Shown here: one piece after another, positions 1 through 64,000 of the stretch
Numbering within the stretch: position 1 is the stretch's first letter
Layout of the letters: every line of letters begins with the position of its first letter
Sequence record: PZ229304.1
Reading direction: 5' to 3' (one strand)
Source of the DNA: a phage
Length of the DNA stretch: 64,000 bases
Position numbers and translations under genes: made by a program
Notes under the pieces: generated by a model
Databases searched by the model: none
What the model was told of the DNA's origin: nothing
The model's input: only the letters and a program-made list of their open reading frames with translations

Positions 1-848
1 ACTGGGGTGTTAACAGCGGAAGATATGCGGGGCCACCAATTAACTTTACAATTAAGAATTTGGATATTCCAGAATCTTCAATTGAGATTGCAACGGCTGG
101 ATCAGATGCTTGGGAAAACTCTACAATTGTTAGTAATATCAATTGTAATGTTTTTAAATGGCGTGGGCTACCATCTAGCTCTACCTTTAATAATATTCGT
201 TGCCGTAGTATTGACTTTATTGGTCAACACGGAAGCGGAGAAGGAAGTGGTGGCGGTTTCTATACTCGCAGCCAATTCACGTATATGAAGTGGGTAGGAT
301 GTACAGCACTTAGCGGAGATGAAACAACAGTTTCTTTTGCTAAAATCTACACTGATCGTTGCGATCAGGTTGGAAATAACTTTGGTGTTCCAACTGCTGT
401 TGATGGTACAGGTCATCGTGGGCCAGTTTTAACTACTATTTCTGAACAATATTTTACAACTTATGATGAATTCCCAGGTGGGCGTGAATTCCCTACTGGA
501 ACAGTTATTCATTGTGCAAGCGGTAAAAAACATGTTGTTACAGTAGGTGGTGCTTTCTTTAGTGCCAACGAGAAAATAAAAGCAACTGTTACAGGTCAAA
601 CCTATCTACAGTCTAATGCTTTAAACTGGGCTAGTAATGGCTACGCTAAAGCAGCAGGTACTAAGATTGTTATTCCAGGTGCAGGTGCAAATGGCGGCGA
701 TCTTGTGACAACTATAGCACGTGCTACATATGTGACAAATAGTTTGTACACAATAGATATTGCAGATCCAATTGTAACACCTACAGCAGAGAATACACAA
801 ATTAAAGCTCTGAATCCTGTTACTTTTGTTACTGTCAACAATGCTTAA
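1..848 (+). CDS. Tail fibre/tailspike protein, C-terminal part (5' end lies outside the window)
   Basis: Frame of ORF 60..848 is open back to base 1 with no stop; Gly/Thr/Ser/Asn-rich composition typical of fibre proteins; followed by a hairpin terminator and then the collagen-like fibre gene. Confidence 0.45.
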   Translation, partial: WGVNSGRYAGPPINFTIKNLDIPESSIEIATAGSDAWENSTIVSNINCNVFKWRGLPSSSTFNNIRCRSIDFIGQHGSGEGSGGGFYTRSQFTYMKWVGCTALSGDETTVSFAKIYTDRCDQVGNNFGVPTAVDGTGHRGPVLTTISEQYFTTYDEFPGGREFPTGTVIHCASGKKHVVTVGGAFFSANEKIKATVTGQTYLQSNALNWASNGYAKAAGTKIVIPGAGANGGDLVTTIARATYVTNSLYTIDIADPIVTPTAENTQIKALNPVTFVTVNNA

Positions 849-852
849 TTAA

Positions 853-874
853 AAAGGGGCGAAAGCCCCTTTAT
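853..874 (+). terminator. Rho-independent terminator-like hairpin (AGGGGC-GAAA-GCCCCT + TTAT)
   Basis: Perfect 6-bp GC-rich stem with GAAA loop directly after the stop at 846-848, followed by T-rich run. Confidence 0.55.
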
Positions 875-889
875 AAAAGGAGTAGTAAA

Positions 890-2851
890 GTGATTTTAAC
901 ACGTCCAAATAGTGCCATTGCAGACATGGTAGAGTCTCGCTATAGAAAGCGTAGAAGTTTTGCAAGTGGTTTTACCTTAAGAGATGCTCGTGAAGCATTG
1001 CTCTTTGAAACTGACGGTAACTACTATCAGTGGAAAGGTTCTCTACCTAAAGTTGTACCTGCTAACTCTACTCCTACATCTACTGGAGGGATTTCAGATA
1101 CAGCTTGGAAAAATGTGGGTAATGCAGATGACATTGCTCAAATAGAATCAGAATTAGATGCTATTGAAGCTGAAATTGAAGATCTTAGAGAATCCATACC
1201 AGAAGCTGGTAAATCAGCTTACCAGATTGCCGTAGACAATGGTTTCCAAGGTACTGAGACACAGTGGTTGGCTTCTTTAAAAGGTGATCCAGGTGCTCCA
1301 TTAAAGCTACTAGGGACGCTATCTAATACCAACCAATTACCTACAACTGGAAACAATGCAGGGGATGCATGGATTGTAGGCGAGAATATGTATGCTTGGG
1401 ATGGTACTGCTTGGAGAAAAGTAAACTCACAGGGGCCAGAAGGTAAATCAGCTTATCAAGTTTGGCTTGCAGCAGGAAACCAAGGTACAGAACTAGACTA
1501 TCTTGCTGCGATTAAAGGTGATAAAGGGGAGCCTGGCCCAGAGGGGCCACAAGGTGTGCCAGGTAACAATGCTAATGGTTTTGATTACCAAGGTGCAGCT
1601 AATTCCGTTTCAGATCTTCCTTCTGCATCTCATGGAAACACATCTCAAGCATGGAGTGTTGGTACATATCTATACGTGTCAAACGGTGTAGAATGGATCA
1701 ATATGGGCGCTATAGTGGGGCCAAAAGGAGATAAAGGCGACAAAGGAGATAAGGGTAACACTGGTGATTCAGCTTATCAAGTTTGGTTAAATGCTGGTAA
1801 CGTTGGTACTATTGACGAATATATTGCCTCTCTGAAAGGAGAAAAAGGTGATAAGGGAGACAAGGGTGATCAAGGTGCGCAGGGTATACAAGGCTTGACG
1901 GGGCCAACTGGTGCAGGGTTGACCATTATTGACATTCTGACTAGCACTTCTGAACTGCCACAAACTGGGGAAGATGGTGATGGTTATCTGATCAATAGTG
2001 AACTTTGGGTCTGGTTGCAAGGAGCCACAGAGTGGACAAATGTTGGTCGTTTAGCTGGTACTCCAATCACTGCAAAAGGACACGTTGCGTCTGCAAGTGC
2101 GCTTCCTCCTACAGCCAATTACGGTGATGCTTATCTGACGGAAGATACAGGTCATCTTTACATTTACACCTATAATGAACAAACTCAAACTGCTGAATAT
2201 GTAGATATGGGTAGTTTGAAAGGTGATAAGGGTGAAAAAGGTGACGCTGGTACTAACGGTACAGACGGTGCAACTTGGATTGTTAAAACAACAGATCCAA
2301 TCTCTAGTGATGGTAAACAAGGTGATTATGCCTTTAATATCTCCACTGGCGAGGTGTTCTTAAAAACATCTGCAACTGTCTGGACTTCTCAAGGTACACT
2401 ACCTAGCATCACAGATGCACCTAGTGATGGTAAGACTTATGCTCGTAAAGATGGAGCATGGGAAGAACTCACTAGTTCTGTAGATGGTCAAGATATAGTT
2501 CCAACAAAAGTAACAACTAATTTTATAGAGGTTACAGCATATACCAACGATTCTGTTACAGGGGACTGGACACCTCCAGGAACACATAACATGAATGTGT
2601 TGAATCTTACTGGTAACTCTACTATAAAAGCATGGCCTGGTGTCGAAGATAGCACAAAACCTAAACCATTCTCTGCAATAGTTTATCTTATCCAAGATGC
2701 CACTGGAGGTCGTACTGTTACTTTAGATCCATCTTATAAAGTAATTGGTTCTAGTGATATTAATACAGATCCTAACGGAGTAACAATACTACAACTAACA
2801 TATTGTGGTGTTGGCAATTACGTGGATGCTATTGTTGCTAAACGCACATAA
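890..2851 (+). CDS. Tail fibre protein with collagen-like Gly-X-Y repeats
   Basis: 653-aa ORF, GTG start 10 nt after AAGGAG; runs such as GPKGDKGDKGDKGNTGDS and GEKGDKGDKGDQGAQGIQGLTGPTGAG; three copies of SAYQ(I/V)..AG(N)QGTE..(W/Y)LA(S)(L)KG and four LP.TG...W/Y repeats; N-terminal coiled coil (IESELDAIEAEIEDLRE). Confidence 0.7.
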   Translation: MILTRPNSAIADMVESRYRKRRSFASGFTLRDAREALLFETDGNYYQWKGSLPKVVPANSTPTSTGGISDTAWKNVGNADDIAQIESELDAIEAEIEDLRESIPEAGKSAYQIAVDNGFQGTETQWLASLKGDPGAPLKLLGTLSNTNQLPTTGNNAGDAWIVGENMYAWDGTAWRKVNSQGPEGKSAYQVWLAAGNQGTELDYLAAIKGDKGEPGPEGPQGVPGNNANGFDYQGAANSVSDLPSASHGNTSQAWSVGTYLYVSNGVEWINMGAIVGPKGDKGDKGDKGNTGDSAYQVWLNAGNVGTIDEYIASLKGEKGDKGDKGDQGAQGIQGLTGPTGAGLTIIDILTSTSELPQTGEDGDGYLINSELWVWLQGATEWTNVGRLAGTPITAKGHVASASALPPTANYGDAYLTEDTGHLYIYTYNEQTQTAEYVDMGSLKGDKGEKGDAGTNGTDGATWIVKTTDPISSDGKQGDYAFNISTGEVFLKTSATVWTSQGTLPSITDAPSDGKTYARKDGAWEELTSSVDGQDIVPTKVTTNFIEVTAYTNDSVTGDWTPPGTHNMNVLNLTGNSTIKAWPGVEDSTKPKPFSAIVYLIQDATGGRTVTLDPSYKVIGSSDINTDPNGVTILQLTYCGVGNYVDAIVAKRT

Positions 2852-2854
2852 TCA

Positions 2855-2879
2855 AAGCCCCTTCGGGGGCTTATTATTT
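2855..2879 (+). terminator. Rho-independent terminator-like hairpin (AAGCCCC-TTCG-GGGGCTT + T-rich)
   Basis: 7-bp stem, TTCG tetraloop, followed by TATTATTT; 4 nt after stop codon. Confidence 0.55.
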
Positions 2880-2890
2880 AAGGAGATTAA

Positions 2891-5710
2891 ATGTATCCTA
2901 TTCCTTTATTTATGTCAACAACATCAGCTTCAGTAGTAACAGCTACATCTATAACCACTTCCTCTATTGGTATTGCAATAGTTGGTAGTAAAAAGCAACT
3001 GACATACACAGTTTCACCGGAAGATGGTGCGTTATTTGATATAGATTTTTCATCTTCAGATAATACCAAAATGGTTATAGATAATAATGGTATGATGGAG
3101 TTTGTTGCTGAAGGTGGTTTTGATGCAATAATGACAGCTAAAAATAATTTAGGTGCTGTCTTAACTGATCAATCTGGTGGTTATGCTTCAGAATTAAGTG
3201 TGTACACTGAAAGTCTATCTGCTATGGATGTAGGCACTACTCAACAGTTGGTTGCTACAATCAGTCCAGAAGGTGCTAAAGACCTTCCAGATATGGTAAT
3301 TACGTACACCACAACAGATCCAGAAGTGGCTACTGTAAGCCCTACAGGATTAATAACTGCTCTTAAAGATGGTAATTGCCGTATAGGTTGTACTGCAACG
3401 TATCAAGGAACAGTTGTGGCCTCTGATAGTTCTTATTTAGGTGTTAATGCTATTCCTGTTATTTCTAATGTAACAGCCGTGGCAAACAGCTATGGAGACG
3501 TTCGTGTTGCTTGGGATGTAGCTGATCCGCTAGATGGTGATACTTATACTGTAGAAGTATTAGATTTAAGTAATAATAGTGTTCAGTGGACTACAACAAC
3601 CACGAATACTCATGCTTACTTTGATATCTCTGACTCTATTCCTCTTTATGGGTTTGCTCCAACATACCTTAAAATTAGCGTTAAGAGCACCAAAGCAGCA
3701 GCCGTTATCTTTAATAACTCAATAGCTACAGATGATTCATTCATTAAAGAAGTTATTGTCTTTGCTGGACAAGATAACGTAAATGCACACTTTACAGAAC
3801 TATCTGGTGCAAATAAAGCAGCAATGAGTAGCACAACAGCCCGTAATGCATATGCTACGCAACGTGGTTTAGCAAATGCTGAAGTTCTTCCGTTAAATAC
3901 AGCTTCTGGATCATCAGCAGCAGATAAATATGCTGACGATAAAGCTGGAACAGGAACACCAGACAACTACTGGTATGATCTGGATAACACAGCAGATGGG
4001 CCATGCTTAACTAACTTTATCACTAAAGTCACACCTTATGCAAGTAAGGTTAAAGCCATTATTTGGGGACAAGGTGAAAATGATGCTGTATCAGCATCTT
4101 CAACTGTTGCAGGTAGATACAGTAACACTACACGTTACCATGATGCTACGATAGCTATCTTTGATAAGATGCGTACAATAGTTCCTGCTTCTCAAGCAAA
4201 AATTGTTTGGCAGATCCTAGGACGTTCTTATTTATATGGTGTAGAAGTCAATGGTGTGGATTGGCAGAAATACAGAAATGTACAAAGAGCCATCTCTACG
4301 GCACGTGATGATGTTATCATTGGTTCTTGGGTAGATGGTGCTGAACGTTACAGTGGTTACGTTTATGAAGAAGGTATTGATGGTCGTATCCATTATATTT
4401 CTTCTGTATACCAGACAGCAGCTACAAAACTTGCTAAATCAGCAGCAGACGGTACAGACCTAACATCAACGTCACCTGTTTGGGTTGATATGGCTGTTCC
4501 AACTGGAGCAACAGCTACTTCCCAACCTAATCAAGATACAATTTTAGCATGGGATGCTCAAGGCTATAGTAAACACTACTTCCGTAATATTAACGTCTTA
4601 ACCGCATCTGTATTAACTGAACAAACGCTTAATACGAACAGTTATACGTTTACCTATGCAGATCAAGTAGCACAATATGGTTTTGCAGCAGGAACTACTA
4701 TATTTGATGTTGCATATTATGACGAAGCAAATGATGTGTTATCTCCTTTAGTACGTTTTAATGTTAACGTTACAGCAGGAACCGAAGAAGATAAACCTGT
4801 CGTGATGGACTATGATTTGACGCAAGAAACTCTCCCATCAGATGTTAAGGTTAATGGTGGGAACTCTTTTGCTCGTGCTTCTGGAGATAAACTTGTAGCC
4901 ACTAACACCTTGGTTGCTCCGTTGGAGTATGTTGGTACTACCCCTGTAGGTAGACGTGTAACAGCTAACACAGCTACACAAATTTTTGTCAACAACGCCT
5001 TAACAAGTGCAAGCCCGTGGGTAAAGACCAACTTAACTGTTGCAGCTTCATCTGATAACTCTCCGGCTGGAACTACTGCTAATGTATTCAAATTAACTCC
5101 GACTACAACCTCTGGTAGTCATATCTTAACTGCAACATATACTAACGCGTACAACATAAATGCCGGACGTAACTGGTCTGCCTCTGTTTTCTTGAAAGCG
5201 AACGGGATTACTAAGGCTAAACTAAGATTAAAAGCAGGAACTGAAGTTAATGAGGGTACTTTTGATTTAGCAGCAGGTACATTCACAGGAAGTGAAGCTA
5301 ATATTATATCTATGGGCAACGGTTGGTATCGTGCTATTCTGCATAAAACAGGGATAGCCAAACAGTCCTTCATAAGTTTTGAAATAATTGCCTTGGATGC
5401 AACTGGTGCAGAGATTTTCGCTGGAAATGGTACTAGTAACCTTGCAGTTTGGTTGCCACAGCTTGAAGGTGCTTCTACAGGAGAAACATCAAAAGCTGGA
5501 TCGCCTTATGTCTGCACATATCCTGGAAATTTAGGAGGAGTATCCTTCACTATACCAAGGAACGGACATACTGGTGTGGATGTTTACTATTCCAACGGAG
5601 ACGTTGTTCGTGACGTATTCTCTGGTACGGCATCTACTTGGACAATAAACTACTCCAGCTTGTACGATTGGGGATCAGTCTTTATTACAGGTTTGAAATA
5701 TTACGACTAA
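2891..5710 (+). CDS. Large tail fibre/tailspike protein with Ig-like (Big_2-type) repeats, FN3-like region and SGNH/SASA-type carbohydrate esterase-like region
   Basis: 939-aa ORF with AAGGAG RBS; Big_2-like segment (ATISPEGAKDLPDMVITYTTTDPEVATVSPTGLITALKDGNCRIGCTATYQG); AGQDNVN and WGQGENDA motifs resemble the GQSNM / QGEsD motifs of sialate-O-acetylesterase-type SGNH hydrolases (from memory of the family, not searched). Confidence 0.55.
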   Translation: MYPIPLFMSTTSASVVTATSITTSSIGIAIVGSKKQLTYTVSPEDGALFDIDFSSSDNTKMVIDNNGMMEFVAEGGFDAIMTAKNNLGAVLTDQSGGYASELSVYTESLSAMDVGTTQQLVATISPEGAKDLPDMVITYTTTDPEVATVSPTGLITALKDGNCRIGCTATYQGTVVASDSSYLGVNAIPVISNVTAVANSYGDVRVAWDVADPLDGDTYTVEVLDLSNNSVQWTTTTTNTHAYFDISDSIPLYGFAPTYLKISVKSTKAAAVIFNNSIATDDSFIKEVIVFAGQDNVNAHFTELSGANKAAMSSTTARNAYATQRGLANAEVLPLNTASGSSAADKYADDKAGTGTPDNYWYDLDNTADGPCLTNFITKVTPYASKVKAIIWGQGENDAVSASSTVAGRYSNTTRYHDATIAIFDKMRTIVPASQAKIVWQILGRSYLYGVEVNGVDWQKYRNVQRAISTARDDVIIGSWVDGAERYSGYVYEEGIDGRIHYISSVYQTAATKLAKSAADGTDLTSTSPVWVDMAVPTGATATSQPNQDTILAWDAQGYSKHYFRNINVLTASVLTEQTLNTNSYTFTYADQVAQYGFAAGTTIFDVAYYDEANDVLSPLVRFNVNVTAGTEEDKPVVMDYDLTQETLPSDVKVNGGNSFARASGDKLVATNTLVAPLEYVGTTPVGRRVTANTATQIFVNNALTSASPWVKTNLTVAASSDNSPAGTTANVFKLTPTTTSGSHILTATYTNAYNINAGRNWSASVFLKANGITKAKLRLKAGTEVNEGTFDLAAGTFTGSEANIISMGNGWYRAILHKTGIAKQSFISFEIIALDATGAEIFAGNGTSNLAVWLPQLEGASTGETSKAGSPYVCTYPGNLGGVSFTIPRNGHTGVDVYYSNGDVVRDVFSGTASTWTINYSSLYDWGSVFITGLKYYD

Positions 5711-5713
5711 TAA

Positions 5714-5742
5714 AAAAGGAGCCATTAGGCTCCTTTTCTTTT
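5714..5742. terminator. Bidirectional terminator hairpin between convergent genes (AAGGAGCC-ATTA-GGCTCCTT)
   Basis: 8-bp perfect stem flanked by A-run upstream and T-run downstream; sits between + gene ending 5710 and - gene ending 5746. Confidence 0.55.
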
Positions 5743-5745
5743 ATC

Positions 5746-6177
5746 TTAATCAGTGAAAATTACGCTTACATCTTCTTTAGAAAAGAGTTTATGATCTTCA
5801 CCTTTTGTCTCAAGAGTTTCATACAGGTTAAGAAGTTCTGAAACATCTTTCTCTACCAGTTTCTTCAATGTTGCAATTTTCTGTTTGCGATTCTTAATAC
5901 GTTCAGCTACAACCTTACGTTGGTATCCAGCAGTACGATAACCTGAGAAAGTTACACCAGTGAGACTTGCAGTTACAGGATCGTAATGACGTTCAATCTG
6001 AAATTTATTAAAAGGTACAGCGTCATCACGAATAATCTTCCCGCCATTACTTACTTGACGAAGACCAGTAACTTGTTCTAGTCGTGCCATAGAAATCTTT
6101 GGAGACAGACCAGAGTCCAAGTTCATACCATTGTTAATCAGTGCTTTCAGGGTGATTTTGCTGTTCAGTGTACTCAT
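5746..6177 (-). CDS. Hypothetical protein
   Basis: 143-aa ORF in the co-directional minus-strand array; overlaps the methyltransferase 3' end by 44 nt in another frame. Confidence 0.4.
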   Translation of the reverse strand: MSTLNSKITLKALINNGMNLDSGLSPKISMARLEQVTGLRQVSNGGKIIRDDAVPFNKFQIERHYDPVTASLTGVTFSGYRTAGYQRKVVAERIKNRKQKIATLKKLVEKDVSELLNLYETLETKGEDHKLFSKEDVSVIFTD

Positions 6178-6865
6178 TTAGTCGTTCCTCCGCTTGCTTA
6201 AAAATATTTACATCGGCTTCACAGCCTAAGTATTCTCTACCTGTTAAAAGTGCCGCAACTTGTGTTGTTGCACTTCCAGAGAAGAAGTCTAAGACTACAT
6301 CTCCTTCGTTGGTGTGTATATTAATAAGGTCACAAAACAAAGTCAAGTGTTTTTGTGTTGGATGAAAACGATCTGCTCCTTGATAGATAGGATACTCAAA
6401 CACACCCTTATGGTAGGAAGCATTGAAGGTTGGCTTAGAACCTTTAACACAAACAATAGCCATTTCTTTAGCGTTACTAAGGTAGTTAACACCACTGTTG
6501 ATGGGTACAGGGTTTGTTTTAATCCATTCGATAGTACGGAACATACGAAAACCAAGCGGTTCAAGGATTTCACGTAGCTCCTGGATCTTCCAGATATCAT
6601 ACCAAACTATGCAAGTACCACCTTTTCTAAGCACCCTGTAGGCTTCTTTGAATACTTCTTTAAAGTAAGGAATATCTACAACATCCCAATCACCAAAGTT
6701 GTAAGATACACGGAATCTATCCGTATCTTTTCCAGTAGGCTCTCCAGACTGAAAATTTGTGTCACGAGAAATAGCATATGGTGGGTCAGTAAGAATCAAA
6801 TCTACACTATTGCTTTCGAGGGTTTGCAAGTAGTTTAATGCGGTGTTGTTTACAAATTCGCTCAT
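6134..6865 (-). CDS. DNA methyltransferase, beta-class amino-methyltransferase (N6-adenine or N4-cytosine)
   Basis: DPPY motif (LILTDPPYAIS) near N-terminus and SAM-binding FxGxG-like motif (DFFSGSATT) near C-terminus, the IV-then-I order typical of beta-class MTases; AGGAGA RBS. Confidence 0.8.
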   Translation of the reverse strand: MSEFVNNTALNYLQTLESNSVDLILTDPPYAISRDTNFQSGEPTGKDTDRFRVSYNFGDWDVVDIPYFKEVFKEAYRVLRKGGTCIVWYDIWKIQELREILEPLGFRMFRTIEWIKTNPVPINSGVNYLSNAKEMAIVCVKGSKPTFNASYHKGVFEYPIYQGADRFHPTQKHLTLFCDLINIHTNEGDVVLDFFSGSATTQVAALLTGREYLGCEADVNIFKQAEERLNEYTEQQNHPESTD

Positions 6866-6883
6866 TATATCTCCTTCAAAGAA

Positions 6884-6905
6884 AAGGAGCCGTTAGGCTC
6901 CTTAT
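6884..6905 (-). terminator. Terminator hairpin after the SSB-like gene (AAGGAGCC-GTTA-GGCTCCTT), near-identical to the hairpin at 5716-5735
   Basis: 8-bp stem identical to that at 5716-5735; on the minus strand followed by TTTTCTTT. Confidence 0.5.
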
Positions 6906-6925
6906 ATTCACACAATATTTAACTA

Positions 6926-7873
6926 TTAGAAACAGTGCAGGAAGTTTCGACCATACTGCAAACCAATAGGAGCAAATGGGATATCATCATCGAAATCTTG
7001 AACAACAGGTTCTGGTTCTTTCGGTGCTGGCTCTTTCTTCTCTACTTTTTTAGTTTCTTTCTTAACTTCTTGTACTGGGGCAGACATTCCACGGATAGCA
7101 GCAGCTACTTTATCAGACAAAGCAAGAACTTCACGAGCAGCTTCAATAATCTCTTCTGCCGTTACAGTCTTACCTGTATGATCACGACAAGCGTTAAGAA
7201 TTGCGTGTCCAACTGAAGCACCAAGATCATAGTCAGTCACATCAACGCCACGATCTTTAGCAATTTCTGCTTTCAGAGTAACAGTTGCAGATTGTACCAC
7301 ACCAGCCAAGTCGAAAGCATCGCCTTTCACACCAGCACGTAGAAGCTCCAGAGCGCCGTTTACAGCGTGTCCTGTTTCAATCCCTACGGTATCACGTTTT
7401 TTGTAGTTAGGCTTGCTACCTTCGTTATTAGATGGCTTATTTCCACCTTTTGAAGAAGATTGTGCTTGCTGAACACCTTCTGTTGAAAGAATAGTGATTT
7501 TACCTTTAGAGGAATTGTAGTATGTTTTGCCATTCCATTCAGAAGGTTTAACATCCATAGTTAGTTCTACACCTTTTTCGATAGTAACCCACTTGTCACC
7601 ATCTTTAACTTGCAGGTTTTCATGTTCTGGATGCAGTTTAACTTCACCTAGGCTAACCCAAACACCTTTATCATCAGCACCAGCACCTTTCTCTTTAATA
7701 AGCAGAGATGCTTTGTGAGTTGATTCAATTTTCTTATCTGGCTGACCTGCAACCTTAATATAAGAGACTTTCATTTCATCAAACTTATCTAGTTTGACAT
7801 ATTCAACGATACCTTCAGCCCAGAATGCTTCTTTTTTAGTACGACGGTCGATTTCAGAATTAATTACTGGCAT
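6926..7873 (-). CDS. Putative ssDNA-binding protein with SSB-like acidic DDDIPF motif
   Basis: 315-aa ORF; Gly/Ser/Asn-rich linker, Lys/Glu/Pro-rich tail and the motif QDFDDDIPF (identical to the bacterial SSB C-terminal tip) located 14 aa before the stop; position directly upstream of the replication genes. Confidence 0.5.
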   Translation of the reverse strand: MPVINSEIDRRTKKEAFWAEGIVEYVKLDKFDEMKVSYIKVAGQPDKKIESTHKASLLIKEKGAGADDKGVWVSLGEVKLHPEHENLQVKDGDKWVTIEKGVELTMDVKPSEWNGKTYYNSSKGKITILSTEGVQQAQSSSKGGNKPSNNEGSKPNYKKRDTVGIETGHAVNGALELLRAGVKGDAFDLAGVVQSATVTLKAEIAKDRGVDVTDYDLGASVGHAILNACRDHTGKTVTAEEIIEAAREVLALSDKVAAAIRGMSAPVQEVKKETKKVEKKEPAPKEPEPVVQDFDDDIPFAPIGLQYGRNFLHCF

Positions 7874-7889
7874 AAATTCTCCTCTATAA

Positions 7890-8288
7890 TTACATTACTT
7901 TAACACAAAACTCTCGTAAAAGAGTAGCGTCAGTTTCTTCCAACAGGTATTTACCAAGACCAATACCAAATCCTATTTCACCACTTTCAAAATGGAGAAT
8001 TTGTATCTTTTCTCCACCAAGGTTGATTACTTTTGCTTTTCCAGGATTATCCAAAACATCTCGTATTGTATCCTGTAGTAGCATTAGTTCACGTTTTGTG
8101 ATAGTGGTTTCAGATATCTCTTTGTTTTCTACTCTCACTGTTAAACGATTGTATCCACCAAAGAGACATAGTATTTGAATAAAAAAGGTATTATCTTGAG
8201 GTTCAACATCTTTTTTAGTTAGCTCAAGACGATTAGTTTCTCTACTGTAGAACGTCTCGACTAAGATTTTAGAACGATTATCTGTCAT
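7890..8288 (-). CDS. Hypothetical protein
   Basis: 132-aa ORF in the minus-strand gene array. Confidence 0.4.
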   Translation of the reverse strand: MTDNRSKILVETFYSRETNRLELTKKDVEPQDNTFFIQILCLFGGYNRLTVRVENKEISETTITKRELMLLQDTIRDVLDNPGKAKVINLGGEKIQILHFESGEIGFGIGLGKYLLEETDATLLREFCVKVM

Positions 8289-8331
8289 TCAAGTCCTCAT
8301 AATAACACATAATTATAATGTTTGTCAACAC

Positions 8332-8946
8332 TTAAATCTTAAATTCTTCGTTGTTAAATGAATCCAGTGTACGTACTTCTGGTTCTTTGGGAATGAAAAC
8401 GTCTTTTACAAAGCGGAACATAGGGAAACGTTCTGCCATTTTACGGACGTGTGCTTCTTTACCTGTGTATCGGTGATTAATAGTACAAATATTAGTTTTC
8501 AGTGCAAATTCAAAATCTGGATGATATACATAATTTTGACCATCCCAGTAACACAAGCAAATAGCTACATCAAAGTTCCATACGATTTCACTGCGTACAC
8601 CTTCTTCCATGATCATAAAGTTAAACTTAAGATCTTTATAGTATGCTTCAAATACCCATTTCAAATGTGGTAGTTCGGCATAAGTGTGTTCTGTTTGCTT
8701 AGTAAGTTGTTTAACATTACGTGCACCAACACCCAACATCAAAAACTTCTCTACTAGCACGAGTGTATTGTGGTTAGGCATACGCAAGTAAATGTCAATG
8801 TCTTGTGCAGGTTTCTCTAATCGCCAATCACGTACAGCGCCGCCAGCTACAATTGCAAACGGATCTACCAGTTGGCACATACGTAATACTTCTAAAGCTC
8901 GTACTTTTTGATCTTCAATATTCATATTTTCTCCTATCGTGTCCAC
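8332..8946 (-). CDS. Nucleotidyltransferase-like protein (poly(A) polymerase / CCA-adding enzyme head-domain-like)
   Basis: Motif IVAGGAVRDW.....DIDIY resembles the GGxVRD...DxD signature of tRNA nucleotidyltransferase/PAP head domains; only 204 aa so likely a minimal enzyme. Confidence 0.45.
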   Translation of the reverse strand: MDTIGENMNIEDQKVRALEVLRMCQLVDPFAIVAGGAVRDWRLEKPAQDIDIYLRMPNHNTLVLVEKFLMLGVGARNVKQLTKQTEHTYAELPHLKWVFEAYYKDLKFNFMIMEEGVRSEIVWNFDVAICLCYWDGQNYVYHPDFEFALKTNICTINHRYTGKEAHVRKMAERFPMFRFVKDVFIPKEPEVRTLDSFNNEEFKI

Positions 8947-9530
8947 TCTTTGTGTTGTTCTACATGCTCAAGCATTTCATTATATAGTGCTTTAAGATGT
9001 GGAACAACTCTTTCATCTTCAGTCTCAAAGAATTTTGTAAGCTGTTCTGCCTTAGCCTTCAACCAACAAAGATGCGCTTCAATTTCAGTATTAAAACGTC
9101 CCAGTGTTATAACACGTCCATCACGTTGAATATGGGCTTTATACTTTTTACGATCTTTTTCGTAACTACATCCTACCATAGTCCCATGAGATCTTTTACT
9201 TACTCTATAAGCTAAGAACTTGTTAAGATCTCCTGTTACTAAAAGACAGGTATCGGGAGAGTAAACTCTCCCTCCTATAATATCTTTATCAAGTTCTAAG
9301 TTTTCCCAGTTATCCCAAGTTTGCAACCAAGAGTAGAAATTGGAGAACAGTTTCCATTCTTCACAAACCGTCACCCCATTATAACAAGGATCACGTTCTT
9401 GTTGACAAGGGGAGTAACACCTCCCCAACATAGCCATCCATTTCATATAATGCGGCGTTAGTTTCTTACTACCAGGTAGCGTACTCTCGCCTTCCAAATC
9501 ATTAATACCTTCACCATATACGGTAAGCAT
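8934..9530 (-). CDS. Putative DNA-binding protein with AP2-like C-terminal region (homing-endonuclease-associated type)
   Basis: 198 aa; Cys/Trp-rich N-terminal half (W..ML.RC...C..ERDPCYNGVTVCEEW) and C-terminal YEKDRKKYKAHIQRDGRVITLGRFNTEIEA resembling AP2-type DNA-binding domains; weak call. Confidence 0.3.
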   Translation of the reverse strand: MLTVYGEGINDLEGESTLPGSKKLTPHYMKWMAMLGRCYSPCQQERDPCYNGVTVCEEWKLFSNFYSWLQTWDNWENLELDKDIIGGRVYSPDTCLLVTGDLNKFLAYRVSKRSHGTMVGCSYEKDRKKYKAHIQRDGRVITLGRFNTEIEAHLCWLKAKAEQLTKFFETEDERVVPHLKALYNEMLEHVEQHKEWTR

Positions 9531-9557
9531 AAAAACTCCTTTAAAATCAAAGAGATG

Positions 9558-12137
9558 TCAGTGACAAGACGCCCATGAGTTACCAACATCGTAACCAGCA
9601 GTTAGAGGTACATTAAGATTGTAATACTCACCAGCTTTATTAACAGCGATAGATGCTAATTCTCCAGCACGACTGTAGGCTGTAAACCAACCACCTTTAG
9701 GAGATTCATGTACGTTAGCCCAAATCTTGCCAGTACGTTTCTCTTCCTCTTCTTTCCAGGCGTTAACTTTATCCAAACATTCTTTATCAATTTTCTTTTG
9801 TTCTTCTGGATCATCAACTTGAGTCCAACCTAAAGATTCTTTAGAGAACCATTTAAAATGCACCAGATCACGAGTTACTTCAAGCTGCGCTTCATCGTGA
9901 TATGCAATCATTTGTTGAACGAATGACTTATTTTTCCAGTCATCAACAAAAAAGTCAACAGCTAATCCTTCTTCTTCGATAAGATCATCGTAGATAACCA
10001 TTGCTCTTTTTGCACAAATAACACCACCACTCTGGAACAGAGAGTTAAGTATTGCGTGTGCAGATCGTGTAGGTACTTTCCTACCATCAATACCAAGAAT
10101 GTATTTCTTACCTGTTTTAACCCAAAAATCATGCAGACGTTCTTTAAGAAGCGCAAGAGGTTTTGCAGCTTCCCAGAAAGCATCGTATACAAGCTGTCCT
10201 GTATACATATCACTACCAATGGTTTTTGCTACTTTTGCAGCTTGAGCACCATAAGTAATACCATACTTAACAGATTTAGCAGGGCTTCGTTCAAACTTAC
10301 GACCAATAGTATCAGAAATACGTCGAGCCATCATTGTATGAACATCATTAGGTTTTTCCAACAACAGAGCATTACAATATTCGTGTGGTTCCTGCTCGTA
10401 CCGCCAACAGTAGTGTGATTCTATTTTTGCCTCAAGAGAATCAAAGTCATAACCAATTTGGAAGTATTTTGGAACTTCTACACCAAATAAGTTACGCATT
10501 TCATATCCGTACAGAGATGTTACACGTGGGATATTTGCTACTAACCTATGTTTCATACGAGACGTAGCTGCATCACACGTTGCAGCAGGAGTTGGTATAC
10601 GACCATCAGCCCTTACTGCCGCCAGATAACCTTTATCGTAATCCTCTTCATCTTCTTCCCAATCAGCACCACCACCTAGAATAGAGTTTCTACGATGTTT
10701 ATACGTAAGATACTGCACAATCTGCGTAGCATAAGGAAACTTTTCACCTAGTGCTTCCAAGTTAGGACAAATATCCTTCTCTTGCCCTTTTGTAAAGGAA
10801 GGGTTAGTAAGCACTTTAACACCACGACCTTTAGCTTTAGCAATACGATCTCTTAGTTTCCATTCCAAAGTTTCTGGTGTGCACTCCAGATGATCACATC
10901 TATCCTGGCAGAAGTTAGATGCTAATGTTTGATCAACATAGTCACGAATAGCTTTCTCCATTTGTGCTTCATCTTTCTTAATCTTAGTGCCAGATTTAAG
11001 AGTGATATCTTTATCTTTATATTCAGATGGACTCCAACCTAAACCAACTAACCAATTTTTAATATGTGTCGTGTCGTCTAAAGTAGCAGGTACTGTAGGA
11101 TCACAAATAGGTTCTTCTGCTGGAATAGGGAGTTTAAACTCTTTACCTAATGCAAATAACCACCAACCATCTTCTTTTTGTACAAGTTCACCAGAATGTT
11201 TCTCTGCAAACTTTATCATGTTACTTGAAGGTTCACCATTCTTTTTAAACTGTAGTTTAGGTGGAATGAATGATTTCAAATAACCTTTAGTAGCAGGTTT
11301 AGGAGGTAGTACAGGTTCTGCCTCTAAACGACATGCTTCCATTCGAGCATCCAGATCACGAATATTATCTTCTGCTTGTTTCATATTGAAAGCAAAGCCA
11401 CGGTGCTCTTGACGTGTAATAATATCAGCTACACGTTGTTCTAAGTTAAATGGTTCAGACCACTTACTATAATCGCCCCACTCTTCCATCAAATAACGGA
11501 ACACTGCGGTGTTAGCTTTGTTATCGTAAATACAGTAATACAGCATATCTGCTGCAAATGTTCTAAATCTTTCAGTTTCAGGAATGTTTTTTCTGAAATC
11601 AATTTTAACATCCCCTCCAGCTTTCTTAGATAACTCTGCCAGACTATGACCACCGAAGCGATCAGGGTTTAGTGTCTTACTTAAGATCATAGTATCACAA
11701 ATTTCAATGTTACTATTACCCCAAGTATTGTACTTAATACTGTAGTTGAGTTTAAAAAATAATTTAATTGCCAGTAAGTCGAAGTTAATGATGTTGTGTC
11801 CAACTACTTTGGTAATTTTATAGTTTGAATTACCTTTAAATTTACCTGTTCCATTTACAAAATCAGGAAAATCTTTAAGAGGGAAATGGGTATATTCTAA
11901 ATGCTCATATTCCTCCAGTCGGTATTCATACTTTCCGTCAGTCTCAACATATGGACGACCATCGAAAAGATATTTATCACCATCATGGAAAGCAATAATC
12001 TCTCCAGTATCATGACTTTCGCACACAATACAGTGCATTGCAAAACTATCTTTTAAACGATATGGACTTGCCAAGTAATCTACACTTTCGTCATTAAGCA
12101 AGTTGTTACTTTCAATGTCGAAAGTAAAAGCTCCCAT
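9558..12137 (-). CDS. DNA polymerase, family A (T7 gp5-like) with 3'-5' exonuclease domain
   Basis: 859 aa; N-terminal FDIES exo motif; several segments recognisably similar to T7 DNA polymerase as recalled from memory (RFGGHSLAELSKKAGG; IDGRKVPTRSAHAILNSLFQSGG; C-terminal GNSWASCH). Confidence 0.9.
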   Translation of the reverse strand: MGAFTFDIESNNLLNDESVDYLASPYRLKDSFAMHCIVCESHDTGEIIAFHDGDKYLFDGRPYVETDGKYEYRLEEYEHLEYTHFPLKDFPDFVNGTGKFKGNSNYKITKVVGHNIINFDLLAIKLFFKLNYSIKYNTWGNSNIEICDTMILSKTLNPDRFGGHSLAELSKKAGGDVKIDFRKNIPETERFRTFAADMLYYCIYDNKANTAVFRYLMEEWGDYSKWSEPFNLEQRVADIITRQEHRGFAFNMKQAEDNIRDLDARMEACRLEAEPVLPPKPATKGYLKSFIPPKLQFKKNGEPSSNMIKFAEKHSGELVQKEDGWWLFALGKEFKLPIPAEEPICDPTVPATLDDTTHIKNWLVGLGWSPSEYKDKDITLKSGTKIKKDEAQMEKAIRDYVDQTLASNFCQDRCDHLECTPETLEWKLRDRIAKAKGRGVKVLTNPSFTKGQEKDICPNLEALGEKFPYATQIVQYLTYKHRRNSILGGGADWEEDEEDYDKGYLAAVRADGRIPTPAATCDAATSRMKHRLVANIPRVTSLYGYEMRNLFGVEVPKYFQIGYDFDSLEAKIESHYCWRYEQEPHEYCNALLLEKPNDVHTMMARRISDTIGRKFERSPAKSVKYGITYGAQAAKVAKTIGSDMYTGQLVYDAFWEAAKPLALLKERLHDFWVKTGKKYILGIDGRKVPTRSAHAILNSLFQSGGVICAKRAMVIYDDLIEEEGLAVDFFVDDWKNKSFVQQMIAYHDEAQLEVTRDLVHFKWFSKESLGWTQVDDPEEQKKIDKECLDKVNAWKEEEEKRTGKIWANVHESPKGGWFTAYSRAGELASIAVNKAGEYYNLNVPLTAGYDVGNSWASCH

Positions 12138-12205
12138 TCTCCCTCCTTAAAATATTTCTAAAGTCTTAATTTGTTAATACTGTACCATAAATTAATTGTT
12201 TTGTA

Positions 12206-12223
12206 AAGGGGCTTTCGCCCCTT
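12206..12223. terminator. Hairpin AAGGGGC-TTTC-GCCCCTT between hypothetical gene and DNA polymerase
   Basis: 7-bp perfect GC-rich stem with T-rich flank. Confidence 0.4.
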
Positions 12224-12227
12224 CTTG

Positions 12228-12623
12228 TTATTTATTGTCAGCACTTAATTGTACTTTAATAAGGCAATTAGGGACACCATTGGTATTTCTCAAGCCTACA
12301 CGGTCAATTTTAACTGTCCCTGTTAAGCCACTAAAAGTGGAAACAATGTTATTAATGTTTTCATCCTTACTAGCGATATCAAGAACAACTTTATCACTAA
12401 CATTTTTCAGCATACGATCTACAAGCTCTCCCACAAAACCACTGGTAGTTTGAATGAGAAGGTATAGGCAACCATCCTCAAACCACAAATGTTCACCATA
12501 AGCATAACCGTATGGTTCTAACTCCGATCCATCTTGAAATTTAAACTTAGCAACAGTTTTTGTATAATCATACCCTAACGCAGAAGGGGATACTCCATAA
12601 AGGATATTTTCGTTGTCTTTCAT
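12228..12623 (-). CDS. Hypothetical protein
   Basis: 131-aa ORF between primase-helicase and polymerase genes. Confidence 0.4.
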   Translation of the reverse strand: MKDNENILYGVSPSALGYDYTKTVAKFKFQDGSELEPYGYAYGEHLWFEDGCLYLLIQTTSGFVGELVDRMLKNVSDKVVLDIASKDENINNIVSTFSGLTGTVKIDRVGLRNTNGVPNCLIKVQLSADNK

Positions 12624-12632
12624 ATTTTCTCC

Positions 12633-14405
12633 TTAATAAGAACCAGCAGGAATATTCTCTGGGTTACTTGTGTATTGATCGTAATCGTGAAGTGTAGCTG
12701 TTTTAATCTCATAGAAGAAACTACCTGCTGCACCAGTCTCTGAGAACTCACGGTTCTTTAGAATGTAGCAATATGTGCGGTTACGCTCCATAGGATCTTC
12801 AGCTTGTTTATCACGCTCCAGCGCAATTGTGATACCAGCACCTTTAGCAAGGAAGCTACTACCCATTGCATCATCTTCTACAATATGCTCATTACTATTG
12901 TTAGAAGACTTTTTAACGTGTGAAATTACAACAATGGTGATTGCGTACTCTTTCATAATGCGTTTGAGCCACGTCGCAAGTTCCTCTTGTTGTGACACGT
13001 CCATACCAGAAAGCAAATCAGAATAAGGGTCGATAACAAGAATGGTTACTCCGAAATAAATAATCATTTCCAGAACCTTCTCTTTAATCACATCTACGTT
13101 AGCTCCACGATCATCACAAACATAGAAACGTGGTGTTCCATCTTCCCGTTCGTAAAAATCACGAATCTTTTCTTCATTATCTTTTAAAATCTTTTCCTTC
13201 TCTTCCTTTGTCTTACGGTGAAGAGGGATATGCAAGAATGAAGACAGTAAGTTACGAGAATACTTCTTATACGTTGCCTCCAAAGATAAAATACCAAGAG
13301 TATGTTCTGGGTGTGCAAGAATAATGTGCTTCGTAATCTCGTTAACCAACAGTGTCTTACCAATACTTGTTTTTGCAAGTATAACAGTAATTTCTTCTTC
13401 TACCAAGCCTCCACCTAACATATTAGAAGCAACACGCATGAATGGAGGAAGTGTGATCATTTTAGCTTCCAAGCATTCCAGGGCTGCTTCATACAGTACG
13501 TTAGAAGCATAAACACCAGCAGGTGTGTACAGTTTAGCTTTGAAAAAGCGATCAATAAAATGATCAATTTTTCCTTCTACTAACGCCTGGTTAGGATCTT
13601 TAACATCCGTTAGCTCCATCACGTAAACTTTATTACGTGGTAAGATTTTAACACATTTCTCAACCGCTGCACGTCCAGCTTCATCATTATCCATACACAG
13701 AACAATCTTTTTAAATTGATCTAAGAATTTATAACGATGTTGAAGCTGTTTATGTAGAGATGTTTCGCCACAAGTACCAGATACTACAGCAGGAACAGGA
13801 TATTTACCACCCTTGTTATAATCTTTTAGCATCTGTGTTGCAGCCAGCATATCGTGTTCACCACCAACGATTAGAATAGTACCGCTGTGGTTACGATATT
13901 TAAACTCACCAAAAAGATCACAATCCTTTCCTGTTTCACCAATAGGATGCGAAAAATCTTTTGGATCAATACGTTGTTTATACCCAGCAATATTGTAATC
14001 TTTAGTTGTAGGGTATAGTGTTGAAATTACTTCGCCAGTGGCTTCATCGTACATATAGCGTACACCGAAAGGTTTAGAGATATCTTCACGAATACCACGA
14101 TAACCTTTTGGATTAGTTCCAGTGCTGGCTTTTAGCTTATCATGCACTTCTGGATTAAACTCACTACCCAAGATATCCTCCTCTTCAATTTCTTCGCCGT
14201 GTGCATTTAACCATTTTTGATCAGGGATAGTAAAGCCACAAGAAAAACAATGTGCGCCTCGATGGTCTTCATCGGCATCTAAGCCATATACCATTAAATT
14301 GTTTTGTGATCGATCACGTCCTCCTTTCATACAACGAGGACACCCAGTATGTCCTTCTTGACTTAGATCAATGTTATACCCATATTTATTTACAACATAA
14401 GACAC
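12633..14405 (-). CDS. Bifunctional primase-helicase (T7 gp4-like)
   Basis: 590 aa; N-terminal zinc-binding CPRC...HCFSCG primase finger, central primase region, C-terminal DnaB-type helicase with Walker A (AKTSIGKT); adjacent to family-A polymerase. Confidence 0.85.
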   Translation of the reverse strand: MSYVVNKYGYNIDLSQEGHTGCPRCMKGGRDRSQNNLMVYGLDADEDHRGAHCFSCGFTIPDQKWLNAHGEEIEEEDILGSEFNPEVHDKLKASTGTNPKGYRGIREDISKPFGVRYMYDEATGEVISTLYPTTKDYNIAGYKQRIDPKDFSHPIGETGKDCDLFGEFKYRNHSGTILIVGGEHDMLAATQMLKDYNKGGKYPVPAVVSGTCGETSLHKQLQHRYKFLDQFKKIVLCMDNDEAGRAAVEKCVKILPRNKVYVMELTDVKDPNQALVEGKIDHFIDRFFKAKLYTPAGVYASNVLYEAALECLEAKMITLPPFMRVASNMLGGGLVEEEITVILAKTSIGKTLLVNEITKHIILAHPEHTLGILSLEATYKKYSRNLLSSFLHIPLHRKTKEEKEKILKDNEEKIRDFYEREDGTPRFYVCDDRGANVDVIKEKVLEMIIYFGVTILVIDPYSDLLSGMDVSQQEELATWLKRIMKEYAITIVVISHVKKSSNNSNEHIVEDDAMGSSFLAKGAGITIALERDKQAEDPMERNRTYCYILKNREFSETGAAGSFFYEIKTATLHDYDQYTSNPENIPAGSY

Positions 14406-14417
14406 ATGATTCTCCTA

Positions 14418-14687
14418 CTAAAATGATTCGTTTGTCTCCATAATATATTGCATTTCCAAATCTTCCATATGTTTCTTAAATTGGTAAACAATTTCCGATG
14501 GGGAAATATCTATATCAAAAAGTTCTTTTGTACCAGAATAAAACCTAATACCATCAACAATAAGACCACCATAATAATCCCAATCACTTTCTCGTGAGAA
14601 AGGATTAGGTTCTTCATAATAGTAATCTACTTCAACAATAATAGGTTCTTTATTATCTTGTTTATACTCAAAATCAAAAGTGTTCAT
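14418..14687 (-). CDS. Hypothetical protein
   Basis: 89-aa acidic/aromatic-rich ORF in array. Confidence 0.35.
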   Translation of the reverse strand: MNTFDFEYKQDNKEPIIVEVDYYYEEPNPFSRESDWDYYGGLIVDGIRFYSGTKELFDIDISPSEIVYQFKKHMEDLEMQYIMETNESF

Positions 14688-15631
14688 TATAAATCCTCGA
14701 TAAGCAGTCTGCGGGTTTCATTTAAATCATCAATATTGTAGTTATCTCTTACATACTTAGCAAGAGCTAATCCTTTCTCAATACAAACATCAGGAGATTC
14801 GATTAAGTATTCTACAATATCTTTCCACTCTTTAACTGAATCAGCAAAGAAGATTAGATCTTTAAATTCTTCAGTATAATAGTTCTCCCGTGGTGAACAA
14901 ACGAGTGGCAAACCTTTAGCACCAGCTTCAAGAATTTTTAAATTACTTTTGGCATTATTAAAATGATTATTTACTAATGGAGCTATGGAGATTTGATGAC
15001 CATCGTATGCTTCCATATAACACTCATAAGGACGAATACCTTCATAAACACAATCTGGTTGAATATCTTCTTTAATTTGCAACCATTGAGCACTACTTAA
15101 CTCTTCATGATCTCTACGAAATCCACATAAAGTTAAATCTTTACCAAAACTAGGAAGAATAGCTAAATCATGTTTATGTGTTTCACTTCCCGCCCAAACC
15201 AGTGGACTTTTAGAATAACGATCTTTCGTAAGAACAAACTGTCCTTCATCAAAAGGTAGTCCATTAGGCACAATATGTACATTATCATTGTATTGGCTTA
15301 ATTCAACCTTTAATGCTGGAGTTGTTGTAGTTACAAGATCGCTTCTTTCAAGGAACCATTTTAGATCATCTCGGATTTGATTTTCAAATAATCCTTCAAG
15401 CATATGTCCTTCAGGGATAATTAAAGAATCATCCAGATCCATTACCAATTTAAACCCAAGTTGTTTAAGAGCCAGGAAACCTGGCTTTCCACGGGTTGGT
15501 ACTCCATTGAACACAAAAATATTATGCTTAGGATTGATGGTCAGTTTGCGTTTATATGGCAAAATGATTCTATGAAAATCACATACACTATACTTTTCAT
15601 TTCCGCGTGTGTCAAGAATAATATTAGGCAT
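14687..15631 (-). CDS. Glycosyltransferase-like protein (GT-B fold, group-1-like), paralog A
   Basis: 314 aa; clear paralogy with the next gene (CDFHRI...DLDD...VTTTT...PNGLPFDEGQFVLTKDRYS...WAG...ISIAPLV.N.FNNAKSNLKILEAGAKGLP); EAGAKGLP(L/I)(V/I)CSP resembles the EAmAxGxPVVas motif of group-1 glycosyltransferases. Confidence 0.5.
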   Translation of the reverse strand: MPNIILDTRGNEKYSVCDFHRIILPYKRKLTINPKHNIFVFNGVPTRGKPGFLALKQLGFKLVMDLDDSLIIPEGHMLEGLFENQIRDDLKWFLERSDLVTTTTPALKVELSQYNDNVHIVPNGLPFDEGQFVLTKDRYSKSPLVWAGSETHKHDLAILPSFGKDLTLCGFRRDHEELSSAQWLQIKEDIQPDCVYEGIRPYECYMEAYDGHQISIAPLVNNHFNNAKSNLKILEAGAKGLPLVCSPRENYYTEEFKDLIFFADSVKEWKDIVEYLIESPDVCIEKGLALAKYVRDNYNIDDLNETRRLLIEDL

Positions 15632-15642
15632 ATCGCTCCTTA

Positions 15643-16617
15643 TTAAAGACTTTCAATAACTTGACGACGCAGTTCATTGGCATCTGCAAGATTATAATTA
15701 AGACGAACGTGTTCTGCAAGCATCATACCACGATCTTCTGTGTATCTAGGGTTTCTCATTAGCTTCACAACTTCATAATGCCAAGATGCTTTAGAGTCTG
15801 CATAGATAACAGCCTTTGCATCTACCGGATTGAAGTACGGCAGCACAGGAGAACAGATAATAGGAAGACCCTTTGCACCTGCTTCCAAAATCTTCAAATT
15901 GCTTTTACAGTTGTTGAAGTCATTATCTACCAGAGGAGCAATTGCAATACTGTGACCGTCATACACAGACATATACTCACCTAAATTTTTAATAGCTGGT
16001 TTATACTGTGCATTTGGAATTTTACGTTTTACTTTAACCCACTCCGCAGTAGTTAGATACTGACTATTATTTCCAACAGGTGCAGAAGGATACACTTCAT
16101 ACCCTGCAATTGTCAATAGTGTATCATCAAATGTATTAGCTACAAGAGATAAATCAGGTTCATGGCTTGCTCCTCCAGCCCAAATAATAGGCGTGTCAGA
16201 ATAACGGTCTTTTGTCAAAGTAAATTGACCTTCGTCGTAAGGTAGTGCGTTTCTAATAACGACAACATTACGATTTAAATGACGAATTTTGTAAGCTAGG
16301 TATTCTGTTGTTACTGTAACAACATCTGCTAACTTAACCATTTCTACAATAGTCTTTGAATGATTAGTAAATACGCCAGCCATATAATGTTCAGGATTAA
16401 GTGAATAAAAGTCATCTAAATCAACAATAATCTTAACACCTTGTGCCTTCAGGCGTTTAACTTCGTCTGCTCCATGAGAATACACTCTATTAAAAACTAA
16501 AACGTCTTTCTTAGGTTTAAACGTATTTCCAGCAAATGGCATTACAATACGATGGTAATCACAACCACTGCCTAACTTATTATCACACTTAAGTACAGGA
16601 GTATTAGGATTTACCAT
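15643..16617 (-). CDS. Glycosyltransferase-like protein (GT-B fold, group-1-like), paralog B
   Basis: Paralog of 14687..15631; start set at the ATG at 16617 preceded by GAGGAGG (the ORF-track start at 16656 lacks an RBS). Confidence 0.5.
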   Translation of the reverse strand: MVNPNTPVLKCDNKLGSGCDYHRIVMPFAGNTFKPKKDVLVFNRVYSHGADEVKRLKAQGVKIIVDLDDFYSLNPEHYMAGVFTNHSKTIVEMVKLADVVTVTTEYLAYKIRHLNRNVVVIRNALPYDEGQFTLTKDRYSDTPIIWAGGASHEPDLSLVANTFDDTLLTIAGYEVYPSAPVGNNSQYLTTAEWVKVKRKIPNAQYKPAIKNLGEYMSVYDGHSIAIAPLVDNDFNNCKSNLKILEAGAKGLPIICSPVLPYFNPVDAKAVIYADSKASWHYEVVKLMRNPRYTEDRGMMLAEHVRLNYNLADANELRRQVIESL

Positions 16618-17290
16618 ATTTTTGAGCCTCCTCATAAGAGATAAAAGTTTTACCATTGCGAAGATCCTCCAGTGATTGTTTATATTGTTCCCAGTTTACA
16701 CCAATCCCCTGTTCTTTCTCTTCTTTTGACAGATTCGCAAAAGGTAAAGGATTGTCTCCAAACACATCGTCAGGATGGATAAACGCCATAATTCGAATAG
16801 GACATGGTACGCCTGGAATACCTCGGTTCAAACCTGCCAGCGGAACGCGCTGAATCCACTCTGCATCTTCATATCCATAACCGTGGGTGTATGAGCGGAA
16901 ATAGCCAGCTTTCTCAATAACTGCACGGGAATACATACCAAACTGGCACATCCCTAGTTCCCAAATAACCACTTCCCCTTCAATACCTTTTACTTTATCT
17001 TTAAAGTATTCAGGCATACCAAAGAAATCCCAACCATTTTCCTTCGCCTGTTTTACAAAATATGTTTCCCAACCTTGAACAACAGGATAACAATCATCAT
17101 CAAAAATAAACCAGTAATCATACCCTTCATCATAAAACTTTTTCATCAGTTCATTACGAGCATATGCAACACCTTTTCGTTCCCGATCATACTGTACAAC
17201 AAAAGTAGCATTAGGATCAGTCACAAGATAGTCTTTAAGAGGACGCTTACCTACAGTAATAACACCAACACCAATTTTTGTATTTTCCAA
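16604..17290 (-). CDS. Glycosyltransferase-like protein (GT-A-like, DxD motif)
   Basis: 228 aa; WFIFDDDCYP resembles the DxD nucleotide-sugar/metal-binding motif of GT-A enzymes; clustered with the two GT-B-like paralogs. Confidence 0.4.
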   Translation of the reverse strand: MENTKIGVGVITVGKRPLKDYLVTDPNATFVVQYDRERKGVAYARNELMKKFYDEGYDYWFIFDDDCYPVVQGWETYFVKQAKENGWDFFGMPEYFKDKVKGIEGEVVIWELGMCQFGMYSRAVIEKAGYFRSYTHGYGYEDAEWIQRVPLAGLNRGIPGVPCPIRIMAFIHPDDVFGDNPLPFANLSKEEKEQGIGVNWEQYKQSLEDLRNGKTFISYEEAQKYGKS

Positions 17291-17299
17291 AATAACTCC

Positions 17300-17863
17300 T
17301 TAAATAATTTTATTCATGTCTTGACAATGTAAAAGGTGTGAAACAGCTTTTCTAGGATCATCGTTACCTAAACGGTAGGTGTGAAATAAATATAACCCAC
17401 GTAGTAAACCTAGCCTTTTATTGTTAGCGTGTAATGCTTTAGAGAAAATTATATCAAACTGTATTGATCTTTCCTCAAAAGGGATTTCATTCCACAGACT
17501 CTTACGAAAGAGAAGAAAGAATCCTGCTAAGATAGCATCTGTAGGTACTTCCTCTATTGAGTTTCCCCATTCTAGATGTGCTCTTTTTGCAATCTCAATG
17601 TGGTGTAATATATTTGGATCTTCACTTCTTTCATTATTAAATAATTGATATGTTGATCCCAATCTATTACAAGATGCACCAAGAACATCAAAATCAGGAT
17701 TTGAACGAACTATTGATTCCAGCCAAGCAGGTTGTTCTGGAAGAAGAAACATTGTATCAATGTCTCTTAGGCAAATCCAACTATCTTCTGGTAAGACACT
17801 TATTGTGTCATTGATACCTTTTCCAATATCTCCAGAAAGATAGGGAGTTATGTGAAATATCAT
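17300..17863 (-). CDS. Hypothetical protein, possibly a fourth glycosyltransferase-like protein
   Basis: 187 aa; CLRDIDTMF DxD-like motif; weak. Confidence 0.3.
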   Translation of the reverse strand: MIFHITPYLSGDIGKGINDTISVLPEDSWICLRDIDTMFLLPEQPAWLESIVRSNPDFDVLGASCNRLGSTYQLFNNERSEDPNILHHIEIAKRAHLEWGNSIEEVPTDAILAGFFLLFRKSLWNEIPFEERSIQFDIIFSKALHANNKRLGLLRGLYLFHTYRLGNDDPRKAVSHLLHCQDMNKII

Positions 17864-17920
17864 ACTCCCTCCGTATTATTACTTTAGCATTTTTAGACTA
17901 AAAAGTCCAAATGGTTTTAC

Positions 17921-18115
17921 CTATTGATTACGTTTTGCGAGTTCCATTTGGATAGCTAAACTGTGATCTCGTGCTTCCATATACTCTTTATATGTTTCAT
18001 TAAGATGATCACGACAAACATCACGCAGTTTAATCAGTTTATCTGTAGGGATACCACTAAGATCATCCCAAGATTTTACAACTTCACCAGTATCATTGAT
18101 CCCAATGGTTTTCAT
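17921..18115 (-). CDS. Hypothetical protein
   Basis: 64-aa ORF in array. Confidence 0.35.
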   Translation of the reverse strand: MKTIGINDTGEVVKSWDDLSGIPTDKLIKLRDVCRDHLNETYKEYMEARDHSLAIQMELAKRNQ

Positions 18116-18371
18116 CTACAACCTCCTTAATTGCTACAGCACAGTTTTTGCAGATACACTGCCCTTTACCTTTAGAAATCTGGATGTAAGGTTCATTTTC
18201 ATTTTCGCCCTTACGTGAGTCATATATTACAGAATTGAAGCACACAACGCAAATATTTTTTAAGATTGTATACTTATCAACTTTCTTTTTTGTTTTAAAG
18301 TTAACTTCAATAACATCAGCCATCAGTGTAACACTCCCAGTATGTTGTTTTGTGACATAACCATAGAACAT
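18093..18371 (-). CDS. Hypothetical protein with CxxC...CxxC zinc-ribbon-like motif
   Basis: CVVCFN ... CICKNC spacing suggests a zinc ribbon; real start may be the internal MADVIEV. Confidence 0.35.
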   Translation of the reverse strand: MFYGYVTKQHTGSVTLMADVIEVNFKTKKKVDKYTILKNICVVCFNSVIYDSRKGENENEPYIQISKGKGQCICKNCAVAIKEVVDENHWDQ

Positions 18372-18601
18372 TCAACATTATCGTGACTACGTGAAAAACG
18401 TTCCCAAACATCTTCATCGACTCGTAAAGCTATACAAGGATAGACGTTATCATTGATCATTTCAATTGAATAAACATCCACATTGTCTTCGTCTTCGATG
18501 AACATCATTGCAAACTGTTCTAAATGTTTCCTAATGTAATGTACATCCTCTTCTGTAAGACCAATAACAAGATAACTTGCAACGATAACGCCATCTTTCA
18601 T
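18323..18601 (-). CDS. Hypothetical protein
   Basis: 92-aa acidic ORF in array. Confidence 0.35.
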   Translation of the reverse strand: MKDGVIVASYLVIGLTEEDVHYIRKHLEQFAMMFIEDEDNVDVYSIEMINDNVYPCIALRVDEDVWERFSRSHDNVECSMVMSQNNILGVLH

Positions 18602-18611
18602 CTATATCTCC

Positions 18612-19121
18612 TTAGCGATAGAATTGATGTTCTTTGTAGCGGTACACTAGAACCATATCTTTTTCCCAGTGTGCTCTTATTGTAGATTTTTTAAAGTATA
18701 ATGCTCCTTTTGTAATATCTAATGCAATTCGTAATTCTGGAAAATGCGTATCGAGATAAAGTAGACGTTCTGCTATAGCCTTAGCTTCCTTCCACTTATC
18801 ACGTTCCATAACGTTGAATGTCTTTGTGTAAGAGAATTGTCCTTTTTGAAACAAAACTTCTTTTATAGTATCAGGGAAATATGAATCTCTAGCCCTATTC
18901 AATACTACATTACCAACAGCAGACATACCGCGCTTTCCTTGATTACGACTTTCTGCATAGATTGCACAAGCTAATAGATTTTCTTTACTATCACGCTTTG
19001 TACACTTGTGAACTACTTTAGCAGTTTTTACGTTTGCAGCTTCGGCTTGCGCCACAACAGGTGTAAATGTAAAAGCAGTTAAGGATAGTAACGCAATTGC
19101 GACAAAGGTTTTTATTGACAA
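18612..19121 (-). CDS. Secreted cell-wall hydrolase, SleB-like (candidate endolysin)
   Basis: N-terminal signal peptide (MSIKTFVAIALLSLTAFTFTPVVAQA) then CAIYAESRNQ...MSAVGNVVLNRAR, which resembles the conserved core of SleB/Hydrolase_2 cell-wall hydrolases. Confidence 0.55.
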   Translation of the reverse strand: MSIKTFVAIALLSLTAFTFTPVVAQAEAANVKTAKVVHKCTKRDSKENLLACAIYAESRNQGKRGMSAVGNVVLNRARDSYFPDTIKEVLFQKGQFSYTKTFNVMERDKWKEAKAIAERLLYLDTHFPELRIALDITKGALYFKKSTIRAHWEKDMVLVYRYKEHQFYR

Positions 19122-19182
19122 ACTTGCCTCCTATTTTGTTAAACGAACTTTTATTGTAACACAGAAGAGGCTGTTTTGCAAG

Positions 19183-19205
19183 TGGAGGGGGATAATCCCC
19201 CTCTT
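19183..19205. terminator. Hairpin GAGGGGGA-TAA-TCCCCCTC
   Basis: 8-bp perfect stem in the intergenic gap 19122-19213. Confidence 0.4.
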
Positions 19206-19213
19206 AGACTCTG

Positions 19214-19816
19214 TTAGATATTGTAAACCTTTGTATGAGTTACTACACCATTTTCTACAAAATCAATACGTTCTTGATCCGTAACTAGTGCAGACAACAC
19301 TTTAAATTTAATTTTTACACGTTCAAAAGCTGGTTGACCATCTTTAAGATAATTATGTTCGGTTGTCACTGTCTTGTTTACAAAATCAACTTTTGCTTTA
19401 CCGTTTTCGCGTAGGTGGAATGTTTTTCCTGCTTTGTACACAATTTCAACATTACCTTCGAGAGTAATTCCTTCAAAAAGTTCACCCTCTTCTTCATTTT
19501 CTTCACTTTTGAACAGACGACGAAACTCTTCCATATCAAGATAAACAACATCTTCAGAATAACTATCAGTAAGATATGTCTTACCCTCCATCAACCCGAA
19601 ATATTGCCAGATTGCCGAATAAACATCACTAGATGATCCAAGGGTTTCTCTGAGTTTAGTTCCACGGATTACTTCATAAACTTCAAAATTGAAACCAGAC
19701 TGCAAAGCATCAAACAGCACATCACTAACTTCTAAAGCATAATCTTCATTGTTGTCAATATCTACAAGAAAATTGCCGCTACGAATAAGTTTTTGACCTT
19801 CTAAAGTAATACTCAT
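19214..19816 (-). CDS. Hypothetical protein
   Basis: 200-aa ORF with strong RBS (AAGAGGAG). Confidence 0.45.
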   Translation of the reverse strand: MSITLEGQKLIRSGNFLVDIDNNEDYALEVSDVLFDALQSGFNFEVYEVIRGTKLRETLGSSSDVYSAIWQYFGLMEGKTYLTDSYSEDVVYLDMEEFRRLFKSEENEEEGELFEGITLEGNVEIVYKAGKTFHLRENGKAKVDFVNKTVTTEHNYLKDGQPAFERVKIKFKVLSALVTDQERIDFVENGVVTHTKVYNI

Positions 19817-19843
19817 TGTTTTCTCCTCTTTTATTTCAAATAT

Positions 19844-19859
19844 GCGCCCCGAAGGGCGC
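19844..19859 (-). terminator. Hairpin GCGCCC-CGAA-GGGCGC downstream of the TerD-like gene
   Basis: 6-bp GC stem with tetraloop, T/A-rich flanks. Confidence 0.4.
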
Positions 19860-19880
19860 TATGATTTATTACTTGACGTA

Positions 19881-20477
19881 TTACTCGAACCAATCGTCGC
19901 CAGCGCCAAACGCTTTAACTACATCGTAAATGTCAAGCCCAGCTTTACCTACACCATATGCTTTCAGTTTCCATTCGCTATCTTCTCGCACCAGGGAGGC
20001 AACGTGGCAAATGGTGTTACCTGCAAGTTCTGGAGCCAAGAAGTCAAAGTCCAGCAGTTCAACATTACGTTCATCATCGAAGATTTTAAGGAAACCTTCG
20101 GTAGCGTGACCAAGGCGTTTCTTACCCGTTTCGTCATCAATAGTAATTACGAATGCAATTTCCTGTGCTTCAGCAGAGATATTATCCAGTGTAACATCAA
20201 TCTGCTCCATCTGTCCTACACCATCACGAACATCTTCACCTGCAAAAGTAGAACGTTCAGGATCAAATTTCTGCGCGTAGCACACCAGGTGACGAGGAGA
20301 CAACAGTTCCGGCAGACCAGATGCATTGTGTCGGCAAATCAGAGCACTAACATCCAGATCCAGTTTTTCGTTAGATTTCCAAGAGAATTCCAGACGAATG
20401 CGTTTCAGTGCTGGTGCGATCTTTTTCAGAGAAACTTTTTCGCTAGAACCTTTTTTCAGGGAAATTTTCTGAGTCAT
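19881..20477 (-). CDS. TerD-family protein (tellurium-resistance/stress-response TerD domain)
   Basis: 198 aa; segment-by-segment similarity to E. coli/plasmid TerD as recalled (ISLKKG..KVSL; DLDVSALIC; IAFVITIDD; FLKIFDDERNVELLDFDF; EWKLKAYGVG); AAGGAG RBS. Confidence 0.75.
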   Translation of the reverse strand: MTQKISLKKGSSEKVSLKKIAPALKRIRLEFSWKSNEKLDLDVSALICRHNASGLPELLSPRHLVCYAQKFDPERSTFAGEDVRDGVGQMEQIDVTLDNISAEAQEIAFVITIDDETGKKRLGHATEGFLKIFDDERNVELLDFDFLAPELAGNTICHVASLVREDSEWKLKAYGVGKAGLDIYDVVKAFGAGDDWFE

Positions 20478-20549
20478 AATTTATTATCTCCTTTGTTGTT
20501 AATTTACGTTGTCTATTTTACTAATCTTTTCTACAAAGTCAAGCGTTTT

Positions 20550-21344
20550 TTACGCTTTTGCTCCGAATTTTTTAACCCACTCACCAAACTCTTCGGATAG
20601 CAGTTTATCGTAAAGTTCTTCGTCAGACAAGGACAAATCTGCAATACCGATAAAATCAACATTATCGTATTCTTTTGCCAAGTCTTTCAAGAATTTAAAG
20701 TTTGCATTACCTACACCAACCATAAACCAGTAAACAGGAGTGTTGCGGTGTTTGTTCAGCAAACTACGTACTGCTGAAGTATCCATGTTCTCCCCGTCAG
20801 TTTGGAAGAAAATCATTGCAGGAGTACGATCAACTTGTGCATCAGTATCTACAACCTGCTCTACAACAGTACGTGTTACTTCTACAAGTTCTTTTTTACC
20901 AGTTAGTTTAGCAAGGAAACCTTTAGCCGGAACTTCTTCATACTCAACGACTTCGCGTGTAATATTTTTCATAGGTACACTACCGAAGTATGTATCATAG
21001 ATCTCTTGCATTACTGGAGCATAGGCTGTACCACCGTTGATGCAAACATTAGACATGCAAGAGCCGACATAATCATCATACACATCAGCCGTTGCAGGAG
21101 GCAGTTCAAAAGAAGAACTATTGAAAGCCCACATGTCAATCTGTGCATTATCATCAAACTTCATACCAAACGGCAGCAGTTTACCTACAAAATCACTAAC
21201 AGTGCCATCACGATATAGCTCACACATACTACCCGAAATATCTAAGGCGCTACCGACACGAAGAACAACATCGTTAATCTTTTTCTTACGCAGAGATACA
21301 GTAAGAGTTTCTTGACGTTTTTTAAGACTGATTTTATTGGACAT
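20550..21344 (-). CDS. von Willebrand factor A (vWA) domain protein, TerY-like
   Basis: 264 aa; MIDAS-type motif DISGSM near N-terminus followed by vWA-like hydrophobic/polar pattern; immediately upstream of the TerD-like gene, as in ter loci. Confidence 0.6.
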   Translation of the reverse strand: MSNKISLKKRQETLTVSLRKKKINDVVLRVGSALDISGSMCELYRDGTVSDFVGKLLPFGMKFDDNAQIDMWAFNSSSFELPPATADVYDDYVGSCMSNVCINGGTAYAPVMQEIYDTYFGSVPMKNITREVVEYEEVPAKGFLAKLTGKKELVEVTRTVVEQVVDTDAQVDRTPAMIFFQTDGENMDTSAVRSLLNKHRNTPVYWFMVGVGNANFKFLKDLAKEYDNVDFIGIADLSLSDEELYDKLLSEEFGEWVKKFGAKA

Positions 21345-21345
21345 A

Positions 21346-21615
21346 TTATTTCTCCTTTCTGACTATAATGTTAGTAACTTCTAAATCCACTTCTACCACT
21401 TCTGTATCATATAAAATACAGTTAAGTTGACCTCTTTGTGAACCGTTCAGACACATTGCTTGGTTTGTATTAACCTTAATAAACACTAAGTTTATGAACG
21501 TATCTAAACCAGAATCTTGATAGGCAACATAATATACGAATGTATCACCTGCGTCAAGTTCTCCAAAACATTTAGGTTCATCTGATTTGTCGTCTTTGAT
21601 GTTAAATTTAAGCAC
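21346..21615 (-). CDS. Hypothetical protein
   Basis: 89-aa ORF in array. Confidence 0.35.
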   Translation of the reverse strand: MLKFNIKDDKSDEPKCFGELDAGDTFVYYVAYQDSGLDTFINLVFIKVNTNQAMCLNGSQRGQLNCILYDTEVVEVDLEVTNIIVRKEK

Positions 21616-22171
21616 TGTCTTCTCCTTTACCTGCTCTCAAGCCTAAATAGAAAGCCTCTCTGGTGATCTTTTGCAACTCGTTTAAAGCGATAGTTACAAC
21701 TAAATCATCTTCAATTTCTAGCTTTGAGTCTTCTTCTGTCTCAATGCAAGTATTATGCACTTTGTGGTAAGGATTGTCAACACGTTTAAATTTATTATTT
21801 TCAGTGCTGAAGAAGCAATCTGGATCTTCTTCCCCATCACCCAAACCCTGGTTAGGATCTTCTTCAGATCTTTCTGTTGGGATCTCACCTGTAAAGTGCT
21901 CTTCTAATACCAGAGCAATCCCATCTCCAAGATCGGAAGAGAACATCAAATTACAAACTTCTTCCCAAGGCATAGACCACTTAAATCTTTTACGATTACC
22001 ATGTTTATCTTCTTCGTTAGAGAAAACACTACCATAGCTATCATAATTCCCATACATCTCTTCGACAACCTTACCACCTTTCAAAAGAAATAGGTAGCAA
22101 GGAGAGCCATCGAAAGAGGTAGAAAGAGCAGCATTACCAGACTCTTTGCACAAGAAACTAAAACACCCCAT
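21608..22171 (-). CDS. Hypothetical protein (acidic)
   Basis: 187-aa ORF. Confidence 0.4.
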   Translation of the reverse strand: MGCFSFLCKESGNAALSTSFDGSPCYLFLLKGGKVVEEMYGNYDSYGSVFSNEEDKHGNRKRFKWSMPWEEVCNLMFSSDLGDGIALVLEEHFTGEIPTERSEEDPNQGLGDGEEDPDCFFSTENNKFKRVDNPYHKVHNTCIETEEDSKLEIEDDLVVTIALNELQKITREAFYLGLRAGKGEDSA

Positions 22172-22371
22172 TATACACCAGCCTTAAGATCAATTAAAGC
22201 CAAAGTTGTTTCAGAGTGTGTTTGCTCGTCTACAGGTGCAGTCATATGATAATACAAAAAATCTTCGGCATCATACCAATCTGACTCTTGACCTTGTTTC
22301 CAACCATCAATGAAAGCATCTTCCATAATTGTTTGTAACTCTTCACGAGTTAAGTGAATATCTTTACTCAT
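22171..22371 (-). CDS. Hypothetical protein
   Basis: 66-aa ORF with start/stop overlap to neighbours. Confidence 0.35.
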   Translation of the reverse strand: MSKDIHLTREELQTIMEDAFIDGWKQGQESDWYDAEDFLYYHMTAPVDEQTHSETTLALIDLKAGV

Positions 22372-22604
22372 TACACATTCTCCTCTTTTACCAATTCCAT
22401 CGTTGAACTATCAAAACCATCTTTAGAAGAATAGGTATAGACAGAACGTAGTTCGCGCAGGACAGTGAATACATTAGGATCATCTAACCAAGCATCCTGG
22501 AGGAGAACATAACGATCTTCATTGTCGTACTGGACAGCAATCATAGAACCAGACAGTTTGTAAATTTTAATATTCATAATATATTTCTCCTTAAAGTAGA
22601 CCAC
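22371..22604 (-). CDS. Hypothetical protein
   Basis: 77-aa ORF. Confidence 0.35.
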   Translation of the reverse strand: MVYFKEKYIMNIKIYKLSGSMIAVQYDNEDRYVLLQDAWLDDPNVFTVLRELRSVYTYSSKDGFDSSTMELVKEENV

Positions 22605-23694
22605 GTTTAACAGTTTGAATCATGCCATCTTCAAGAGATTGCACTTCTTGAATGTAATCAATACGAGCAGCACGGGCTTCAGTGTTGATTCGGTTAGTTT
22701 CTTCCAACATTTTAACTAAGTTTTCTTGATCACGACGTAATGTTTCAATATCCAACACTTGACGATTAGCAAGTTGTGTAGCTTCAATTTGGTTTTGTGC
22801 AGCAAGATCACTACCCATTGCAATAGCAGCATTAAATTCATTCAGTACATTGTTCTGTGTATCGGCTGCTTTCTTCTGGCGTAGACTTTCAATATACATA
22901 GAAAAGTTTGCAGAGTAAGCAGGAATAACATTATTCACAATATTACGGGCTGATCGCATCAAACTTGCAGATACTTTCTGCATACTTTGTACACGTGGCC
23001 CCATCTGAACACACAGTAAGCGTAGGGCTTTCAGGTCTGCAATACGAATTTCAAGCAGATCCATAGTATCACGAGTACGTTGACGCTCTTCTACCTCATT
23101 TTCAGGCAGTGTATTAAGGCGAACTTCTTCTTTTTCATAAGTAGCTGTTAGAAGCTCTATATCTCTGTTTAAGCTAAGAGCATATTTGGCAATAGCCTCT
23201 TCTAAACGTTGCAGATATCGTAAAGAATCTTCTTCTTTTTTCAAGTCTGTTTGGAGTGTCTTTACCAAACCTTCAATACGATTATTGATGGTGTCAAATT
23301 CTCCAAACAAATCTTCTTTCATACCTAATACTTTCTTAACTAACTTACCTAAACCTTTAGATTGTTTAATAGAATTAGGATCAAGTTGCTTTGCTTGCTT
23401 AATAAGTGCAGTTAAACGTTCACTCATTTCATCTCCCTGAGATGAACGCTGGTGTTTAAGCACTTCAGCATTAAGGTTACGAAGAGTAAGTCCTGCATCA
23501 GCACCAACCTGTTCAATCTCTTCACGAGACATTGGAGGCAGCATTTGTACAGGTCGTGCAACAGCAGGGGCATATACAGGACTTGCATCCATAGCAGTTG
23601 GAGCAAACAAAGACTTACTTTTTTCTGTTGTTGCCGTGAATACACTCATTTCAGACGGTTTGCTTTTTACGGCACTGATAAAAGGACTGGACAT
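22591..23694 (-). CDS. TelA/KlaA-like (toxic anion resistance family) coiled-coil protein, tentative
   Basis: 367 aa, predominantly coiled-coil, size and composition compatible with TelA; assignment leans on genomic context (TerD, vWA, TerC neighbours) rather than a recognised signature. Confidence 0.4.
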   Translation of the reverse strand: MSSPFISAVKSKPSEMSVFTATTEKSKSLFAPTAMDASPVYAPAVARPVQMLPPMSREEIEQVGADAGLTLRNLNAEVLKHQRSSQGDEMSERLTALIKQAKQLDPNSIKQSKGLGKLVKKVLGMKEDLFGEFDTINNRIEGLVKTLQTDLKKEEDSLRYLQRLEEAIAKYALSLNRDIELLTATYEKEEVRLNTLPENEVEERQRTRDTMDLLEIRIADLKALRLLCVQMGPRVQSMQKVSASLMRSARNIVNNVIPAYSANFSMYIESLRQKKAADTQNNVLNEFNAAIAMGSDLAAQNQIEATQLANRQVLDIETLRRDQENLVKMLEETNRINTEARAARIDYIQEVQSLEDGMIQTVKRGLL

Positions 23695-23762
23695 TCAATT
23701 TCCTCCATATTCTTTAGTAGATGGTGATACCTCTGTACCACCATCATAACACAAATTAAGTA

Positions 23763-24614
23763 TTAAACAAACATATCTAAATAATTTGTAGTAATAAACG
23801 CCCCATCTGCTTCCAGATTAACATAACCAGTAGCATTAGTGGTTAAGAAATCCAGATCGAAGGACTCTTTAACACCCCGTACCTCAACACGAGAGATATC
23901 GAATACAGGTAGTGTAACAGCCTCTTCGTGCAATACCGTACCTTTGTAGGTTGCCTTAATGATAAACTTGATATTACCCGTTCCAGCATCATACAAAACA
24001 CTTTCAAACCCTTTGAGAGTATATTTATCACCAGAAGTGAAGTGCAAAGTTGCTTTGTTTACAGTACGTTTTTTACGAGGAGTTCCTTTCACACGTTTAT
24101 GATCACTACGTTTTTTGTATTTAGGAATGAATACAAACGATACACTCTCAAGAAAGGTATCAACATCAAGGATTTTAATATCCTCTGTTGCAGCAAATTT
24201 TGAAGTCGTTGCATCAAAATGCTTTTCCCTGCGATCATACATAAAGATATCAAACCGATCTTCTAAATCAAACAAATTATGTATTTTAATTTCAGAATGC
24301 TTGCGCATTGCAGCAACCTTGAACTCTTCAAAACGTGGGTGTTCTACAAGTTCTTCAAGTTTTACACCAAAGACAGTATATTGCTTCGGAGTTTTTTCTG
24401 GTGTTGGCATTACAGAAGCATAATCCCCGATTGCGCTCTTAAAGCAAAATTGTTCTTGACCTGTATTTTTACCAACGAATTTACAGTATTCGTCATCGTG
24501 CATACTTTCCTGGGTAGTACCAACAAACTCAAAACCATCTTTATTCTTCTCAAGAATTTCTTGATTAAAGATCCAACCTTCCAGGCGATACACTTTACCA
24601 ACTTCTAGTTTCAT
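23763..24614 (-). CDS. Hypothetical protein
   Basis: 283-aa ORF. Confidence 0.4.
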   Translation of the reverse strand: MKLEVGKVYRLEGWIFNQEILEKNKDGFEFVGTTQESMHDDEYCKFVGKNTGQEQFCFKSAIGDYASVMPTPEKTPKQYTVFGVKLEELVEHPRFEEFKVAAMRKHSEIKIHNLFDLEDRFDIFMYDRREKHFDATTSKFAATEDIKILDVDTFLESVSFVFIPKYKKRSDHKRVKGTPRKKRTVNKATLHFTSGDKYTLKGFESVLYDAGTGNIKFIIKATYKGTVLHEEAVTLPVFDISRVEVRGVKESFDLDFLTTNATGYVNLEADGAFITTNYLDMFV

Positions 24615-24649
24615 CTGTTTCTCCTTCTTATTTAATCTGTATTAAATTA

Positions 24650-25240
24650 TTAACGACGACGTGAGCTACTAAAACTACGTTTCGACGAAGAATAACTTTT
24701 CGAAGACTTACTATAAGAGCTAATAGGACTTGAGTAAGACTTACGAGCAGAGTAATCACTATTCACTTTTGTTGTTGATGGGCGTGAATACGTTTGTACA
24801 CTTTGCTGCTTAATTGTGTTTTGTTTAGTTGTTGTATATGTATTCCCTTGTTTATCATAAAAACTATGCTTTTGTGTTGTATATGCTTTACTATTAGTTG
24901 CAGGAGCAGCATTGTTATTAATAATGGTTGTATTGCTACCACCATCTCTATAACCACCACCGCCACTATTACCACTCAACATATGACCAAGAAGCATACC
25001 TGTAGCAAAGTCACCTACACCAGAAGAACCACTGCCGCCTCCTTGAACAACAACTGTTGAAGGTTGTGCAGGTGCTGCTTGAACAACTTGAGGTGCAGGT
25101 TGATTTACATATTGTTCATCTACCATCTGATTTGGTGTTTGTTGGTAACGTTGATTTTGTACATTTTCAGAATCATCACAACCTACCAGCAATGCACTAC
25201 CTAAAACAACTGCAACAATAAAAGATTTAATGTTTTTCAT
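24650..25240 (-). CDS. Lipoprotein with glycine-zipper-like and Ser/Tyr/Lys-rich low-complexity regions
   Basis: Start set at MKNIKSF (GAGAGGG RBS); signal peptide with lipobox LLVGC; Gly-rich stretch GSGSSGVGDFATGMLLGHMLSGNSGGGG; C-terminal SYSKSSKSYSSSKRSFSSSRRR. Confidence 0.5.
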   Translation of the reverse strand: MKNIKSFIVAVVLGSALLVGCDDSENVQNQRYQQTPNQMVDEQYVNQPAPQVVQAAPAQPSTVVVQGGGSGSSGVGDFATGMLLGHMLSGNSGGGGYRDGGSNTTIINNNAAPATNSKAYTTQKHSFYDKQGNTYTTTKQNTIKQQSVQTYSRPSTTKVNSDYSARKSYSSPISSYSKSSKSYSSSKRSFSSSRRR

Positions 25241-25433
25241 TTGTAACCCTCTCATTTAAAGTCTCAACACAATTTTTAAAATCCCTAGAGAAACAATACA
25301 TCTGCTCTCCGTTCCTGTTGATAGTAATTGTATGGTTATCAATATATGTTGTCAAGATAAAAATTAAACAAAACAACCCTAAAGCAAAACAAATATTTTC
25401 AAACAGAATCCAAAGAACACGTAAAACCACCAT
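25227..25433 (-). CDS. Small membrane protein (hypothetical)
   Basis: 68 aa with one hydrophobic span; overlaps lipoprotein start by 14 nt. Confidence 0.3.
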   Translation of the reverse strand: MVVLRVLWILFENICFALGLFCLIFILTTYIDNHTITINRNGEQMYCFSRDFKNCVETLNERVTNEKH

Positions 25434-25448
25434 CAGATCACCTCAATA

Positions 25449-25466
25449 AAGCCCCCGAAGGGGCTT
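25449..25466. terminator. Hairpin AAGCCCC-CGAA-GGGGCTT
   Basis: 7-bp perfect stem between TerC-like gene and small membrane gene. Confidence 0.4.
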
Positions 25467-25472
25467 AATGAA

Positions 25473-26450
25473 TTAAGCAACAGCCTGGTCTTCTTTTTCA
25501 GGGAAGATTAAACTTGCAAGAACACCCAGCCCAAGAGTACCTAACACAATATACATACTGATCGTCGGGTCAATGTGTGCTGGCAGGAAACTCATTTTTG
25601 CGTGCAGAGTTTCTGCAAACGGATGATACATCAGTTTTACACCCACAAATACCAGGACTACGATAACTGCTTTCTCCAGATGAACCAAATATTTCAGTGC
25701 AACACTAAGAACAAAGAACAGAGCACGTAAACCTAAGATTGCACAGAGCATCGAAGAGAACACCAGCAGAGGTTCTTGTGTCACTGCAATTACTGCTGGA
25801 ACAGAGTCTACTGCAAAGATTACGTCAACCATTTCCATTACAAACACACAAACCAGAGCCGGAGTTGCTACACGAACACCATTTTTGATTGTGAAGAACT
25901 TCTCACCATCCATCTGATCAGATACAGGGAACAGCTTACGAACAATGCGAGTAGCCCAGTGTTTAGAGTAATCAACTTCTGCATCATTATCTCCAGCGAA
26001 TACCATTTTAGCCGCACAGAAAAGGATGACAGCACCGAAGAAGATATTAACATACCAGCCCAAACTCAACAAGTAAGTACCTACTGCTACAAACACACCT
26101 CGGAAGACAATCGCACCTGCAATACCCCAAAGTAGAATCTTGTGTTGCAAGTGTGTGCTTTTAATACCAAAACTTGCGAATACTGCCACAAATACTACTA
26201 AGTTATCTACAGAAAGAGATTTCTCCAACACATACCCACTCAAAAACAAGCTCGCAAAATCAGCACCGTGTTGGAAGTATACAAAACCATAGTAGGCTAA
26301 TGATACCCCAATCCAGAAAATTGACCAACCAATTGCAGATTTAAATGAAATTTCTTTGTTTTCTCTGTGTCCAAAGAAATCAATACAAATCGACAACACT
26401 AAAATACCCACTAAAACAACCACATCAATAATTGGGAAACCCAGTTGCAT
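25473..26450 (-). CDS. TerC-family integral membrane protein
   Basis: 325 aa, multiple TM segments; LSVDNLVVFVAVFASFG matches the conserved TerC SxDN motif region. Confidence 0.7.
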   Translation of the reverse strand: MQLGFPIIDVVVLVGILVLSICIDFFGHRENKEISFKSAIGWSIFWIGVSLAYYGFVYFQHGADFASLFLSGYVLEKSLSVDNLVVFVAVFASFGIKSTHLQHKILLWGIAGAIVFRGVFVAVGTYLLSLGWYVNIFFGAVILFCAAKMVFAGDNDAEVDYSKHWATRIVRKLFPVSDQMDGEKFFTIKNGVRVATPALVCVFVMEMVDVIFAVDSVPAVIAVTQEPLLVFSSMLCAILGLRALFFVLSVALKYLVHLEKAVIVVLVFVGVKLMYHPFAETLHAKMSFLPAHIDPTISMYIVLGTLGLGVLASLIFPEKEDQAVA

Positions 26451-26527
26451 TCTTTCCTCCTCTTTAATGCGGAGGACAATCCTCCGCTCTATGTCTTATA
26501 CTATAAACTGTTTTTAAAGAAAGTCAA

Positions 26528-26776
26528 CTAGTTCAGTTCTGTAATTTTAAGTTTATCTTCTTTGTTAATGATAGGGAAAGCTACAGCATCACCTACATCA
26601 TCAATAAAGCAAATAGCAAGACCACCTTCCACTTTGCTAACCTGACCGTTAAAGGCATGATACGGGGCAGGAACTTCATCCCCATCTTCAATGAGAATAG
26701 CCTCGTAAACCTTGCCGATAGTACAATCACGGGTGTTTATAAATTTTTCAAGCACTTCAACATTTACTTTACGCAT
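26528..26776 (-). CDS. Hypothetical protein
   Basis: 82-aa ORF. Confidence 0.35.
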   Translation of the reverse strand: MRKVNVEVLEKFINTRDCTIGKVYEAILIEDGDEVPAPYHAFNGQVSKVEGGLAICFIDDVGDAVAFPIINKEDKLKITELN

Positions 26777-26790
26777 ATAAAGATCCTCTC

Positions 26791-26997
26791 TTATTTGTTA
26801 GATTGAAAGATACCACGAAGTACCGCAAGAATGAACGTCACACAGACTACACTCCAAAACGTTACAGGAACATGATGCCAGTCTAAGCCGATAATGTCAA
26901 TCATATAGTTGTATGCTAAAAGCAGTAACCAACTAGGGATTAACACAATCAAGAACACAACAATAAAACAACCTAATACTGCTAAAACACCTGCCAT
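26791..26997 (-). CDS. Small membrane protein (two predicted TM helices)
   Basis: 68 aa, almost entirely hydrophobic. Confidence 0.35.
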   Translation of the reverse strand: MAGVLAVLGCFIVVFLIVLIPSWLLLLAYNYMIDIIGLDWHHVPVTFWSVVCVTFILAVLRGIFQSNK

Positions 26998-27006
26998 ACT
27001 TTCTCC

Positions 27007-27723
27007 TTATTTCAGTTTGTAAACAATTACATTTAAACCTTTGTTCACTAGAGTTTCTTCGATCATAAGTTTTACAATATTCCAAGAACCTCCAGCCAAA
27101 CCACAACCAAGCATTGGTAAACCTACAATTTTACCGCCTGAAGATACAACATCGTCTCCCATACTATCTAACGCATTGTAGATAGCTTCATAATCCAGGT
27201 CACGCTTACCTTCCTCACGACGACTATAACCATATTGTCCATATAAATTATAAATTGTCAAATTGTTTTCTGTATACTTAGTAAACGTACCTAATTTTTT
27301 ATAATCACCACGTTTAGTGGCACAATCTGCTTTAAACGCACCAGGCCACTTGCTTTTAATTTTTGGTGCAATACCACTACCCATAGTGCAAAAACAGTTA
27401 CAGCAGTGTGCTATAGCGTCTATATCGCCTCTCTCGGCTGCTGCTAAAAGATCACCGTATACCTCAATGATACCTGCTGGATAACTTGTTACAATTTCAT
27501 CTTCCCAATACATTTTCTCTACACCACCGATCAGTGCAAAGTTTTGTGTAATGCGATCATCAATATAGTTAAGACCTGAAACATACACAGCATATTCATC
27601 CTGTGCTGTAATGCCTTGTACACGAATTCTTAAGACACCATCTTTATCTGTTGCTACGCGCCCAAAATCTTTTTCTGTAATATTGGTGATAGGATCTCCG
27701 AAAGTCATTACTTTATTAGACAT
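27007..27723 (-). CDS. Macro-domain-like protein (ADP-ribose binding/processing)
   Basis: Start set at MSNKV (AAGGGGA RBS, 8-nt overlap with upstream gene); DIDAIAHCCNCFCTMGSGIA resembles the macro-domain AIVNAAN...GGGGV(D)GAI region and GKIVGLPMLGCGLAGGSW the downstream FPxIStG-like region. Confidence 0.5.
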   Translation of the reverse strand: MSNKVMTFGDPITNITEKDFGRVATDKDGVLRIRVQGITAQDEYAVYVSGLNYIDDRITQNFALIGGVEKMYWEDEIVTSYPAGIIEVYGDLLAAAERGDIDAIAHCCNCFCTMGSGIAPKIKSKWPGAFKADCATKRGDYKKLGTFTKYTENNLTIYNLYGQYGYSRREEGKRDLDYEAIYNALDSMGDDVVSSGGKIVGLPMLGCGLAGGSWNIVKLMIEETLVNKGLNVIVYKLK

Positions 27724-28573
27724 AATAATCCCCTTTAACATTAGATTTGTTGATAATGTTGCTTTCAAAAAATTGACGCAGGAAATCAAAGTTCTCTTTG
27801 TATTTTTCAATATTATTGTAACCTTCTGCAAGGCAACCAAAGAACAGTTGTTCTACATAATACAAAGGAAGTTGTGAAAGTGCAATTTTAAAATCAACTT
27901 CGCTTTGACTCATTAGATACTTAATAGGACGAACCAAACATTTAGCATCAGTTTCTTGCTTAATCATTTTAATAAAAGCTGCCAGGTTATTGATATAGTT
28001 GAAGTTAAGTGCAGCTTCGGTGTTGGCTTCTGTACCTTCATACTTTGCAAAGTACAGGAAAAACGTATCGTTTTCAACACCTTCTTTGTCTAAAATTTCA
28101 ATAAGTTTTTCTTCGTGTGTTCCTGTAATATTAACATCATCAATGAAAATCAGAGTTTTATTACCCCAGAAATCACGATTGATAGAGAAAGTGTCACCAT
28201 CGATCAAAGCCTTACGATCTTCTTTGCTAAGAAATCCATAATCATTGATATAACTCACTTTACGATGAACGATATCCCACTCCACTGCTTTACCTCCTTT
28301 GATAGAGATTAGGTAGTTGAGGTGATCTACAAAATGCTCAGATAACACTGTAGCTGCATTTTTCACATAATTATATGGAGATGGAATAACAACAAAACTT
28401 TCATTTACTAGTCGTTCTTCATATTTAGAAAAGAAACTTTCAGCCAGAATGCGTCCCATTCTTTTTGCTGCCTGGTTACTGCCAAACTTTAGTTTGGAAT
28501 AATCTGCAATGTTAAATTTTGCTTCCTTCAGGTTAGTAAAAGTATTAGCAAAATGTTGAATTTGATTACGCAT
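27716..28573 (-). CDS. Phosphoribosyltransferase (type I PRTase fold) domain protein
   Basis: 285 aa; KTLIFIDDVNITGTHEE matches the PRPP-binding motif (hydrophobic-hydrophobic-DD-x-x-TG-x-T) of type I PRTases. Confidence 0.5.
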   Translation of the reverse strand: MRNQIQHFANTFTNLKEAKFNIADYSKLKFGSNQAAKRMGRILAESFFSKYEERLVNESFVVIPSPYNYVKNAATVLSEHFVDHLNYLISIKGGKAVEWDIVHRKVSYINDYGFLSKEDRKALIDGDTFSINRDFWGNKTLIFIDDVNITGTHEEKLIEILDKEGVENDTFFLYFAKYEGTEANTEAALNFNYINNLAAFIKMIKQETDAKCLVRPIKYLMSQSEVDFKIALSQLPLYYVEQLFFGCLAEGYNNIEKYKENFDFLRQFFESNIINKSNVKGDYYV

Positions 28574-29222
28574 TAATAAGTTCCTCTTTTTTAAGTTTAG
28601 CCAACAAGTCTTCTGGATTAATAATATGACAGAACTTCATCCCTATGTCAACAGCTTTTCCATCATAAATCAAACTATCTCCAACGTGTAAAATCTCCTC
28701 TGGTGCGAGATCAAACGTTACCATTTCATCAAAAGAGAGTTTAAAAAACCTAGGATCTGGTTTACACAAGCAAAACTCGTCAGAAAAATGCATAAAGTCG
28801 AATGGTAATTTTGTTAAACCAGAATATACAGCTAAGAAACTACCTGGTACAAAATTAGTATTACTCTTAATACTCAAAGAGTAGGTTGAACTTAGCTCTT
28901 CCAACTTCTTGCAAAGTTCAGGATTCAATGTTGGAGGATGTTTTATAAACATTGCTAAACAGTCTCTTTTTAACCCATCCACTTTATCAAGATCAATATT
29001 CAAATGAGTAGAAAGTGTTTCCCAAGCATTCCTAGACGTTCCACAAATTCCTTTTTCTGCTTTTAAATCCAGGAGAGTTTTTACCTCTTTATATACGGTA
29101 GCTGCTTCTGCTTCAGAACAAGAGGCATACTCGGCAATAACCTTGTTGCGTTCTTCTGCATACAAAGGATTAGCAGTAATAAGAGTATTCCATACATCAA
29201 AAGAAATATGCTTAACAGTCAT
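28566..29222 (-). CDS. HAD-superfamily hydrolase-like protein
   Basis: Start set at MTVKH (GGAGG RBS); motif-I-like FDVWNTL (nucleophile Asp, second Asp replaced by Asn) and motif-IV-like VGDSLIYDG; 8-nt overlap with PRTase gene. Confidence 0.45.
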   Translation of the reverse strand: MTVKHISFDVWNTLITANPLYAEERNKVIAEYASCSEAEAATVYKEVKTLLDLKAEKGICGTSRNAWETLSTHLNIDLDKVDGLKRDCLAMFIKHPPTLNPELCKKLEELSSTYSLSIKSNTNFVPGSFLAVYSGLTKLPFDFMHFSDEFCLCKPDPRFFKLSFDEMVTFDLAPEEILHVGDSLIYDGKAVDIGMKFCHIINPEDLLAKLKKEELINA

Positions 29223-29391
29223 TTTTAATCCTCCGTCCAAAAGAATATCATCTGCTTAATTTTATTGATCTCTTGATGTAGTAACTTTCCAGCATGTGAT
29301 TGATCTTTAATATTGACAGCAAGAATTTCAAGCTCCGTTAGTTTTTCCTGGATAGCTTTATATTCATCATCTGTAAGCATTTTCTTCCCCT

Positions 29392-29583
29392 TTAGAATGG
29401 TAATCTTTGTATGTCACTTATACCCACACCAAGAAGTCTAGCAATATCCTTATCTAAAAGCAACTCTTTTTGTTCTAAAATGTTAATCAGATCTCCTAAT
29501 ACTTCTTTAATATCACGATCATTTTTAGCAACGTGACCACCTGCGGTATCAACTTTATCTTTAAAAACAAAATAATGATCCAT
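29392..29583 (-). CDS. Hypothetical protein
   Basis: Start set at the internal ATG preceded by GGAGGG. Confidence 0.3.
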   Translation of the reverse strand: MDHYFVFKDKVDTAGGHVAKNDRDIKEVLGDLINILEQKELLLDKDIARLLGVGISDIQRLPF

Positions 29584-29602
29584 AATACCCTCCATATAAA
29601 TA

Positions 29603-29626
29603 AAGGAGGCTTTCGCCTCCTTTTAT
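29603..29626 (-). terminator. Terminator hairpin AAGGAGGC-TTTC-GCCTCCTT after the ATPase gene
   Basis: 8-bp perfect stem; T-run follows on the minus strand. Confidence 0.5.
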
Positions 29627-29629
29627 CAC

Positions 29630-30790
29630 TTAGTAAGAACGACCACCAAACACATACTCTGTGTAGTTTTTACGTTCTTTGTTTTTAATAACAACTTCAA
29701 TGTTGTTGCCTTTATCATCGGTGAACACAAAGTGATAACCGTCACCACCCATTGTACGGATGTGTTTTTCATCATACGTCAGCAAGATACGGTCTACACC
29801 CCAGTAGTAGTCACCTTCTTCGTCTTTATCTTCTACGGTAACTACTCCTTCCATTTCAGGAAGATGCTCTTCTCCTGACTTATGATCTACAGCTACAACA
29901 TAACGATTACCGCTAAACAAACCTTGTGCTGTCATACCGTCAATATCTGTATCTGACGAAACATCTCCTGTACGATCTACACCGTTAACTTTCAGAAGTT
30001 TAACTTCTTTTGCAGCATAGCGGTGTTCAGTGATACTGATACCCATTAATGCAAGTGCATCAGAGAATTTGTCATTAGGGTAACGGTTAAGTTCTTCTAC
30101 TAAGGACTGAACAATATCAAAGTTCAAATCCACGGAAAGATTATAAAGCGTTTCAAAATCTGGTAAAAAGGCTTTGTTCTCCAGATTTTTAGCCAGATAG
30201 TCATCCATAGTAGCTTTAGGTAGTTTCTTATAGCTAAAGCTGTAGAAAATACGGCTAGGACGATTACGCAAAAATTCTGATACATAACCATCATTTTTAG
30301 TCAATACAAACAGCTTGTCGTAGCCACCTACACCATCCAGCAGGGTAAGCAAACCATCTTGTGCATCTTTTTCAGCATACAGTTTATCAAATTCATCGAT
30401 CATAATCATCACAGGCTGTGTGATTTTAGACATAAAATTGATAAAGCCTTCACCATTAAAAGCACTACCGATAGAAATAGTAGGAATACCCATTTCACGA
30501 AGAGCAGAAGACAGCATTTTAGCTTGCAAAGTTTTACCGCTACCTTTCGTACCCTCAAGGAGAACGCCTGTGTTTTTACCTTTGCGGCTAAGGAACGTCT
30601 TGATAATACGTTCTGATTTATCATCAGTATCACCGTATGTTACTGAAGGGACTTCCATATCGTTTTTAGGATACAGGAAGAACTCGCCACTTTGAGTAAC
30701 ACCTACACCAAAAGTTCCTGCTGGAATTTCTTCAATATCTGTACCAGATTTCTGACGCAGGAAGATTTGATTGCCGAATACTGTAAACAT
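29630..30790 (-). CDS. P-loop ATPase (AAA+-like), paralog 1
   Basis: 386 aa; Walker A GTKGSGKT, Walker B IMIDEFDK, LTKN sensor-like and NRPSRIFY (SRC-box-like) motifs; paralogous to 45807..46934. Confidence 0.55.
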   Translation of the reverse strand: MFTVFGNQIFLRQKSGTDIEEIPAGTFGVGVTQSGEFFLYPKNDMEVPSVTYGDTDDKSERIIKTFLSRKGKNTGVLLEGTKGSGKTLQAKMLSSALREMGIPTISIGSAFNGEGFINFMSKITQPVMIMIDEFDKLYAEKDAQDGLLTLLDGVGGYDKLFVLTKNDGYVSEFLRNRPSRIFYSFSYKKLPKATMDDYLAKNLENKAFLPDFETLYNLSVDLNFDIVQSLVEELNRYPNDKFSDALALMGISITEHRYAAKEVKLLKVNGVDRTGDVSSDTDIDGMTAQGLFSGNRYVVAVDHKSGEEHLPEMEGVVTVEDKDEEGDYYWGVDRILLTYDEKHIRTMGGDGYHFVFTDDKGNNIEVVIKNKERKNYTEYVFGGRSY

Positions 30791-30810
30791 AGTTTTCTCC
30801 TCTATTTAAT

Positions 30811-31281
30811 TTAGTCAGATTCCCAAATGTTGTCTTTCTTAACCCACATTCGTTGATTATCTGAACCTCTATAACGTTTCGTTGTTGGTTGATTCATATC
30901 ATACTTACCATCTATCACTATGTCAACCAGTTTTTTAATTTTCTCTGGAATTTCTTCAAAAAGATATCCTGTATATAAGACAATATCTTTTTTGTTTCCA
31001 AAACAATCTCTTACCTTCTCAAGAACATACTCTACAGTGTCAATGTTCTCTTTGTCAAGAGGTTCACCACCTAAAACTGTTAATCCTTTAATGAAAGGTC
31101 GAGATAAATCTTCCAAGATAAGATCTAATGTTTCAGCAGTGAACTCTTGTCCGTAGTTATACGACCAGGCTTTCTGGTTAAAGCAGCCACGGCAACCGTG
31201 GCTACAACCGCTCACCCACAAAGAGCATCTTACACCGTCACCGTTGAGCATGTCAACAGGTTCATATCCGGCGTAATTCAA
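30811..31281 (-). CDS. nrdG: Anaerobic ribonucleotide reductase activating protein (radical SAM)
   Basis: 156 aa; CSLWVSGCSHGCRGC radical-SAM cysteine cluster; close overall resemblance to E. coli NrdG; 4-nt overlap with nrdD. Confidence 0.85.
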   Translation of the reverse strand: MNYAGYEPVDMLNGDGVRCSLWVSGCSHGCRGCFNQKAWSYNYGQEFTAETLDLILEDLSRPFIKGLTVLGGEPLDKENIDTVEYVLEKVRDCFGNKKDIVLYTGYLFEEIPEKIKKLVDIVIDGKYDMNQPTTKRYRGSDNQRMWVKKDNIWESD

Positions 31282-33077
31282 AAGTGTTTCTCCCTTTCTA
31301 GTACCTCTTGCATTTTACCTTTATTATAAGGGCGAGAATTAGGGGCAGAAAGGTATCCTGACACTCTTCTGATTACAGATATGGATTCTTCTTCATGATT
31401 ACCGCAACTTGGACACTCGAAGCCTTTAGCTGTTGCCTTAAATTCACCATGAAAACCACATTTGAAACACTGATCTACAGGTTGGTTCACGCCAAAATAA
31501 GGAATTTTGTTGTAGGCATAATCTACAAGAGTTTCCAGTGCTTGCAAGTTATTTTTAAGGTTTGGTGTTTCTACATAACCTATGTTCCCACCATTACTAA
31601 TTTGTGCAAAACCTTCCTCATAATCCCACTTTTGGAACGGGGTAGTGTGCATCCACACAGGTTGATGGAAAGAGTTTGTCAAGTAGTCACGATCAATAGA
31701 ACCAGGATAGCGATCATTTAATGCTTTGGCAAATTTATAGCACAAGGATTCTGCTGGTGTTCCATACAAACTAAAAGCTAAACCAGAACGTTCTTTAAAT
31801 GTGCAACAGATATCCTTCATATATTGAAGGATGTTTTTACCCATTGCTTTTGGATTGGTGTTATTTGGGTATAAAATCTCCATAGCTTCTGCTAAACCTA
31901 CATAACCGATACTAATAGAGGCATAACCACCTTCAAATAGTTTACCAATCTCTTCATTAGCTTCTAGTCGAGCTAAAGCCCCTTCCATAAACAATGTAGG
32001 GTTTTGAGATGCTTTGGTATGTCTAATACGGTTAACACGTAGCATATGTGCCTTATACGCCATCTCCATATGTTGTTCCAACAGTTCAGTAAATAAGATG
32101 CCCTTTTCACGGGACTCTGCTGCAATGATAGGTAAGTTTAAAGAAACTACGCCTAAGTTGAAACGACCATCATATTTTTCACCTTGCTCTGTTGCATAGT
32201 ATGACAAGAAGCTACGGCAACCCATGCTTGTGACGCGACCATCTGAAGATCCTGTAACTTCTTTGTTTAAAGGTACAGAGATAAAATCAGGATAAATGCG
32301 TTCAGCACAACACTCCATTGCCAGTTGCTTCAAATCATAGTTTGGATCGCCAGCTTTCATGTTAACACCATCTTCCAAGAAGAAGATAACTTTAGGAAAT
32401 ACAGGAGTTACCCTATCTTTCCCTAAGCCTTGTTTGTGCACCATCAGGTAGTTTTTAGTGATCATTCTACCAAAAGCAGAGGTATCCAAACCTAAACTAA
32501 TTGTTATAAAAGGTGACTGACCATTTACACTCATTAGGGTGTTCACCTGGTAGATTAAAGTTTGCATTGCATCGTACACCTGTTTATCTACCATACGCAT
32601 AGCAATATCATAATCACCAACATCAGCATAGATTTTATTAAAACTTGCTTTAACGTATTGACTAAGCCCAGTATCAATATGTGCACAAGTTTGTCCACCA
32701 TATTGGCTAGAAGCTACTGCTTGAATAATTTGAGTTAGGACAGTAGTTGCTACACCGATAGATTTTGGTTTTTCAATATGTGCATTACCAATACGGAAAC
32801 CGTTCTCAAGCATATCTTGGTAATTTACCAGGCAACAATTAGTTAAAGGTGAGAGTAAATAATCTAAATCGTGGATGTGACCATACCCACTTTTATGCCA
32901 TTCTGCTAAATCTTCCGGTAAAATATGGGTCATTGCCATGTGCTTGCTTAGGATACCTGCTAGTAAATCTCGGTGAGTATTAACAATCATTGCAGGTTTG
33001 TTTGCATTTTCACGAGTAAATTCTTCGGATGTTTGTTCGAGGAATCCGATTACATCCTCATATAGTTTTTGGGTCAT
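31278..33077 (-). CDS. nrdD: Anaerobic ribonucleoside-triphosphate reductase (class III)
   Basis: 599 aa; C-terminal zinc ribbon (CFKCGFHGEF...CPSCGN) followed by glycyl-radical motif RRVSGYL. Confidence 0.9.
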   Translation of the reverse strand: MTQKLYEDVIGFLEQTSEEFTRENANKPAMIVNTHRDLLAGILSKHMAMTHILPEDLAEWHKSGYGHIHDLDYLLSPLTNCCLVNYQDMLENGFRIGNAHIEKPKSIGVATTVLTQIIQAVASSQYGGQTCAHIDTGLSQYVKASFNKIYADVGDYDIAMRMVDKQVYDAMQTLIYQVNTLMSVNGQSPFITISLGLDTSAFGRMITKNYLMVHKQGLGKDRVTPVFPKVIFFLEDGVNMKAGDPNYDLKQLAMECCAERIYPDFISVPLNKEVTGSSDGRVTSMGCRSFLSYYATEQGEKYDGRFNLGVVSLNLPIIAAESREKGILFTELLEQHMEMAYKAHMLRVNRIRHTKASQNPTLFMEGALARLEANEEIGKLFEGGYASISIGYVGLAEAMEILYPNNTNPKAMGKNILQYMKDICCTFKERSGLAFSLYGTPAESLCYKFAKALNDRYPGSIDRDYLTNSFHQPVWMHTTPFQKWDYEEGFAQISNGGNIGYVETPNLKNNLQALETLVDYAYNKIPYFGVNQPVDQCFKCGFHGEFKATAKGFECPSCGNHEEESISVIRRVSGYLSAPNSRPYNKGKMQEVLEREKHF

Positions 33078-33166
33078 TAATCCTCCGTGGAAAATAAAAG
33101 CCAGCTTAATGCTGGCTTTAGGGTGGATCTTTATTTTAAATCTTTTTCGTAAGATTGTCCTTGATC

Positions 33167-34117
33167 TTAGTCAAGGTTTTTGGTAATACGTGTACAACCG
33201 TCAGAAGTCAAACCGTCAACTTGAGTTTCCCAAGTACCATGAATATTTCGGAACAATGTTGTTACACCTTTTGGTTCATTAATAATGATTGCCATAACAA
33301 GTTTAGGATCGATAACAGACATAATCTTTTCCTCAATACCCTCTGTAATAACATTATTGCGCACAATATTAATTGCATCTTCTTGTACAGTAAGAACACT
33401 TACGTTCTTAAGAGTATATACCTGCTGTGTAGTGTAAATGATACGAACATAACTTACAGAACGAGTAGGCACAGGTTTACGCGGTCGGCGAAAACGTGGT
33501 TTTGGTGAAGATTCAGTTTTACTTTCATCTTTTGAATAATACTCCTCAAACAGTTTAGTAAATGTTTTTACATCAACTACAAACCGATCTTTCCGATATG
33601 GAGAATTCTTATGTGCACCATTAATACCACTGTTTTCATCGAAGAAAGTAATGTTTTCTTCAGTTGAATACATTAGATAATGATCTGCATTTTTCCAATG
33701 TGGTTGTGGACAACGAGGATTACAAACGGAAAGCAGATAATTAATATTTTCTTCCGTGGCCTCAGTATCCAGGAAACACGTATTATGCACAGTCAGTTGT
33801 ACTTTTTCAGCCATATCTTTTTCTTTATCTTCTTTAGCAAGATATTCAGTACGAATAATCTCCAGAAAACCTTCAGGTGTTACTTCCATAAATTTATATT
33901 CAGGATGAAGCTCCATATATTCAAACCCACAACCATCTAACTGCTGTAGGAAGTTAGGGTAGAAGAACAAATCATTAACACTGTGAATCAGATCATTGAT
34001 TTCTGCTTCAGTTGTGTAACCAAAACTCTTGTGAATTGCTTCGTTAAGAATATGCAGGATACCCATCTCTTCTGCTGCTTTTTTAACTTCCAGTTTATTA
34101 GCGTAAAATGCAATCAT
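33167..34117 (-). CDS. Hypothetical protein
   Basis: 316-aa ORF. Confidence 0.4.
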   Translation of the reverse strand: MIAFYANKLEVKKAAEEMGILHILNEAIHKSFGYTTEAEINDLIHSVNDLFFYPNFLQQLDGCGFEYMELHPEYKFMEVTPEGFLEIIRTEYLAKEDKEKDMAEKVQLTVHNTCFLDTEATEENINYLLSVCNPRCPQPHWKNADHYLMYSTEENITFFDENSGINGAHKNSPYRKDRFVVDVKTFTKLFEEYYSKDESKTESSPKPRFRRPRKPVPTRSVSYVRIIYTTQQVYTLKNVSVLTVQEDAINIVRNNVITEGIEEKIMSVIDPKLVMAIIINEPKGVTTLFRNIHGTWETQVDGLTSDGCTRITKNLD

Positions 34118-34134
34118 TATGTTCTCCTTCTAAA

Positions 34135-34569
34135 TTAGTTTAAAATTTCTTTTGCAATGGTAGAAGCAAGTTTTCCATCATATTGATTCGGATACTCTGC
34201 TTTAAGGTGTTTCATCATATCTGGCATTTTCTTGCCTGTCAAGGCAAATTCTTCAGCAATAGAGCGAAGATCATCTTCAGATAGCATTTCTGGCAAATAT
34301 TTTTCCAGAGTGGTGATATCACGCATAGCTCGCTCACACTTGCTAATGGAGGCATTAACTTTCTTAAGCGAGTCTAGTTCCTCTTTAGCGTGTGCAATAC
34401 CAATCTTAACAATGTTAATCATAATATCGTCTTCTGATTTGTTTAGATTTGCCTTTTGAGTACGAGCAAGGTCAAACTCACCAATAATATTAGTTAACAA
34501 AGCAAAAGCACCCTTGTCGGTTGTACGTGCTAAGATACGATCTGCTTTCATTTGTGTCACAATAGACAT
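34135..34569 (-). CDS. GatB/YqeY-domain protein
   Basis: 144 aa; C-terminal ...EYLPEMLSEDDLRSIAEEF...MKHLKAEYPNQYDGKLASTIAKEILN matches the YqeY/GatB C-terminal pattern (..YLP..LSeeE...a...MK.l......DGK.vs..vK..L). Confidence 0.5.
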   Translation of the reverse strand: MSIVTQMKADRILARTTDKGAFALLTNIIGEFDLARTQKANLNKSEDDIMINIVKIGIAHAKEELDSLKKVNASISKCERAMRDITTLEKYLPEMLSEDDLRSIAEEFALTGKKMPDMMKHLKAEYPNQYDGKLASTIAKEILN

Positions 34570-34581
34570 TCTATTCTCCTC

Positions 34582-35154
34582 TTATTTGCTAATGCTTTGA
34601 ATGTTATTTACAACACGGTTTATTGCCAGTGAAGCCCTAGGCTCTGCAATACCTGTTGCATAGATATAAGGATGACCTCTTGGAGACTCCCTCATACCGA
34701 ATGAACCTAATTCTAAACCATATTCATCCTCTACGTCAACCCCAATATTAGTGGGTACTAAATATGTTTTAACTCCATAATAAGTAGAGAAGAAACAGCG
34801 CATAGCGTTAGCATACTCTTCAATTGTAGCATCAGGGTAGAACTCAATCAACTCCAATTTCAAGAAAATATTAAAATGAGTATCATCTAAATTTTCTTCT
34901 GTACGGTAACATGGTGTTAGTGCCATATACGGATTACCTGCTGCAAATTCAAAACCATCCTTCTCCATTTGCAGGAAAGATTGTTCTGCACTGGCTACAT
35001 AGTATTTACCGTTAGGATGCCCTAATGGGCGATCCTCTTTATTTTCTGGTAGTGTGTACGCCAGTATATCAGCATCCACGAGATATGGAACTTCCAACAT
35101 TTGTGCAAACCGACCATAGTAATCAATAGCTTGAGCTATTACTGCAACATTCAT
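34582..35154 (-). CDS. Hypothetical protein
   Basis: 190-aa ORF. Confidence 0.4.
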   Translation of the reverse strand: MNVAVIAQAIDYYGRFAQMLEVPYLVDADILAYTLPENKEDRPLGHPNGKYYVASAEQSFLQMEKDGFEFAAGNPYMALTPCYRTEENLDDTHFNIFLKLELIEFYPDATIEEYANAMRCFFSTYYGVKTYLVPTNIGVDVEDEYGLELGSFGMRESPRGHPYIYATGIAEPRASLAINRVVNNIQSISK

Positions 35155-35402
35155 GATCGACCTCCATTGCGGAATGCACGTTTAGTAATGTTTGACATAG
35201 TGATCAAATCTTGAAGCGTCATATCAGGAAAATGCTGTTCAAGAACACCTTCAACAGCGCCTACAATATCTGATAACTCAATAAGTTGCATCAGTTTGCA
35301 ATCTTGATCAATAGCATCTTGAAGTTCATAAAGCTCTTCTTGAATCTTAGCAACAGAACCATATTCCTCTTTGCTAATCTCCTTCAAATGATACCCTGCC
35401 AC
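35151..35402 (-). CDS. Hypothetical protein
   Basis: 83-aa ORF, 4-nt overlap with downstream gene. Confidence 0.35.
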   Translation of the reverse strand: MAGYHLKEISKEEYGSVAKIQEELYELQDAIDQDCKLMQLIELSDIVGAVEGVLEQHFPDMTLQDLITMSNITKRAFRNGGRS

Positions 35403-35412
35403 TTTAACCCCC

Positions 35413-38187
35413 TTAGTTTACCAGTTTATTTATATCTGGTAAAAGATTTATTTCACCTAAAAAATCACCTTCACCTTCCTCTAACCAACTCTCATATGCT
35501 TGTGCATGATTATAGTTACCATCAAAAGAATCTGCAACAAATTTTTCTACAGTTTTTCGAGATGTGTCAGCGCCAAATACACCAAGTTTAATACCATTGA
35601 TCGGTAAAGTGGTACTTGTTGGTACTTTCTCTGTTGCAACACGGTTGATATCTATAATCTCCTGTACGGTTGTGTTCCATTGTAAGCATTTAACACAACG
35701 GGTATGCGCTACATACAGTAGGTTTCGCTCTGCCTCTTCCAGTCCTACCCATTCACCAGTCTTTTTATCATAGTTGGAAGGAAAATCATTAGCAACAATA
35801 ACCTGATCCCACTCCAAACCTTTAGACTTGTGTGCTGTAGTCAGTGTGACTTTTGCTGTAGGAGAATTTCTATGCGTTCTAAGTGTATGTGCTATAGTGT
35901 TTGCCTTACCAGAAACTACGATGTTTAACAAGCGTTTAGCATCTGGATCAGCCTCTGCACACTCAACAAATTCATTCCAGTCTGCGTAAGGTAATACAGT
36001 TTCATGTTTTACTTTCTCAATATCTCCTCTCCGAAGAGCATTAACACTATCTACCATAGAGATAAAATCCCTGGTATCTACGTTAATAATAATTTCTTCC
36101 CCATCTGCAATACGATCCATTGCCTCCATAAGCAAGGTTAAATTCTTGCGAAAGATGATAGTGTAAGGTTTTGTATAGTCTACAACATCTGATTTGTAGC
36201 TACCTACTACAGTATCAAAGCCTTTACCAACCAAAGGGTGACGCAAAGGTTCTTTATCGCTTAAAATCATATTGGCAATGTTTGCCACTTTGGGGCCAAA
36301 ACGGAAGCAAGCAGTTAATGGAAGCTCTGCTCCATACTTAGCTGTTTCAATCATCATATTAGAGCTACCTCTAAATTGATAAATGCAGTTGTGGCTAAGA
36401 ATTTCATTACCAAAGAAGTTAGCAGTATCCTCTACTTCAATATCATAATAGATACCTTCACTATCTACAATGTCCACAATTTCTTCTGCCGTTACAGTAT
36501 CACCATCTTTTACCAACACAGACATGCCTTTAAACAAACCCGCCGCCGGAATTAAAGTATATTTGGCGGTGTTCACAGAGGACATGCATTCTTTTAAAGA
36601 TGCAAACGGCACTATTTCAAGGATCTTTTGTGCAAAACTCAATGCTTCACGATAAGAATTGAAATATTTACGTACACGGTAACGACCTTCCAACTTAGCA
36701 ACACTTACGCTTACACCTGCTTCAATGAGTGAAGCATAGATTGACATTTCACTTTCTGTCCACTCAAAACTAACTTGTGTTCCTTTACAACCTTGTGCTC
36801 GCAAAGTCACTGTTAACATTTTTCTTTCATCTACTGCACAATTGATGCTGTGCCAATGTGGATAAGCAAAATGATAATCTTTATCCTCTAAAAGTTTAAA
36901 ACCGTTTTGTCCGAATTGTTCAAAAATGTTATTGATCCTTTCTTGATTAATGCCGCGTGAACTTGCTTCAAATACACAAGTAGGAATGCCATATTGTAAA
37001 CTGTATGCCATTTCTTTTTCCATAGCAGCTTCACGGTTTTCAACAATATCCAACACCCATAATTTCTGTGCTTTTTCAGAACGTGTACGTTGCCCCAGTT
37101 TAGAAAAACCTTCTTTATCATCGAATTTGTTAGTGATCCCTACTCGGAAACCTAAATCTTTCCTCCACATTAGGTATACCACCATCTGATCATCTTTCAG
37201 AACATAGGATGAAGCCCAAATACGATGGTTATGTGTCATATCTAAAGTTTTACCTGTGGCAGTAATAATATTCCTACCTTTTGTACGTGTAGATAAAGTC
37301 TTATTTGTTACTTTTCTAAATGTAATTTTACCATTAGAATAAGACTCTACCTTATCACCGATTTGTAGGTCTTTCATTGTAACCTGACCATTCTCGGTAT
37401 TAAGTACCGTGTTTTCCGACACACATTGGAATTCATCGCCCACTACCACAATTTGTTTTGCAGATTTAGCATTTCGCAGAATAGACAAGAATGCAGGGTT
37501 AACATCCTGGAATTCATCACCAAAAATAATGTCATAACCAAGGTCAGCACCTGATAATTCAAACAATTTTACATAGGTGTCATGCGTCATCAAAGTATCT
37601 GTGTTAGGATCGATGCGCTCTCGCCACAATTGTTTTGCATACTTAACTACTTCTGTAATTAGTTTGTGTTCGTTAATACCTTTTCTTTTAATATCTGCAA
37701 GATGTACACTAGGAAAATGTTTACGGCTGATAAAAGGATCATCCGAAAATTCAAACTTACCTACGGTTTGCTTGATCATTAAACCAATCATAGCACGAGT
37801 TAACAGTGTTTTCCCTCGTTTATCAATAAGATTATTAATCTTAAATTTCTTTGCTATCTCGCTACCTGTACCTGCAACGTTAACATACTGTCCTTCTGGT
37901 CGTGACAGTTTTGCACGTAAACGATGATCCAGGAATTGATAGCAAATAGAATGCAATGTACGGCATTCTACATTTAGTGGCATCTTACGTCGTGCTTCTT
38001 CTGCCATGCTTTTATTGAAAGCTAAGTAAAGAATGCGATCTTCTGTACTGTTAGCCAGCAAATAAAGTGTTGACGTTTTGCCTGATCCAGATTTAGCTTG
38101 GATAGTTAAAAAGCGATGGTCTGGAAAAGCCTCCTTAATAGCTGTTTGCTCTTCTGTTGGAGTGAAGCTCAACTCTTTCTTAGCCAT
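35413..38187 (-). CDS. Superfamily-1 DNA helicase (UvrD/Dda-like) interrupted by an intein
   Basis: Start set at MAKKEL (GAGAGG RBS); Walker A AKSGSGKTST, motif II FGDEFQD; motif III is split: VVVGDEFQ | C...346 aa...HN | CIYQFRGSS, which rejoins to VGDEFQCIYQFRGS. Confidence 0.8.
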   Translation of the reverse strand: MAKKELSFTPTEEQTAIKEAFPDHRFLTIQAKSGSGKTSTLYLLANSTEDRILYLAFNKSMAEEARRKMPLNVECRTLHSICYQFLDHRLRAKLSRPEGQYVNVAGTGSEIAKKFKINNLIDKRGKTLLTRAMIGLMIKQTVGKFEFSDDPFISRKHFPSVHLADIKRKGINEHKLITEVVKYAKQLWRERIDPNTDTLMTHDTYVKLFELSGADLGYDIIFGDEFQDVNPAFLSILRNAKSAKQIVVVGDEFQCVSENTVLNTENGQVTMKDLQIGDKVESYSNGKITFRKVTNKTLSTRTKGRNIITATGKTLDMTHNHRIWASSYVLKDDQMVVYLMWRKDLGFRVGITNKFDDKEGFSKLGQRTRSEKAQKLWVLDIVENREAAMEKEMAYSLQYGIPTCVFEASSRGINQERINNIFEQFGQNGFKLLEDKDYHFAYPHWHSINCAVDERKMLTVTLRAQGCKGTQVSFEWTESEMSIYASLIEAGVSVSVAKLEGRYRVRKYFNSYREALSFAQKILEIVPFASLKECMSSVNTAKYTLIPAAGLFKGMSVLVKDGDTVTAEEIVDIVDSEGIYYDIEVEDTANFFGNEILSHNCIYQFRGSSNMMIETAKYGAELPLTACFRFGPKVANIANMILSDKEPLRHPLVGKGFDTVVGSYKSDVVDYTKPYTIIFRKNLTLLMEAMDRIADGEEIIINVDTRDFISMVDSVNALRRGDIEKVKHETVLPYADWNEFVECAEADPDAKRLLNIVVSGKANTIAHTLRTHRNSPTAKVTLTTAHKSKGLEWDQVIVANDFPSNYDKKTGEWVGLEEAERNLLYVAHTRCVKCLQWNTTVQEIIDINRVATEKVPTSTTLPINGIKLGVFGADTSRKTVEKFVADSFDGNYNHAQAYESWLEEGEGDFLGEINLLPDINKLVN
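36388..37425 (-). mobile_element. Intein (about 346 aa, Cys1 ... His-Asn, +1 Cys) inserted in helicase motif III; size suggests an embedded homing-endonuclease domain
   Basis: N-terminal Cys directly after GDEFQ, block-B-like TxxH (DMTHNH), C-terminal ILSHN followed by extein Cys; excision restores a canonical helicase motif. Confidence 0.7.
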
Positions 38188-38188
38188 T

Positions 38189-38665
38189 TCAACCTCTCTT
38201 AATTTGTTTAACAAGCATAGGAACAAAGTCTCGTTTTAAAATTTGTTCAATAATATGATCAGGTAGCTGTTGGAAATTATAATTAAAAGCTACTGTCTCA
38301 CCTTTAGGTGTTTCTACCCGCACATATAACATGTTACGAAGTTTATCCACTTGTGCTGTATATTCTAAACCATGTAATTGATGCATTGCAAACATCAAAT
38401 CATCAGTTTCAGTTTGGAATCTATCCCTTCCCTGCATCAAGGACAAGGAAAAAGGTAGATTTTCCCTAAGAGCCACCTTCTTAGGCACTAGTGAAGGGAA
38501 ATACTCCCCAATAACTGCCTGTGTAAGCTGAATACACTCTTTTTCAAGCTGGTTTTGTTCCTTGAGTTCACAAACACTCTTTTGTAAAGTGTTAACCTCT
38601 TTTTGCAAAGCTGCTAGTTGAGCACTTAACTTTCTTTTTTGATTACGACCAAAACGTTTAGACAT
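38189..38665 (-). CDS. Hypothetical protein (coiled-coil N-terminus)
   Basis: 158-aa ORF. Confidence 0.4.
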   Translation of the reverse strand: MSKRFGRNQKRKLSAQLAALQKEVNTLQKSVCELKEQNQLEKECIQLTQAVIGEYFPSLVPKKVALRENLPFSLSLMQGRDRFQTETDDLMFAMHQLHGLEYTAQVDKLRNMLYVRVETPKGETVAFNYNFQQLPDHIIEQILKRDFVPMLVKQIKRG

Positions 38666-38673
38666 ATTTCCCC

Positions 38674-39189
38674 CTAGTAAAACCCTTTAACAATTTGTAT
38701 TAACTCGGCACAACGGTTGACCAACTTTTCATCGTACAATACACGTTGTGGCATATTTTGTATAATATACTCCATTTGCTCATGCCATGTCCACTTTTCT
38801 TTTTTGTCCGGGATAACATCACTAGCACGAGAATTATCTTTTAATGTTTGTATAATCCAATTACTTGGAAAGTGCTCTCCACCTTTCTTAAATGGTTTAT
38901 AGTGGCCTAGAGTGAATTGAGAATCCCCTGTTAGAGCACCCAATTTATTTAGATGGATAATCAAACTACGAAACACATAATATTCATAGATGTTATCCAC
39001 CGTATAGCAAGCATAATATTTCAAGATGCCCTTATCTCGCGGATACTTACCAACATCCAGATTGCACCAGTTGACATTTTCTGGGTCATAGTGGTGTTCC
39101 TTAAGCCATATTTCTCTTTCATCAAAGTCTGGATATATTACCGCCCTGCTTACAGAGTCAACAAGTTGAGATTGAGCATCAAAAAACAT
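38674..39189 (-). CDS. Hypothetical protein
   Basis: 171-aa ORF. Confidence 0.4.
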   Translation of the reverse strand: MFFDAQSQLVDSVSRAVIYPDFDEREIWLKEHHYDPENVNWCNLDVGKYPRDKGILKYYACYTVDNIYEYYVFRSLIIHLNKLGALTGDSQFTLGHYKPFKKGGEHFPSNWIIQTLKDNSRASDVIPDKKEKWTWHEQMEYIIQNMPQRVLYDEKLVNRCAELIQIVKGFY

Positions 39190-39210
39190 TATATTTTCCT
39201 TATTGGTTTG

Positions 39211-39651
39211 TTAAACGTTTTCTAAATCTTTTAAGGCATTACCCAACGTTAAAACAATAACATCGTTTGCTGCCTCTTCCCCATTGATATTGGTGAAATT
39301 TGGTGTGACAAAAGTAACCATATAAAACTCGTCCACCTGGAAGATAGCAATAACACCATCCATCTTAACATCTTGACGAAAGGAAAAACCAATCATCTTC
39401 TCTTGCAAAGGCATATCCCCTTCCTTCATTACCGCTAGGGAGTTTTCAGGAATGTTATATTTATCTGCTCCTATGTAGATGTACGTAATGTTATCTTTAT
39501 CGTGATGATACAGGGTTGCTTTTTCCATATCTAAACCTGACAAATCAAATACGTTAATTTCTTGTGTAGTCTTCATAAATATCCTCCCAAATCCAATAAT
39601 CATCTGTGTAAGTAGGATGCCTTTTATCCCACTCTGTTCTAGCCCAAGCAA
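39211..39651 (-). CDS. Hypothetical protein
   Basis: 146-aa ORF; true start may be internal because the 5' end overlaps the upstream gene. Confidence 0.35.
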   Translation of the reverse strand: MLGLEQSGIKGILLTQMIIGFGRIFMKTTQEINVFDLSGLDMEKATLYHHDKDNITYIYIGADKYNIPENSLAVMKEGDMPLQEKMIGFSFRQDVKMDGVIAIFQVDEFYMVTFVTPNFTNINGEEAANDVIVLTLGNALKDLENV

Positions 39652-39940
39652 CCGCTGCTACCAACACATCACCATGACAAGGTTGAGGTGAGCAGAAGCA
39701 AACTAAGTCTTTCCCTTCTAATTCTAACAAATCCTCAAGAGTGATTTTACCACAACGAATTTGTTCCCACAACCACTCTTTATATCTTTGTATAGTTGAT
39801 CCTCGTGGTTCGTCATCCTTTAACTTAAAAGGATTTGCAAACTTTGAGGCTTTTAACCCCATATGAGGCATAGCTCTGCCAATGTACACTGCACCTTCAG
39901 GTATTACTTTACCTAAGTGGTAAAAATTTAATACTTTCAT
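39554..39940 (-). CDS. DUF4326-like protein
   Basis: Start set at MKVLNF; pattern YIGR....NPF...........Y..WL.........LEGKDLVCFCSPQPCHGDVL recalls the DUF4326 family. Confidence 0.4.
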   Translation of the reverse strand: MKVLNFYHLGKVIPEGAVYIGRAMPHMGLKASKFANPFKLKDDEPRGSTIQRYKEWLWEQIRCGKITLEDLLELEGKDLVCFCSPQPCHGDVLVAAVAWARTEWDKRHPTYTDDYWIWEDIYEDYTRN

Positions 39941-39941
39941 A

Positions 39942-40292
39942 TTAACCCAAACACATCTGTGCAATCAAGCCCTGTATAAATTTATTAGCTTCTTTACTGT
40001 CGTAGTCAGTCTCTTCTGGATATCCATCTTCATCGTACACAACTGTACCTTCAATATACCCTGCCTCAATTAAGGCGCGGATCATATCAAATTGCCAGCA
40101 TGAGTTACCAAATGGACGTTTACCATTAAAACACTCTTCTTCTCTCCATAACGTAGAGAGTAGTTGTCGGAAATATTCCCGTACAGTGACAGTACCAAGA
40201 TCTGAATCCTCAAACATAACATCCAGGGCATCAGGATTGCTTTTCTCTACATAAGGAATATATTTAACACCATTAATAGTTACATCAAGCAT
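39942..40292 (-). CDS. Hypothetical protein
   Basis: 116-aa ORF. Confidence 0.4.
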   Translation of the reverse strand: MLDVTINGVKYIPYVEKSNPDALDVMFEDSDLGTVTVREYFRQLLSTLWREEECFNGKRPFGNSCWQFDMIRALIEAGYIEGTVVYDEDGYPEETDYDSKEANKFIQGLIAQMCLG

Positions 40293-40655
40293 TTATTTCT
40301 CCTTATCATCATATTCTAGGAACATATCTGCACGATATGCTTTACGCTCTTCAAACTTAGCAGGATCTACAACAATAAGCAATACAAGGTTAACATCTAA
40401 ATACTTCTTAACAAATAGAAATAAATCTTTTCCACAGTTAAAACCTATACCAGTATAGGCATCCCCATATTGATCTACTGATTTAATCTTCTTACTAACC
40501 GTACATTCTATGCTATTCTTTTCTTCTTGGTATAAGGCTTTCCCACCCCAATATGTAAAGAATTTAGTACCGTCAGCACCAAGTTTAAAACCCTCTGTTG
40601 CATGTCCCGCAAATGAAAGTAAACATAACCAAGTGATCATCAGGTACTTTAGCAT
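40293..40655 (-). CDS. Secreted hypothetical protein
   Basis: Start set at MLKYL; signal-peptide-like N-terminus MLKYLMITWLCLLSFAGHA. Confidence 0.4.
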   Translation of the reverse strand: MLKYLMITWLCLLSFAGHATEGFKLGADGTKFFTYWGGKALYQEEKNSIECTVSKKIKSVDQYGDAYTGIGFNCGKDLFLFVKKYLDVNLVLLIVVDPAKFEERKAYRADMFLEYDDKEK

Positions 40656-40656
40656 T

Positions 40657-41139
40657 TTAACCACCCAATTGCAAATGTTTAGAAAGAACAATATCCCACT
40701 GATCACCACAACCATTATCTATGCGGAACATAATGTACGTATCATCTTCTTCTACGACATACAATACCTCATAGGAATTACAACAACCTTCCCAATTTTT
40801 AACAGCCTCTGGTGTATCATGTGTAAAAATTTCATTACCATCATATGACCAAAACAAAGGGGTGAGGTTTTCGAACGTCAGTGAAGTAGGATTTACTTCA
40901 TCTTTAACTGCTTCCTCATATTCTTTATGCGTTTGTACTGCTTTAGTTAGTGTACTCATGTCTATCTCCTTTTCTCCTTCTTGACTATGGAGGATAGCAA
41001 ACTCTCTAAACTCCACTTCACGCCATGTTTTCAGGTAGTGCTTTATAATTTTATCAACATCTGCCTGTTCAACATTACTTTTCAAGCAATAGTAATCATG
41101 GTCTTCGCCCATTCTACCCCATATGCTATACATTGCCAT
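40657..41139 (-). CDS. Hypothetical protein
   Basis: 160-aa ORF. Confidence 0.4.
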   Translation of the reverse strand: MAMYSIWGRMGEDHDYYCLKSNVEQADVDKIIKHYLKTWREVEFREFAILHSQEGEKEIDMSTLTKAVQTHKEYEEAVKDEVNPTSLTFENLTPLFWSYDGNEIFTHDTPEAVKNWEGCCNSYEVLYVVEEDDTYIMFRIDNGCGDQWDIVLSKHLQLGG

Positions 41140-41407
41140 CTGATTGATCCTTTACATTGTTCTTGGCATACACAGGAATAACATCGTCGTGATCTTTATT
41201 ACTTTCATCTGTTAAAGCCCAAAACAATTTACCTGCTGGATGTTTAAAGATGTAGGCAATAGGTTCCTCTTCCTGTGCTTCTTTGCTACGGATACCATCC
41301 CGCCAGGCAAGCCAAGTGTAGATCATCACTTCTTGACGTTCTTCTTCGTTAGGCCACATATGTGGTGGAAAGTTTTTATCAAACCATTGCTTAAATTCTT
41401 CGGTCAT
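41126..41407 (-). CDS. Hypothetical protein
   Basis: 93-aa ORF. Confidence 0.4.
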   Translation of the reverse strand: MTEEFKQWFDKNFPPHMWPNEEERQEVMIYTWLAWRDGIRSKEAQEEEPIAYIFKHPAGKLFWALTDESNKDHDDVIPVYAKNNVKDQSDGNV

Positions 41408-41417
41408 AATCTACTCC

Positions 41418-41582
41418 TTAGCGTACAAAGTCAACTTCTGCTTCTTTCAGCTTTGACACTTCTACATAACCACCATGATCATCTTTAATCCATTCTTTTC
41501 CTTTACGGATGATAACAGGATATGTAGAGTGAGTAAGTTTAGGTACAGATCTTTTTGTTTTAGTGATAGAAATGTTTTGCAT
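41418..41582 (-). CDS. Small hypothetical protein (54 aa, below ORF-track cutoff)
   Basis: ATG preceded by AAGGAG at correct spacing; fills the otherwise uncalled gap 41408-41642. Confidence 0.3.
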   Translation of the reverse strand: MQNISITKTKRSVPKLTHSTYPVIIRKGKEWIKDDHGGYVEVSKLKEAEVDFVR

Positions 41583-41642
41583 AGTAGTCTCCTTAGTAAA
41601 TTTTACATAGAGTCTAGATTATTTAGTAGATAGAGTCAATAA

Positions 41643-41909
41643 CTAATTACTGTTAGATCTGTATTCTGTCTTCCATTCGCAATGGTAAACTTCAACAGGT
41701 TCTAACTTCCAATGTTCAGGAACTAATTCAGGACAATATCTACAAAAGAGAAATAGATAGATAACTAAGACAGGTATTAAATAGTAAAATGGTATACGAT
41801 CATAACCATACTTACGAGATAACATGTAGACATAGAGATAGGGTATAACAATTAATCCTATAACTATAAGTAAGAAGAGAAGTATAAACCTTAGTGTAGT
41901 AACATCCAT
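41643..41909 (-). CDS. Small membrane protein (hypothetical)
   Basis: 88 aa with hydrophobic N-terminal half. Confidence 0.3.
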   Translation of the reverse strand: MDVTTLRFILLFLLIVIGLIVIPYLYVYMLSRKYGYDRIPFYYLIPVLVIYLFLFCRYCPELVPEHWKLEPVEVYHCEWKTEYRSNSN

Positions 41910-42073
41910 AGTATTCTCCTATACAGTAATATACTCTGTTCCTGCCCCTCCATGAGTGACAGGAACAATATCTATAGAGAATACTAACTCGCTTCGCTCG
42001 TCACCTTTCAGGTTTAGGGTAGCATGTTTTTCTGAAAAAGTCAATACTCTCCACAAAACTTTACAAAATACTT

Positions 42074-42346
42074 TTACATAGGTACAACAGAGTCTGTTTT
42101 GAAGTCGTACATATGATTTACACCTGTGATTTTTGACATAGAGATTGCACGTTTAGCACCTGCAATTACCTGGTCTGTCTTCTTAATCTCTTCACGGAAC
42201 TTACGTACAGTTAAAGAGAAGAAACGATGATCCATCCATTGACGATTCACACGATCACGCTTGAAGTGACGGAAATCCTCAATCTGTTTATTGCGCAATC
42301 GGCGCAGTACATGCAATAGTTGATAGTAAGGGTGTTTATTTTTCAT
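42074..42346 (-). CDS. Hypothetical protein (basic)
   Basis: 90-aa ORF. Confidence 0.35.
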   Translation of the reverse strand: MKNKHPYYQLLHVLRRLRNKQIEDFRHFKRDRVNRQWMDHRFFSLTVRKFREEIKKTDQVIAGAKRAISMSKITGVNHMYDFKTDSVVPM

Positions 42347-42349
42347 AAA

Positions 42350-42778
42350 TTATTCTCCAAATCGAAAATCGTCAATATCATCAAACCATACACAATGGCG
42401 AGTCCTTTCTTTTTCTGTTGCAGACATTGTTTCAACAGCTTTAGGACTAAGCACAACAGGAATGTAACGAACAGGTCGTTCATAATAGTAGCCATACTTT
42501 TCTGTATTAGCTGCCTCAAAGACTTTACGGCGTTCTTCAAGATCTTCTATGGTGAATCCTACCATATAACCATCATGTTTGCTACCCCATCCTTCCTCAC
42601 TTTCAACAATCGGGATATAAAAGCCGTTACGCGTCCCTGACGCTGGTTCTTCTTGAGCCTGAAGGCAAGCCTCCCATCCTGCTTTAAAGACGTTATAGAG
42701 CGATTTACGCACGTTATGAGTGCCACTTTCGCTTGCTGGATAGAGTTCATTAAATTTGTCTTGAATTTGTTGTGTCAT
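42350..42778 (-). CDS. Hypothetical protein
   Basis: 142-aa ORF. Confidence 0.4.
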   Translation of the reverse strand: MTQQIQDKFNELYPASESGTHNVRKSLYNVFKAGWEACLQAQEEPASGTRNGFYIPIVESEEGWGSKHDGYMVGFTIEDLEERRKVFEAANTEKYGYYYERPVRYIPVVLSPKAVETMSATEKERTRHCVWFDDIDDFRFGE

Positions 42779-42921
42779 ACTCGCCCCTTAGTGATTATTT
42801 GACCAGCTAAACAAATAGCTTGTAGTACAATAAAGAAGTAGCCTAATTTTACACTACCTAATACCCAGAATGCAATGTTTGCAAACAAACAAAAAGCAAT
42901 ATTAAGTTTAAAGAATAACAT

Positions 42922-43188
42922 TTAATCCCCTTCATATTTAGGTAAAGGCATATATGCCACAATAGGAGGGTAATCAAAGTGAAAATGATGGTTCACCACA
43001 ATAATCTTACCAGACATACTTTTATGCACTTCACAATACCCTTTTCCACCATCTTCCATTACCACCACATACTCACCTAGTGGGATATCGTATGGATCTT
43101 CTACTTTTACCCATTCTGTCATTTTGTAAACTCCTCGTAGTAAGGTAAAGCCTTGATCAGTTGTTCTGAAGTGCCATTTTGCACCCAC
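42922..43188 (-). CDS. Hypothetical protein
   Basis: 88-aa ORF. Confidence 0.35.
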   Translation of the reverse strand: MGAKWHFRTTDQGFTLLRGVYKMTEWVKVEDPYDIPLGEYVVVMEDGGKGYCEVHKSMSGKIIVVNHHFHFDYPPIVAYMPLPKYEGD

Positions 43189-43286
43189 GTAACACCATTG
43201 TCAACAGAAACATACCCTTTTTTGTCAATAAATTTACGCAGACAGCCAGTGAACTTATTTTTGTAGATAACCATGTTTACTCCTTG

Positions 43287-43640
43287 TTACATCCACAGAT
43301 TATGAAAATACTTAGCGAACAAAATGCGACCTTCTAAACGATCTTGCCGCTGTTTTTCATTAACTTCTTCTGGTGGAGTTGAGTCCTTAAAAGAAGACTC
43401 CATTTTTTCAAGAATTTCTAACCAGTGTTCTGCTGCTCGTTCTTCCATATAAGGTAGATAGTCACCTTTAGCGTGTGGGTACATCCGACGAAGTAACCCA
43501 CTAGGAATTTTAACATTGTTTGTGGCTATCACTTTTGCACGATACGCAGAAAGTGCGTTGTAGATCAGTTTACTTAGTGTCACATCCAGATCAAGAAGAT
43601 CACTCTCTTCAAATTGAATTTCATCGTGTACAATTTTCAT
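43287..43640 (-). CDS. Hypothetical protein
   Basis: 117-aa ORF. Confidence 0.4.
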   Translation of the reverse strand: MKIVHDEIQFEESDLLDLDVTLSKLIYNALSAYRAKVIATNNVKIPSGLLRRMYPHAKGDYLPYMEERAAEHWLEILEKMESSFKDSTPPEEVNEKQRQDRLEGRILFAKYFHNLWM

Positions 43641-43924
43641 CGTGCCTTCTCCCGATCTGCATCTAATTTCAACAAGAAAGCTGTATACTCTTCCGAACCT
43701 TGGTGTAAAAACATGTGATAAGAGCTTACCAGTTTCTTCGTTGTCGTATAACGTTCCATTTCCCCAACAACACCTCCACCTAGTGTGTAGAGCACAATAC
43801 CTTCAACTCCAACATAGGTTACTACTTCAACCAAATCTGTGTTATCCCAATAGTAGTTAGGTGACACAATAAGATCGCCCACTGCCAGTTTAATGTTTGC
43901 TACTTCATCTTGTGAATAGTACAT
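43637..43924 (-). CDS. Hypothetical protein
   Basis: 95-aa ORF, 4-nt overlap. Confidence 0.35.
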   Translation of the reverse strand: MYYSQDEVANIKLAVGDLIVSPNYYWDNTDLVEVVTYVGVEGIVLYTLGGGVVGEMERYTTTKKLVSSYHMFLHQGSEEYTAFLLKLDADREKAR

Positions 43925-43936
43925 TTTGTTCTCCTC

Positions 43937-44227
43937 TCACATTAAGACACGTTTTGTATTGATGGGGGCATTGTCGAACATGTTTATCACTTTGTCAAGT
44001 TTGTGTATTAACTCGTTCGTAATGTTCCACTCTTTGTATGATCTCCATTGCTTCTTATTCTCACCTACCTGGTGTAAAACTTTTATTGGTGCATTCAAAC
44101 GTACATTGCGTTCTTTGTCCTCTTCAAAAGAGGCTAACCATTTTTCGTTATGTCCATGAACAGCAATAATAATGCCAAAACCATCAAAAGTTTCTGTAAT
44201 ATTCTTAGTTGCTAGTGTGATGTTCAT
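43937..44227 (-). CDS. Hypothetical protein
   Basis: 96-aa ORF; first gene of the minus-strand block. Confidence 0.35.
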   Translation of the reverse strand: MNITLATKNITETFDGFGIIIAVHGHNEKWLASFEEDKERNVRLNAPIKVLHQVGENKKQWRSYKEWNITNELIHKLDKVINMFDNAPINTKRVLM

Positions 44228-44286
44228 ATCTAACCTCTTTTGTTACGATGCACACAGAGTACCAGAAATTAATTTCAGATCAAGTA

Positions 44287-44315
44287 TTGACATACTGTTT
44301 TATTGTGCTAATCTT
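44287..44315 (+). promoter_or_regulatory. Sigma70-like promoter (TTGACA -35, weak -10) in the divergent region
   Basis: Exact TTGACA at 44287-44292; AT-rich -10 candidates 16-18 nt downstream; upstream of gene 44347..44898. Confidence 0.35.
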
Positions 44316-44346
44316 AATGCATACACAAATGAGAGGAGATAAACGA

Positions 44347-44898
44347 ATGCAAAACATCGATCTTACTTGGATAGAAGCCAAAGAAGCAATGTTAAAAGGT
44401 AAACGCGTTAAACATAAATACTTTTGCGAAGGAGAATGGTTTGAAATGCGTAACCGATCCCTTATAGATGAAAAAGGGAATGACATGCAACAATGGTTCA
44501 AAAATGAAATTTGGCAGGGAACAGGTTGGTCTGTAGTTGAAGAGCAGCCTAGCTCAAGCGCACTGTTTAGCCCTATTATGTATCGCGTTATCGGTGCTTT
44601 AGTTGTTGATCACGGGATTGCAGTGGAAAAAGAATGCTGGGAAGAGGTATCTTTTTTCAACCTGGCTTCTTATGCAAAAAGCCATATGCACTTGTTTGAA
44701 GAAGGGGATGAATTTGTTCTTCGTATGCGATATGGCAAAGAATTCAGATTACCACTTGATAACGATGTAGACACTGTTGTAAAATGGTTAGCAGAGCATT
44801 ACGCTTACGATGCAATTTGTGGTCGCAGCTTCGGCAACGAACGCTGGGACATGATTTGTGAAAAATATGATTTTGAGCCGGAGTACGGAGTTTTATAA
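44347..44898 (+). CDS. Hypothetical protein
   Basis: Start set at MQNIDLTW (GAGGAG RBS); in-frame within ORF 44248..44898. Confidence 0.4.
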   Translation: MQNIDLTWIEAKEAMLKGKRVKHKYFCEGEWFEMRNRSLIDEKGNDMQQWFKNEIWQGTGWSVVEEQPSSSALFSPIMYRVIGALVVDHGIAVEKECWEEVSFFNLASYAKSHMHLFEEGDEFVLRMRYGKEFRLPLDNDVDTVVKWLAEHYAYDAICGRSFGNERWDMICEKYDFEPEYGVL

Positions 44899-45149
44899 TG
44901 TTAAGTATCAAACCTAAAATGATAACAGAAGACGAAGCAGACTTTATTTTCAAATGTGGACGTGTATGGAGAGAATTCACAAAAGGAAATGAAGTGGTTG
45001 TTGTTGTCGAACACAAGATATCTATCCAGGATCTGTTTGGACAATATGTTGATGTTATTAAATTAGGTATTGACAAGGGTTTAGTTGAGGTGTTAACATT
45101 AGATCAAGTTGAAGCAGAGCACCTCGATAAAGTGGTGGTTGAATTTTAA
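44898..45149 (+). CDS. Hypothetical protein
   Basis: 83-aa ORF. Confidence 0.35.
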   Translation: MLSIKPKMITEDEADFIFKCGRVWREFTKGNEVVVVVEHKISIQDLFGQYVDVIKLGIDKGLVEVLTLDQVEAEHLDKVVVEF

Positions 45150-45169
45150 AATACAGACGGGAGAAAGGT

Positions 45170-45343
45170 ATGAGTTTCTTTGTTACAGTATTTATGGCTA
45201 TCTGGATTGTAGTCTCACTCGTTCTTTTCCTGGTGGGTTGTCTGGAAGAGATTAAGAAAGCGGTTATTTGCGGTTTCTTTGGCTTTATTATCTCTCCTGC
45301 CTGGATGTGGTTCTTCATTATGATTGGTTTCCTTAAAAGGTAA
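45170..45343 (+). CDS. Small membrane protein (57 aa, below ORF-track cutoff)
   Basis: ATG after GGGAGAAAGG; highly hydrophobic (MSFFVTVFMAIWIVVSLVLFLVG...). Confidence 0.3.
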   Translation: MSFFVTVFMAIWIVVSLVLFLVGCLEEIKKAVICGFFGFIISPAWMWFFIMIGFLKR

Positions 45344-45357
45344 GTGAGGAATAAAGA

Positions 45358-45795
45358 ATGAGTAAAACAAACGCAATCGCAGATAAAGCAACGGATGTAC
45401 TTCTGAACATGGTTAACGTCACTATTCAAACAATGAGTGATGTTGTAGAGTTTGGAAAACAACAAATTCCAGAAGTAATCCATCAATTATTAGTGTGGAA
45501 AGCAGTATCCGCAGGTTTATGGCAACTTTTTAGTATTTGCTTTATGTTTATTACTTTTATTGCTGTGCGGAACCTCGTAAAAGCAATTAAAGATAAAGAA
45601 TGCCTGTGGTCACGAGATCGCTATGGTGAAGTATCTCCTTTACCTATTGTTGGCCTTGTTGTCTGTGCTTTCTTTTTCTTTTTAGGATTTGTTATTTTCT
45701 TTTCGAATTTTGATTGGCTAAAAATCATTATTGCACCAAAAGTGTATCTGATTGAATTTGCTGCTGATTTAATTCGTTCATCTCAACAAAAATAA
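45358..45795 (+). CDS. Membrane protein (hypothetical)
   Basis: 145 aa with several hydrophobic segments. Confidence 0.4.
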   Translation: MSKTNAIADKATDVLLNMVNVTIQTMSDVVEFGKQQIPEVIHQLLVWKAVSAGLWQLFSICFMFITFIAVRNLVKAIKDKECLWSRDRYGEVSPLPIVGLVVCAFFFFLGFVIFFSNFDWLKIIIAPKVYLIEFAADLIRSSQQK

Positions 45796-45806
45796 AAGGG
45801 GTTAAA

Positions 45807-46934
45807 ATGAAATACACGATTTATGGTGATATTGTAAGTGTAAATAAAGATATGGGCGTGGAATCTAACTATCTTCCACCTGGATTCTATACTGTTAGTC
45901 GTGATCCCCTTGGCAATTACTTTTTAAGCCGTGGTAATCTAACAGGTGTACCGGATGTTCTGTATGGTGAAACAGAAAAACGAGCAAATCACGTTATTCG
46001 TACATTCCATCGCCGGAGTGCACAAGGTAAAAATACAGGCTTGCTTCTGACAGGAACTAAGGGCAGTGGTAAAACTATGTTAGCCAAACTCATTAGTCGT
46101 GACCTTGTAGAAGAAGGTATTCCAACTATTATGGTTACTCAAGCCTACAGTGATGCTAATTTCATTGAACTTATTAGTAAGATCACCGACAAAGCAGTGA
46201 TTATTTTTGACGAATTTGATAAAGTATATGAGAAGAAACAAGATCAAGAAGCACTTCTCACTTTGTTAGATGGTACTGGCAGTGGTAATAAACTGTTTAT
46301 TCTAACTAAAAACAGTGGCTTTATCTCTGAATTCTTTCTAAATCGTCCTAGTCGTGTGTTTTATAATTTTAATTATGATAAAATCTCACTAGAAACTATG
46401 ATTGACTATTTAGATAAAAACCTGGATAACAAAGCACACTTGGATAATTTCCAAAGGCTTTGGGATGTAAGTTTAGAGTTGTCCTTTGATGTGATCCAAG
46501 GTATAGTAGAAGAACTTAATTTCTACCCTGATTTATCCTTTAAAGAATGCATCTCTATGATGGGCGTTTCTTTGGGTGGTGGTAATAAGTGGGATATCAG
46601 CAGCGTTGTTATTAATGGGAAACTTCAGAAAGTTAGCTGGGTATCTAGTTGGCATAACTTCACACCTGCAATCTTTTTAGGTGGCTCGTGCACACTAGAC
46701 GTGTACTTGTCATCTCCAAGTGATGCAGACTCTAAAGAAGCCCTTGCTAATAGCTCTTACGTGGTTTTTGATGATGAAGGAGATGCTCGAATTCCATTGA
46801 ATGCGACAAAAATGAAAGCAGATCTTATTACAGGCGGTAAAATCGTTGTGTTTAGTGATGATCCAGAAGATTCTTTCCGTATTGTTCTGGAACCAACTAT
46901 CACCAATGGTGCAACTTTGGCAAGTGTGTTTTAA
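45807..46934 (+). CDS. P-loop ATPase (AAA+-like), paralog 2
   Basis: 375 aa; collinear with 29630..30790 (GTKGSGKT, IIFDEFDK, LTKN, NRPSRVFYNF). Confidence 0.55.
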   Translation: MKYTIYGDIVSVNKDMGVESNYLPPGFYTVSRDPLGNYFLSRGNLTGVPDVLYGETEKRANHVIRTFHRRSAQGKNTGLLLTGTKGSGKTMLAKLISRDLVEEGIPTIMVTQAYSDANFIELISKITDKAVIIFDEFDKVYEKKQDQEALLTLLDGTGSGNKLFILTKNSGFISEFFLNRPSRVFYNFNYDKISLETMIDYLDKNLDNKAHLDNFQRLWDVSLELSFDVIQGIVEELNFYPDLSFKECISMMGVSLGGGNKWDISSVVINGKLQKVSWVSSWHNFTPAIFLGGSCTLDVYLSSPSDADSKEALANSSYVVFDDEGDARIPLNATKMKADLITGGKIVVFSDDPEDSFRIVLEPTITNGATLASVF

Positions 46935-46948
46935 GTAAGCCAGCAAAT

Positions 46949-46975
46949 AAAAACCCGCTTCGGCGGGTTTTCTTG
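46949..46975 (+). terminator. Rho-independent terminator (AAACCCGC-TTCG-GCGGGTTT + TCTTG)
   Basis: 8-bp perfect stem with tetraloop and T-rich tail 15 nt after stop. Confidence 0.55.
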
Positions 46976-47008
46976 CATTAATGCCAGATTTAATAAGAGG
47001 AGTAGTAG

Positions 47009-48202
47009 ATGGCAGCACCAAAATCATGGGAACAATATAAAGAAGAGTGTCAACCTATTGCGAATAATAAAGGGATTGAGATCCTAGGATATGTTGAACC
47101 GTTTATAGGTTGTGATACGAAAATGATTCTACGCTGTAGGCAGGAACATGAATGGAAGACTTGTAGTATTAGTAATTTCAAGCACGGTAACAGTTGTCCT
47201 ATCTGTTCTGGTAAGAAGCCGTTAACATGGGAAACAGAATTGCCGATCTTGGAAGAGATAGCACAGAAGAAGGGGTATCAGGTGTTAGGGTACGTTGGAG
47301 AATGGAAAGGGAATAAAACAAAACTTGATTTGTTGTGCCATTGTGGGAATAGATGGCAAAGTACAGCAATTCATCAATTTAAAGGCGGTCGAGGTTGTCC
47401 ACAATGTAGGGGGGAGAATACAAGGAAGGCACTAACAATGTCCGACGATCAACATATTGCAGATTTCTTTTCTACAGGGAAATTTAAGGAAGGCACTATC
47501 TTCACTAACACAGGAACACGGAGTAAAGGATGCAGGCATAGTATCTGGATGGTTGAATGTCCTGTTTGCTCTCATGATGAATATGTTCAAGCAGGTGTTT
47601 GTGATGGTAAATTTTACTCTGAAGGAAATAACCTTAAACGAGGGTGCATTCCGTGTCGTTGTGGAAACTATCGGTATACAGAAGACCAGATCACCTATAG
47701 GGTAAAAAAGGAAGTAGAAGGGCAAGGGTATGTCTGGGTAGGTTGGATCGGTAAACCGTCTAGAAGTCACGGTAAGTTTAAATATCTTTGTCTTGTGCAT
47801 GGGGAACAGACAGGGAGGGCTAATAACTTATTAAGCCTCGGTCAAGGTTGTCCACAGTGTGCTGGTCATAATCAACAGCAATTATATATTAATATTGTTA
47901 AAGATAATGATATTATAGTGGCTCTTAAGTTTGGTATAGCTAAAGATAGTGATAGGCGATTAAATAGTCAAAATAGTTGTAATATGTTTTTTATGGAGCG
48001 TATTTGTTTATATGATTTTAGCACAGTGAAACAATGTAAGGCTGCTGAAAGAGCTATAAAGAAAAAATTAAAAACTGGTATTTTAACGGAAAGAGAGTTG
48101 AAAGACGGTTATACAGAAACAGTAAGTGTTTCTGATTTGGAAAATCTTCAAGAAATTATTACACAACATGGTGGCAAATTAGTATATAATAAGGAGATGT
48201 AA
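47009..48202 (+). CDS. Zinc-ribbon repeat protein with C-terminal T5orf172/GIY-YIG-like region (tentative)
   Basis: 397 aa; four repeats each ending in a CxxC pair (CPICSG, CPQCRG, CIPCRCG, CPQCAG) with a conserved GY.VLGYV / TK(M/L) / EW pattern; C-terminus QLYINIVKDNDIIVALKFGIAKDSDRRL weakly resembles T5orf172-type domains. Confidence 0.35.
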   Translation: MAAPKSWEQYKEECQPIANNKGIEILGYVEPFIGCDTKMILRCRQEHEWKTCSISNFKHGNSCPICSGKKPLTWETELPILEEIAQKKGYQVLGYVGEWKGNKTKLDLLCHCGNRWQSTAIHQFKGGRGCPQCRGENTRKALTMSDDQHIADFFSTGKFKEGTIFTNTGTRSKGCRHSIWMVECPVCSHDEYVQAGVCDGKFYSEGNNLKRGCIPCRCGNYRYTEDQITYRVKKEVEGQGYVWVGWIGKPSRSHGKFKYLCLVHGEQTGRANNLLSLGQGCPQCAGHNQQQLYINIVKDNDIIVALKFGIAKDSDRRLNSQNSCNMFFMERICLYDFSTVKQCKAAERAIKKKLKTGILTERELKDGYTETVSVSDLENLQEIITQHGGKLVYNKEM

Positions 48203-48754
48203 ATGCGGATTACTGATAAATATGTGTTCTTCTTCTCGGCAAAAGATGAATTTAGCAACTGGTATCTATCATCTTTTATTGAACCTTTAGCTCCCAAGTA
48301 TAATAATTCTATTACAAGTTCTGTTGAATTTACTTGTGTGGAACAATATATGATGTGGAGAAAAGCATGTTTGTTTTATGATTACAACATTGCATCTTCT
48401 ATTTTAACCGGAGATCTAAGATATACAGGAGAAAAAGAACAGGCATATTATAAGCGACTAGGTAGATTAGTTAAAGATTACGATGAAGCTACTTGGACTT
48501 CTTTACGGGAGAAGATTGTCAAGCGTGGTTTGTATCTTAAATACACACAAAATGAAGATCTCAAAAATAAACTTATCGCTTACGCAGATAAGGAGTTCGT
48601 AGAGGCAAGCCCTTATGATTCTATTTATGGTATCAAAATGGGAATGTGGGATCGTGATGTGGAAAATAAGGACTGTTGGAAAGGACAAAATCTTTTAGGA
48701 AAATGGCATACAGACCTTGCTGTTTATCTAAAAGCACAATCTGATATTTCCTGA
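48203..48754 (+). CDS. NADAR (YbiA/DUF1768-like) domain protein
   Basis: 183 aa; N-terminal FFFS...FSNWY.S.F......F..VEQYMMW.KA.LF.D matches the YbiA/NADAR signature as recalled. Confidence 0.55.
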   Translation: MRITDKYVFFFSAKDEFSNWYLSSFIEPLAPKYNNSITSSVEFTCVEQYMMWRKACLFYDYNIASSILTGDLRYTGEKEQAYYKRLGRLVKDYDEATWTSLREKIVKRGLYLKYTQNEDLKNKLIAYADKEFVEASPYDSIYGIKMGMWDRDVENKDCWKGQNLLGKWHTDLAVYLKAQSDIS

Positions 48755-48968
48755 TATTTTGAAAATTTTTATTTTTATAAAAAGGGGTGTGGGTTTCATG
48801 TACGGAAATCCACCCTCTGAATAATATATCCAGAGTAAATATTATTCTGTACTCTGTTAATAAAGTATTTAATTTGTTTGTTGGACTATGGTATCTGATC
48901 TTTAAAAGGCATACTATCTCTTAACTACTACTTATAACAGAACAGTAAAATCATTTTTATAAAAAGGA

Positions 48969-49170
48969 CAAAATTATTTAAAGTTTTTACAGATTTTTGG
49001 GTACAAATTTTGAAAATGAAAAGTTCAAGTTTGGTCAAAATTATTTAAAGTTTTTGTATGTATTTCTATCCAGATTTTGAAAATGAAAACTTCAATTTTT
49101 TAAAAATTCCCCAGTTTATTTAAAGTTTTTTTGCCTTTTTCCGTAGAAAAATCAAAAATGAAAAGTTCAA
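48969..49170. repeat. Three direct repeats (about 65-75 bp period) each containing TTATTTAAAGTTTTT and TTGAAAATGAAAA(G/C)TTCAA
   Basis: Units begin near 48969, 49036 and 49110; the second motif is itself a partial palindrome (TTGAA...TTCAA); region is non-coding and AT-rich. Confidence 0.6.
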
Positions 49171-49195
49171 TTTCGTGTTTTTATAGGTGTGCGTA

Positions 49196-49303
49196 TGATA
49201 ATCATTCTCATTTGTAAATGAGAATCATTATCATTTAAGTATGTAAGTGATAATCATTCTCATTAAGAGAATGAGAATCATTAGCAAATGAGAATTTTTC
49301 TCA
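49196..49303. promoter_or_regulatory. Cluster of five Fur-box-like 15-mers (TGATAATCATTCTCA and variants)
   Basis: Sites at 49196-49210, 49219-49233, 49248-49262, 49272-49286, 49289-49303; best sites match the 7-1-7 Fur consensus TGATAATnATTATCA at 14/15. Confidence 0.5.
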
Positions 49304-49567
49304 TTTAGAGAATAACGCGCAGGGGCGGTGTTTGTCTCGCGCTCCCGTGTCCCCTCGCCATACAATAAGAATAGCATAACCAACAACAAAAGCAAGCGAT
49401 TATTTTTATCTTTACATTTCTTTACAAATTTATTTTAGACGAGCTACCGGCGATCAACCTTCCAACCAGTGCCCCCTGGTATGTTAGCCCCGCCTTTACG
49501 CCGTGGGGGTGGCGCTTCCTCTTCTGTATGTAAAACAGTATAAGCCCGATCCCTGGGCTTGTCAAGA

Positions 49568-49834
49568 TTATTTTTTGTTTTCTTGCCAGGATAGGACACC
49601 TAACCAAAAATACATGTCGCCCCGCGCCCCTGGTGGGATCTTGCTTTCCCCGCCGCCACTGCAAGCCCATAGATAACCATTAGCGAACGGATCAAAGTTT
49701 TCTATTTCTTCCACCTTATGATCGCCCAGGTTGAGAACGGTTTCGACCTTTAAGCCCGTTGCGCTTGCTACCTGGTGCACCGTGCCGCCTTGCCAGCCCA
49801 ATGAGTGCATAAGGTGTAAAGTAGTATTTGTCAT
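49568..49834 (-). CDS. Hypothetical protein in GC-rich island (low confidence)
   Basis: 88-aa ORF with weak RBS; surrounding 49310-50050 is visibly more GC-rich than the rest of the window. Confidence 0.25.
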   Translation of the reverse strand: MTNTTLHLMHSLGWQGGTVHQVASATGLKVETVLNLGDHKVEEIENFDPFANGYLWACSGGGESKIPPGARGDMYFWLGVLSWQENKK

Positions 49835-49945
49835 GGTATCGCCCTTTCTTTGATGTGCGCCCTGGTTGGCGCGGTAGAAAGATAATAGCCGTTTCCTTTA
49901 TAGATAGCAAGCAAAAAAAGAAATGAAAAAAGATTAAAAAAATGG

Positions 49946-49974
49946 TTGACGTTCCTCACCTGGTAGCGTAATAT
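49946..49974 (+). promoter_or_regulatory. Sigma70-like promoter (TTGACG-17-TAATAT)
   Basis: Near-consensus hexamers with 17-nt spacer. Confidence 0.4.
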
Positions 49975-50206
49975 TCATCTTGTCGAGGGGGGCAAGGCAC
50001 AACGACAATAAACAATAGGCGGGTGCAATGCATGACGGGCAAAGGTGAGGATCTCCACAATCCACCGTCACAATAACATTACTTATAAAAGGTTGATAAC
50101 GATGATCAAGAAAGAAAATAGCTTGACGGTTGGAACGATTAACGCTATCATTCTCGCCGTTCCATTTTGGATTGTAGTGGCGGTTGTTATTTTCTAAAAA
50201 ATATTC

Positions 50207-50265
50207 TTGACAACGTTTTTTAATCTGATAAGATGTATCACATAGGGCGGCAATAGTGCCGCTCA
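50207..50265 (+). promoter_or_regulatory. Early promoter cassette: TTGACA-16-TAAGAT, conserved CACATAGGGCGG and imperfect 5' hairpin
   Basis: Exact -35; conserved post--10 motif; hairpin GGCGGCA-ATAG-TGCCGC(T)C; upstream of gene 50287. Confidence 0.5.
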
Positions 50266-50286
50266 TAACAGAAGAGAGAAATAATC

Positions 50287-50559
50287 ATGGCATCATATAG
50301 CGCATCAATGATCGTAGCTGGCATCACTGGTAAACCTATGCGCGGTGGCGGATCTTTCGCTAACATCAATATTGATGGACGTTTATCCCTGGACGCAGCG
50401 ATCACCGTGGCACGGGAAACGTTTAAAAAAGAATGTAATTTCAATAAACAAGATTATCTCGGTTTCGCTATTGAAAAAACCGCGCGATTTGTGGATTATA
50501 AAAGCCCGAAAATGATCGACACTACACTAAAAGCGCAAGATGTAGCGTTTTTGCTTTAA
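50287..50559 (+). CDS. Hypothetical early protein
   Basis: 90-aa ORF following promoter cassette. Confidence 0.45.
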   Translation: MASYSASMIVAGITGKPMRGGGSFANINIDGRLSLDAAITVARETFKKECNFNKQDYLGFAIEKTARFVDYKSPKMIDTTLKAQDVAFLL

Positions 50560-50562
50560 GGC

Positions 50563-50623
50563 TTGACACTGAAAAATACTTTGTTAATATATACCACATA
50601 AGGCGGGGAAATGGTTTCCCGCC
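50563..50623 (+). promoter_or_regulatory. Early promoter cassette: TTGACA-16-TAATAT + CACATAAGGCGGGG + hairpin GGCGGGGAAA-TGG-TTTCCCGCC
   Basis: Consensus-like hexamers; 9-bp stem hairpin at 50603-50623. Confidence 0.6.
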
Positions 50624-50645
50624 AAATCAAAGAAAGGGTAATGCA

Positions 50646-51008
50646 ATGAGCAAGCAAATCAATACTATCATGTTTAATCTGGTATCTTTCCGCGATGACG
50701 TGAAAAACCTTTCGCGTGGTGCAGTGGATGCACGGATCGAAAGCTATCGCACACAGATCGCAACGTTACCGCTGAAACGTGATCAACATGCCGCTAATAT
50801 GATGCTTGATGCTATGATTAAAAAGATGATTCAATGTGATCTTACTCTGGCTTATGAATATGCTGGCGATCTCTTTGTAACGTATAACAAGCCCGTTCCA
50901 GGTATGAGCACCACGGAAGAATTGCATGCCTTAAATCTGCGACAAGATGCATGGGATAACATGCGCCGTGTTATGGTATGGGTAGAAAGCGGCAAAATTT
51001 ACGCGTAA
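50646..51008 (+). CDS. Hypothetical early protein
   Basis: 120-aa ORF. Confidence 0.45.
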   Translation: MSKQINTIMFNLVSFRDDVKNLSRGAVDARIESYRTQIATLPLKRDQHAANMMLDAMIKKMIQCDLTLAYEYAGDLFVTYNKPVPGMSTTEELHALNLRQDAWDNMRRVMVWVESGKIYA

Positions 51009-51012
51009 AGAT

Positions 51013-51065
51013 TGACATTACACGAAAACCTGATAAGCTATCTTAAAGCGGGAATAGTTCCCGCT
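51013..51065 (+). promoter_or_regulatory. Early promoter cassette (TTGACA, weak -10) + hairpin GCGGGAA-TAG-TTCCCGC
   Basis: Exact -35 at 51013-51018; hairpin 51048-51064. Confidence 0.4.
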
Positions 51066-51083
51066 TACATAGGATAAAACTTT

Positions 51084-51230
51084 ATGAAACAATATGTAAT
51101 GAGTATTCATACCAAAAACGGCGCTACTGTTACGACTCCGGCACGGTTTGCACTTGTAAACCGTTGCAAGAGACTAAAACGAGAGCTAAAAAATAACCGT
51201 GCAACCGGTTTTAAACGCTGGGGAGGATAA
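51084..51230 (+). CDS. Small basic hypothetical protein (48 aa)
   Basis: ATG downstream of promoter cassette; below ORF-track cutoff. Confidence 0.3.
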   Translation: MKQYVMSIHTKNGATVTTPARFALVNRCKRLKRELKNNRATGFKRWGG

Positions 51231-51232
51231 TC

Positions 51233-51493
51233 TTGTTTTTTCTAAAAGTTTTTGATAATGTGATCGCTTTTGAACATGCTACGACGTTCGACCTGGCGAG
51301 ATACGCTATCAGGTTTAAAGATAATGTTTATCCCCGTGCTGGCGGCGGTTACACTATTTTTAATCATCGTAACGCTCAATTAACGGATATAACTAATCCA
51401 GGCCCTGGAGTGTATCGCATAGGCTGGCTACCGTCAAAAGACGCGGCAAGCATGTTTAAGGTATGTAAACTACTAACAGAAGAGGCGAACTAA
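51233..51493 (+). CDS. Hypothetical early protein (TTG start)
   Basis: 86-aa ORF; TTG 5 nt after GGGAGGA. Confidence 0.4.
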   Translation: MFFLKVFDNVIAFEHATTFDLARYAIRFKDNVYPRAGGGYTIFNHRNAQLTDITNPGPGVYRIGWLPSKDAASMFKVCKLLTEEAN

Positions 51494-51494
51494 C

Positions 51495-52049
51495 ATGGGG
51501 CGTGAGTATGTGATCCAGTCCTGGGTAAAGCATGACGCTAATGATCCGCGCATAATACCAGATGACATGATCGATCACATGGTAGGGTATAGCGGGGAGC
51601 AGATAGGAAATCGAGCGGCAAAGAGCAACGGCAACACAAAGGCGCGATCCGTTCGCCCTGGTTGGCTGGCAAATGGTAACGCTGACATTGCAAGCGCCGC
51701 AGATCCAAGCGATGACGCTAAAAATAATCCCTTGTACAGCATTGATCCGGCTTTTAAGGTGTTGGAAGAGTATCCCGCTAAATTAGCCGCACTAGATAAG
51801 GCATACGAAGAAAAGCGCATGGCATGGACTGTATACAACACCGCTAAAATGGTGCTAGATGCAAAATTGATTAAAGCCCAGGAGAAGATCAATAAACTTG
51901 TTACCATAGCGCAAGAGGAAGACCAGGACGACCAGGAGGAAGAGGAAGAAATCATGCCTATCCTGGAAGAGGAAGAGATCCAGCCATACATGCCGACGGA
52001 AGAGGAAAAAAGACAAGCCCTAAAAAATTACGAAAATTGTATTGTGTAA
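51495..52049 (+). CDS. Hypothetical early protein with acidic C-terminal region
   Basis: 184 aa; EEDQDDQEEEEE stretch. Confidence 0.45.
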   Translation: MGREYVIQSWVKHDANDPRIIPDDMIDHMVGYSGEQIGNRAAKSNGNTKARSVRPGWLANGNADIASAADPSDDAKNNPLYSIDPAFKVLEEYPAKLAALDKAYEEKRMAWTVYNTAKMVLDAKLIKAQEKINKLVTIAQEEDQDDQEEEEEIMPILEEEEIQPYMPTEEEKRQALKNYENCIV

Positions 52050-52052
52050 GGC

Positions 52053-52109
52053 TTGACATATGCAAACAAGCCCCGTAATATGTACCACATAAAGCGGGGC
52101 AACGCCCCA
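52053..52109 (+). promoter_or_regulatory. Early promoter cassette: TTGACA-17-TAATAT + CACATAAAGCGGGG + short hairpin
   Basis: Consensus-like hexamers; GGGGC-AAC-GCCCC hairpin. Confidence 0.5.
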
Positions 52110-52130
52110 TAAGGTGAAATAAAAAATCAC

Positions 52131-52158
52131 TTGACACCTGAAATCAGTAAGCTATAAT
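52131..52158 (+). promoter_or_regulatory. Perfect-consensus sigma70 promoter (TTGACA-16-TATAAT), tandem to the cassette 75 bp upstream
   Basis: Both hexamers identical to consensus with 16-nt spacer; 37 nt upstream of ATG at 52196. Confidence 0.6.
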
Positions 52159-52195
52159 GCTTATATAGATTGAAACATTACTAAGGAATAAAAGC

Positions 52196-52375
52196 ATGGC
52201 TATTATTGCAAAGACTGAGATCGTAGGTTTAGATTCTATCATCCTGGCATATGAGGAAGCTATAGAAATGTATGTGGTTTCCTATGGTGATTATATCCGT
52301 GAATATAAATCTATTGATCTAGCTTTTGAATGTTATATTCGCCAGGTAAATAAAGCATACGATGATTATCGTTAA
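52196..52375 (+). CDS. Small hypothetical protein (59 aa)
   Basis: ATG after AAGGAATAAAAGC; just below ORF-track cutoff. Confidence 0.35.
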   Translation: MAIIAKTEIVGLDSIILAYEEAIEMYVVSYGDYIREYKSIDLAFECYIRQVNKAYDDYR

Positions 52376-52470
52376 AAGTTTTAGTCTTGTGCTATTGACA
52401 ACGAACGATAGTACAAGCATAATAACTTTTATCGGGAATACTCCTAACTAATCAAAAGAGATTAAAGACT

Positions 52471-52836
52471 ATGGCTAAAAATATCAATGTTTCTGCTTAT
52501 GCTACCCTGGCTAACACTGCTAAAATTGAACTATCCAGCATTGAAGCGGTACATATTAGCGCCCGTCGCTGGTTTCAAAAGTCTTATGGTAATACTTATT
52601 TCTCTTTGATGGTTGACGTTGAGATCGGCGGTAAACTGATTGAAGTCGTTAACGTTCCGTTTCAATATGGCTACGGGGATCATTTTGATACCGTTGCCCT
52701 AGAAGAGTTTAGCAAGGTTATCAACCTGGAAGGTAAAGACTTTTCAAATTATGCTTACCTTTCCCGCTTTTGCCGTGATAATGGGATCGCTGTATACAGT
52801 CATGCAAGCGATGTTAAACGTAAAAAAGATTTATAA
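52471..52836 (+). CDS. Hypothetical early protein
   Basis: 121-aa ORF with RBS. Confidence 0.45.
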   Translation: MAKNINVSAYATLANTAKIELSSIEAVHISARRWFQKSYGNTYFSLMVDVEIGGKLIEVVNVPFQYGYGDHFDTVALEEFSKVINLEGKDFSNYAYLSRFCRDNGIAVYSHASDVKRKKDL

Positions 52837-52842
52837 AAAGCA

Positions 52843-52901
52843 TTGACAGCACGAATAAAAAGCATATAATACTTATATCGAGAGCGGGAATAGTTCCCGC
52901 C
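52843..52901 (+). promoter_or_regulatory. Early promoter cassette: TTGACA-16-TATAAT + hairpin GCGGGAA-TAG-TTCCCGC
   Basis: Consensus hexamers; hairpin 52884-52900. Confidence 0.6.
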
Positions 52902-52924
52902 TCACTGAAAAAGAGATTAACATC

Positions 52925-53164
52925 ATGGCTAAATCTAAAATGTACAACGGTCACAAAAATAAAACTCATTGGAATGTAAGCCTTTGGATCAACAATGATG
53001 AAGGTTTTTATAATCTTGCACGTGAATTTATTGCAGCTAACACCAATAAGAATGACGCAGCGCGTGATATGATGCTATTTCTTGAAAGTATGGATCAAGA
53101 TAAAACGCCAGACGGTTACAAGTTCAGTAAAACTGCAATCCGCGCCGCGATGGTTGGAATGTAA
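52925..53164 (+). CDS. Hypothetical early protein
   Basis: 79-aa ORF. Confidence 0.45.
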   Translation: MAKSKMYNGHKNKTHWNVSLWINNDEGFYNLAREFIAANTNKNDAARDMMLFLESMDQDKTPDGYKFSKTAIRAAMVGM

Positions 53165-53259
53165 AGGAGACATAAAAATGAAACATCGTTCGACCTATCT
53201 CACAAAACGTTTTAGCTTAGATCATAAATTGGGCTATTACGGAAGAAATAGAAAATAAT

Positions 53260-53319
53260 TTGACAACGTTTTAAATTAGTGTAATATATATCACATAGGG
53301 CGGGAAATGGTTTCCCGCC
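53260..53319 (+). promoter_or_regulatory. Early promoter cassette: TTGACA-16-TAATAT + CACATAGGGCGGG + hairpin GGCGGGAAA-TGG-TTTCCCGCC
   Basis: Consensus-like hexamers; 9-bp stem at 53299-53319. Confidence 0.6.
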
Positions 53320-53341
53320 AAATCAAAGAAAGGTTATCATT

Positions 53342-53569
53342 ATGGCTATCGTTATTGTTCGCGTATCCGGTACGGTTGGAATCTCTCAGGTAGTAGCAGT
53401 TATCACAGAGAAGAAAGGAGATGATCTTCACTCCTCCTTGAATAGCTGGGCGGTCGCTAATTTTGGGCAATGGTCGAGCGTTGAGTACATCGAATCCTAC
53501 CAGGTGCCAACGATTAGCCTGACCGATCTGAATGTTGATCGCTTGTTGTGCCTGGATCAATTAAATTAA
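53342..53569 (+). CDS. Hypothetical early protein
   Basis: 75-aa ORF. Confidence 0.45.
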   Translation: MAIVIVRVSGTVGISQVVAVITEKKGDDLHSSLNSWAVANFGQWSSVEYIESYQVPTISLTDLNVDRLLCLDQLN

Positions 53570-53577
53570 AAATAATA

Positions 53578-53635
53578 TTGACAAGATAACTAAAATCAGT
53601 AAAATGTAATGCATAGGGCGGCACTATTGCCGCCC
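53578..53635 (+). promoter_or_regulatory. Early promoter cassette: TTGACA-16-TAAAAT + GCATAGGGCGG + hairpin GGGCGGCA-CTAT-TGCCGCCC
   Basis: Perfect 8-bp stem at 53616-53635. Confidence 0.55.
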
Positions 53636-53655
53636 TAGTGAGAGAGATTATCAAA

Positions 53656-53871
53656 ATGGCTAATATCCGCACACTGTTAAAAAATGCAAGTCAAGTTTTA
53701 TTTTCAGATGACGAATATTTTAATAAAGATATTACAGGCGTGAAAAATTTAAAAGACGTGAAGGATGTTATCGGTATCCGTGGATCTTTACGTAAAGGTG
53801 ACATATACGGTAACAAGGTGCAGTATAAACTGTCAAAAGATTATGATTTTACTTTGACAATTATTTCATAA
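53656..53871 (+). CDS. Hypothetical early protein
   Basis: Start set at MANIRTLL downstream of the cassette. Confidence 0.4.
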   Translation: MANIRTLLKNASQVLFSDDEYFNKDITGVKNLKDVKDVIGIRGSLRKGDIYGNKVQYKLSKDYDFTLTIIS

Positions 53872-53877
53872 AACTAC

Positions 53878-53938
53878 TTGCAAACCTGGTAAAATAAAGT
53901 AAACTATATTCATTAAGGCGGTGGAATAGCCAACCGCC
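53878..53938 (+). promoter_or_regulatory. Early promoter cassette variant: TTGCAA-16-TAAACT + imperfect hairpin GGCGGT...ACCGCC
   Basis: -35 variant; hairpin 53917-53938. Confidence 0.4.
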
Positions 53939-53962
53939 TAACAAAGAGAAGAGGAAAACATC

Positions 53963-54133
53963 ATGATCACTTTCGCTACCCGTGAAGCCGCTCGCAACGT
54001 TGCACGTAAAGTTAACGCCGCCAACCTGGGCGCTACGCTTAAAGCCCCGGTAAAAGATGAATCAGGAAAATGGATCTTCCCTGGTCTGCGTCACGCTGAT
54101 AAGCTGGGAACATTAACGTTAAAAAATAAATAA
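53963..54133 (+). CDS. Small hypothetical protein (56 aa)
   Basis: ATG after AGAGGAAAACATC; below ORF-track cutoff. Confidence 0.3.
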   Translation: MITFATREAARNVARKVNAANLGATLKAPVKDESGKWIFPGLRHADKLGTLTLKNK

Positions 54134-54140
54134 TATTCGC

Positions 54141-54199
54141 TTGACAGTAGCATCATTTATAAGTAAAGTAACAACAACGGCGGGAAATGGTTTCCCGCC
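54141..54199 (+). promoter_or_regulatory. Early promoter cassette: TTGACA-17-TAAAGT + hairpin GGCGGGAAA-TGG-TTTCCCGCC
   Basis: Hairpin 54179-54199 identical to that at 53299-53319. Confidence 0.55.
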
Positions 54200-54219
54200 A
54201 TCAATAAAGAGATAAGATT

Positions 54220-54579
54220 ATGAAATCAGCAAAAGCAATTAAAACTTACATTTTGTCGGCTATTTCTTTTGATGGTACTACAACCGAAAAAGAAAAAATC
54301 ACCGAACTGATGCGCCGTTTTAATTCTGAATACTGGTATCCCGATAATCAAAAACGTTACAATTATAACGTGATCAAGGCGATAGCCTCATGGTTACAAG
54401 GTTTACCGTCAGAAATCAATATTGCTTTTGATTATAACGAGATCGATCACTTGTTAATTGAATGGAAGTACATAAAAGAAACAAGCAAAGAAACAACCGT
54501 TACCCGTGAGCGGGAAAATTATTGGTTATATATTGCAAGCATGATCGTAATCCTGGCAAAACAGCATAACGTGGCGTAA
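54220..54579 (+). CDS. Hypothetical early protein
   Basis: 119-aa ORF. Confidence 0.45.
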   Translation: MKSAKAIKTYILSAISFDGTTTEKEKITELMRRFNSEYWYPDNQKRYNYNVIKAIASWLQGLPSEINIAFDYNEIDHLLIEWKYIKETSKETTVTRERENYWLYIASMIVILAKQHNVA

Positions 54580-54594
54580 TTAAGAGGAAGAAAC

Positions 54595-54732
54595 ATGAAC
54601 GCATCACAGCAGATCGAAAAATTCAACCGCAGCAAGGCGCGTAAAGATTGGAACGAAGAGATCACCAAAAAAGGTGACAAGCGGAACAAAACAAAGAGAG
54701 ATCGCAGCACAAAAAGATACTGGAACGAATAA
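54595..54732 (+). CDS. Small basic hypothetical protein (45 aa)
   Basis: ATG after AAGAGGAAG; Lys/Arg-rich. Confidence 0.3.
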   Translation: MNASQQIEKFNRSKARKDWNEEITKKGDKRNKTKRDRSTKRYWNE

Positions 54733-54735
54733 CAA

Positions 54736-54762
54736 AAAAGGGCGCAATAAGCGCCCTTTTAG
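54736..54762 (+). terminator. Rho-independent terminator (AAGGGCGC-AATAA-GCGCCCTT + TT)
   Basis: 8-bp GC stem directly after the stop at 54730-54732. Confidence 0.5.
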
Positions 54763-54850
54763 CTTATATAGAGGCTTGTTACCCATAGGCAATGGTAACG
54801 CCAGGGCAAGCCTATAAATCAACGTTAGACGGCTTTACAGGAGCTTTAAA

Positions 54851-55033
54851 ATGAGATTAGAAGAAATAAGCAAGGCACTAGCCCAGGGGCAAAGGTTAAA
54901 CGCCCGTTATCGTGATCAATATGGTTTCATAACTAGCGGCGTGATCCTGGGGATTGAAGACAATAAGATTTTTATTGACACGTTGAAAAACGTTGTATAT
55001 AGTGACAATATAATCTCAATAAAACATATATGA
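54851..55033 (+). CDS. Hypothetical early protein
   Basis: 60-aa ORF. Confidence 0.4.
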   Translation: MRLEEISKALAQGQRLNARYRDQYGFITSGVILGIEDNKIFIDTLKNVVYSDNIISIKHI

Positions 55034-55041
55034 GGCAAGAA

Positions 55042-55443
55042 ATGAAAAAATTATTGATCGCTGGTTTACTCTCTTTTGGCATGGTTGGAACATCTAGCGC
55101 GGCGATATCCTCCACAGTAGCAGAATTAAGCGCCGTTGATGCAATGGAAAACGTCATGCTTATTAACAATGCGATCCCCGATGAAATCATGGAGGATTCA
55201 CACATGATCGCTTATGGTGCTGTTACACAACTAACGGCAAAAATAGATAAATCTATTGTTAATGGCTTAAATGAAGATGTACCATGTGAAATTATTACAA
55301 GTGTGCTGACTACTCAAAATTTTACGCCGTGGTTAAAAAGTATTCAAAAAGTACACAGTACAGCCGCAGATCGTAGCAATGAAAAACTAGTGTCAGCACT
55401 TGCAACGTATACCCTGGCAAAATGCACCGAGATAAAAGATTGA
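55042..55443 (+). CDS. Secreted hypothetical protein
   Basis: Start set at MKKLLIAGLLSFGMVGTSSAA (signal-peptide-like). Confidence 0.45.
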   Translation: MKKLLIAGLLSFGMVGTSSAAISSTVAELSAVDAMENVMLINNAIPDEIMEDSHMIAYGAVTQLTAKIDKSIVNGLNEDVPCEIITSVLTTQNFTPWLKSIQKVHSTAADRSNEKLVSALATYTLAKCTEIKD

Positions 55444-55466
55444 CAACATAGAAAGCACGTTATAAG
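55440..55466 (+). promoter_or_regulatory. Sigma70-like promoter (TTGACA-15-TATAAG), no 5' hairpin
   Basis: Exact -35; upstream of gene 55491. Confidence 0.35.
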
Positions 55467-55490
55467 ATACACACAACAAAGGAGAACTAC

Positions 55491-55787
55491 ATGAACGGCA
55501 TAGCTAAAACGTTTTTTCTTTTTTCTGGTGTAAATGATCCATCAATAAAAGTCGATAGTGTAAAAGAAAACAATACTATCACAGCTAAATTGTATCAAGA
55601 TGAAACAAATAACGTGCTAATCATTAATCTTAAAGAAATAACAAAAGGTTATTATGCTATTGCTTACCATGCGATTTATCATGCTGGTACTAGTGAGGAA
55701 GTGCAAACAAGCAACAACGAAAGCGCGGCGCTACCTGGTGATCTGGTGCTGGGCGTTATCAGTTTAATTGTCAATGATTTTTTTTAA
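55491..55787 (+). CDS. Hypothetical early protein
   Basis: 98-aa ORF with AAGGAG RBS. Confidence 0.45.
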   Translation: MNGIAKTFFLFSGVNDPSIKVDSVKENNTITAKLYQDETNNVLIINLKEITKGYYAIAYHAIYHAGTSEEVQTSNNESAALPGDLVLGVISLIVNDFF

Positions 55788-56052
55788 GGAGTAAAACCAT
55801 GCCCTATTTACATTTATTTTTCGGTATCTTATTGACGGGATCTTTTTTCTTCTGTATGCTTGTTTCTATTGTAAACCACGTTTTAAGACATTAAGGAAAC
55901 AGCATGAAAATTATTCCCGTACAATATAGCGTAATAAATCCAGCATACGAGGAAGGAAGGAAAACAAGCATGGCTTTATGTTGTATTACTACTATAGCCA
56001 TGTTGTTATACATTGTGTTTTAATAGGTTTTATAGTTGTACGCTTTAAAGGC

Positions 56053-56081
56053 TTGACAATTTTTTGTTATGCTTTAAACTA
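56053..56081 (+). promoter_or_regulatory. Sigma70-like promoter (TTGACA, weak -10)
   Basis: Exact -35 at 56053-56058. Confidence 0.35.
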
Positions 56082-56123
56082 TATCTTGAAAACGGCAAAG
56101 GCCGCAAACAAAAGGGTAAAATT

Positions 56124-56447
56124 ATGAAATCTGTGATCGGTGTTTATTTGGATAACTCTGATTTTTTCTATCATCGCGCTCGTTTCCTTGATGCGATTGA
56201 AATGATAGAATCAGGCTTTAAAGAGTATCGCCTTGCACATGATGACCTGGAAGCATTACAGGGCAATAGTGTTTTTACATTGCAAGCGAAAGCACTATGT
56301 AAAAGCCGGATCGACATTGCGAGCAAAAAGATAGAACGCGGCATGTCCTGGTTGCGCACCGCAGAAATCAACATGGGGCAATGGCACGGCGAAAACTTAG
56401 AAAATAAACATACTTTTGTCAATGTAGAAAATATTGAAGATTATTGA
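56124..56447 (+). CDS. Hypothetical early protein
   Basis: Start set at MKSVIGVY. Confidence 0.4.
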   Translation: MKSVIGVYLDNSDFFYHRARFLDAIEMIESGFKEYRLAHDDLEALQGNSVFTLQAKALCKSRIDIASKKIERGMSWLRTAEINMGQWHGENLENKHTFVNVENIEDY

Positions 56448-56510
56448 TTGACAGCACACCTGATAAGTAGTATATTGTATCTCATAGAGCGGGGAAATGG
56501 TTTCCCCGCC
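56448..56510 (+). promoter_or_regulatory. Early promoter cassette: TTGACA-17-TATATT + CTCATAGAGCGGGG + hairpin GCGGGGAAA-TGG-TTTCCCCGC
   Basis: 9-bp stem at 56489-56509. Confidence 0.55.
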
Positions 56511-56529
56511 TTAAAAGAAGAGATAAGCT

Positions 56530-56814
56530 ATGAAGATCACAAAAGCACTTTCCAACTATGCAGCACGTCGCGGCTTATGTTTAACCGTTGAAAACCTGGG
56601 GAAAGAAGATTTTTTGTGCTTTTGGGAGCTTGAGAATGATAATGAGTGGATCTTCTCTTATTCTATCTGCGAAGATCAAAACGGTTGTTTATTAACCTGG
56701 CGCGGTAATATCTATCTACCGGAAGAAATCAAAGAAGAATTGCCAGGCACGATCATGACTGAGAAACAGCTTAAGGAAGTGATCAATTTTGTAGGGCAAA
56801 ACATTAAAAAATAA
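56530..56814 (+). CDS. Hypothetical early protein
   Basis: 94-aa ORF. Confidence 0.45.
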   Translation: MKITKALSNYAARRGLCLTVENLGKEDFLCFWELENDNEWIFSYSICEDQNGCLLTWRGNIYLPEEIKEELPGTIMTEKQLKEVINFVGQNIKK

Positions 56815-56815
56815 T

Positions 56816-56875
56816 TTGACACCAGGCAAACAACGTAGTAAAGTTTATCACATAGGGCGGGAAATGGTTTCCCGC
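56816..56875 (+). promoter_or_regulatory. Early promoter cassette: TTGACA-17-TAAAGT + CACATAGGGCGGG + hairpin GCGGGAAA-TGG-TTTCCCGC
   Basis: Hairpin 56857-56875. Confidence 0.55.
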
Positions 56876-56897
56876 TCACAACAAAAGAGAACAAATC

Positions 56898-57068
56898 ATG
56901 ATCCCGACTATGTTTTACGTATCGCGCAAAGGTCACAATATTTTTTGGTCTGAAGATTTAAATGAAGCCATGACGTTTGCCCGTGATCGTGTTGCTATCG
57001 GTGGCGTTAACATTACTGTAACCGATGAAAACGGCATTGAATACTATAACGGCGACGATGAAGAGTAA
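56898..57068 (+). CDS. Small hypothetical protein (56 aa)
   Basis: ATG downstream of cassette; below ORF-track cutoff. Confidence 0.3.
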   Translation: MIPTMFYVSRKGHNIFWSEDLNEAMTFARDRVAIGGVNITVTDENGIEYYNGDDEE

Positions 57069-57115
57069 TTAATGAGGCGGGGGAGTATTCCCCGCCGTCA
57101 ATAAAGAGGTAAATC

Positions 57116-57385
57116 ATGAAAATATCATTTGACGTTGCAATCAAGGCCATCGAATCCGGTTACACCCTGGTAAAAGATGATAAGGCTAAAATAGTGCATC
57201 ATGTTAACAAGGAAACAGGCGAAAGCATGATCACATATAAAGCCGCCTACTTTCTCCAATCAGTAGCAGATCCGCGCGTACAGCGCCAGGTCACGGCGGC
57301 TATTGCTAAAAAATTATGTGCTTTACAGGGCACAAGTTTTAACGAGATCCCGCCGTGTTTTGACTGGTCGAGCTTGAAAAAATAG
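57116..57385 (+). CDS. Hypothetical early protein
   Basis: 89-aa ORF preceded by hairpin GGCGGGGGA-GTA-TTCCCCGCC (57077-57097) and AAGAGG RBS. Confidence 0.45.
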   Translation: MKISFDVAIKAIESGYTLVKDDKAKIVHHVNKETGESMITYKAAYFLQSVADPRVQRQVTAAIAKKLCALQGTSFNEIPPCFDWSSLKK

Positions 57386-57386
57386 T

Positions 57387-57448
57387 TTGACAATATGCGG
57401 TTATCTGGTAAAGTGTACCACGTAGGGCGGGGCAATAAGGCAACGCCC
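57387..57448 (+). promoter_or_regulatory. Early promoter cassette: TTGACA-16-TAAAGT + CACGTAGGGCGGGG + imperfect hairpin
   Basis: Conserved post--10 motif; GC-rich inverted repeat 57425-57448. Confidence 0.45.
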
Positions 57449-57466
57449 ACTAATGAGGGTAAAATC

Positions 57467-57571
57467 ATGTTAGAGAAAATTTTCACGGTTGTAGTAGTGG
57501 GCCTGGCGTTATCGGTTGGATTGGTTGCAACTATGGCTAACATGATCCTATCTTCCCACGGTATTGGATAA
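57467..57571 (+). CDS. Small membrane peptide (34 aa)
   Basis: ATG after GAGGGTAAAATC; hydrophobic (VVVGLALSVGLVATMANMIL). Confidence 0.25.
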   Translation: MLEKIFTVVVVGLALSVGLVATMANMILSSHGIG

Positions 57572-57581
57572 GGTGAATCAA

Positions 57582-57815
57582 ATGATCACGAATAAGACAG
57601 GTAAAACAGAATTTTTACGCGGCTTGCAAATAGGTAAACCTGAAATCTGGCATTGCACTAAAACACCACGTGACGAAATGAAAGATTTCACCGCTACTTT
57701 ACAACGTGTTAAAATATCTATCACACAGAAAAAAGCCTTGTTAGTAGTAGAAAACGAGATCCCGCAAACCAGATCGGGAATGATTTACATTTTACCCGTA
57801 ACGGTCACGGCGTAG
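57582..57815 (+). CDS. Hypothetical early protein
   Basis: Start set at MITNKTG (AAGGTG RBS) within ORF 57564..57815. Confidence 0.4.
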   Translation: MITNKTGKTEFLRGLQIGKPEIWHCTKTPRDEMKDFTATLQRVKISITQKKALLVVENEIPQTRSGMIYILPVTVTA

Positions 57816-57943
57816 GCTTTTGGGATCGCCCTGAAATATACACTACTAACACCGCCAACCGCCTAACAAATGCGGCTAAATTAATGCCATCGGTGCATGC
57901 TTACATTGGTGAAGATAATTTGATTTATATTGAATAAAAAGTA

Positions 57944-58003
57944 TTGACACCGATCCCCCAATATGTTACTATTTACCACGTAGGCGGGAAATGGTTTCCC
58001 GCC
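57944..58003 (+). promoter_or_regulatory. Early promoter cassette: TTGACA-17-TACTAT + CACGTAGGCGGG + hairpin GGCGGGAAA-TGG-TTTCCCGCC
   Basis: Hairpin 57983-58003. Confidence 0.55.
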
Positions 58004-58026
58004 AGGTAATCAAAAAGGTAAATACT

Positions 58027-58416
58027 ATGCGCAACCTGGTTTCTGTTTCTAACGTTGAAAAATTCCAATCTTTACAGGGTATCGTTAACAACGTAGCGCC
58101 TTTTTTAGTCAATGGCTTGATTGCAAAGATGAAGAATAAACATCATGCCGCATGGTCTGCTTACTGCTTTGACAATGATGAAAAAGCGGCTGAAATGATG
58201 TTAAATATGCTGTTAGACAGTGTAGAATCATCTTTACCGGAAAACATCGCAGAAGAGATCACCTATCGTTATAATATGGCGATCACTTACCAGGAGGTTG
58301 CGCAATTTAATATGATGGACGATGACGAACAACAGGATCAGGAAATATTCTGGGAGTATGCGGATCGTCAATCGGCTTTTGATGAAAAGTTAGCGATGTA
58401 TTATAACGAATATTAA
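58027..58416 (+). CDS. Hypothetical early protein (acidic C-terminus)
   Basis: Start set at MRNLVS; the ORF-track ATG at 57991 lies inside the hairpin loop. Confidence 0.45.
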   Translation: MRNLVSVSNVEKFQSLQGIVNNVAPFLVNGLIAKMKNKHHAAWSAYCFDNDEKAAEMMLNMLLDSVESSLPENIAEEITYRYNMAITYQEVAQFNMMDDDEQQDQEIFWEYADRQSAFDEKLAMYYNEY

Positions 58417-58429
58417 TACACGGTAAAAG

Positions 58430-58458
58430 AAAGGGGCGCACTAAGCGCCCTTTTTTGT
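58430..58458 (+). terminator. Rho-independent terminator (GGGCGC-ACTAA-GCGCCC + TTTTTT)
   Basis: GC stem followed by six T residues, 14 nt after stop. Confidence 0.6.
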
Positions 58459-58801
58459 ATTCTTTTTTCACAATGGAAGCGACACGTAAAGAATAGGCGT
58501 AAAGGTGGCGTAAAACCATCTAAAACCGACTGTAACCGCTTAAACAAGGTAGGAATGATTAATCACCTTACCAGGATGAAAAAGCTGTTATAAAGCTATA
58601 TAGGGCGTTTAAAGCACATAGGAAATAATTTGCTTTTTATCTTGCCTTTTATTCTGCTTTTGATTATTATTATGGAACGGGCGGCACCTGGGAACAGGGG
58701 AAGATAATCACCGGACGACCCCGCTATATATTGATAGCTAACATCTATCAAACAACAAAACATCAAAGGAATAAACTATCAAATCTTTACAATCTCATCT
58801 A

Positions 58802-58830
58802 TTGACCGGTAAATCATAGCAGTTTAATAT
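58802..58830 (+). promoter_or_regulatory. Sigma70-like promoter (TTGACC-17-TAATAT)
   Basis: Near-consensus hexamers upstream of gene 58879. Confidence 0.4.
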
Positions 58831-58878
58831 TGTTTTTAGAGGGTAGAACATACCCAAAACGAAAACAGGAAAAAGAAA

Positions 58879-59115
58879 ATGAAAGAAGTCATGATCCTCA
58901 AAAAATCACCTATTTTACGTGGTGGCTTTATCGCTTACTCTGATGATCTGTTAATTGCAACGGTTGCAAAAATACTAAAATCAGAAGAGGATAGTAAAAA
59001 CGGCGTTTATCGTATCTGTTTCACCCGTGGGAAATTGCAAGGCAAGATCGCCTATGCTTTTGATTTACAAGATGTAAATGATAAAATCTGCGCTGTTATT
59101 GATTATGCAAAATAA
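58879..59115 (+). CDS. Hypothetical early protein
   Basis: 78-aa ORF. Confidence 0.45.
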   Translation: MKEVMILKKSPILRGGFIAYSDDLLIATVAKILKSEEDSKNGVYRICFTRGKLQGKIAYAFDLQDVNDKICAVIDYAK

Positions 59116-59127
59116 TTAACTTTCTTA

Positions 59128-59156
59128 TTGACACCGGATCACGCTTACATTATTAT
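59128..59156 (+). promoter_or_regulatory. Sigma70-like promoter (TTGACA-17-TATTAT) followed by conserved CACGTAGGGC
   Basis: Consensus-like hexamers; conserved post--10 element but no GGCGGG hairpin. Confidence 0.5.
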
Positions 59157-59202
59157 TTATCACGTAGGGCAAATCATTTTAAACGGTAAACGAGGAATCA
59201 CC

Positions 59203-59586
59203 ATGAGCAATATCATCAACCTGGCGGCTACTGTAAACGGTAAAGATTTTAACGGCGCTGTAGATCGTGATCCTATGTGGTGCTTATCCGTGTTTAAAGG
59301 CGATCTGGTTGAAGTTAGAACAACCGAAGGTTATAGCGACGATTATAAATGCGAGATCCATTTACACAACTGGTACACGGGTAAAACTTATGCGCTGAAT
59401 CATGCGTTTATCGGCAAGGTTGAATATAGAGAAATGATCGACGAAGAAACGGGGCAAGATTTTAGCGATTATGTTTATATCCGTTCCGAGACATTAGCAG
59501 AACGTTTGATCGAGAAAATGAAAGCAAAAAATAAAATTAATTTAGCTCATTGGATTGATATAACAAACGATCCAGCTTATAAGTAA
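59203..59586 (+). CDS. Hypothetical early protein
   Basis: Start set at MSNIINL (GAGGA RBS) within ORF 59128..59586. Confidence 0.45.
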   Translation: MSNIINLAATVNGKDFNGAVDRDPMWCLSVFKGDLVEVRTTEGYSDDYKCEIHLHNWYTGKTYALNHAFIGKVEYREMIDEETGQDFSDYVYIRSETLAERLIEKMKAKNKINLAHWIDITNDPAYK

Positions 59587-59599
59587 ATGACACTTCACA

Positions 59600-59629
59600 C
59601 CAGGGCGCACAAAGCGCCCTTTCTTTTTA
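59600..59629 (+). terminator. Rho-independent terminator (AGGGCGC-ACAAA-GCGCCCT + TTCTTTTT)
   Basis: 7-bp GC stem and T-rich tail 14 nt after stop; closes the early-gene block. Confidence 0.6.
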
Positions 59630-59835
59630 CCTAAATAAAGATGATAGCTTTTACCTATCAAAAACGTTCACCGAAAAAAGTGAATAGATCGCGGTATCGA
59701 GCTAATCAAGGAGCAGATGAACAACCATACCATGAAGATCATAAGGCGCTTACAGCGTGTTTTAGACCGCTTATTTTTAATTTCTTCATGCAACTATTTG
59801 GCAAAAACAGCCTTTTTCTTGTCTTTCCTCTTAAA

Positions 59836-59908
59836 TGATAATCATTCTTATTTATAGCTGATTATTTATGCAATAAACTGCATAATGCAATAATGATAAT
59901 CATTCTTA
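59836..59908. promoter_or_regulatory. Two Fur-box-like sites (TGATAATCATTCTTA) 58 bp apart
   Basis: 59836-59850 and 59894-59908; second site extends to ATAATGATAATCATTCTTA (16/19 to classic Fur box GATAATGATAATCATTATC). Confidence 0.45.
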
Positions 59909-60295
59909 ACTTATGACCATCTAACCTATAAAATAATAAGTTATCTAACTAAATTAAAACTAATTATCTTACTTTTATTTATAACTTACTGTTACTATCT
60001 CATTGATAACCTTATATTAAACAACAATAACTAATATAAATCATTACTAAGCTAAATATAATCTATCTAACCTTTAAAACTATAACTATAATCTATTGAA
60101 TTATTGCACAAAGTAACTATTAAATCGTTAGTAACATTACTAAATAATTAATATCCTATCTATTTATGATCTAATCTTTACATTCCTATCTATTACCTAA
60201 ATAATCATTTCATATAGTAATCATTTCATACAATAACTATAACAAGAAATATAATTCGCAAGCGTATCATTAGCAGCCTATGCCGGACACATAGG

Positions 60296-60442
60296 CGGCT
60301 AATAATAACGCAACTACACACCCCACATAATAACTATCACCGATAGTTATTATTTGTGCTTATGTAGCTTGCAACAACTGCAAGCGCAACAATATACATG
60401 GTATATTGTATCCCTTACATTGTTGCGGTGCGTTATTATTAG
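60296..60442. repeat. Nested palindromic region: long-range inverted repeat enclosing three hairpins
   Basis: Outer arms GCTAATAATAACGCAAC (60298-60314) / GTTGCG..GCGTTATTATTAGC (60422-60442); inner perfect 12-bp palindrome ATAATAACTATC-ACC-GATAGTTATTAT (60327-60353); GCTTGCA-ACAAC-TGCAAGC (60367-60385); CAATATAC-ATGG-GTATATTG (60388-60407). Confidence 0.55.
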
Positions 60443-60771
60443 CTAATGTTTAGAACATTGGCTATAATATAAGCTAAATCATAAGCTATGCAATAATAAA
60501 CATGGTGAATAATGACATTGATGATCATAATGCGCCACCTTCCAGGGGGCGCTATGTGAACACAAAGAAATCTTTCTTGTCAAGAAAATATTACTACTAT
60601 TGCGCAAAATTATTTATATCTGAATAGATGATTTTTTATGCTATTGCCCCCTTGATTATTACTATTTGTTGCCCTAACTATTGTCATTTGTTGAGCCTAC
60701 TTTCTTAAAAGCGCAATAAATCAGAATTATCTTGATTTTTAGTCGGTTTTATAGTACAGAAAGTATGCAAA

Positions 60772-60786
60772 TGATAATCATTATCA
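60772..60786. promoter_or_regulatory. Perfect match to the 15-bp 7-1-7 Fur-box consensus (TGATAATCATTATCA)
   Basis: Extended context AATGATAATCATTATC equals positions 4-19 of the classic 19-bp Fur box. Confidence 0.55.
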
Positions 60787-60952
60787 GCTATCTTCCACGG
60801 GTGGCACTATTTCACGCCAGATCATTTCATTTGGCAAGGTGTATATAGATGTTTAGAAATGCCAAGCCATTGATTTACTTAGAATTTATCTGTTTTGTTG
60901 TGAGTAGTGCCTTTCTTGCTCAGAAAATAATCAAAAGTCTTATAAGTCATTG

Positions 60953-60990
60953 AATGATAATGCAAATGATAATTATTCTCATTGATATTT
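60953..60990. repeat. GATAAT hexamer repeat cluster (AATGATAATGCAAATGATAATTATTCTCATTGATA)
   Basis: Several GATAAT/ATTATC-type hexamers in direct and inverted orientation, followed by a G-rich tract. Confidence 0.4.
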
Positions 60991-61428
60991 GAGGGGGACG
61001 GTCGGCAGAAATCGGGGGGCGCTGAAAATCGCGTTAAGCACCTCTCGCAAGCGAGCAGTATTTTGCGGCAAGTTATTGATATTATTGACTTTACGCTTAA
61101 GAAAAGGGGGCGTGTCGAAATAAATCGGGTATACCGGAAAATTTTTGTGGCATAGATATTTATTTGTCTATATTATGTACAAAGGGGTGTGTTAAAAATA
61201 ATAGGTATATATAGAATAATTGATAGGGAAATCCTATACTAAATCCTTCATTAATGATGTTCCTATGTTGCTGTTCTTGTAATAGATGAAAAGACGCTAT
61301 ATGATGTGTGGCATGAAACGTAAACTTATAAGATGCAAATAATGCTTGCATTGAATAGAAATGTCTATACACTGTGTTTCATAAGATATGCAATATCGCG
61401 CATAACAAACTACTAATGAGAGGTGTAA

Positions 61429-61887
61429 ATGAAAACTGTATCTTTGTATCTTGCTAACACGGAGCGTGTACATAATCTTGTAAAAGAATGCGGTGTGAGT
61501 GTTCAATTTAACATAGGAAAGCCTTCCGTGGTGACAGGCAGTGAGATGTGTGTTATTGATTTCCTCAATGAATATTTTCGTGGAAAACCTATTGCTCGTC
61601 ACTTCATTCGAGAAATGCGAGATGTACAACAGGATTATGAATTCTACCCAGAAATTTGTGAACGCTATGAAACTATTCTTAGTTCTGTAGAAGATCCAGA
61701 TACCAGTGAAACAGGTGTTTCCCACTTACTGTGGATGTTGAATGAAATTCAGGATGGGTGTAATGGTATGTCTGAAACCAAACGCCATCGTTGGCTAGGC
61801 TATATTCAGGGTGTTATGGTTATGAAAAACCTTATTACAGTGAGTGATGAACGTAACGCTACACGCCCCGTCTTTAATGGAGCATAA
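61429..61887 (+). CDS. Hypothetical protein
   Basis: 152-aa ORF with GAGAGGTG RBS; first gene after the 1.8 kb non-coding region. Confidence 0.45.
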   Translation: MKTVSLYLANTERVHNLVKECGVSVQFNIGKPSVVTGSEMCVIDFLNEYFRGKPIARHFIREMRDVQQDYEFYPEICERYETILSSVEDPDTSETGVSHLLWMLNEIQDGCNGMSETKRHRWLGYIQGVMVMKNLITVSDERNATRPVFNGA

Positions 61888-61888
61888 C

Positions 61889-62104
61889 ATGAAAAGCATT
61901 CAGGTGTGTATTGAAAATAATTGTGGTTATCTTGGGTTGACACATGTTGCTTTCCCTCTTATGTTAGATGCTGATATCGCTTACAGCGGAGTTGCTTATG
62001 TGTCATTCAAGACAATGAGCCAAGTACCTGGCTGGAAGTGGGAAGTAGTTGATGTTGTTGAAGGAGAAGATTATGTTTTCCTTCCACACGAATATACTGT
62101 TTAA
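61889..62104 (+). CDS. Hypothetical protein
   Basis: Start set at MKSIQVCIEN (ATG 61889, GGAG RBS). Confidence 0.4.
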   Translation: MKSIQVCIENNCGYLGLTHVAFPLMLDADIAYSGVAYVSFKTMSQVPGWKWEVVDVVEGEDYVFLPHEYTV

Positions 62105-62119
62105 AGAGAGGAAAAGAAG

Positions 62120-62302
62120 ATGGATAAACAAACTACTGTGTACTTAGTAACAAAGAATACCCTAGACTGGAACCAATGCAGCACTGTCCCTTACAAGATC
62201 TGTGCAACATTAGAACTAGCACAACGCGCAGAAGCAGAAGTGGATGCCATGCAAATGCAACACAGCTATGGTGAGATCATTCCTCTTACTCTTGAACAAT
62301 AA
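62120..62302 (+). CDS. Hypothetical protein
   Basis: 60-aa ORF. Confidence 0.4.
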   Translation: MDKQTTVYLVTKNTLDWNQCSTVPYKICATLELAQRAEAEVDAMQMQHSYGEIIPLTLEQ

Positions 62303-62313
62303 GGATTTGTGTA

Positions 62314-62766
62314 ATGTTTGAAATTGGTAAAGTGTATCGTTTTAAAAACCCATCTTATATCCGTAAGTTTGCTAACATGTCTGAGTGCAATAGCAGGATT
62401 GCTTCTTTTTTAGGTGATTCCTATTTTCGTGTATTAGATGTGGATGATTGGTATGGTGTCACTGCTTTGCAATCCTTAGCAGGAGAACAAGAAATTATCG
62501 CTCAAAATGAAGGAGACTTTCTTCAGTGTTACACGTTGCTTGCAAAAAGTGAGTTTGAGTATTTTGTAGAAGTAGTAGAGGAAGCACCAAAAAGTAAACA
62601 CGAAGAGAAATACCTGCTTGTAGTGGATGGAGTTCCGATCATGGAAACCATCTCCCGTGAGGAAGTTGAAAAAGAGGCGAAACGTTACAAGCTGGATCGT
62701 ACACAGGGTGTAGTTGAAATCTATTCTCTTGTTGGTGTTGCAGATATTAGTGTGAACATCGTATAA
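62314..62766 (+). CDS. Hypothetical protein
   Basis: 150-aa ORF. Confidence 0.45.
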   Translation: MFEIGKVYRFKNPSYIRKFANMSECNSRIASFLGDSYFRVLDVDDWYGVTALQSLAGEQEIIAQNEGDFLQCYTLLAKSEFEYFVEVVEEAPKSKHEEKYLLVVDGVPIMETISREEVEKEAKRYKLDRTQGVVEIYSLVGVADISVNIV

Positions 62767-62769
62767 TAT

Positions 62770-62982
62770 ATGTGTAATGACAGATACATTCTTCGTGTAT
62801 CTGATAAGTCTCCTATGTTTGACTGGCGGGGCTGGTGGCTACTAGCTCCGATGCAAGGTCTGACAGACGTGGAAAAGGAGGCTTATGTGTATACAAAAGA
62901 AGAGATAGAAGATAGTCTTTATTTGACAGATAACATTAAGAATGGTATCTTTGAGTGTAAATTGAAAGGAGAGGAAGAATGA
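62770..62982 (+). CDS. Hypothetical protein
   Basis: 70-aa ORF. Confidence 0.4.
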   Translation: MCNDRYILRVSDKSPMFDWRGWWLLAPMQGLTDVEKEAYVYTKEEIEDSLYLTDNIKNGIFECKLKGEEE

Positions 62983-63278
62983 CTGTTACAGAAAAACTGC
63001 GTTGTATTGCAAAGCAAAGTGGAGAAGGTTTATGGTTTCCTATTGATGAAGTTATTCAGGACTGTTATGACCAGGCTAAGACTGGCAAATACTCCAAAGC
63101 ATTTAAACCATCTGTTTTCGGTTTGGATGACTATCCGACAAATGAACAAGCAAGGAAACGCCAAGTTGATTTGATTGATCTTGCTATGGAAGCACTACGA
63201 GAGCGTGGGCTTAGTAAGGTGTATGCTTTAAACACCAAAGAGGGTTTTGTAGATTCAGTGATCGTAGATTGGCATTAA
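62979..63278 (+). CDS. Hypothetical protein
   Basis: 99-aa ORF, 4-nt overlap with upstream gene. Confidence 0.45.
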   Translation: MTVTEKLRCIAKQSGEGLWFPIDEVIQDCYDQAKTGKYSKAFKPSVFGLDDYPTNEQARKRQVDLIDLAMEALRERGLSKVYALNTKEGFVDSVIVDWH

Positions 63279-63291
63279 GGAGAATAGTAAA

Positions 63292-63642
63292 GTGTGTAAC
63301 ATGAAAAGCAGCCCTTATTTGCTACAATTTTATGAATGGTGGTTAGAACAAGAAGATACAAACTTTAGCAAAAAGCATTATGGTCTTTGCACGTGTCTTG
63401 TAGACTTCTTATACAATATTGCTTGGATAAAAGATGTTGAGAATGTAGCAAACCTCCAGTCTTCTGTACGAGAGGAAATGAAGGAACAATTTAAGAAAGC
63501 AGGTTTGAACCATTTACACCCATTTAATACAGATTTCTCGCACTACTTTACGGAAACAGAGCTAGGCATTGCACACCTTAATAAAGAACGTGTACAATGG
63601 GTGATTGATCGTATTCGTGATATGGAGGAATACAATGGTTAA
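63292..63642 (+). CDS. Hypothetical protein
   Basis: 116-aa ORF; GTG start 9 nt after AAGGAG (alternative ATG at 63301). Confidence 0.4.
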   Translation: MCNMKSSPYLLQFYEWWLEQEDTNFSKKHYGLCTCLVDFLYNIAWIKDVENVANLQSSVREEMKEQFKKAGLNHLHPFNTDFSHYFTETELGIAHLNKERVQWVIDRIRDMEEYNG

Positions 63643-63853
63643 GTTTAAAACTTTCTGTGCAATCACTGTTTGTCTTATTCTTGCATACGTGTTATTCTCT
63701 GGTATCGTTCGTTTAGGTGAATATATGGCAAGAGAAGCTCGTGAAAGTGAAGCTAAAAAAGAACAGTGTATTGTGTTCAAGCATCAAAGAGATGCTGAAA
63801 AGTTTCTCGCACTTGATTGCAATCGTTATGTATCTTATCAAATGTATGAGTAA
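63635..63853 (+). CDS. Membrane-anchored hypothetical protein
   Basis: Start set at MVKFKTF (GGAGG RBS); N-terminal hydrophobic segment. Confidence 0.4.
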   Translation: MVKFKTFCAITVCLILAYVLFSGIVRLGEYMAREARESEAKKEQCIVFKHQRDAEKFLALDCNRYVSYQMYE

Positions 63854-63863
63854 GGAGGATTTA

Positions 63864-64000
63864 TGGTAAAACGTCTGGAATGGGATGCGTGTACTGCTCA
63901 CGCTTGTCACTGTGATATTGTGGAAGATCCTAATGGAGAAATGGTGTATTATGAGGATTACGAAGCATTGCATAATGCTGTGATCGCTTTACTGGATGAT
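63864..64000 (+). CDS. Hypothetical protein, 5' part (continues beyond window end)
   Basis: ATG after AAGGAGGAT; Cys/His-rich start (CTAHACHCD); no stop before window end. Confidence 0.35.

What the first reader, a model, noticed from the sequence alone, without database searches (positions are those of the whole stretch)
48969..49170. Three iteron-like direct repeats upstream of the Fur-box cluster
Three roughly 65-75 bp units each carry TTATTTAAAGTTTTT and the partially palindromic TTGAAAATGAAAA(G/C)TTCAA. Iterated protein-binding motifs next to AT-rich DNA are typical of replication origins (initiator iterons) or arrays of promoters for a specific polymerase or sigma factor. They are not CRISPR-like: no spacers of uniform length and no cas genes.
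Basis: seen in the sequence. Interest (0 to 1): 0.5.

Follow-up and report, generated by a model that had tools for sequence, protein, structure and literature searches.

The report
Three conserved phage-specific DNA recognition repeats
Three evenly spaced repeats in a gene-free stretch of a phi92-like coliphage are real, unique in the genome and kept in number and spacing across two phage subfamilies while their sequence changes by lineage, so they are probably docking sites for a phage-made DNA-binding protein; what that complex does is still unknown.

Summary
Window 48970-49178 holds three units (67 and 75 bp apart). Each has box A (TTATTTAAAGTTTTT), a fixed 21-bp gap and box B (TTGAAAATGAAAAGTTCAA). 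The window is a Justusliebigvirus (phi92-like) genome, and both boxes occur nowhere else in its ~145 kb.

The repeats are the upstream part of a non-coding module shared by Stephanstirmvirinae and Vequintavirinae:
- three bipartite units, with unit 1 to unit 3 spanning 138-145 bp in every genome checked;
- 1-5 Fur boxes, the last lying inside a conserved sigma70-type promoter;
- a conserved GC-rich element of about 230 nt.

Box sequences are shared by the three units of one genome but differ between lineages. I infer a phage-encoded reader, which makes the repeats iteron-like.

The function is unresolved. In one relative the units are strong rightward sigma70 promoters, and window unit 3 aligns to them as TTGCCT-17-AAAAAT. 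My best guess is therefore a factor-controlled tandem promoter/operator array (confidence 0.4). A replication role (0.27) or a T5-like DNA-entry boundary (0.1) is not excluded. There are no DnaA or IHF sites and no local unwinding minimum. A step in third-codon-position GC skew does coincide with the module.

GenBank records mark the repeats only as 'repeat_region'.

The parts
48742..48759 (+). Two TGATATTT copies (48742-48749 and 48752-48759). The second starts with the stop codon of the upstream NADAR gene. This is the left edge of the non-coding module.
   Evidence: Read. The same GATATTT(G/T) repeats (2-4 copies) follow the stop codon of the upstream gene in all relatives of both subfamilies, although that gene is not homologous between them.
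48783..48818 (+). Stable hairpin at the end of the upstream operon, with no U-run after it.
   Evidence: The + strand RNA folds at -20.7 kcal/mol (z -4.4). The minus strand reaches only -11.8 kcal/mol (z -1.45).
48970..49036 (+). Unit 1: box A 48974-48988, box B 49010-49028.
   Evidence: gapless alignment with 16 other units.
49037..49111 (+). Unit 2: box A 49041-49055, box B 49077-49095. It is followed by AAAAATTCCCCAG, which is conserved ahead of unit 3.
49112..49178 (+). Unit 3: box A 49116-49130, box B 49152-49170. It carries a sigma70-like TTGCCT (49131-49136), a 17-bp spacer and AAAAAT (49154-49159).
   Evidence: It aligns base for base with the KP13-16 promoter unit TTGACA-17-CATAAT.
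49191..49307 (.). Cluster of Fur-box-like sites: 49191, 49214, 49243 and 49267 within 4 mismatches of GATAATGATAATCATTATC, and an overlapping one at 49249 with 5. A further degenerate copy at 49290-49307 (more than 5 mismatches in this genome) lies in the promoter spacer.
   Evidence: At up to 4 mismatches the window has 8 such sites against 0.39 in shuffles.
49284..49313 (+). Candidate Fur-gated sigma70 promoter: GCAAAT, 18-bp spacer, GAGAAT. In relatives it reads TTGAAT-[GAGAATCATTCTCATTTG]-CAGAAT.
   Evidence: The same arrangement is present in 12 genomes of both subfamilies. This is inferred from sequence; it is not a mapped transcription start.
49314..49545 (+). Conserved GC-rich element downstream of the Fur-box promoter (core 49409-49534). 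The strand on which it acts is not established.
   Evidence: It shows 83-100% identity in 246 phage records of Stephanstirmvirinae and Vequintavirinae and is aligned. Rfam has no match. Some compensatory pairs are seen, for example CG:9 / AU:3.
49568..49834 (-). 88-aa ORF on the opposite strand (phrog_19316, unknown function). It is present in Stephanstirmvirinae and absent from the Certrevirus copies of the module.

Best explanation
The three units act as double-stranded DNA. They form an array of three bipartite recognition modules (box A, 21 bp, box B) for a sequence-specific DNA-binding protein that the phage encodes. Each module sits on a weak rightward promoter-like element: an A/T-rich box A in the position of an UP element, and a -10-like hexamer inside box B. 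Three copies about 70 bp apart, roughly one RNA-polymerase footprint (from general knowledge), would let the factor and host RNA polymerase assemble side by side. This complex would set how much rightward transcription enters the Fur-box promoter, the conserved GC-rich element and the 8-12-kb block of small early genes that runs to the terminal repeat.

Shown: the repeats, their uniqueness in the genome, and their conserved number, spacing and position with lineage-specific box sequence.

Inferred: that a phage protein binds them; that they control transcription rather than another DNA transaction; and that host Fur binds the neighbouring boxes.
For: 1. The repeats are real and far beyond chance. 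They are the only copies found in the ~145-kb genome.
2. Seventeen units from six Stephanstirmvirinae genomes align without a single gap. Information content is high in box A and box B and low in the 24 columns between them.
3. Every enterobacterial-type relative checked has three units. Spacings are 66-67 + 75-76 bp (Stephanstirmvirinae), 74-76 + 67 (Mydo, GAP31), 78 + 63 (CR8, KaOmega) and 74 + 71 (Erwinia phage). Unit 1 to unit 3 is therefore 138-145 bp in both subfamilies.
4. Box sequence is lineage-specific. Stephanstirmvirinae have TTATTTAAAGTTTTT...AAAAYYRAAATTTAAA. Certre-, Seuna- and Mydovirus have GGGTTCTCGATCG...CGTATTT...AAAAAATTTTT. The Erwinia phage has GGGACTYGAG...AATGGATTTTC.
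5. In the window's genus all three units share the same change in box B. That change replaces the critical second base (A to C) of the -10-like TAAAnT seen in sister genera.
6. For a link to promoters: the KP13-16 units are TTGACA-17-CATAAT and TGGACA-17-CATAAT, and window unit 3 aligns to them as TTGCCT-17-AAAAAT. Tuntematon units carry TTTACA-18-CAAAAT and KP13-26 unit 1 carries TTGAAA-18-TAAAAT.
7. The array always lies 167-218 bp upstream of a conserved Fur-box-overlapped promoter and downstream of the hairpin that ends the preceding operon.
8. The units show no RNA structure on either strand (z about 0), so an RNA-level role is unlikely.
Against: No binding protein has been identified, and neighbouring genes give no clue. 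The sigma70 hexamers of window units 1 and 2 and of the Vequintavirinae units are poor. In this A/T-rich DNA, promoter-like matches are about as frequent on the minus strand as on the plus strand. The promoter reading therefore rests mainly on KP13-16 and on positional homology.

In Vequintavirinae a good minus-strand promoter fires leftward into the units. That suits an origin activated by transcription at least as well as it suits an operator array. A step in third-position GC skew coincides with the module in two subfamilies, which points to a link with replication or with a genome domain boundary. No transcription or binding data exist for any of these phages in the literature I could search.
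Confidence: 0.4

Rival explanations
1. The repeats belong to a replication element. There are three forms of this idea. (a) They are iterons bound by a phage initiator. (b) They form a T7-type origin, in which transcripts from tandem promoters through A/T-rich DNA prime a T7-like replisome. (c) They are a polar fork barrier that bounds the terminal segment.
For: The repeat array is unique in the genome and lineage-specific, and it lies next to host-factor sites, as at plasmid and phage iteron origins. The rV5 group has a PolA-type polymerase and a gp4-like primase-helicase, and no origin has been found for it (PMC3606486). In Vequintavirinae a strong promoter fires into the units, which contain A6T5 tracts. 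GC3 skew of co-oriented genes steps at the module in the window (-0.03 against +0.11, p=0.002) and in KPP-1 (-0.09 against +0.06, p=0.004).
Against: No DnaA or IHF consensus lies in 48700-49900. The least stable DNA of the window is at 59.9-60.2 kb, not at the repeats. Unit spacing of 63-78 bp is unlike classical iterons, which are about 22 bp apart (established knowledge). No initiator-like gene is adjacent. The polarity of the skew step is that of converging forks, not of an origin. GC3 content also differs (0.39 against 0.32) and AT3 skew does not change, so the step may simply mark a different class of genes. The large-scale skew switch lies at ~44 kb and follows gene orientation.
Confidence: 0.27
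2. The module is a boundary for DNA entry or genome ends, comparable to the bacteriophage T5 injection-stop region. It would mark off the terminal 8-12 kb of the genome, with Fur and a phage protein bound on the DNA.
For: The Fur-box cluster has blastn matches to T5-like phages at 9-10 kb, at the end of the left terminal repeat. There it lies between eight TGTCGGATTTGCACA direct repeats and DnaA boxes. That order matches the window: lineage-specific repeats, then Fur boxes, then another element.

The module lies ~11.7 kb from the region that is the 342-bp terminal repeat in phage BME3 (PMC12210895). In KPP-1 it lies 8.2-8.7 kb from a terminal repeat supported by coverage (PMC9862379). These distances are about 6-8% of the genome, against 7.9% for the T5 first-step transfer. 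Fur boxes also sit at the terminal-repeat side of the segment. Daunorubicin sensitivity is shared by T5-like phages and Vequintavirinae (PMC13250531).
Against: No two-step DNA transfer has been reported for these myoviruses. Which genome end enters first is unknown. The genes of the segment are transcribed toward the terminus, so entry from the other end, as in T7, is at least as likely. The Fur-box similarity could be convergence on the same host protein. The terminal-repeat positions come from PhageTerm or coverage in single studies, and the BME3 record is internally inconsistent.
Confidence: 0.1
3. The repeats work as RNA, as repeated motifs in a transcript that crosses the units, for example a protein or RNA sponge.
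For: In Vequintavirinae a good minus-strand promoter points into the units. Promoter-like elements within the units could also transcribe the downstream units.
Against: The units have no RNA structure beyond shuffled controls on either strand (z between -1.6 and +0.3). Strictly conserved unit spacing and a fixed box A to box B distance are features of DNA-protein geometry. No equivalent leftward promoter is evident in the window.
Confidence: 0.05
4. The repeats are a functionless tandem duplication in A/T-rich spacer DNA.
For: None beyond the A/T-rich context.
Against: Number, spacing and boxes are conserved across two subfamilies while the spacers diverge. The repeats are 97.5-99.6% identical in 56 Justusliebigvirus-type records.
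Confidence: 0.03

Closest known systems
Iterons of plasmid and phage replication origins (lambda ori, P1 oriR, pSC101, R6K, T4 oriE)
   Same: These are direct repeats found at one locus per genome. Their sequence is specific to the replicon lineage and co-evolves with a replicon-encoded binding protein. They lie next to binding sites for host factors.
   Different: Classical iterons are 17-22 bp and phased about 22 bp apart (established knowledge). They lie next to an A/T-rich unwinding element and DnaA or IHF sites, usually beside the initiator gene. Here the units are bipartite (about 55 bp), 63-78 bp apart and always three in number. The host-factor sites are Fur boxes, no DnaA or IHF sites or local stability minimum were found, and no initiator gene is adjacent.
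Tandem early promoters of virulent phages (T7 A1-A2-A3; T5 early promoter clusters)
   Same: Three units lie in tandem in one orientation at the head of an early-gene block. In relative KP13-16 the homologous units are near-consensus sigma70 promoters, and window unit 3 keeps TTGCCT-17-AAAAAT.
   Different: The conserved boxes are not the sigma70 hexamers. Units 1 and 2 lack a -35. The boxes differ between phage lineages that share a host. Spacing is about 70 bp, against about 125 bp in T7 (from memory).
Bacteriophage T5 Repeat Region 3 (injection stop signal region)
   Same: Both are large non-coding regions about 8% from a genome end that contain lineage-specific direct repeats (eight copies in the pork27 relative fetched here; nine DRD copies in T5). 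In both, the repeats lie directly beside Fur-box-like repeats that give significant blastn matches to the window cluster.
   Different: T5 has eight or nine short repeats (15-24 bp) and paired DnaA boxes in inverted repeats. The region straddles the end of a 10-kb terminal repeat. The GC-rich element of the window is absent there. The function of the T5 repeats is itself unproven.
Lambda cosB (R3-I1-R2-R1)
   Same: It has three repeats bound by a phage protein plus a host-factor site, at a unique locus (from memory; a lead only).
   Different: cosB abuts the cut site, whereas this module lies 8-12 kb from the reported terminal repeat. This comparison was not tested further.

Membership tests
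Origin iterons | Three or more direct repeats of one sequence at a single locus in the replicon | tested here: met
   Three units, and no other copy found in the ~145-kb genome.
Origin iterons | Short repeats (about 17-22 bp) phased at about two helical turns | tested here: not met
   The units are bipartite and 63-78 bp apart.
Origin iterons | Adjacent A/T-rich unwinding element that is the local minimum of duplex stability | tested here: not met
   The repeats are 75-82% A+T, but the least stable 60-mers of the window lie at 59.9-60.2 kb.
Origin iterons | DnaA and/or IHF sites in the origin | tested here: not met
   No TTWTNCACA or WATCAANNNNTTR in 48700-49900. Fur boxes are present instead.
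Origin iterons | Cognate initiator protein that binds the repeats; origin activity | not testable with these tools
   Neighbouring genes are uninformative. This needs marker-frequency analysis and binding assays.
Tandem sigma70 early promoters | -35 and -10 hexamers 16-18 bp apart in each unit | tested here: inconclusive
   Unit 3 has TTGCCT-17-AAAAAT (8 of 12). Units 1 and 2 have only GAAAAT and no -35. The KP13-16 homologues score 10.5-11.5. Minus-strand matches are equally common.
Tandem sigma70 early promoters | Conserved bases are the hexamers read by sigma70 | tested here: not met
   The conserved boxes lie outside or only partly over the hexamers. The window genus has C at the critical second base of the -10 found in sister genera, in all three units.
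Promoters of a phage-specific polymerase or sigma factor | The same motif upstream of many genes across the genome | tested here: not met
   The motif is found only at this locus.
CRISPR array | Identical 24-48-bp repeats with spacers of uniform length, and cas genes | tested here: not met
   The two boxes have unequal gaps (21 bp, then 12 or 20 bp), there are only three units, and the locus is in a virulent phage genome with no cas genes nearby.
T5-type injection-stop region | [quoted passage not shown] | tested here: inconclusive
   The distance to the reported terminal repeat is 11.7 kb in the window and 8.2-8.7 kb in KPP-1. Which end enters first is unknown.
T5-type injection-stop region | Paired DnaA boxes in inverted repeats | tested here: not met
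   No DnaA consensus is present.
T5-type injection-stop region | Two-step DNA transfer | not testable with these tools
   This needs DNA-entry experiments.

The most novel reading that the evidence does not exclude
The three repeats, the Fur boxes and the GC-rich element together form a genome-domain boundary. With a phage protein and host Fur bound, this boundary would halt a DNA transaction at the edge of the terminal 8-12-kb early-gene segment. That transaction could be a replication fork or DNA entry. On this reading the module would be a counterpart in myoviruses of the unexplained T5 injection-stop region, and Fur would be the unrecognised host factor shared by T5-like, rV5-like, phi92-like and Alcyoneusvirus phages.
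Probability: 0.12. Interest if true: 0.85.

Novelty: new variant of a known kind. Interest (0 to 1): 0.5.

Why it matters
The rV5/phi92 group contains broad-host-range phages that are considered for therapy. Their origin of replication is still unknown, and the rV5 genome paper shows a 'non-coding' box that it leaves unexplained.

This work shows that the box is an ordered module kept across two subfamilies: three phage-specific repeats, a promoter gated by host Fur boxes, and a conserved GC-rich element. That gives concrete sites to delete, pull down or map.

The Fur boxes also link the module to the repeat region where phage T5 stops DNA injection. A recent analysis of that region (Davison, bioRxiv 10.1101/866236) does not mention Fur. 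If Fur binds there, iron status could be an overlooked input to early infection in several unrelated families of enterobacterial phages.

Tried and rejected
- An IMG/VR scan with the A/T-rich pattern TATTTAAANNTTTN{50,58}TATTTAAA returned only chance matches. None carried the module anchor.
- Rfam found nothing at gathering thresholds. In E-value mode it returned only weak miRNA-type noise over the Fur palindromes. There are no tRNA genes.
- Pfam, PHROG and PDB searches of the neighbouring proteins were uninformative: NADAR, CapR/T5orf172, a generic AAA ATPase and unknowns. The AAA ATPase is not homologous to the gene upstream of the module in CR8.
- No DnaA or IHF sites were found, and the unwinding minimum is not at the repeats.
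- I considered that the hairpin at 48783-48818 terminates leftward transcripts. This is rejected, because it folds well only on the + strand.
- A role for the units as RNA structure is rejected, with z-scores near zero.
- Sigma54- and sigma32-like matches (read; relatives) occur in single units only and are not conserved. I rejected them by eye.
- The fact that records such as ETEC-TG start near the module says nothing about genome ends, because that record is circular.
- RNAalifold on the GC-rich element was inconclusive on both strands.
- Literature searches found no earlier description of these repeats and no transcriptome for these phages. The only 'Fur box' hit concerned sit operons of lambda-like prophages.

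Full report
**What the window is.** The 751 bases around the finding are 97-99% identical to about 55 Justusliebigvirus (phi92-like, Stephanstirmvirinae) coliphage genomes. The best match is phage outra at 99.2%. In phages alia and inny the repeats carry only the bare annotation 'repeat_region'.

The finding lies in a gene-poor gap of ~1.5 kb. The gap runs from a NADAR/YbiA-like gene (48203-48754) to the next plus-strand gene (50287). It sits inside a ~30-kb block of many small plus-strand genes of early type. The switch in gene orientation and GC skew is ~5 kb to the left, at ~44 kb, not at the repeats.

**Check of the observation.** The repeats are real.
- The repeat finder gives three 79-nt copies spaced 67 and 75 bp.
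- TTATTTAAAGTTTTT ('box A') is exact at 48974, 49041 and 49116.
- TTGAAAATGAAAAGTTCAA ('box B') is at 49010, 49077 and 49152 with 0-2 mismatches. That is 3 matches against 0.11 expected, and no shuffle reached 3.
- The gap between box A and box B is 21 bp in every unit.
- Neither box occurs anywhere else in the window or in the rest of the genome, represented by phage outra. About 1.6 kb of that genome (50001-51649) was not fetched.

**The repeats are part of a conserved module.** More distant Stephanstirmvirinae have the same layout after the upstream gene. These are tuntematon, Citrobacter Tr1, and Klebsiella phi1_175008, FKP3 and KP13-26. The order is:
1. GATATTT repeats at the stop codon of the upstream gene;
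2. a hairpin (not clear in every relative);
3. three units;
4. Fur-box-like palindromes;
5. a GC-rich stretch conserved far better than its surroundings.

Vequintavirinae also have this layout. I checked CR8, KaOmega, Mydo, GAP31, KE22 and an Erwinia phage. There the three units have entirely different sequences. Most read GGGTTCTCGATCG ... CGTATTT ... AAAAAATTTTT. The Erwinia phage reads GGGACTYGAG ... AATGGATTTTC ... AAAAAATTTTT.

An IMG/VR scan anchored on the GC-rich element added 16 true relatives. Fourteen have the three-unit layout, with spacings of about 63-78 bp. Two distant ones (L193 and L238) have two units, with GTGATAGTT boxes in place of Fur boxes.

**Geometry is conserved while sequence is not.**
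- Unit spacings are 66-67 + 75-76 bp in Stephanstirmvirinae, 74-76 + 67 in Mydo and GAP31, 78 + 63 in CR8 and KaOmega, and 74 + 71 in the Erwinia phage.
- Unit 1 to unit 3 is therefore 138-145 bp in all of them.
- Seventeen Stephanstirmvirinae units align over 68 columns without a single gap. The consensus is TTATTTAAAnTTTTT, then 24 mostly variable columns, then AAAAnnAAAATTTAAAnTTT.
- In this genus all three units carry the same box B variant (AAAATGAAAAGTTCAA instead of AAAAYYRAAATTTAAA).

Phages of one host carry different boxes: E. coli for Justusliebigvirus and for rV5-like phages, and Klebsiella for FKP3 and KaOmega. The three copies within a genome also change together. This is the defining logic of iterons. 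It is an inference; no protein was identified.

**What lies downstream.** The window has five sites within 5 mismatches of the E. coli Fur consensus between 49191 and 49285 (two of them overlap), plus a degenerate copy at 49290-49307. At up to 4 mismatches the whole window has 8 such sites, against 0.39 in shuffles.

In all 12 genomes compared, the last box fills the 18-bp spacer of a sigma70-type promoter: TTGAAT-[GAGAATCATTCTCATTTG]-CAGAAT. In the window this reads GCAAAT-18-GAGAAT at 49284-49313. A conserved GACGSGCAGG follows it. That is the classic arrangement for repression by Fur (established knowledge), but it has not been tested here.

The promoter points into the GC-rich element (49314-49545). 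The core of that element is 83-87% identical even in Proteus, Pectobacterium and Cronobacter phages. It has no Rfam match. It shows a few compensatory changes, but RNAalifold gives no convincing consensus fold on either strand.

**Promoter or origin?**

*For a promoter link.*
- In Klebsiella phage KP13-16 the units at the homologous position are near-consensus rightward sigma70 promoters (TTGACA-17-CATAAT and TGGACA-17-CATAAT).
- Window unit 3 aligns to them base for base as TTGCCT (49131-49136), 17 bp, AAAAAT (49154-49159).
- Tuntematon units have TTTACA-18-CAAAAT, and KP13-26 unit 1 has TTGAAA-18-TAAAAT.
- In sister genera, box B ends in a -10-like TA(A/G)AnT.

*Against a plain sigma70 reading.*
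- Window units 1 and 2 have no -35.
- In the window genus the critical second base of that -10 is C in all three units.
- The conserved boxes are not the sigma70 hexamers.
- Minus-strand promoter-like matches are just as frequent in this A/T-rich DNA.
- The motif is not used anywhere else in the genome. This argues against a phage-specific polymerase or sigma factor with a regulon.

*Against a classical origin.*
- There is no DnaA or IHF consensus.
- The least stable DNA of the window is at 59.9-60.2 kb.
- The unit spacing is atypical, and no initiator gene is adjacent.

*For some link to replication.*
- Vequintavirinae have a good leftward promoter firing into the units: GAP31 TTGACA-18-GAAAAT, Mydo TTGACT-17-GATACT, and the Erwinia phage TGGACG-17-CATAAT with an upstream TG.
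- The group has a T7-like replisome and no known origin.

The units have no RNA structure on either strand, so they most likely act as DNA.

**A genome-domain boundary.** BME3 is reported to have 342-bp direct terminal repeats (PMC12210895). The start of its record and its annotated repeat map to window ~60.7-61.1 kb, although the record is internally inconsistent. This places the repeat in a second non-coding region, which also holds Fur boxes at 60767 and 60962, with a further one at 59889 just upstream.

In the Vequintavirinae phage KPP-1, a 514-bp terminal repeat is supported by doubled read coverage (PMC9862379). It lies 8.2-8.7 kb from the module. As in the window, the genes in between are transcribed toward the repeat.

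Among genes of the same orientation, third-codon-position GC skew steps at the module in both phages.

| Phage | Segment between module and terminal repeat | Flanking genes | Mann-Whitney p |
|---|---|---|---|
| Window | -0.03 | +0.11 | 0.002 |
| KPP-1 | -0.09 | +0.06 | 0.004 |

AT3 skew does not change, and in the window GC3 content also differs (0.39 against 0.32). The polarity would fit converging forks rather than an origin. A distinct class of genes explains it equally well. I leave this unexplained.

**The T5 parallel.** The Fur-box cluster has blastn matches (E about 1e-6) to T5-like phages at 9-10 kb and to the terminal repeat of the jumbo Klebsiella phage Muenster. In a T5 relative the order is eight TGTCGGATTTGCACA direct repeats, then Fur-like boxes, then DnaA boxes, straddling the end of the left terminal repeat. 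This is Davison's 'Repeat Region 3', the candidate injection stop signal. His analysis does not mention Fur.

The shared order of lineage-specific repeats next to Fur boxes, at about 6-8% from a genome end, is suggestive. It could also be convergence on a host protein. No two-step transfer is known for these myoviruses. The daunorubicin sensitivity shared by T5-like phages and Vequintavirinae is only circumstantial.

**Verdict.** 'Iteron-like' is a fair description in the sense of repeats read by a co-evolving phage factor.

| Explanation | Confidence |
|---|---|
| Factor-controlled tandem promoter/operator array feeding the Fur-gated promoter and the terminal early-gene segment | 0.4 |
| Replication element | 0.27 |
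| T5-like boundary for DNA entry or genome ends | 0.1 |
| RNA-level repeats | 0.05 |
| Functionless duplication | 0.03 |

I found no earlier description of the module in the searchable literature. The rV5 paper shows only an unexplained 'non-coding' box.

Noticed in passing
window 49314-49545 (core 49409-49534): A GC-rich non-coding element is conserved at 83-100% in 246 phage records of two subfamilies. This is far more than the flanking DNA. It sits directly downstream of the Fur-box promoter, has no Rfam match, and contains an invariant CTACCGGCGAT and a TCTTTACAnTTCTTTACAAA direct repeat. A few compensatory pairs are present, but no convincing consensus fold emerged on either strand.
   Followed up: partly
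L004 (T5-like pork27) 2972-3176; L005 (Klebsiella phage Muenster) 787-1324; window 49191-49307: Fur-box-like repeats occur in the large non-coding regions near the genome ends of unrelated enterobacterial phages. In T5-like phages they lie inside the candidate injection-stop region. In the jumbo Alcyoneusvirus phage Muenster they lie within the first ~1.3 kb of the terminal repeat. The T5 analysis I read does not mention Fur.
   Followed up: partly
window 59889-61400: A second non-coding region holds near-consensus Fur boxes at 60767 (2 mismatches) and 60962, with a further Fur-like site at 59889 just upstream. It corresponds to the 342-bp direct terminal repeat reported for phage BME3. The least stable DNA of the whole window (59.9-60.2 kb) lies just to its left.
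   Followed up: partly
window 50280-60500 compared with 44000-48760 and 61400-64000; L024 (KPP-1): Genes between the module and the terminal-repeat region have lower third-position GC skew than co-oriented genes outside (p=0.002), and in the window also higher GC3 content (0.39 against 0.32). The skew step recurs in KPP-1 (p=0.004), a member of a different subfamily. The cause is unknown; it could be replication polarity or a distinct class of genes.
   Followed up: partly
L017 about 812-840, L019 about 812-841, L018 about 932-960 (minus strand): In Vequintavirinae a good sigma70 promoter lies between unit 3 and the Fur boxes and points leftward into the three units. No clear equivalent is seen in the window.
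   Followed up: partly
window 48742-48759 and the equivalent positions in all relatives: TGATATTT(G/T) repeats (2-4 copies) begin exactly at the stop codon of the upstream gene in both subfamilies, even though that gene is not homologous between them. Each copy resembles an extended -10 element (TGnTAnnnT).
   Followed up: no
L193 and L238 (IMG/VR contigs): Distant relatives that carry the GC-rich element have two units (GGTCGTAGGATTTTTT...) about 155 bp apart. They have GTGATAGTT repeats where the enterobacterial phages have Fur boxes, which suggests a different host regulator at the same position.
   Followed up: no
window 47009-48202: A 397-aa protein has four CapR-homology repeats and a T5orf172 domain. 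Its length varies among otherwise near-identical phages (1398, 1173 and 978 nt in alia, inny and EmilieFrey), as expected for a mobile or fast-evolving gene.
   Followed up: no
L013 and L014 (BME3 record PP239276): The BME3 GenBank record repeats its first 788 bp and its first 342 bp again near the 3' end. Its annotated 'DTR-L' is offset from the start of the record, so the deposited ends are not self-consistent.
   Followed up: partly
window 49537-49565 (minus strand): A near-consensus TTGACA-17-TATACT lies directly after the minus-strand 88-aa ORF, and its spacer is a GC hairpin. It may be a terminator hairpin that happens to look like a promoter, or it may start a leftward transcript across the GC-rich element.
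   Followed up: no

What the first reader, a model, noticed from the sequence alone, without database searches (positions are those of the whole stretch)
49196..49303. Cluster of five Fur-box-like operators in a non-coding region
Five overlapping or adjacent 15-mers of the form TGA(T/G)AATCATT(C/A)TCA occur within 108 bp; the best match the E. coli Fur 7-1-7 consensus TGATAATnATTATCA at 14 of 15 positions. Multiple tandem Fur sites are typical of strongly iron-regulated promoters. In a phage this could couple gene expression or replication to host iron status, titrate Fur, or be operators for a phage regulator with similar specificity. No downstream plus-strand gene is evident for about 1 kb, so the target is unclear.
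Basis: partly seen in the sequence, partly recalled or inferred. Interest (0 to 1): 0.7.

Follow-up and report, generated by a model that had tools for sequence, protein, structure and literature searches.

The report
Fur-box arrays bracketing phage early genes
A phi92-like coliphage carries near-perfect binding sites for the host iron repressor Fur only in the two non-coding regions that bracket its terminal early-gene block, and a similar array lies at the still unexplained 'injection stop signal' of phage T5, which makes Fur a testable host factor there.

Summary
Five Fur-type palindromes lie at 49194-49305; three differ from TGATAATNATTATCA at one base. The window holds 5 such sites against 0.04 expected.

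The window is a Justusliebigvirus (phi92-like) phage. Four more boxes lie in a second non-coding region (59.8-61.4 kb) that contains the 342-bp direct terminal repeat. In the relative BME3, no other convincing box occurs in 147 kb.

The two regions bracket a ~10-kb block with at least 21 plus-strand sigma-70 promoters. The five-box array lies ~11.8 kb (~8%) from the genome end.

Arrays of 3-5 boxes, mostly 29 bp apart, are conserved across Stephanstirmvirinae genera, a Vequintavirinae phage and an Aeromonas phage. Each lies beside a conserved candidate small-RNA gene. Similar arrays lie at the T5 first-step-transfer boundary and near the end of a Klebsiella jumbo phage.

No convincing promoter overlaps the array, and these phages encode no Fur.

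Best reading: host-Fur-bound boundary elements of the first-expressed genome segment, not ordinary iron-regulated operators. Fur binding and the function are untested. I found no paper calling these Fur boxes.

The parts
49194..49212 (.). Fur-type box 1 (TATGATAATCATTCTCATT; core 49196-49210)
   Evidence: 1 mismatch to TGATAATNATTATCA; 17/18 to the 19-mer
49217..49235 (.). Fur-type box 2 (AATGAGAATCATTATCATT; core 49219-49233)
   Evidence: 1 mismatch; 18/18 to the 19-mer; identical 19-mer in the T5 array, centre 9665
49246..49264 (.). Fur-type box 3 (AGTGATAATCATTCTCATT; core 49248-49262)
   Evidence: 1 mismatch; core identical to box 1; phage arall lacks the 52 bp between boxes 1 and 3
49270..49288 (.). 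Fur-type box 4 (AATGAGAATCATTAGCAAA; core 49272-49286)
   Evidence: 2 mismatches; with the upstream GAGAAT it matches 16/19 of GATAATGATAATCATTATC (position 49267)
49287..49305 (.). Fur-type box 5 (AATGAGAATTTTTCTCATT; core 49289-49303)
   Evidence: 3 mismatches in the centre but perfect outer arms; identical box in phiWec181
48953..49173 (+). Three direct repeats of about 67-75 bp, each with TTATTTAAAGTTTTT and TGAAAATGAAAAGTTCAA; they flank the array on the side away from the early genes
   Evidence: family D1; the ATTTAAAGTTT core recurs in Schickermooser, phiWec181 and phi1_175008
49313..49363 (-). GC-rich hairpin directly abutting box 5; putative 3' end or terminator of the candidate small RNA
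   Evidence: nearly identical across genera; paired in the RNAalifold consensus, columns 234-284
49305..49531 (-). Candidate small non-coding RNA of about 225 nt that runs towards the box array (ends approximate)
   Evidence: the alignment spanning it has 81% mean column identity across two subfamilies; 10 of 67 predicted pairs in that alignment have compensatory changes; no Rfam family
49537..49565 (-). Promoter-like site TTGACA-17-TATACT (11/12) for the candidate RNA; its spacer is also the terminator hairpin of the 88-aa gene
   Evidence: both hexamers kept in phi1_175008 (TTGACA/TAAACT) and KaOmega (TTGACG/CATAAT) while the spacer hairpin covaries
49568..49834 (-). Conserved 88-aa gene of unknown function, the only minus-strand gene here
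   Evidence: phrog_19316 E=7e-59, no Pfam match; conserved in Schickermooser with what look like synonymous changes
49946..59620 (+). Early-gene block: small genes of unknown function driven by at least 21 plus-strand TTGACA-type sigma-70 promoters
59834..59852 (.). Fur-type box (AATGATAATCATTCTTATT) at the start of the second non-coding region
   Evidence: 17/18
59892..59910 (.). Fur-type box (AATGATAATCATTCTTAAC)
   Evidence: 15/18
60770..60788 (.). Perfect 15-mer TGATAATCATTATCA, inside the terminal repeat
   Evidence: 0 mismatches; BME3 position 250-264 from the genome end
60965..60983 (.). Fur-type box AATGATAATTATTCTCATT (18/18), inside the terminal repeat
   Evidence: BME3 position 55-69 from the end; identical 19-mer in the Schickermooser repeat
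60697..61038 (.). Direct terminal repeat (physical genome ends), mapped by homology
   Evidence: BME3: 342-bp repeat by PhageTerm (PMC12210895), record ends read; Schickermooser: first 329 bp equal the last 329 bp with the same boundaries

Best explanation
The five palindromes are an array of high-affinity binding sites for the host Fur protein (Fe2+-Fur). They belong to a set of nine boxes in this window. Two lie inside the 342-bp terminal repeat, two about 1.2 kb from the genome end, and five about 11.8 kb from it. Together they bracket the roughly 10-kb block of genes that unmodified host RNA polymerase transcribes first. I read them as cis-acting boundary elements, not operators of a promoter. 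As the DNA enters, abundant host Fur would load onto regularly spaced sites (mostly 29 bp apart). That would place dimers on all faces of the helix and build a stable nucleoprotein plug at the inner edge of the early segment, just beyond the terminator of a strongly promoted minus-strand small RNA. The plug would delimit the early domain. It could stop transcription or silencing filaments from crossing. By analogy with the T5 array at the first-step-transfer (FST) boundary, it could also mark where genome delivery or expression pauses. Shown: the sequence identity to Fur boxes, the enrichment, the confinement to these regions, the position relative to the mapped ends, the conservation, and the T5 and jumbo-phage counterparts. 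Inferred: that Fur binds. Speculative: what the bound array does.
For: Motif quality and enrichment. The same pattern recovers the Fur-controlled intergenic regions of the E. coli ent-fep cluster, where the best native site has 1 mismatch. Published Fur motifs are identical. In the complete relative BME3, boxes with at most 2 mismatches occur only at 55, 250, 1161, 1219 and 11896-11986 plus the right repeat copy; the remaining matches are two isolated 2-mismatch sites (3566 in the early block and 89174), which is chance level. The terminal repeat was mapped in two genera. The early block has at least 21 plus-strand sigma-70 promoters. Arrays of 3-5 boxes are kept at the same place while box and spacer sequences drift, in Justusliebigvirus, Phapecoctavirus, phi1_175008, Certrevirus and an Aeromonas phage; spacer length is kept, with 29 bp dominant and 16 of 24 distances equal to 5 mod 6. 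The T5 array has box centres at 9561-9700. It lies between the DnaA boxes and the 7.9% nick, inside the annotated injection stop signal, at about the calculated shear point. T5 also has a perfect box 233-247 bp from its left end. Klebsiella jumbo phage Muenster has boxes 0.8-2.4 kb from the end of its terminal repeat. No phage-encoded Fur. No T5 FST protein homologue in the window.
Against: No binding data exist. A cytoplasmic protein that binds DNA already inside the cell does not obviously stop further entry. phi92-like phages have a short terminal repeat, no DnaA-box pairs and no T5 DRD repeats, and no detectable A1/A2 homologues, so the T5 analogy is positional only. Which end enters first is unknown. 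In Muenster the boxes lie near the end and about 50-60 bp downstream of strong promoters, with no array at the inner boundary of the repeat, so one function may not fit all phages. An intrinsic terminator already precedes the array. Box spacing is not in the 3- or 6-bp register described for native Fur clusters.
Confidence: 0.5

Rival explanations
1. Classical iron-responsive operators: Fur represses a promoter inside or beside the array, for example an antisense transcript to the small RNA and the 88-aa gene, or transcription into the 70-bp repeats. Phage expression would then follow host iron status.
For: Multiple strong Fur boxes are typical of tightly repressed promoters. Weak promoter-like matches exist within the array (TTCTCA-18-TATCAT on both strands, 9/12). 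In Muenster, boxes lie about 50-60 bp downstream of strong promoters, which could be roadblock repression.
Against: No conserved -35/-10 pair overlaps any box. The weak matches are by-products of the palindromes. No plus-strand gene follows. The second non-coding region has no more promoter-like sites than shuffles (12 found against 12.2 expected). The strong early promoters carry no Fur box.
Confidence: 0.15
2. The sites are read by a phage protein (terminase small subunit, replication initiator or early repressor), and the likeness to Fur boxes is coincidental or mimicry. The arrays would be packaging or replication signals.
For: Two boxes lie inside the terminal repeat, where terminase must act. 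AT-rich iteron-like repeats and a promoter firing towards them resemble transcription-primed phage origins.
Against: The same 19-mer occurs in siphoviruses (T5-like), myoviruses (Stephanstirmvirinae, Vequintavirinae) and jumbo phages, with no shared protein detected between the T5 FST region and this window. The motif equals the host Fur consensus at every informative position. There is no DnaA-box cluster. The cumulative GC skew minimum is at about 44 kb, not here. The five-box array is 11.8 kb from the ends.
Confidence: 0.15
3. Fur sponge: replicating genomes titrate Fur and de-repress host iron uptake to feed phage iron enzymes such as ribonucleotide reductases.
For: There are nine strong sites per unit-length genome (the two inside the terminal repeat are present twice per virion DNA). 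The phage encodes class I and class III ribonucleotide reductases.
Against: A sponge needs no fixed position, spacing or neighbour, yet these are conserved. T5 has the same arrays but degrades host DNA within minutes (10.64898/2026.04.02.716235). By my own knowledge Fur is abundant, in the thousands per cell.
Confidence: 0.07
4. Chance product of AT-rich, repeat-rich non-coding DNA.
For: The region is AT-rich and internally repetitive.
Against: The local-composition null gives 0.15 sites against 5 observed. The window null gives 0.04 against 5. The motif is kept across subfamilies while flanks diverge.
Confidence: 0.01

Closest known systems
E. coli Fur operators (19-bp GATAATGATAATCATTATC; 7-1-7 TGATAATnATTATCA), e.g. 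entC, fepA-fes, and aerobactin iucA
   Same: Same sequence at every informative position. The phage pattern recovers the ent-fep operators. The G variant GAGAAT occurs in the sequence GATAATGAGAATCATTATT, which by my own knowledge is the iucA site (string found).
   Different: Native sites overlap promoters and each other at 3- or 6-bp offsets (PMC2189734). The phage sites are discrete 19-mers 17-29 bp apart, promoter-less, and stronger on average than the native sites I read.
Repeats (DRE/DRC and palindromes palE-palJ) of the phage T5 injection stop signal
   Same: An array of AAATGAGAATCATT-type boxes (75.7% identity over about 90 bp) in a large untranslated region at about 8% of the genome from the end. 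It lies past a block of host-polymerase-transcribed genes and past a terminator, with an extra perfect box about 240 bp from the end.
   Different: T5 also has paired DnaA boxes, nine DRD repeats, a site-specific nick, a 10-kb terminal repeat and the A1/A2 proteins. None of these was found here. T5 spacing is 23, 35 and 46 bp rather than 29. In the papers I could read, the T5 repeats are not called Fur boxes.
Fur boxes in front of cargo genes of temperate phages (sitABCD in lambdoid coliphages; stx1)
   Same: Host Fur sites carried on phage DNA (PMC6969025).
   Different: Those are single operators on a cargo-gene promoter in a prophage. Here there are arrays without a promoter in a virulent phage, tied to genome ends and the early-region boundary.
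Upstream Fur-site cluster of E. coli ftnA, which relieves H-NS silencing (own knowledge, not checked here)
   Same: Several Fur sites acting at a distance from a promoter as a barrier rather than a repressor. This gives a precedent for a boundary role next to AT-rich DNA.
   Different: Chromosomal. No evidence here that H-NS is involved.

Membership tests
Fur box (Fur-family operator) | Match to the 7-1-7 / 19-bp / 9-1-9 consensus | tested here: met
   0-3 mismatches of 14; 15-18 of 18 to AATGAKAATNATTMTCATT; identical to published Fur motifs
Fur box (Fur-family operator) | More frequent than composition predicts | tested here: met
   5 against 0.04 expected in the window; 5 against 0.006 in the non-coding DNA
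Fur box (Fur-family operator) | The same pattern identifies known Fur-regulated promoters of the host | tested here: met
   4 of 7 matches in 24 kb of the ent-fep cluster fall in the three known Fur-controlled intergenic regions; 1.75 matches expected overall
Fur box (Fur-family operator) | Overlaps the -35/-10 region of a regulated promoter | tested here: not met
   No conserved sigma-70 promoter overlaps any of the nine boxes
Fur box (Fur-family operator) | Sites within a cluster offset by 3 or 6 bp (PMC2189734) | tested here: not met
   Discrete sites at 17, 23, 24 and 29 bp; across phages 16 of 24 distances equal 5 mod 6
Fur box (Fur-family operator) | Bound by Fur with metal cofactor | not testable with these tools
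   Needs EMSA, footprinting or ChIP
T5-type injection stop signal | Large untranslated, repeat-rich region at the inner edge of the first ~8% of the genome | tested here: met
   Array 11,735-11,842 bp from the outer end of the terminal repeat, about 8% of ~147 kb
T5-type injection stop signal | AAATGAGAATCATT-type repeat array | tested here: met
T5-type injection stop signal | Paired DnaA boxes (IRD'/IRC') and DRD repeats | tested here: not met
   No DnaA-box cluster or DRD-like repeat in either non-coding region
T5-type injection stop signal | Lies within a long (~10 kb) terminal repeat | tested here: not met
   Terminal repeat is 329-342 bp
T5-type injection stop signal | A1/A2 proteins that restart transfer | tested here: inconclusive
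   tblastn of all T5 FST proteins against the 64-kb window: nothing below E=0.01; the rest of the genome and remote homology were not tested
T5-type injection stop signal | Two-step DNA transfer | not testable with these tools
   Needs blender or time-resolved marker-entry experiments
Phage replication origin (promoter plus unwinding element, host-factor sites) | AT-rich repeats downstream of a promoter, DnaA/IHF sites, skew inflection | tested here: inconclusive
   Repeats and an inward-firing promoter are present; no DnaA boxes; cumulative GC skew minimum at ~44 kb follows gene orientation

The most novel reading that the evidence does not exclude
phi92-like and rV5-like myoviruses deliver or express their genome in two steps as T5 does, and host Fe2+-Fur bound to the box arrays is the host component that reads the stop or boundary signal, in T5 as well. 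That would name a factor for the T5 injection stop signal, unexplained for more than 50 years, and would make phage genome entry iron-sensitive.
Probability: 0.12. Interest if true: 0.9.

Novelty: new variant of a known kind. Interest (0 to 1): 0.72.

Why it matters
Fur boxes are textbook operators. Promoter-less arrays of them tied to genome ends and to the edge of the first-expressed segment of virulent phages are not described in any paper I could search. They recur in at least four unrelated groups of large enterobacterial phages, which implies that a host factor is used in a way not yet understood. For T5, the array lies where the first-step transfer ends. The mechanism of that stop is still open, and the only recent proposal invokes the neighbouring DnaA boxes. 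Recognising the adjacent repeats as Fur boxes gives a cheap, decisive experiment: first-step transfer in a fur deletion or iron-chelated host. For phi92-like and rV5-like phages, which are used in therapy cocktails, it predicts that infection may depend on host iron status, which differs between gut, urine and blood.

Tried and rejected
- Rfam at gathering threshold over the whole window, and at E<10 over 49150-49650: only sub-threshold chance hits.
- tRNA scan: none.
- DnaA boxes and T5 DRD repeats in the non-coding regions: absent.
- GC skew as an origin marker: the minimum at ~44 kb follows gene orientation and says nothing about this site.
- Homologues of the T5 dmp, A1, A2 and other FST proteins, and of Fur, in the window: none.
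- Phage-encoded Fur anywhere in the phage collection: only host-fragment-like records and unrelated phages.
- Promoters overlapping boxes: none convincing.
- Coding potential of the array: the 54-aa minus-strand ORF 49231-49395 crosses the boxes, but box spacing differs by non-multiples of 3 between relatives, so I treat it as non-coding.
- Pfam and PHROGs on the 88-aa gene and the early genes: unknown function only.
- Literature searches for Fur with T5, terminal repeats, phi92-like phages, fur mutants, and the exact box strings: no paper links Fur to these phage regions. The Davison 2015 review was not held.
- An array at the inner boundary of Muenster's 20-kb terminal repeat: none.
- Several fetched loci never reached the Python sandbox, so they were read with get_sequence and the DNA search instead.

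Full report
**What the window is.** The region 48700-49900 is 98-99% identical to Justusliebigvirus (phi92-like, Stephanstirmvirinae) coliphages such as vB_Eco_J-01, EmilieFrey and alia. In their annotation the finding lies in an unannotated gap. The gap runs from a NADAR/YbiA-like gene (48203-48754, Pfam NADAR) to a run of small hypothetical genes.

**Observation.** Three differ from TGATAATNATTATCA at one base, one at two and one at three. Read as 19-mers (AATGAKAATNATTMTCATT) they score 17, 18, 17, 15 and 17 of 18. They are discrete, not overlapping, with centres 23, 29, 24 and 17 bp apart.

A first-order Markov null of the window gives 0.04 sites with at most one mismatch; 5 are observed. 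A null built from the non-coding DNA alone gives 0.006. A null from the local AT-rich 370 bp gives 0.15 sites with at most three mismatches; 5 are observed. Composition does not explain them.

**Are they Fur boxes?**
- I read the three Fur-controlled intergenic regions of the E. coli K-12 ent-fep cluster. The best native site there (entC, TGATAATCATTATTA) has one mismatch; the others have three.
- The phage-derived pattern TGAKAATNATTMTCA, run over that 24-kb region, gives 7 matches against 1.75 expected. Four of them lie in those three intergenic regions.
- The exact phage palindromes are published Fur motifs. AATGAgAATcATTctCATT is the Fur consensus derived for Xanthomonas (PMC1790865). TGAGAATGATTCTCA lies upstream of an Enterococcus operon de-repressed 12-18-fold in a fur mutant (PMC6056675).
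- The positions that vary among the phage boxes (6, 10 and 14 of the 19-mer) are the ones written as weakly conserved in that consensus.

The sequence identification is therefore strong. Binding itself is untested.

**The array is not alone.** The same scan found four more boxes in a second 1.6-kb non-coding region: centres 59843, 59901, 60779 (a perfect 15-mer) and 60974 (18/18). Elsewhere in the window there are only isolated weak matches.

I then scanned the complete genome of the relative BME3. Boxes with at most two mismatches occur at 55, 250, 1161 and 1219, in the cluster 11896-11986, and in the right-end copy of the repeat. The only other matches in 147 kb are two isolated 2-mismatch sites, one in the early block (3566) and one in the terminase gene (89174), which is chance level.

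**Where the genome ends are.**
- BME3 was reported to have 342-bp direct terminal repeats by PhageTerm (PMC12210895). A Klebsiella relative has 317 bp (PMC11663894).
- Reading the BME3 record ends places the repeat at window 60697-61038.
- Independently, the record of the Phapecoctavirus Schickermooser begins and ends with the same 329 bp, with the same boundaries.

So two boxes lie inside the terminal repeat, and hence at both virion ends, 55 and 250 bp in. Two lie about 1.2 kb in.

**What lies between.** From 49946 to about 59200 there are at least 21 TTGACA-type sigma-70 promoters with at least 10 of 12 matches. All are on the plus strand, roughly one per small gene. The products have no known function. 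The second non-coding region has no excess of promoters. The two box-bearing regions therefore bracket the block that unmodified host polymerase should transcribe first.

**Local anatomy (minus-strand reading, from the early block outwards).**
- A promoter-like site, then the conserved 88-aa gene (49834-49568).
- Its terminator hairpin, which is also the spacer of a TTGACA-17-TATACT promoter (49565-49537, 11/12).
- About 225 nt of highly conserved, GC-rich, structured sequence ending in a hairpin (49363-49313).
- The five boxes, directly abutting that hairpin.
- Three ~70-bp AT-rich direct repeats (49173-48953).

An alignment across six phages shows 81% mean identity, retained promoter hexamers and a covarying spacer hairpin. 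Ten of 67 predicted pairs carry compensatory changes. This is probably a small RNA gene. It matches no Rfam family.

**No promoter in the array.** No conserved promoter overlaps the boxes. The only matches (9/12) are made by the palindromes themselves.

**Conservation.**
- The order AT repeats, then 3-5 boxes, then hairpin and RNA is kept in five lineages: Justusliebigvirus, Phapecoctavirus (Schickermooser, phiWec181, ZCKP1), the unclassified Klebsiella phage phi1_175008 and the Certrevirus KaOmega (Vequintavirinae). It is recognisably kept in Aeromonas phage 2L372D.
- Box and spacer sequences drift, but the consensus and the spacer length hold. Schickermooser has 29, 29, 29. phi1_175008 has 23, 29, 29. 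KaOmega has 38, 29, 29.
- Over all arrays, 16 of 24 distances equal 5 mod 6 (17, 23, 29, 35). The binomial p is 7e-8, or 4e-5 on a less redundant subset; shared ancestry inflates this.
- Four sites at 29 bp span 116 bp, about 11 helical turns. Successive dimers would therefore lie about a quarter-turn apart. This is my inference.
- Copy number varies in nature. Phage arall lacks the 52 bp between the identical boxes 1 and 3.

**Other phages.**
- A sensitive search with the array also hit T5 and many T5-like phages, inside the feature annotated 'injection stop signal'.
- In T5 (AY543070) the order is: terminator (9275-9296); DnaA boxes (9437-9518); Fur-type boxes with centres 9561, 9596, 9619, 9665 and 9700; the major nick at 9748/9749; DRD repeats from 9752; end of the left terminal repeat at 10219.
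- Davison places the calculated first-step-transfer shear point at 9618 of AY587007, in repeat DRE2 (10.1101/866236). With the ~73-bp offset between the two records, that is about 9691 here, inside the box array. This is an approximate figure derived from '7.9%'.
- He lists the DRE repeats among the candidates for the stop signal but favours the DnaA boxes, and never mentions Fur. Papers from 2023 and 2026 still call the mechanism undetermined.
- T5 also has a perfect TGATAATCATTATCA 233-247 bp from its left end, inside dmp. That parallels the perfect box 250-264 bp from the BME3 end.
- The Klebsiella jumbo phage Muenster has boxes at 799, 825, 854, 894, 1085, 1312 and 2434 bp from the end of its 20-kb terminal repeat. 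Three of them (1085, 1312, 2434) lie about 50-60 bp downstream of strong promoters. There is none at the repeat's inner boundary.
- A synthetic two-box query hits 1172 phage records, mostly Escherichia, Salmonella, Klebsiella and Vibrio phages. T5-like genomes have up to 8 places each.

**Who binds?** No T5 FST protein and no Fur homologue is encoded in the window. No Stephanstirmvirinae, T5-like, Vequintavirinae or Alcyoneusvirus record encodes a Fur homologue. The motif equals the host consensus and is shared by unrelated phage groups that infect hosts with a conserved Fur. This points to host Fur. I put that at about 0.7-0.75.

**What does it do?**
- The operator reading fails on anatomy: no promoter and no downstream gene.
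- The sponge reading does not explain the fixed position, spacing and neighbours. It is also pointless in T5, which destroys host DNA within minutes.
- A packaging or origin signal read by a phage protein is possible for the boxes inside the repeat. It does not explain the 11.8-kb array or the cross-family sharing.
- The feature common to this phage, its relatives and T5 is bracketing of the first-expressed, host-transcribed terminal segment.

I therefore commit to a Fur-loaded boundary element. Possible activities, in my order of preference, are:
1. A barrier to transcription and to spreading of silencing proteins from the adjacent AT-rich repeats. Fur reversal of H-NS silencing at ftnA is a precedent, from my own knowledge.
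2. A pause or anchor point during genome delivery, as at the T5 first-step-transfer boundary.
3. Bridging of the end-proximal and inner arrays to close the early segment into a loop.

None of these is shown.

**Against the T5 analogy.** The terminal repeat is short. There are no DnaA pairs, no DRD repeats and no detectable A1/A2 homologues. The entering end is unknown. There is also the physical objection that binding DNA already inside the cell does not by itself stop entry. Muenster shows a different placement.

**Novelty.** Fur operators are known, and Fur boxes on prophage cargo promoters are known. In the searchable library I found no description of Fur-box arrays in virulent phages, at genome ends, or in the T5 stop signal. 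The library lacks most subscription journals, so prior mention cannot be excluded. I class this as a new variant of a known kind.

Noticed in passing
window 49305-49565 (minus strand): Candidate ~225-nt small RNA with its own conserved TTGACA-17-TATACT promoter. Its 5' domain is almost invariant across Stephanstirmvirinae and a Vequintavirinae phage. Some pairs covary. No Rfam match.
   Followed up: partly
window 48953-49173: Three ~70-bp direct repeats, each holding TTATTTAAAGTTTTT and the partial palindrome TGAAAATGAAAAGTTCAA. The ATTTAAAGTTT core recurs in other genera. AAATGAAAA resembles a degenerate half Fur box. Function unknown.
   Followed up: partly
window 49402-49421; L006 (Muenster) about 1038-1060, 2306-2325, 2540-2558: Tandem motif CTTTACA-N3-TCTTTACAAA inside the candidate RNA gene. 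The same motif precedes strong sigma-70 promoters in the unrelated jumbo phage Muenster. It is a second short element shared between these phage groups.
   Followed up: no
window 59900-60560: Extremely AT-rich stretch with many short repeats (ctatcta, taacta). It is followed by long palindromes, e.g. cacataataactatcaccgatagttattatttgtg at about 60324-60358 and gcttgcaacaactgcaagc at about 60368-60386. It lies just inside the terminal repeat, so it is possibly a packaging or replication signal.
   Followed up: no
L005 (BME3 146.9-147.4 kb) against window 60272-61113: The BME3 record carries an extra ~840-bp duplication next to its right end, with a junction joining window ~61113 to ~60272 and several N bases. 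It is either an assembly artefact or a hint that end structure is more complex than a 342-bp repeat.
   Followed up: partly
window 36857-36886: A perfect DnaA box (TGTGGATAA) lies 6 bp from a Fur-like 15-mer (TGATAATCTTTATCC), in a part of the window where genes run on the minus strand (its coding status was not checked). The pairing recalls T5, but it may be chance. BME3 has no 15-mer within 2 mismatches anywhere in this part of its genome.
   Followed up: no
L014 (T5) 233-247: Perfect Fur 15-mer inside the dmp coding sequence, 233 bp from the T5 left end, at almost the same distance as the perfect box in the phi92-like terminal repeat.
   Followed up: partly
L016 (arall) 945-975 against window 49196-49262: Natural 52-bp deletion between the identical boxes 1 and 3 leaves three boxes, so array size is variable and recombination-prone.
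   Followed up: yes
L018 (KaOmega) 640-820; L021 (Aeromonas 2L372D) 9820-10020: Upstream of their box arrays these phages carry repeated GGTCTCGATCG-type motifs instead of the ATTTAAAGTTT repeats. The flanking repeat family is exchangeable while the boxes stay.
   Followed up: no
and one search hit lists: Five records named 'Campylobacter phage' (e.g. C3, MG065656) are ~97% identical to this coliphage over the region. This is probably mislabelling or contamination of those records.
   Followed up: no
window 47009-48202: The gene two upstream of the array combines CapR-homology repeats with a T5orf172 domain (Pfam). It is annotated only as an endonuclease or hypothetical protein in relatives.
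   Followed up: no
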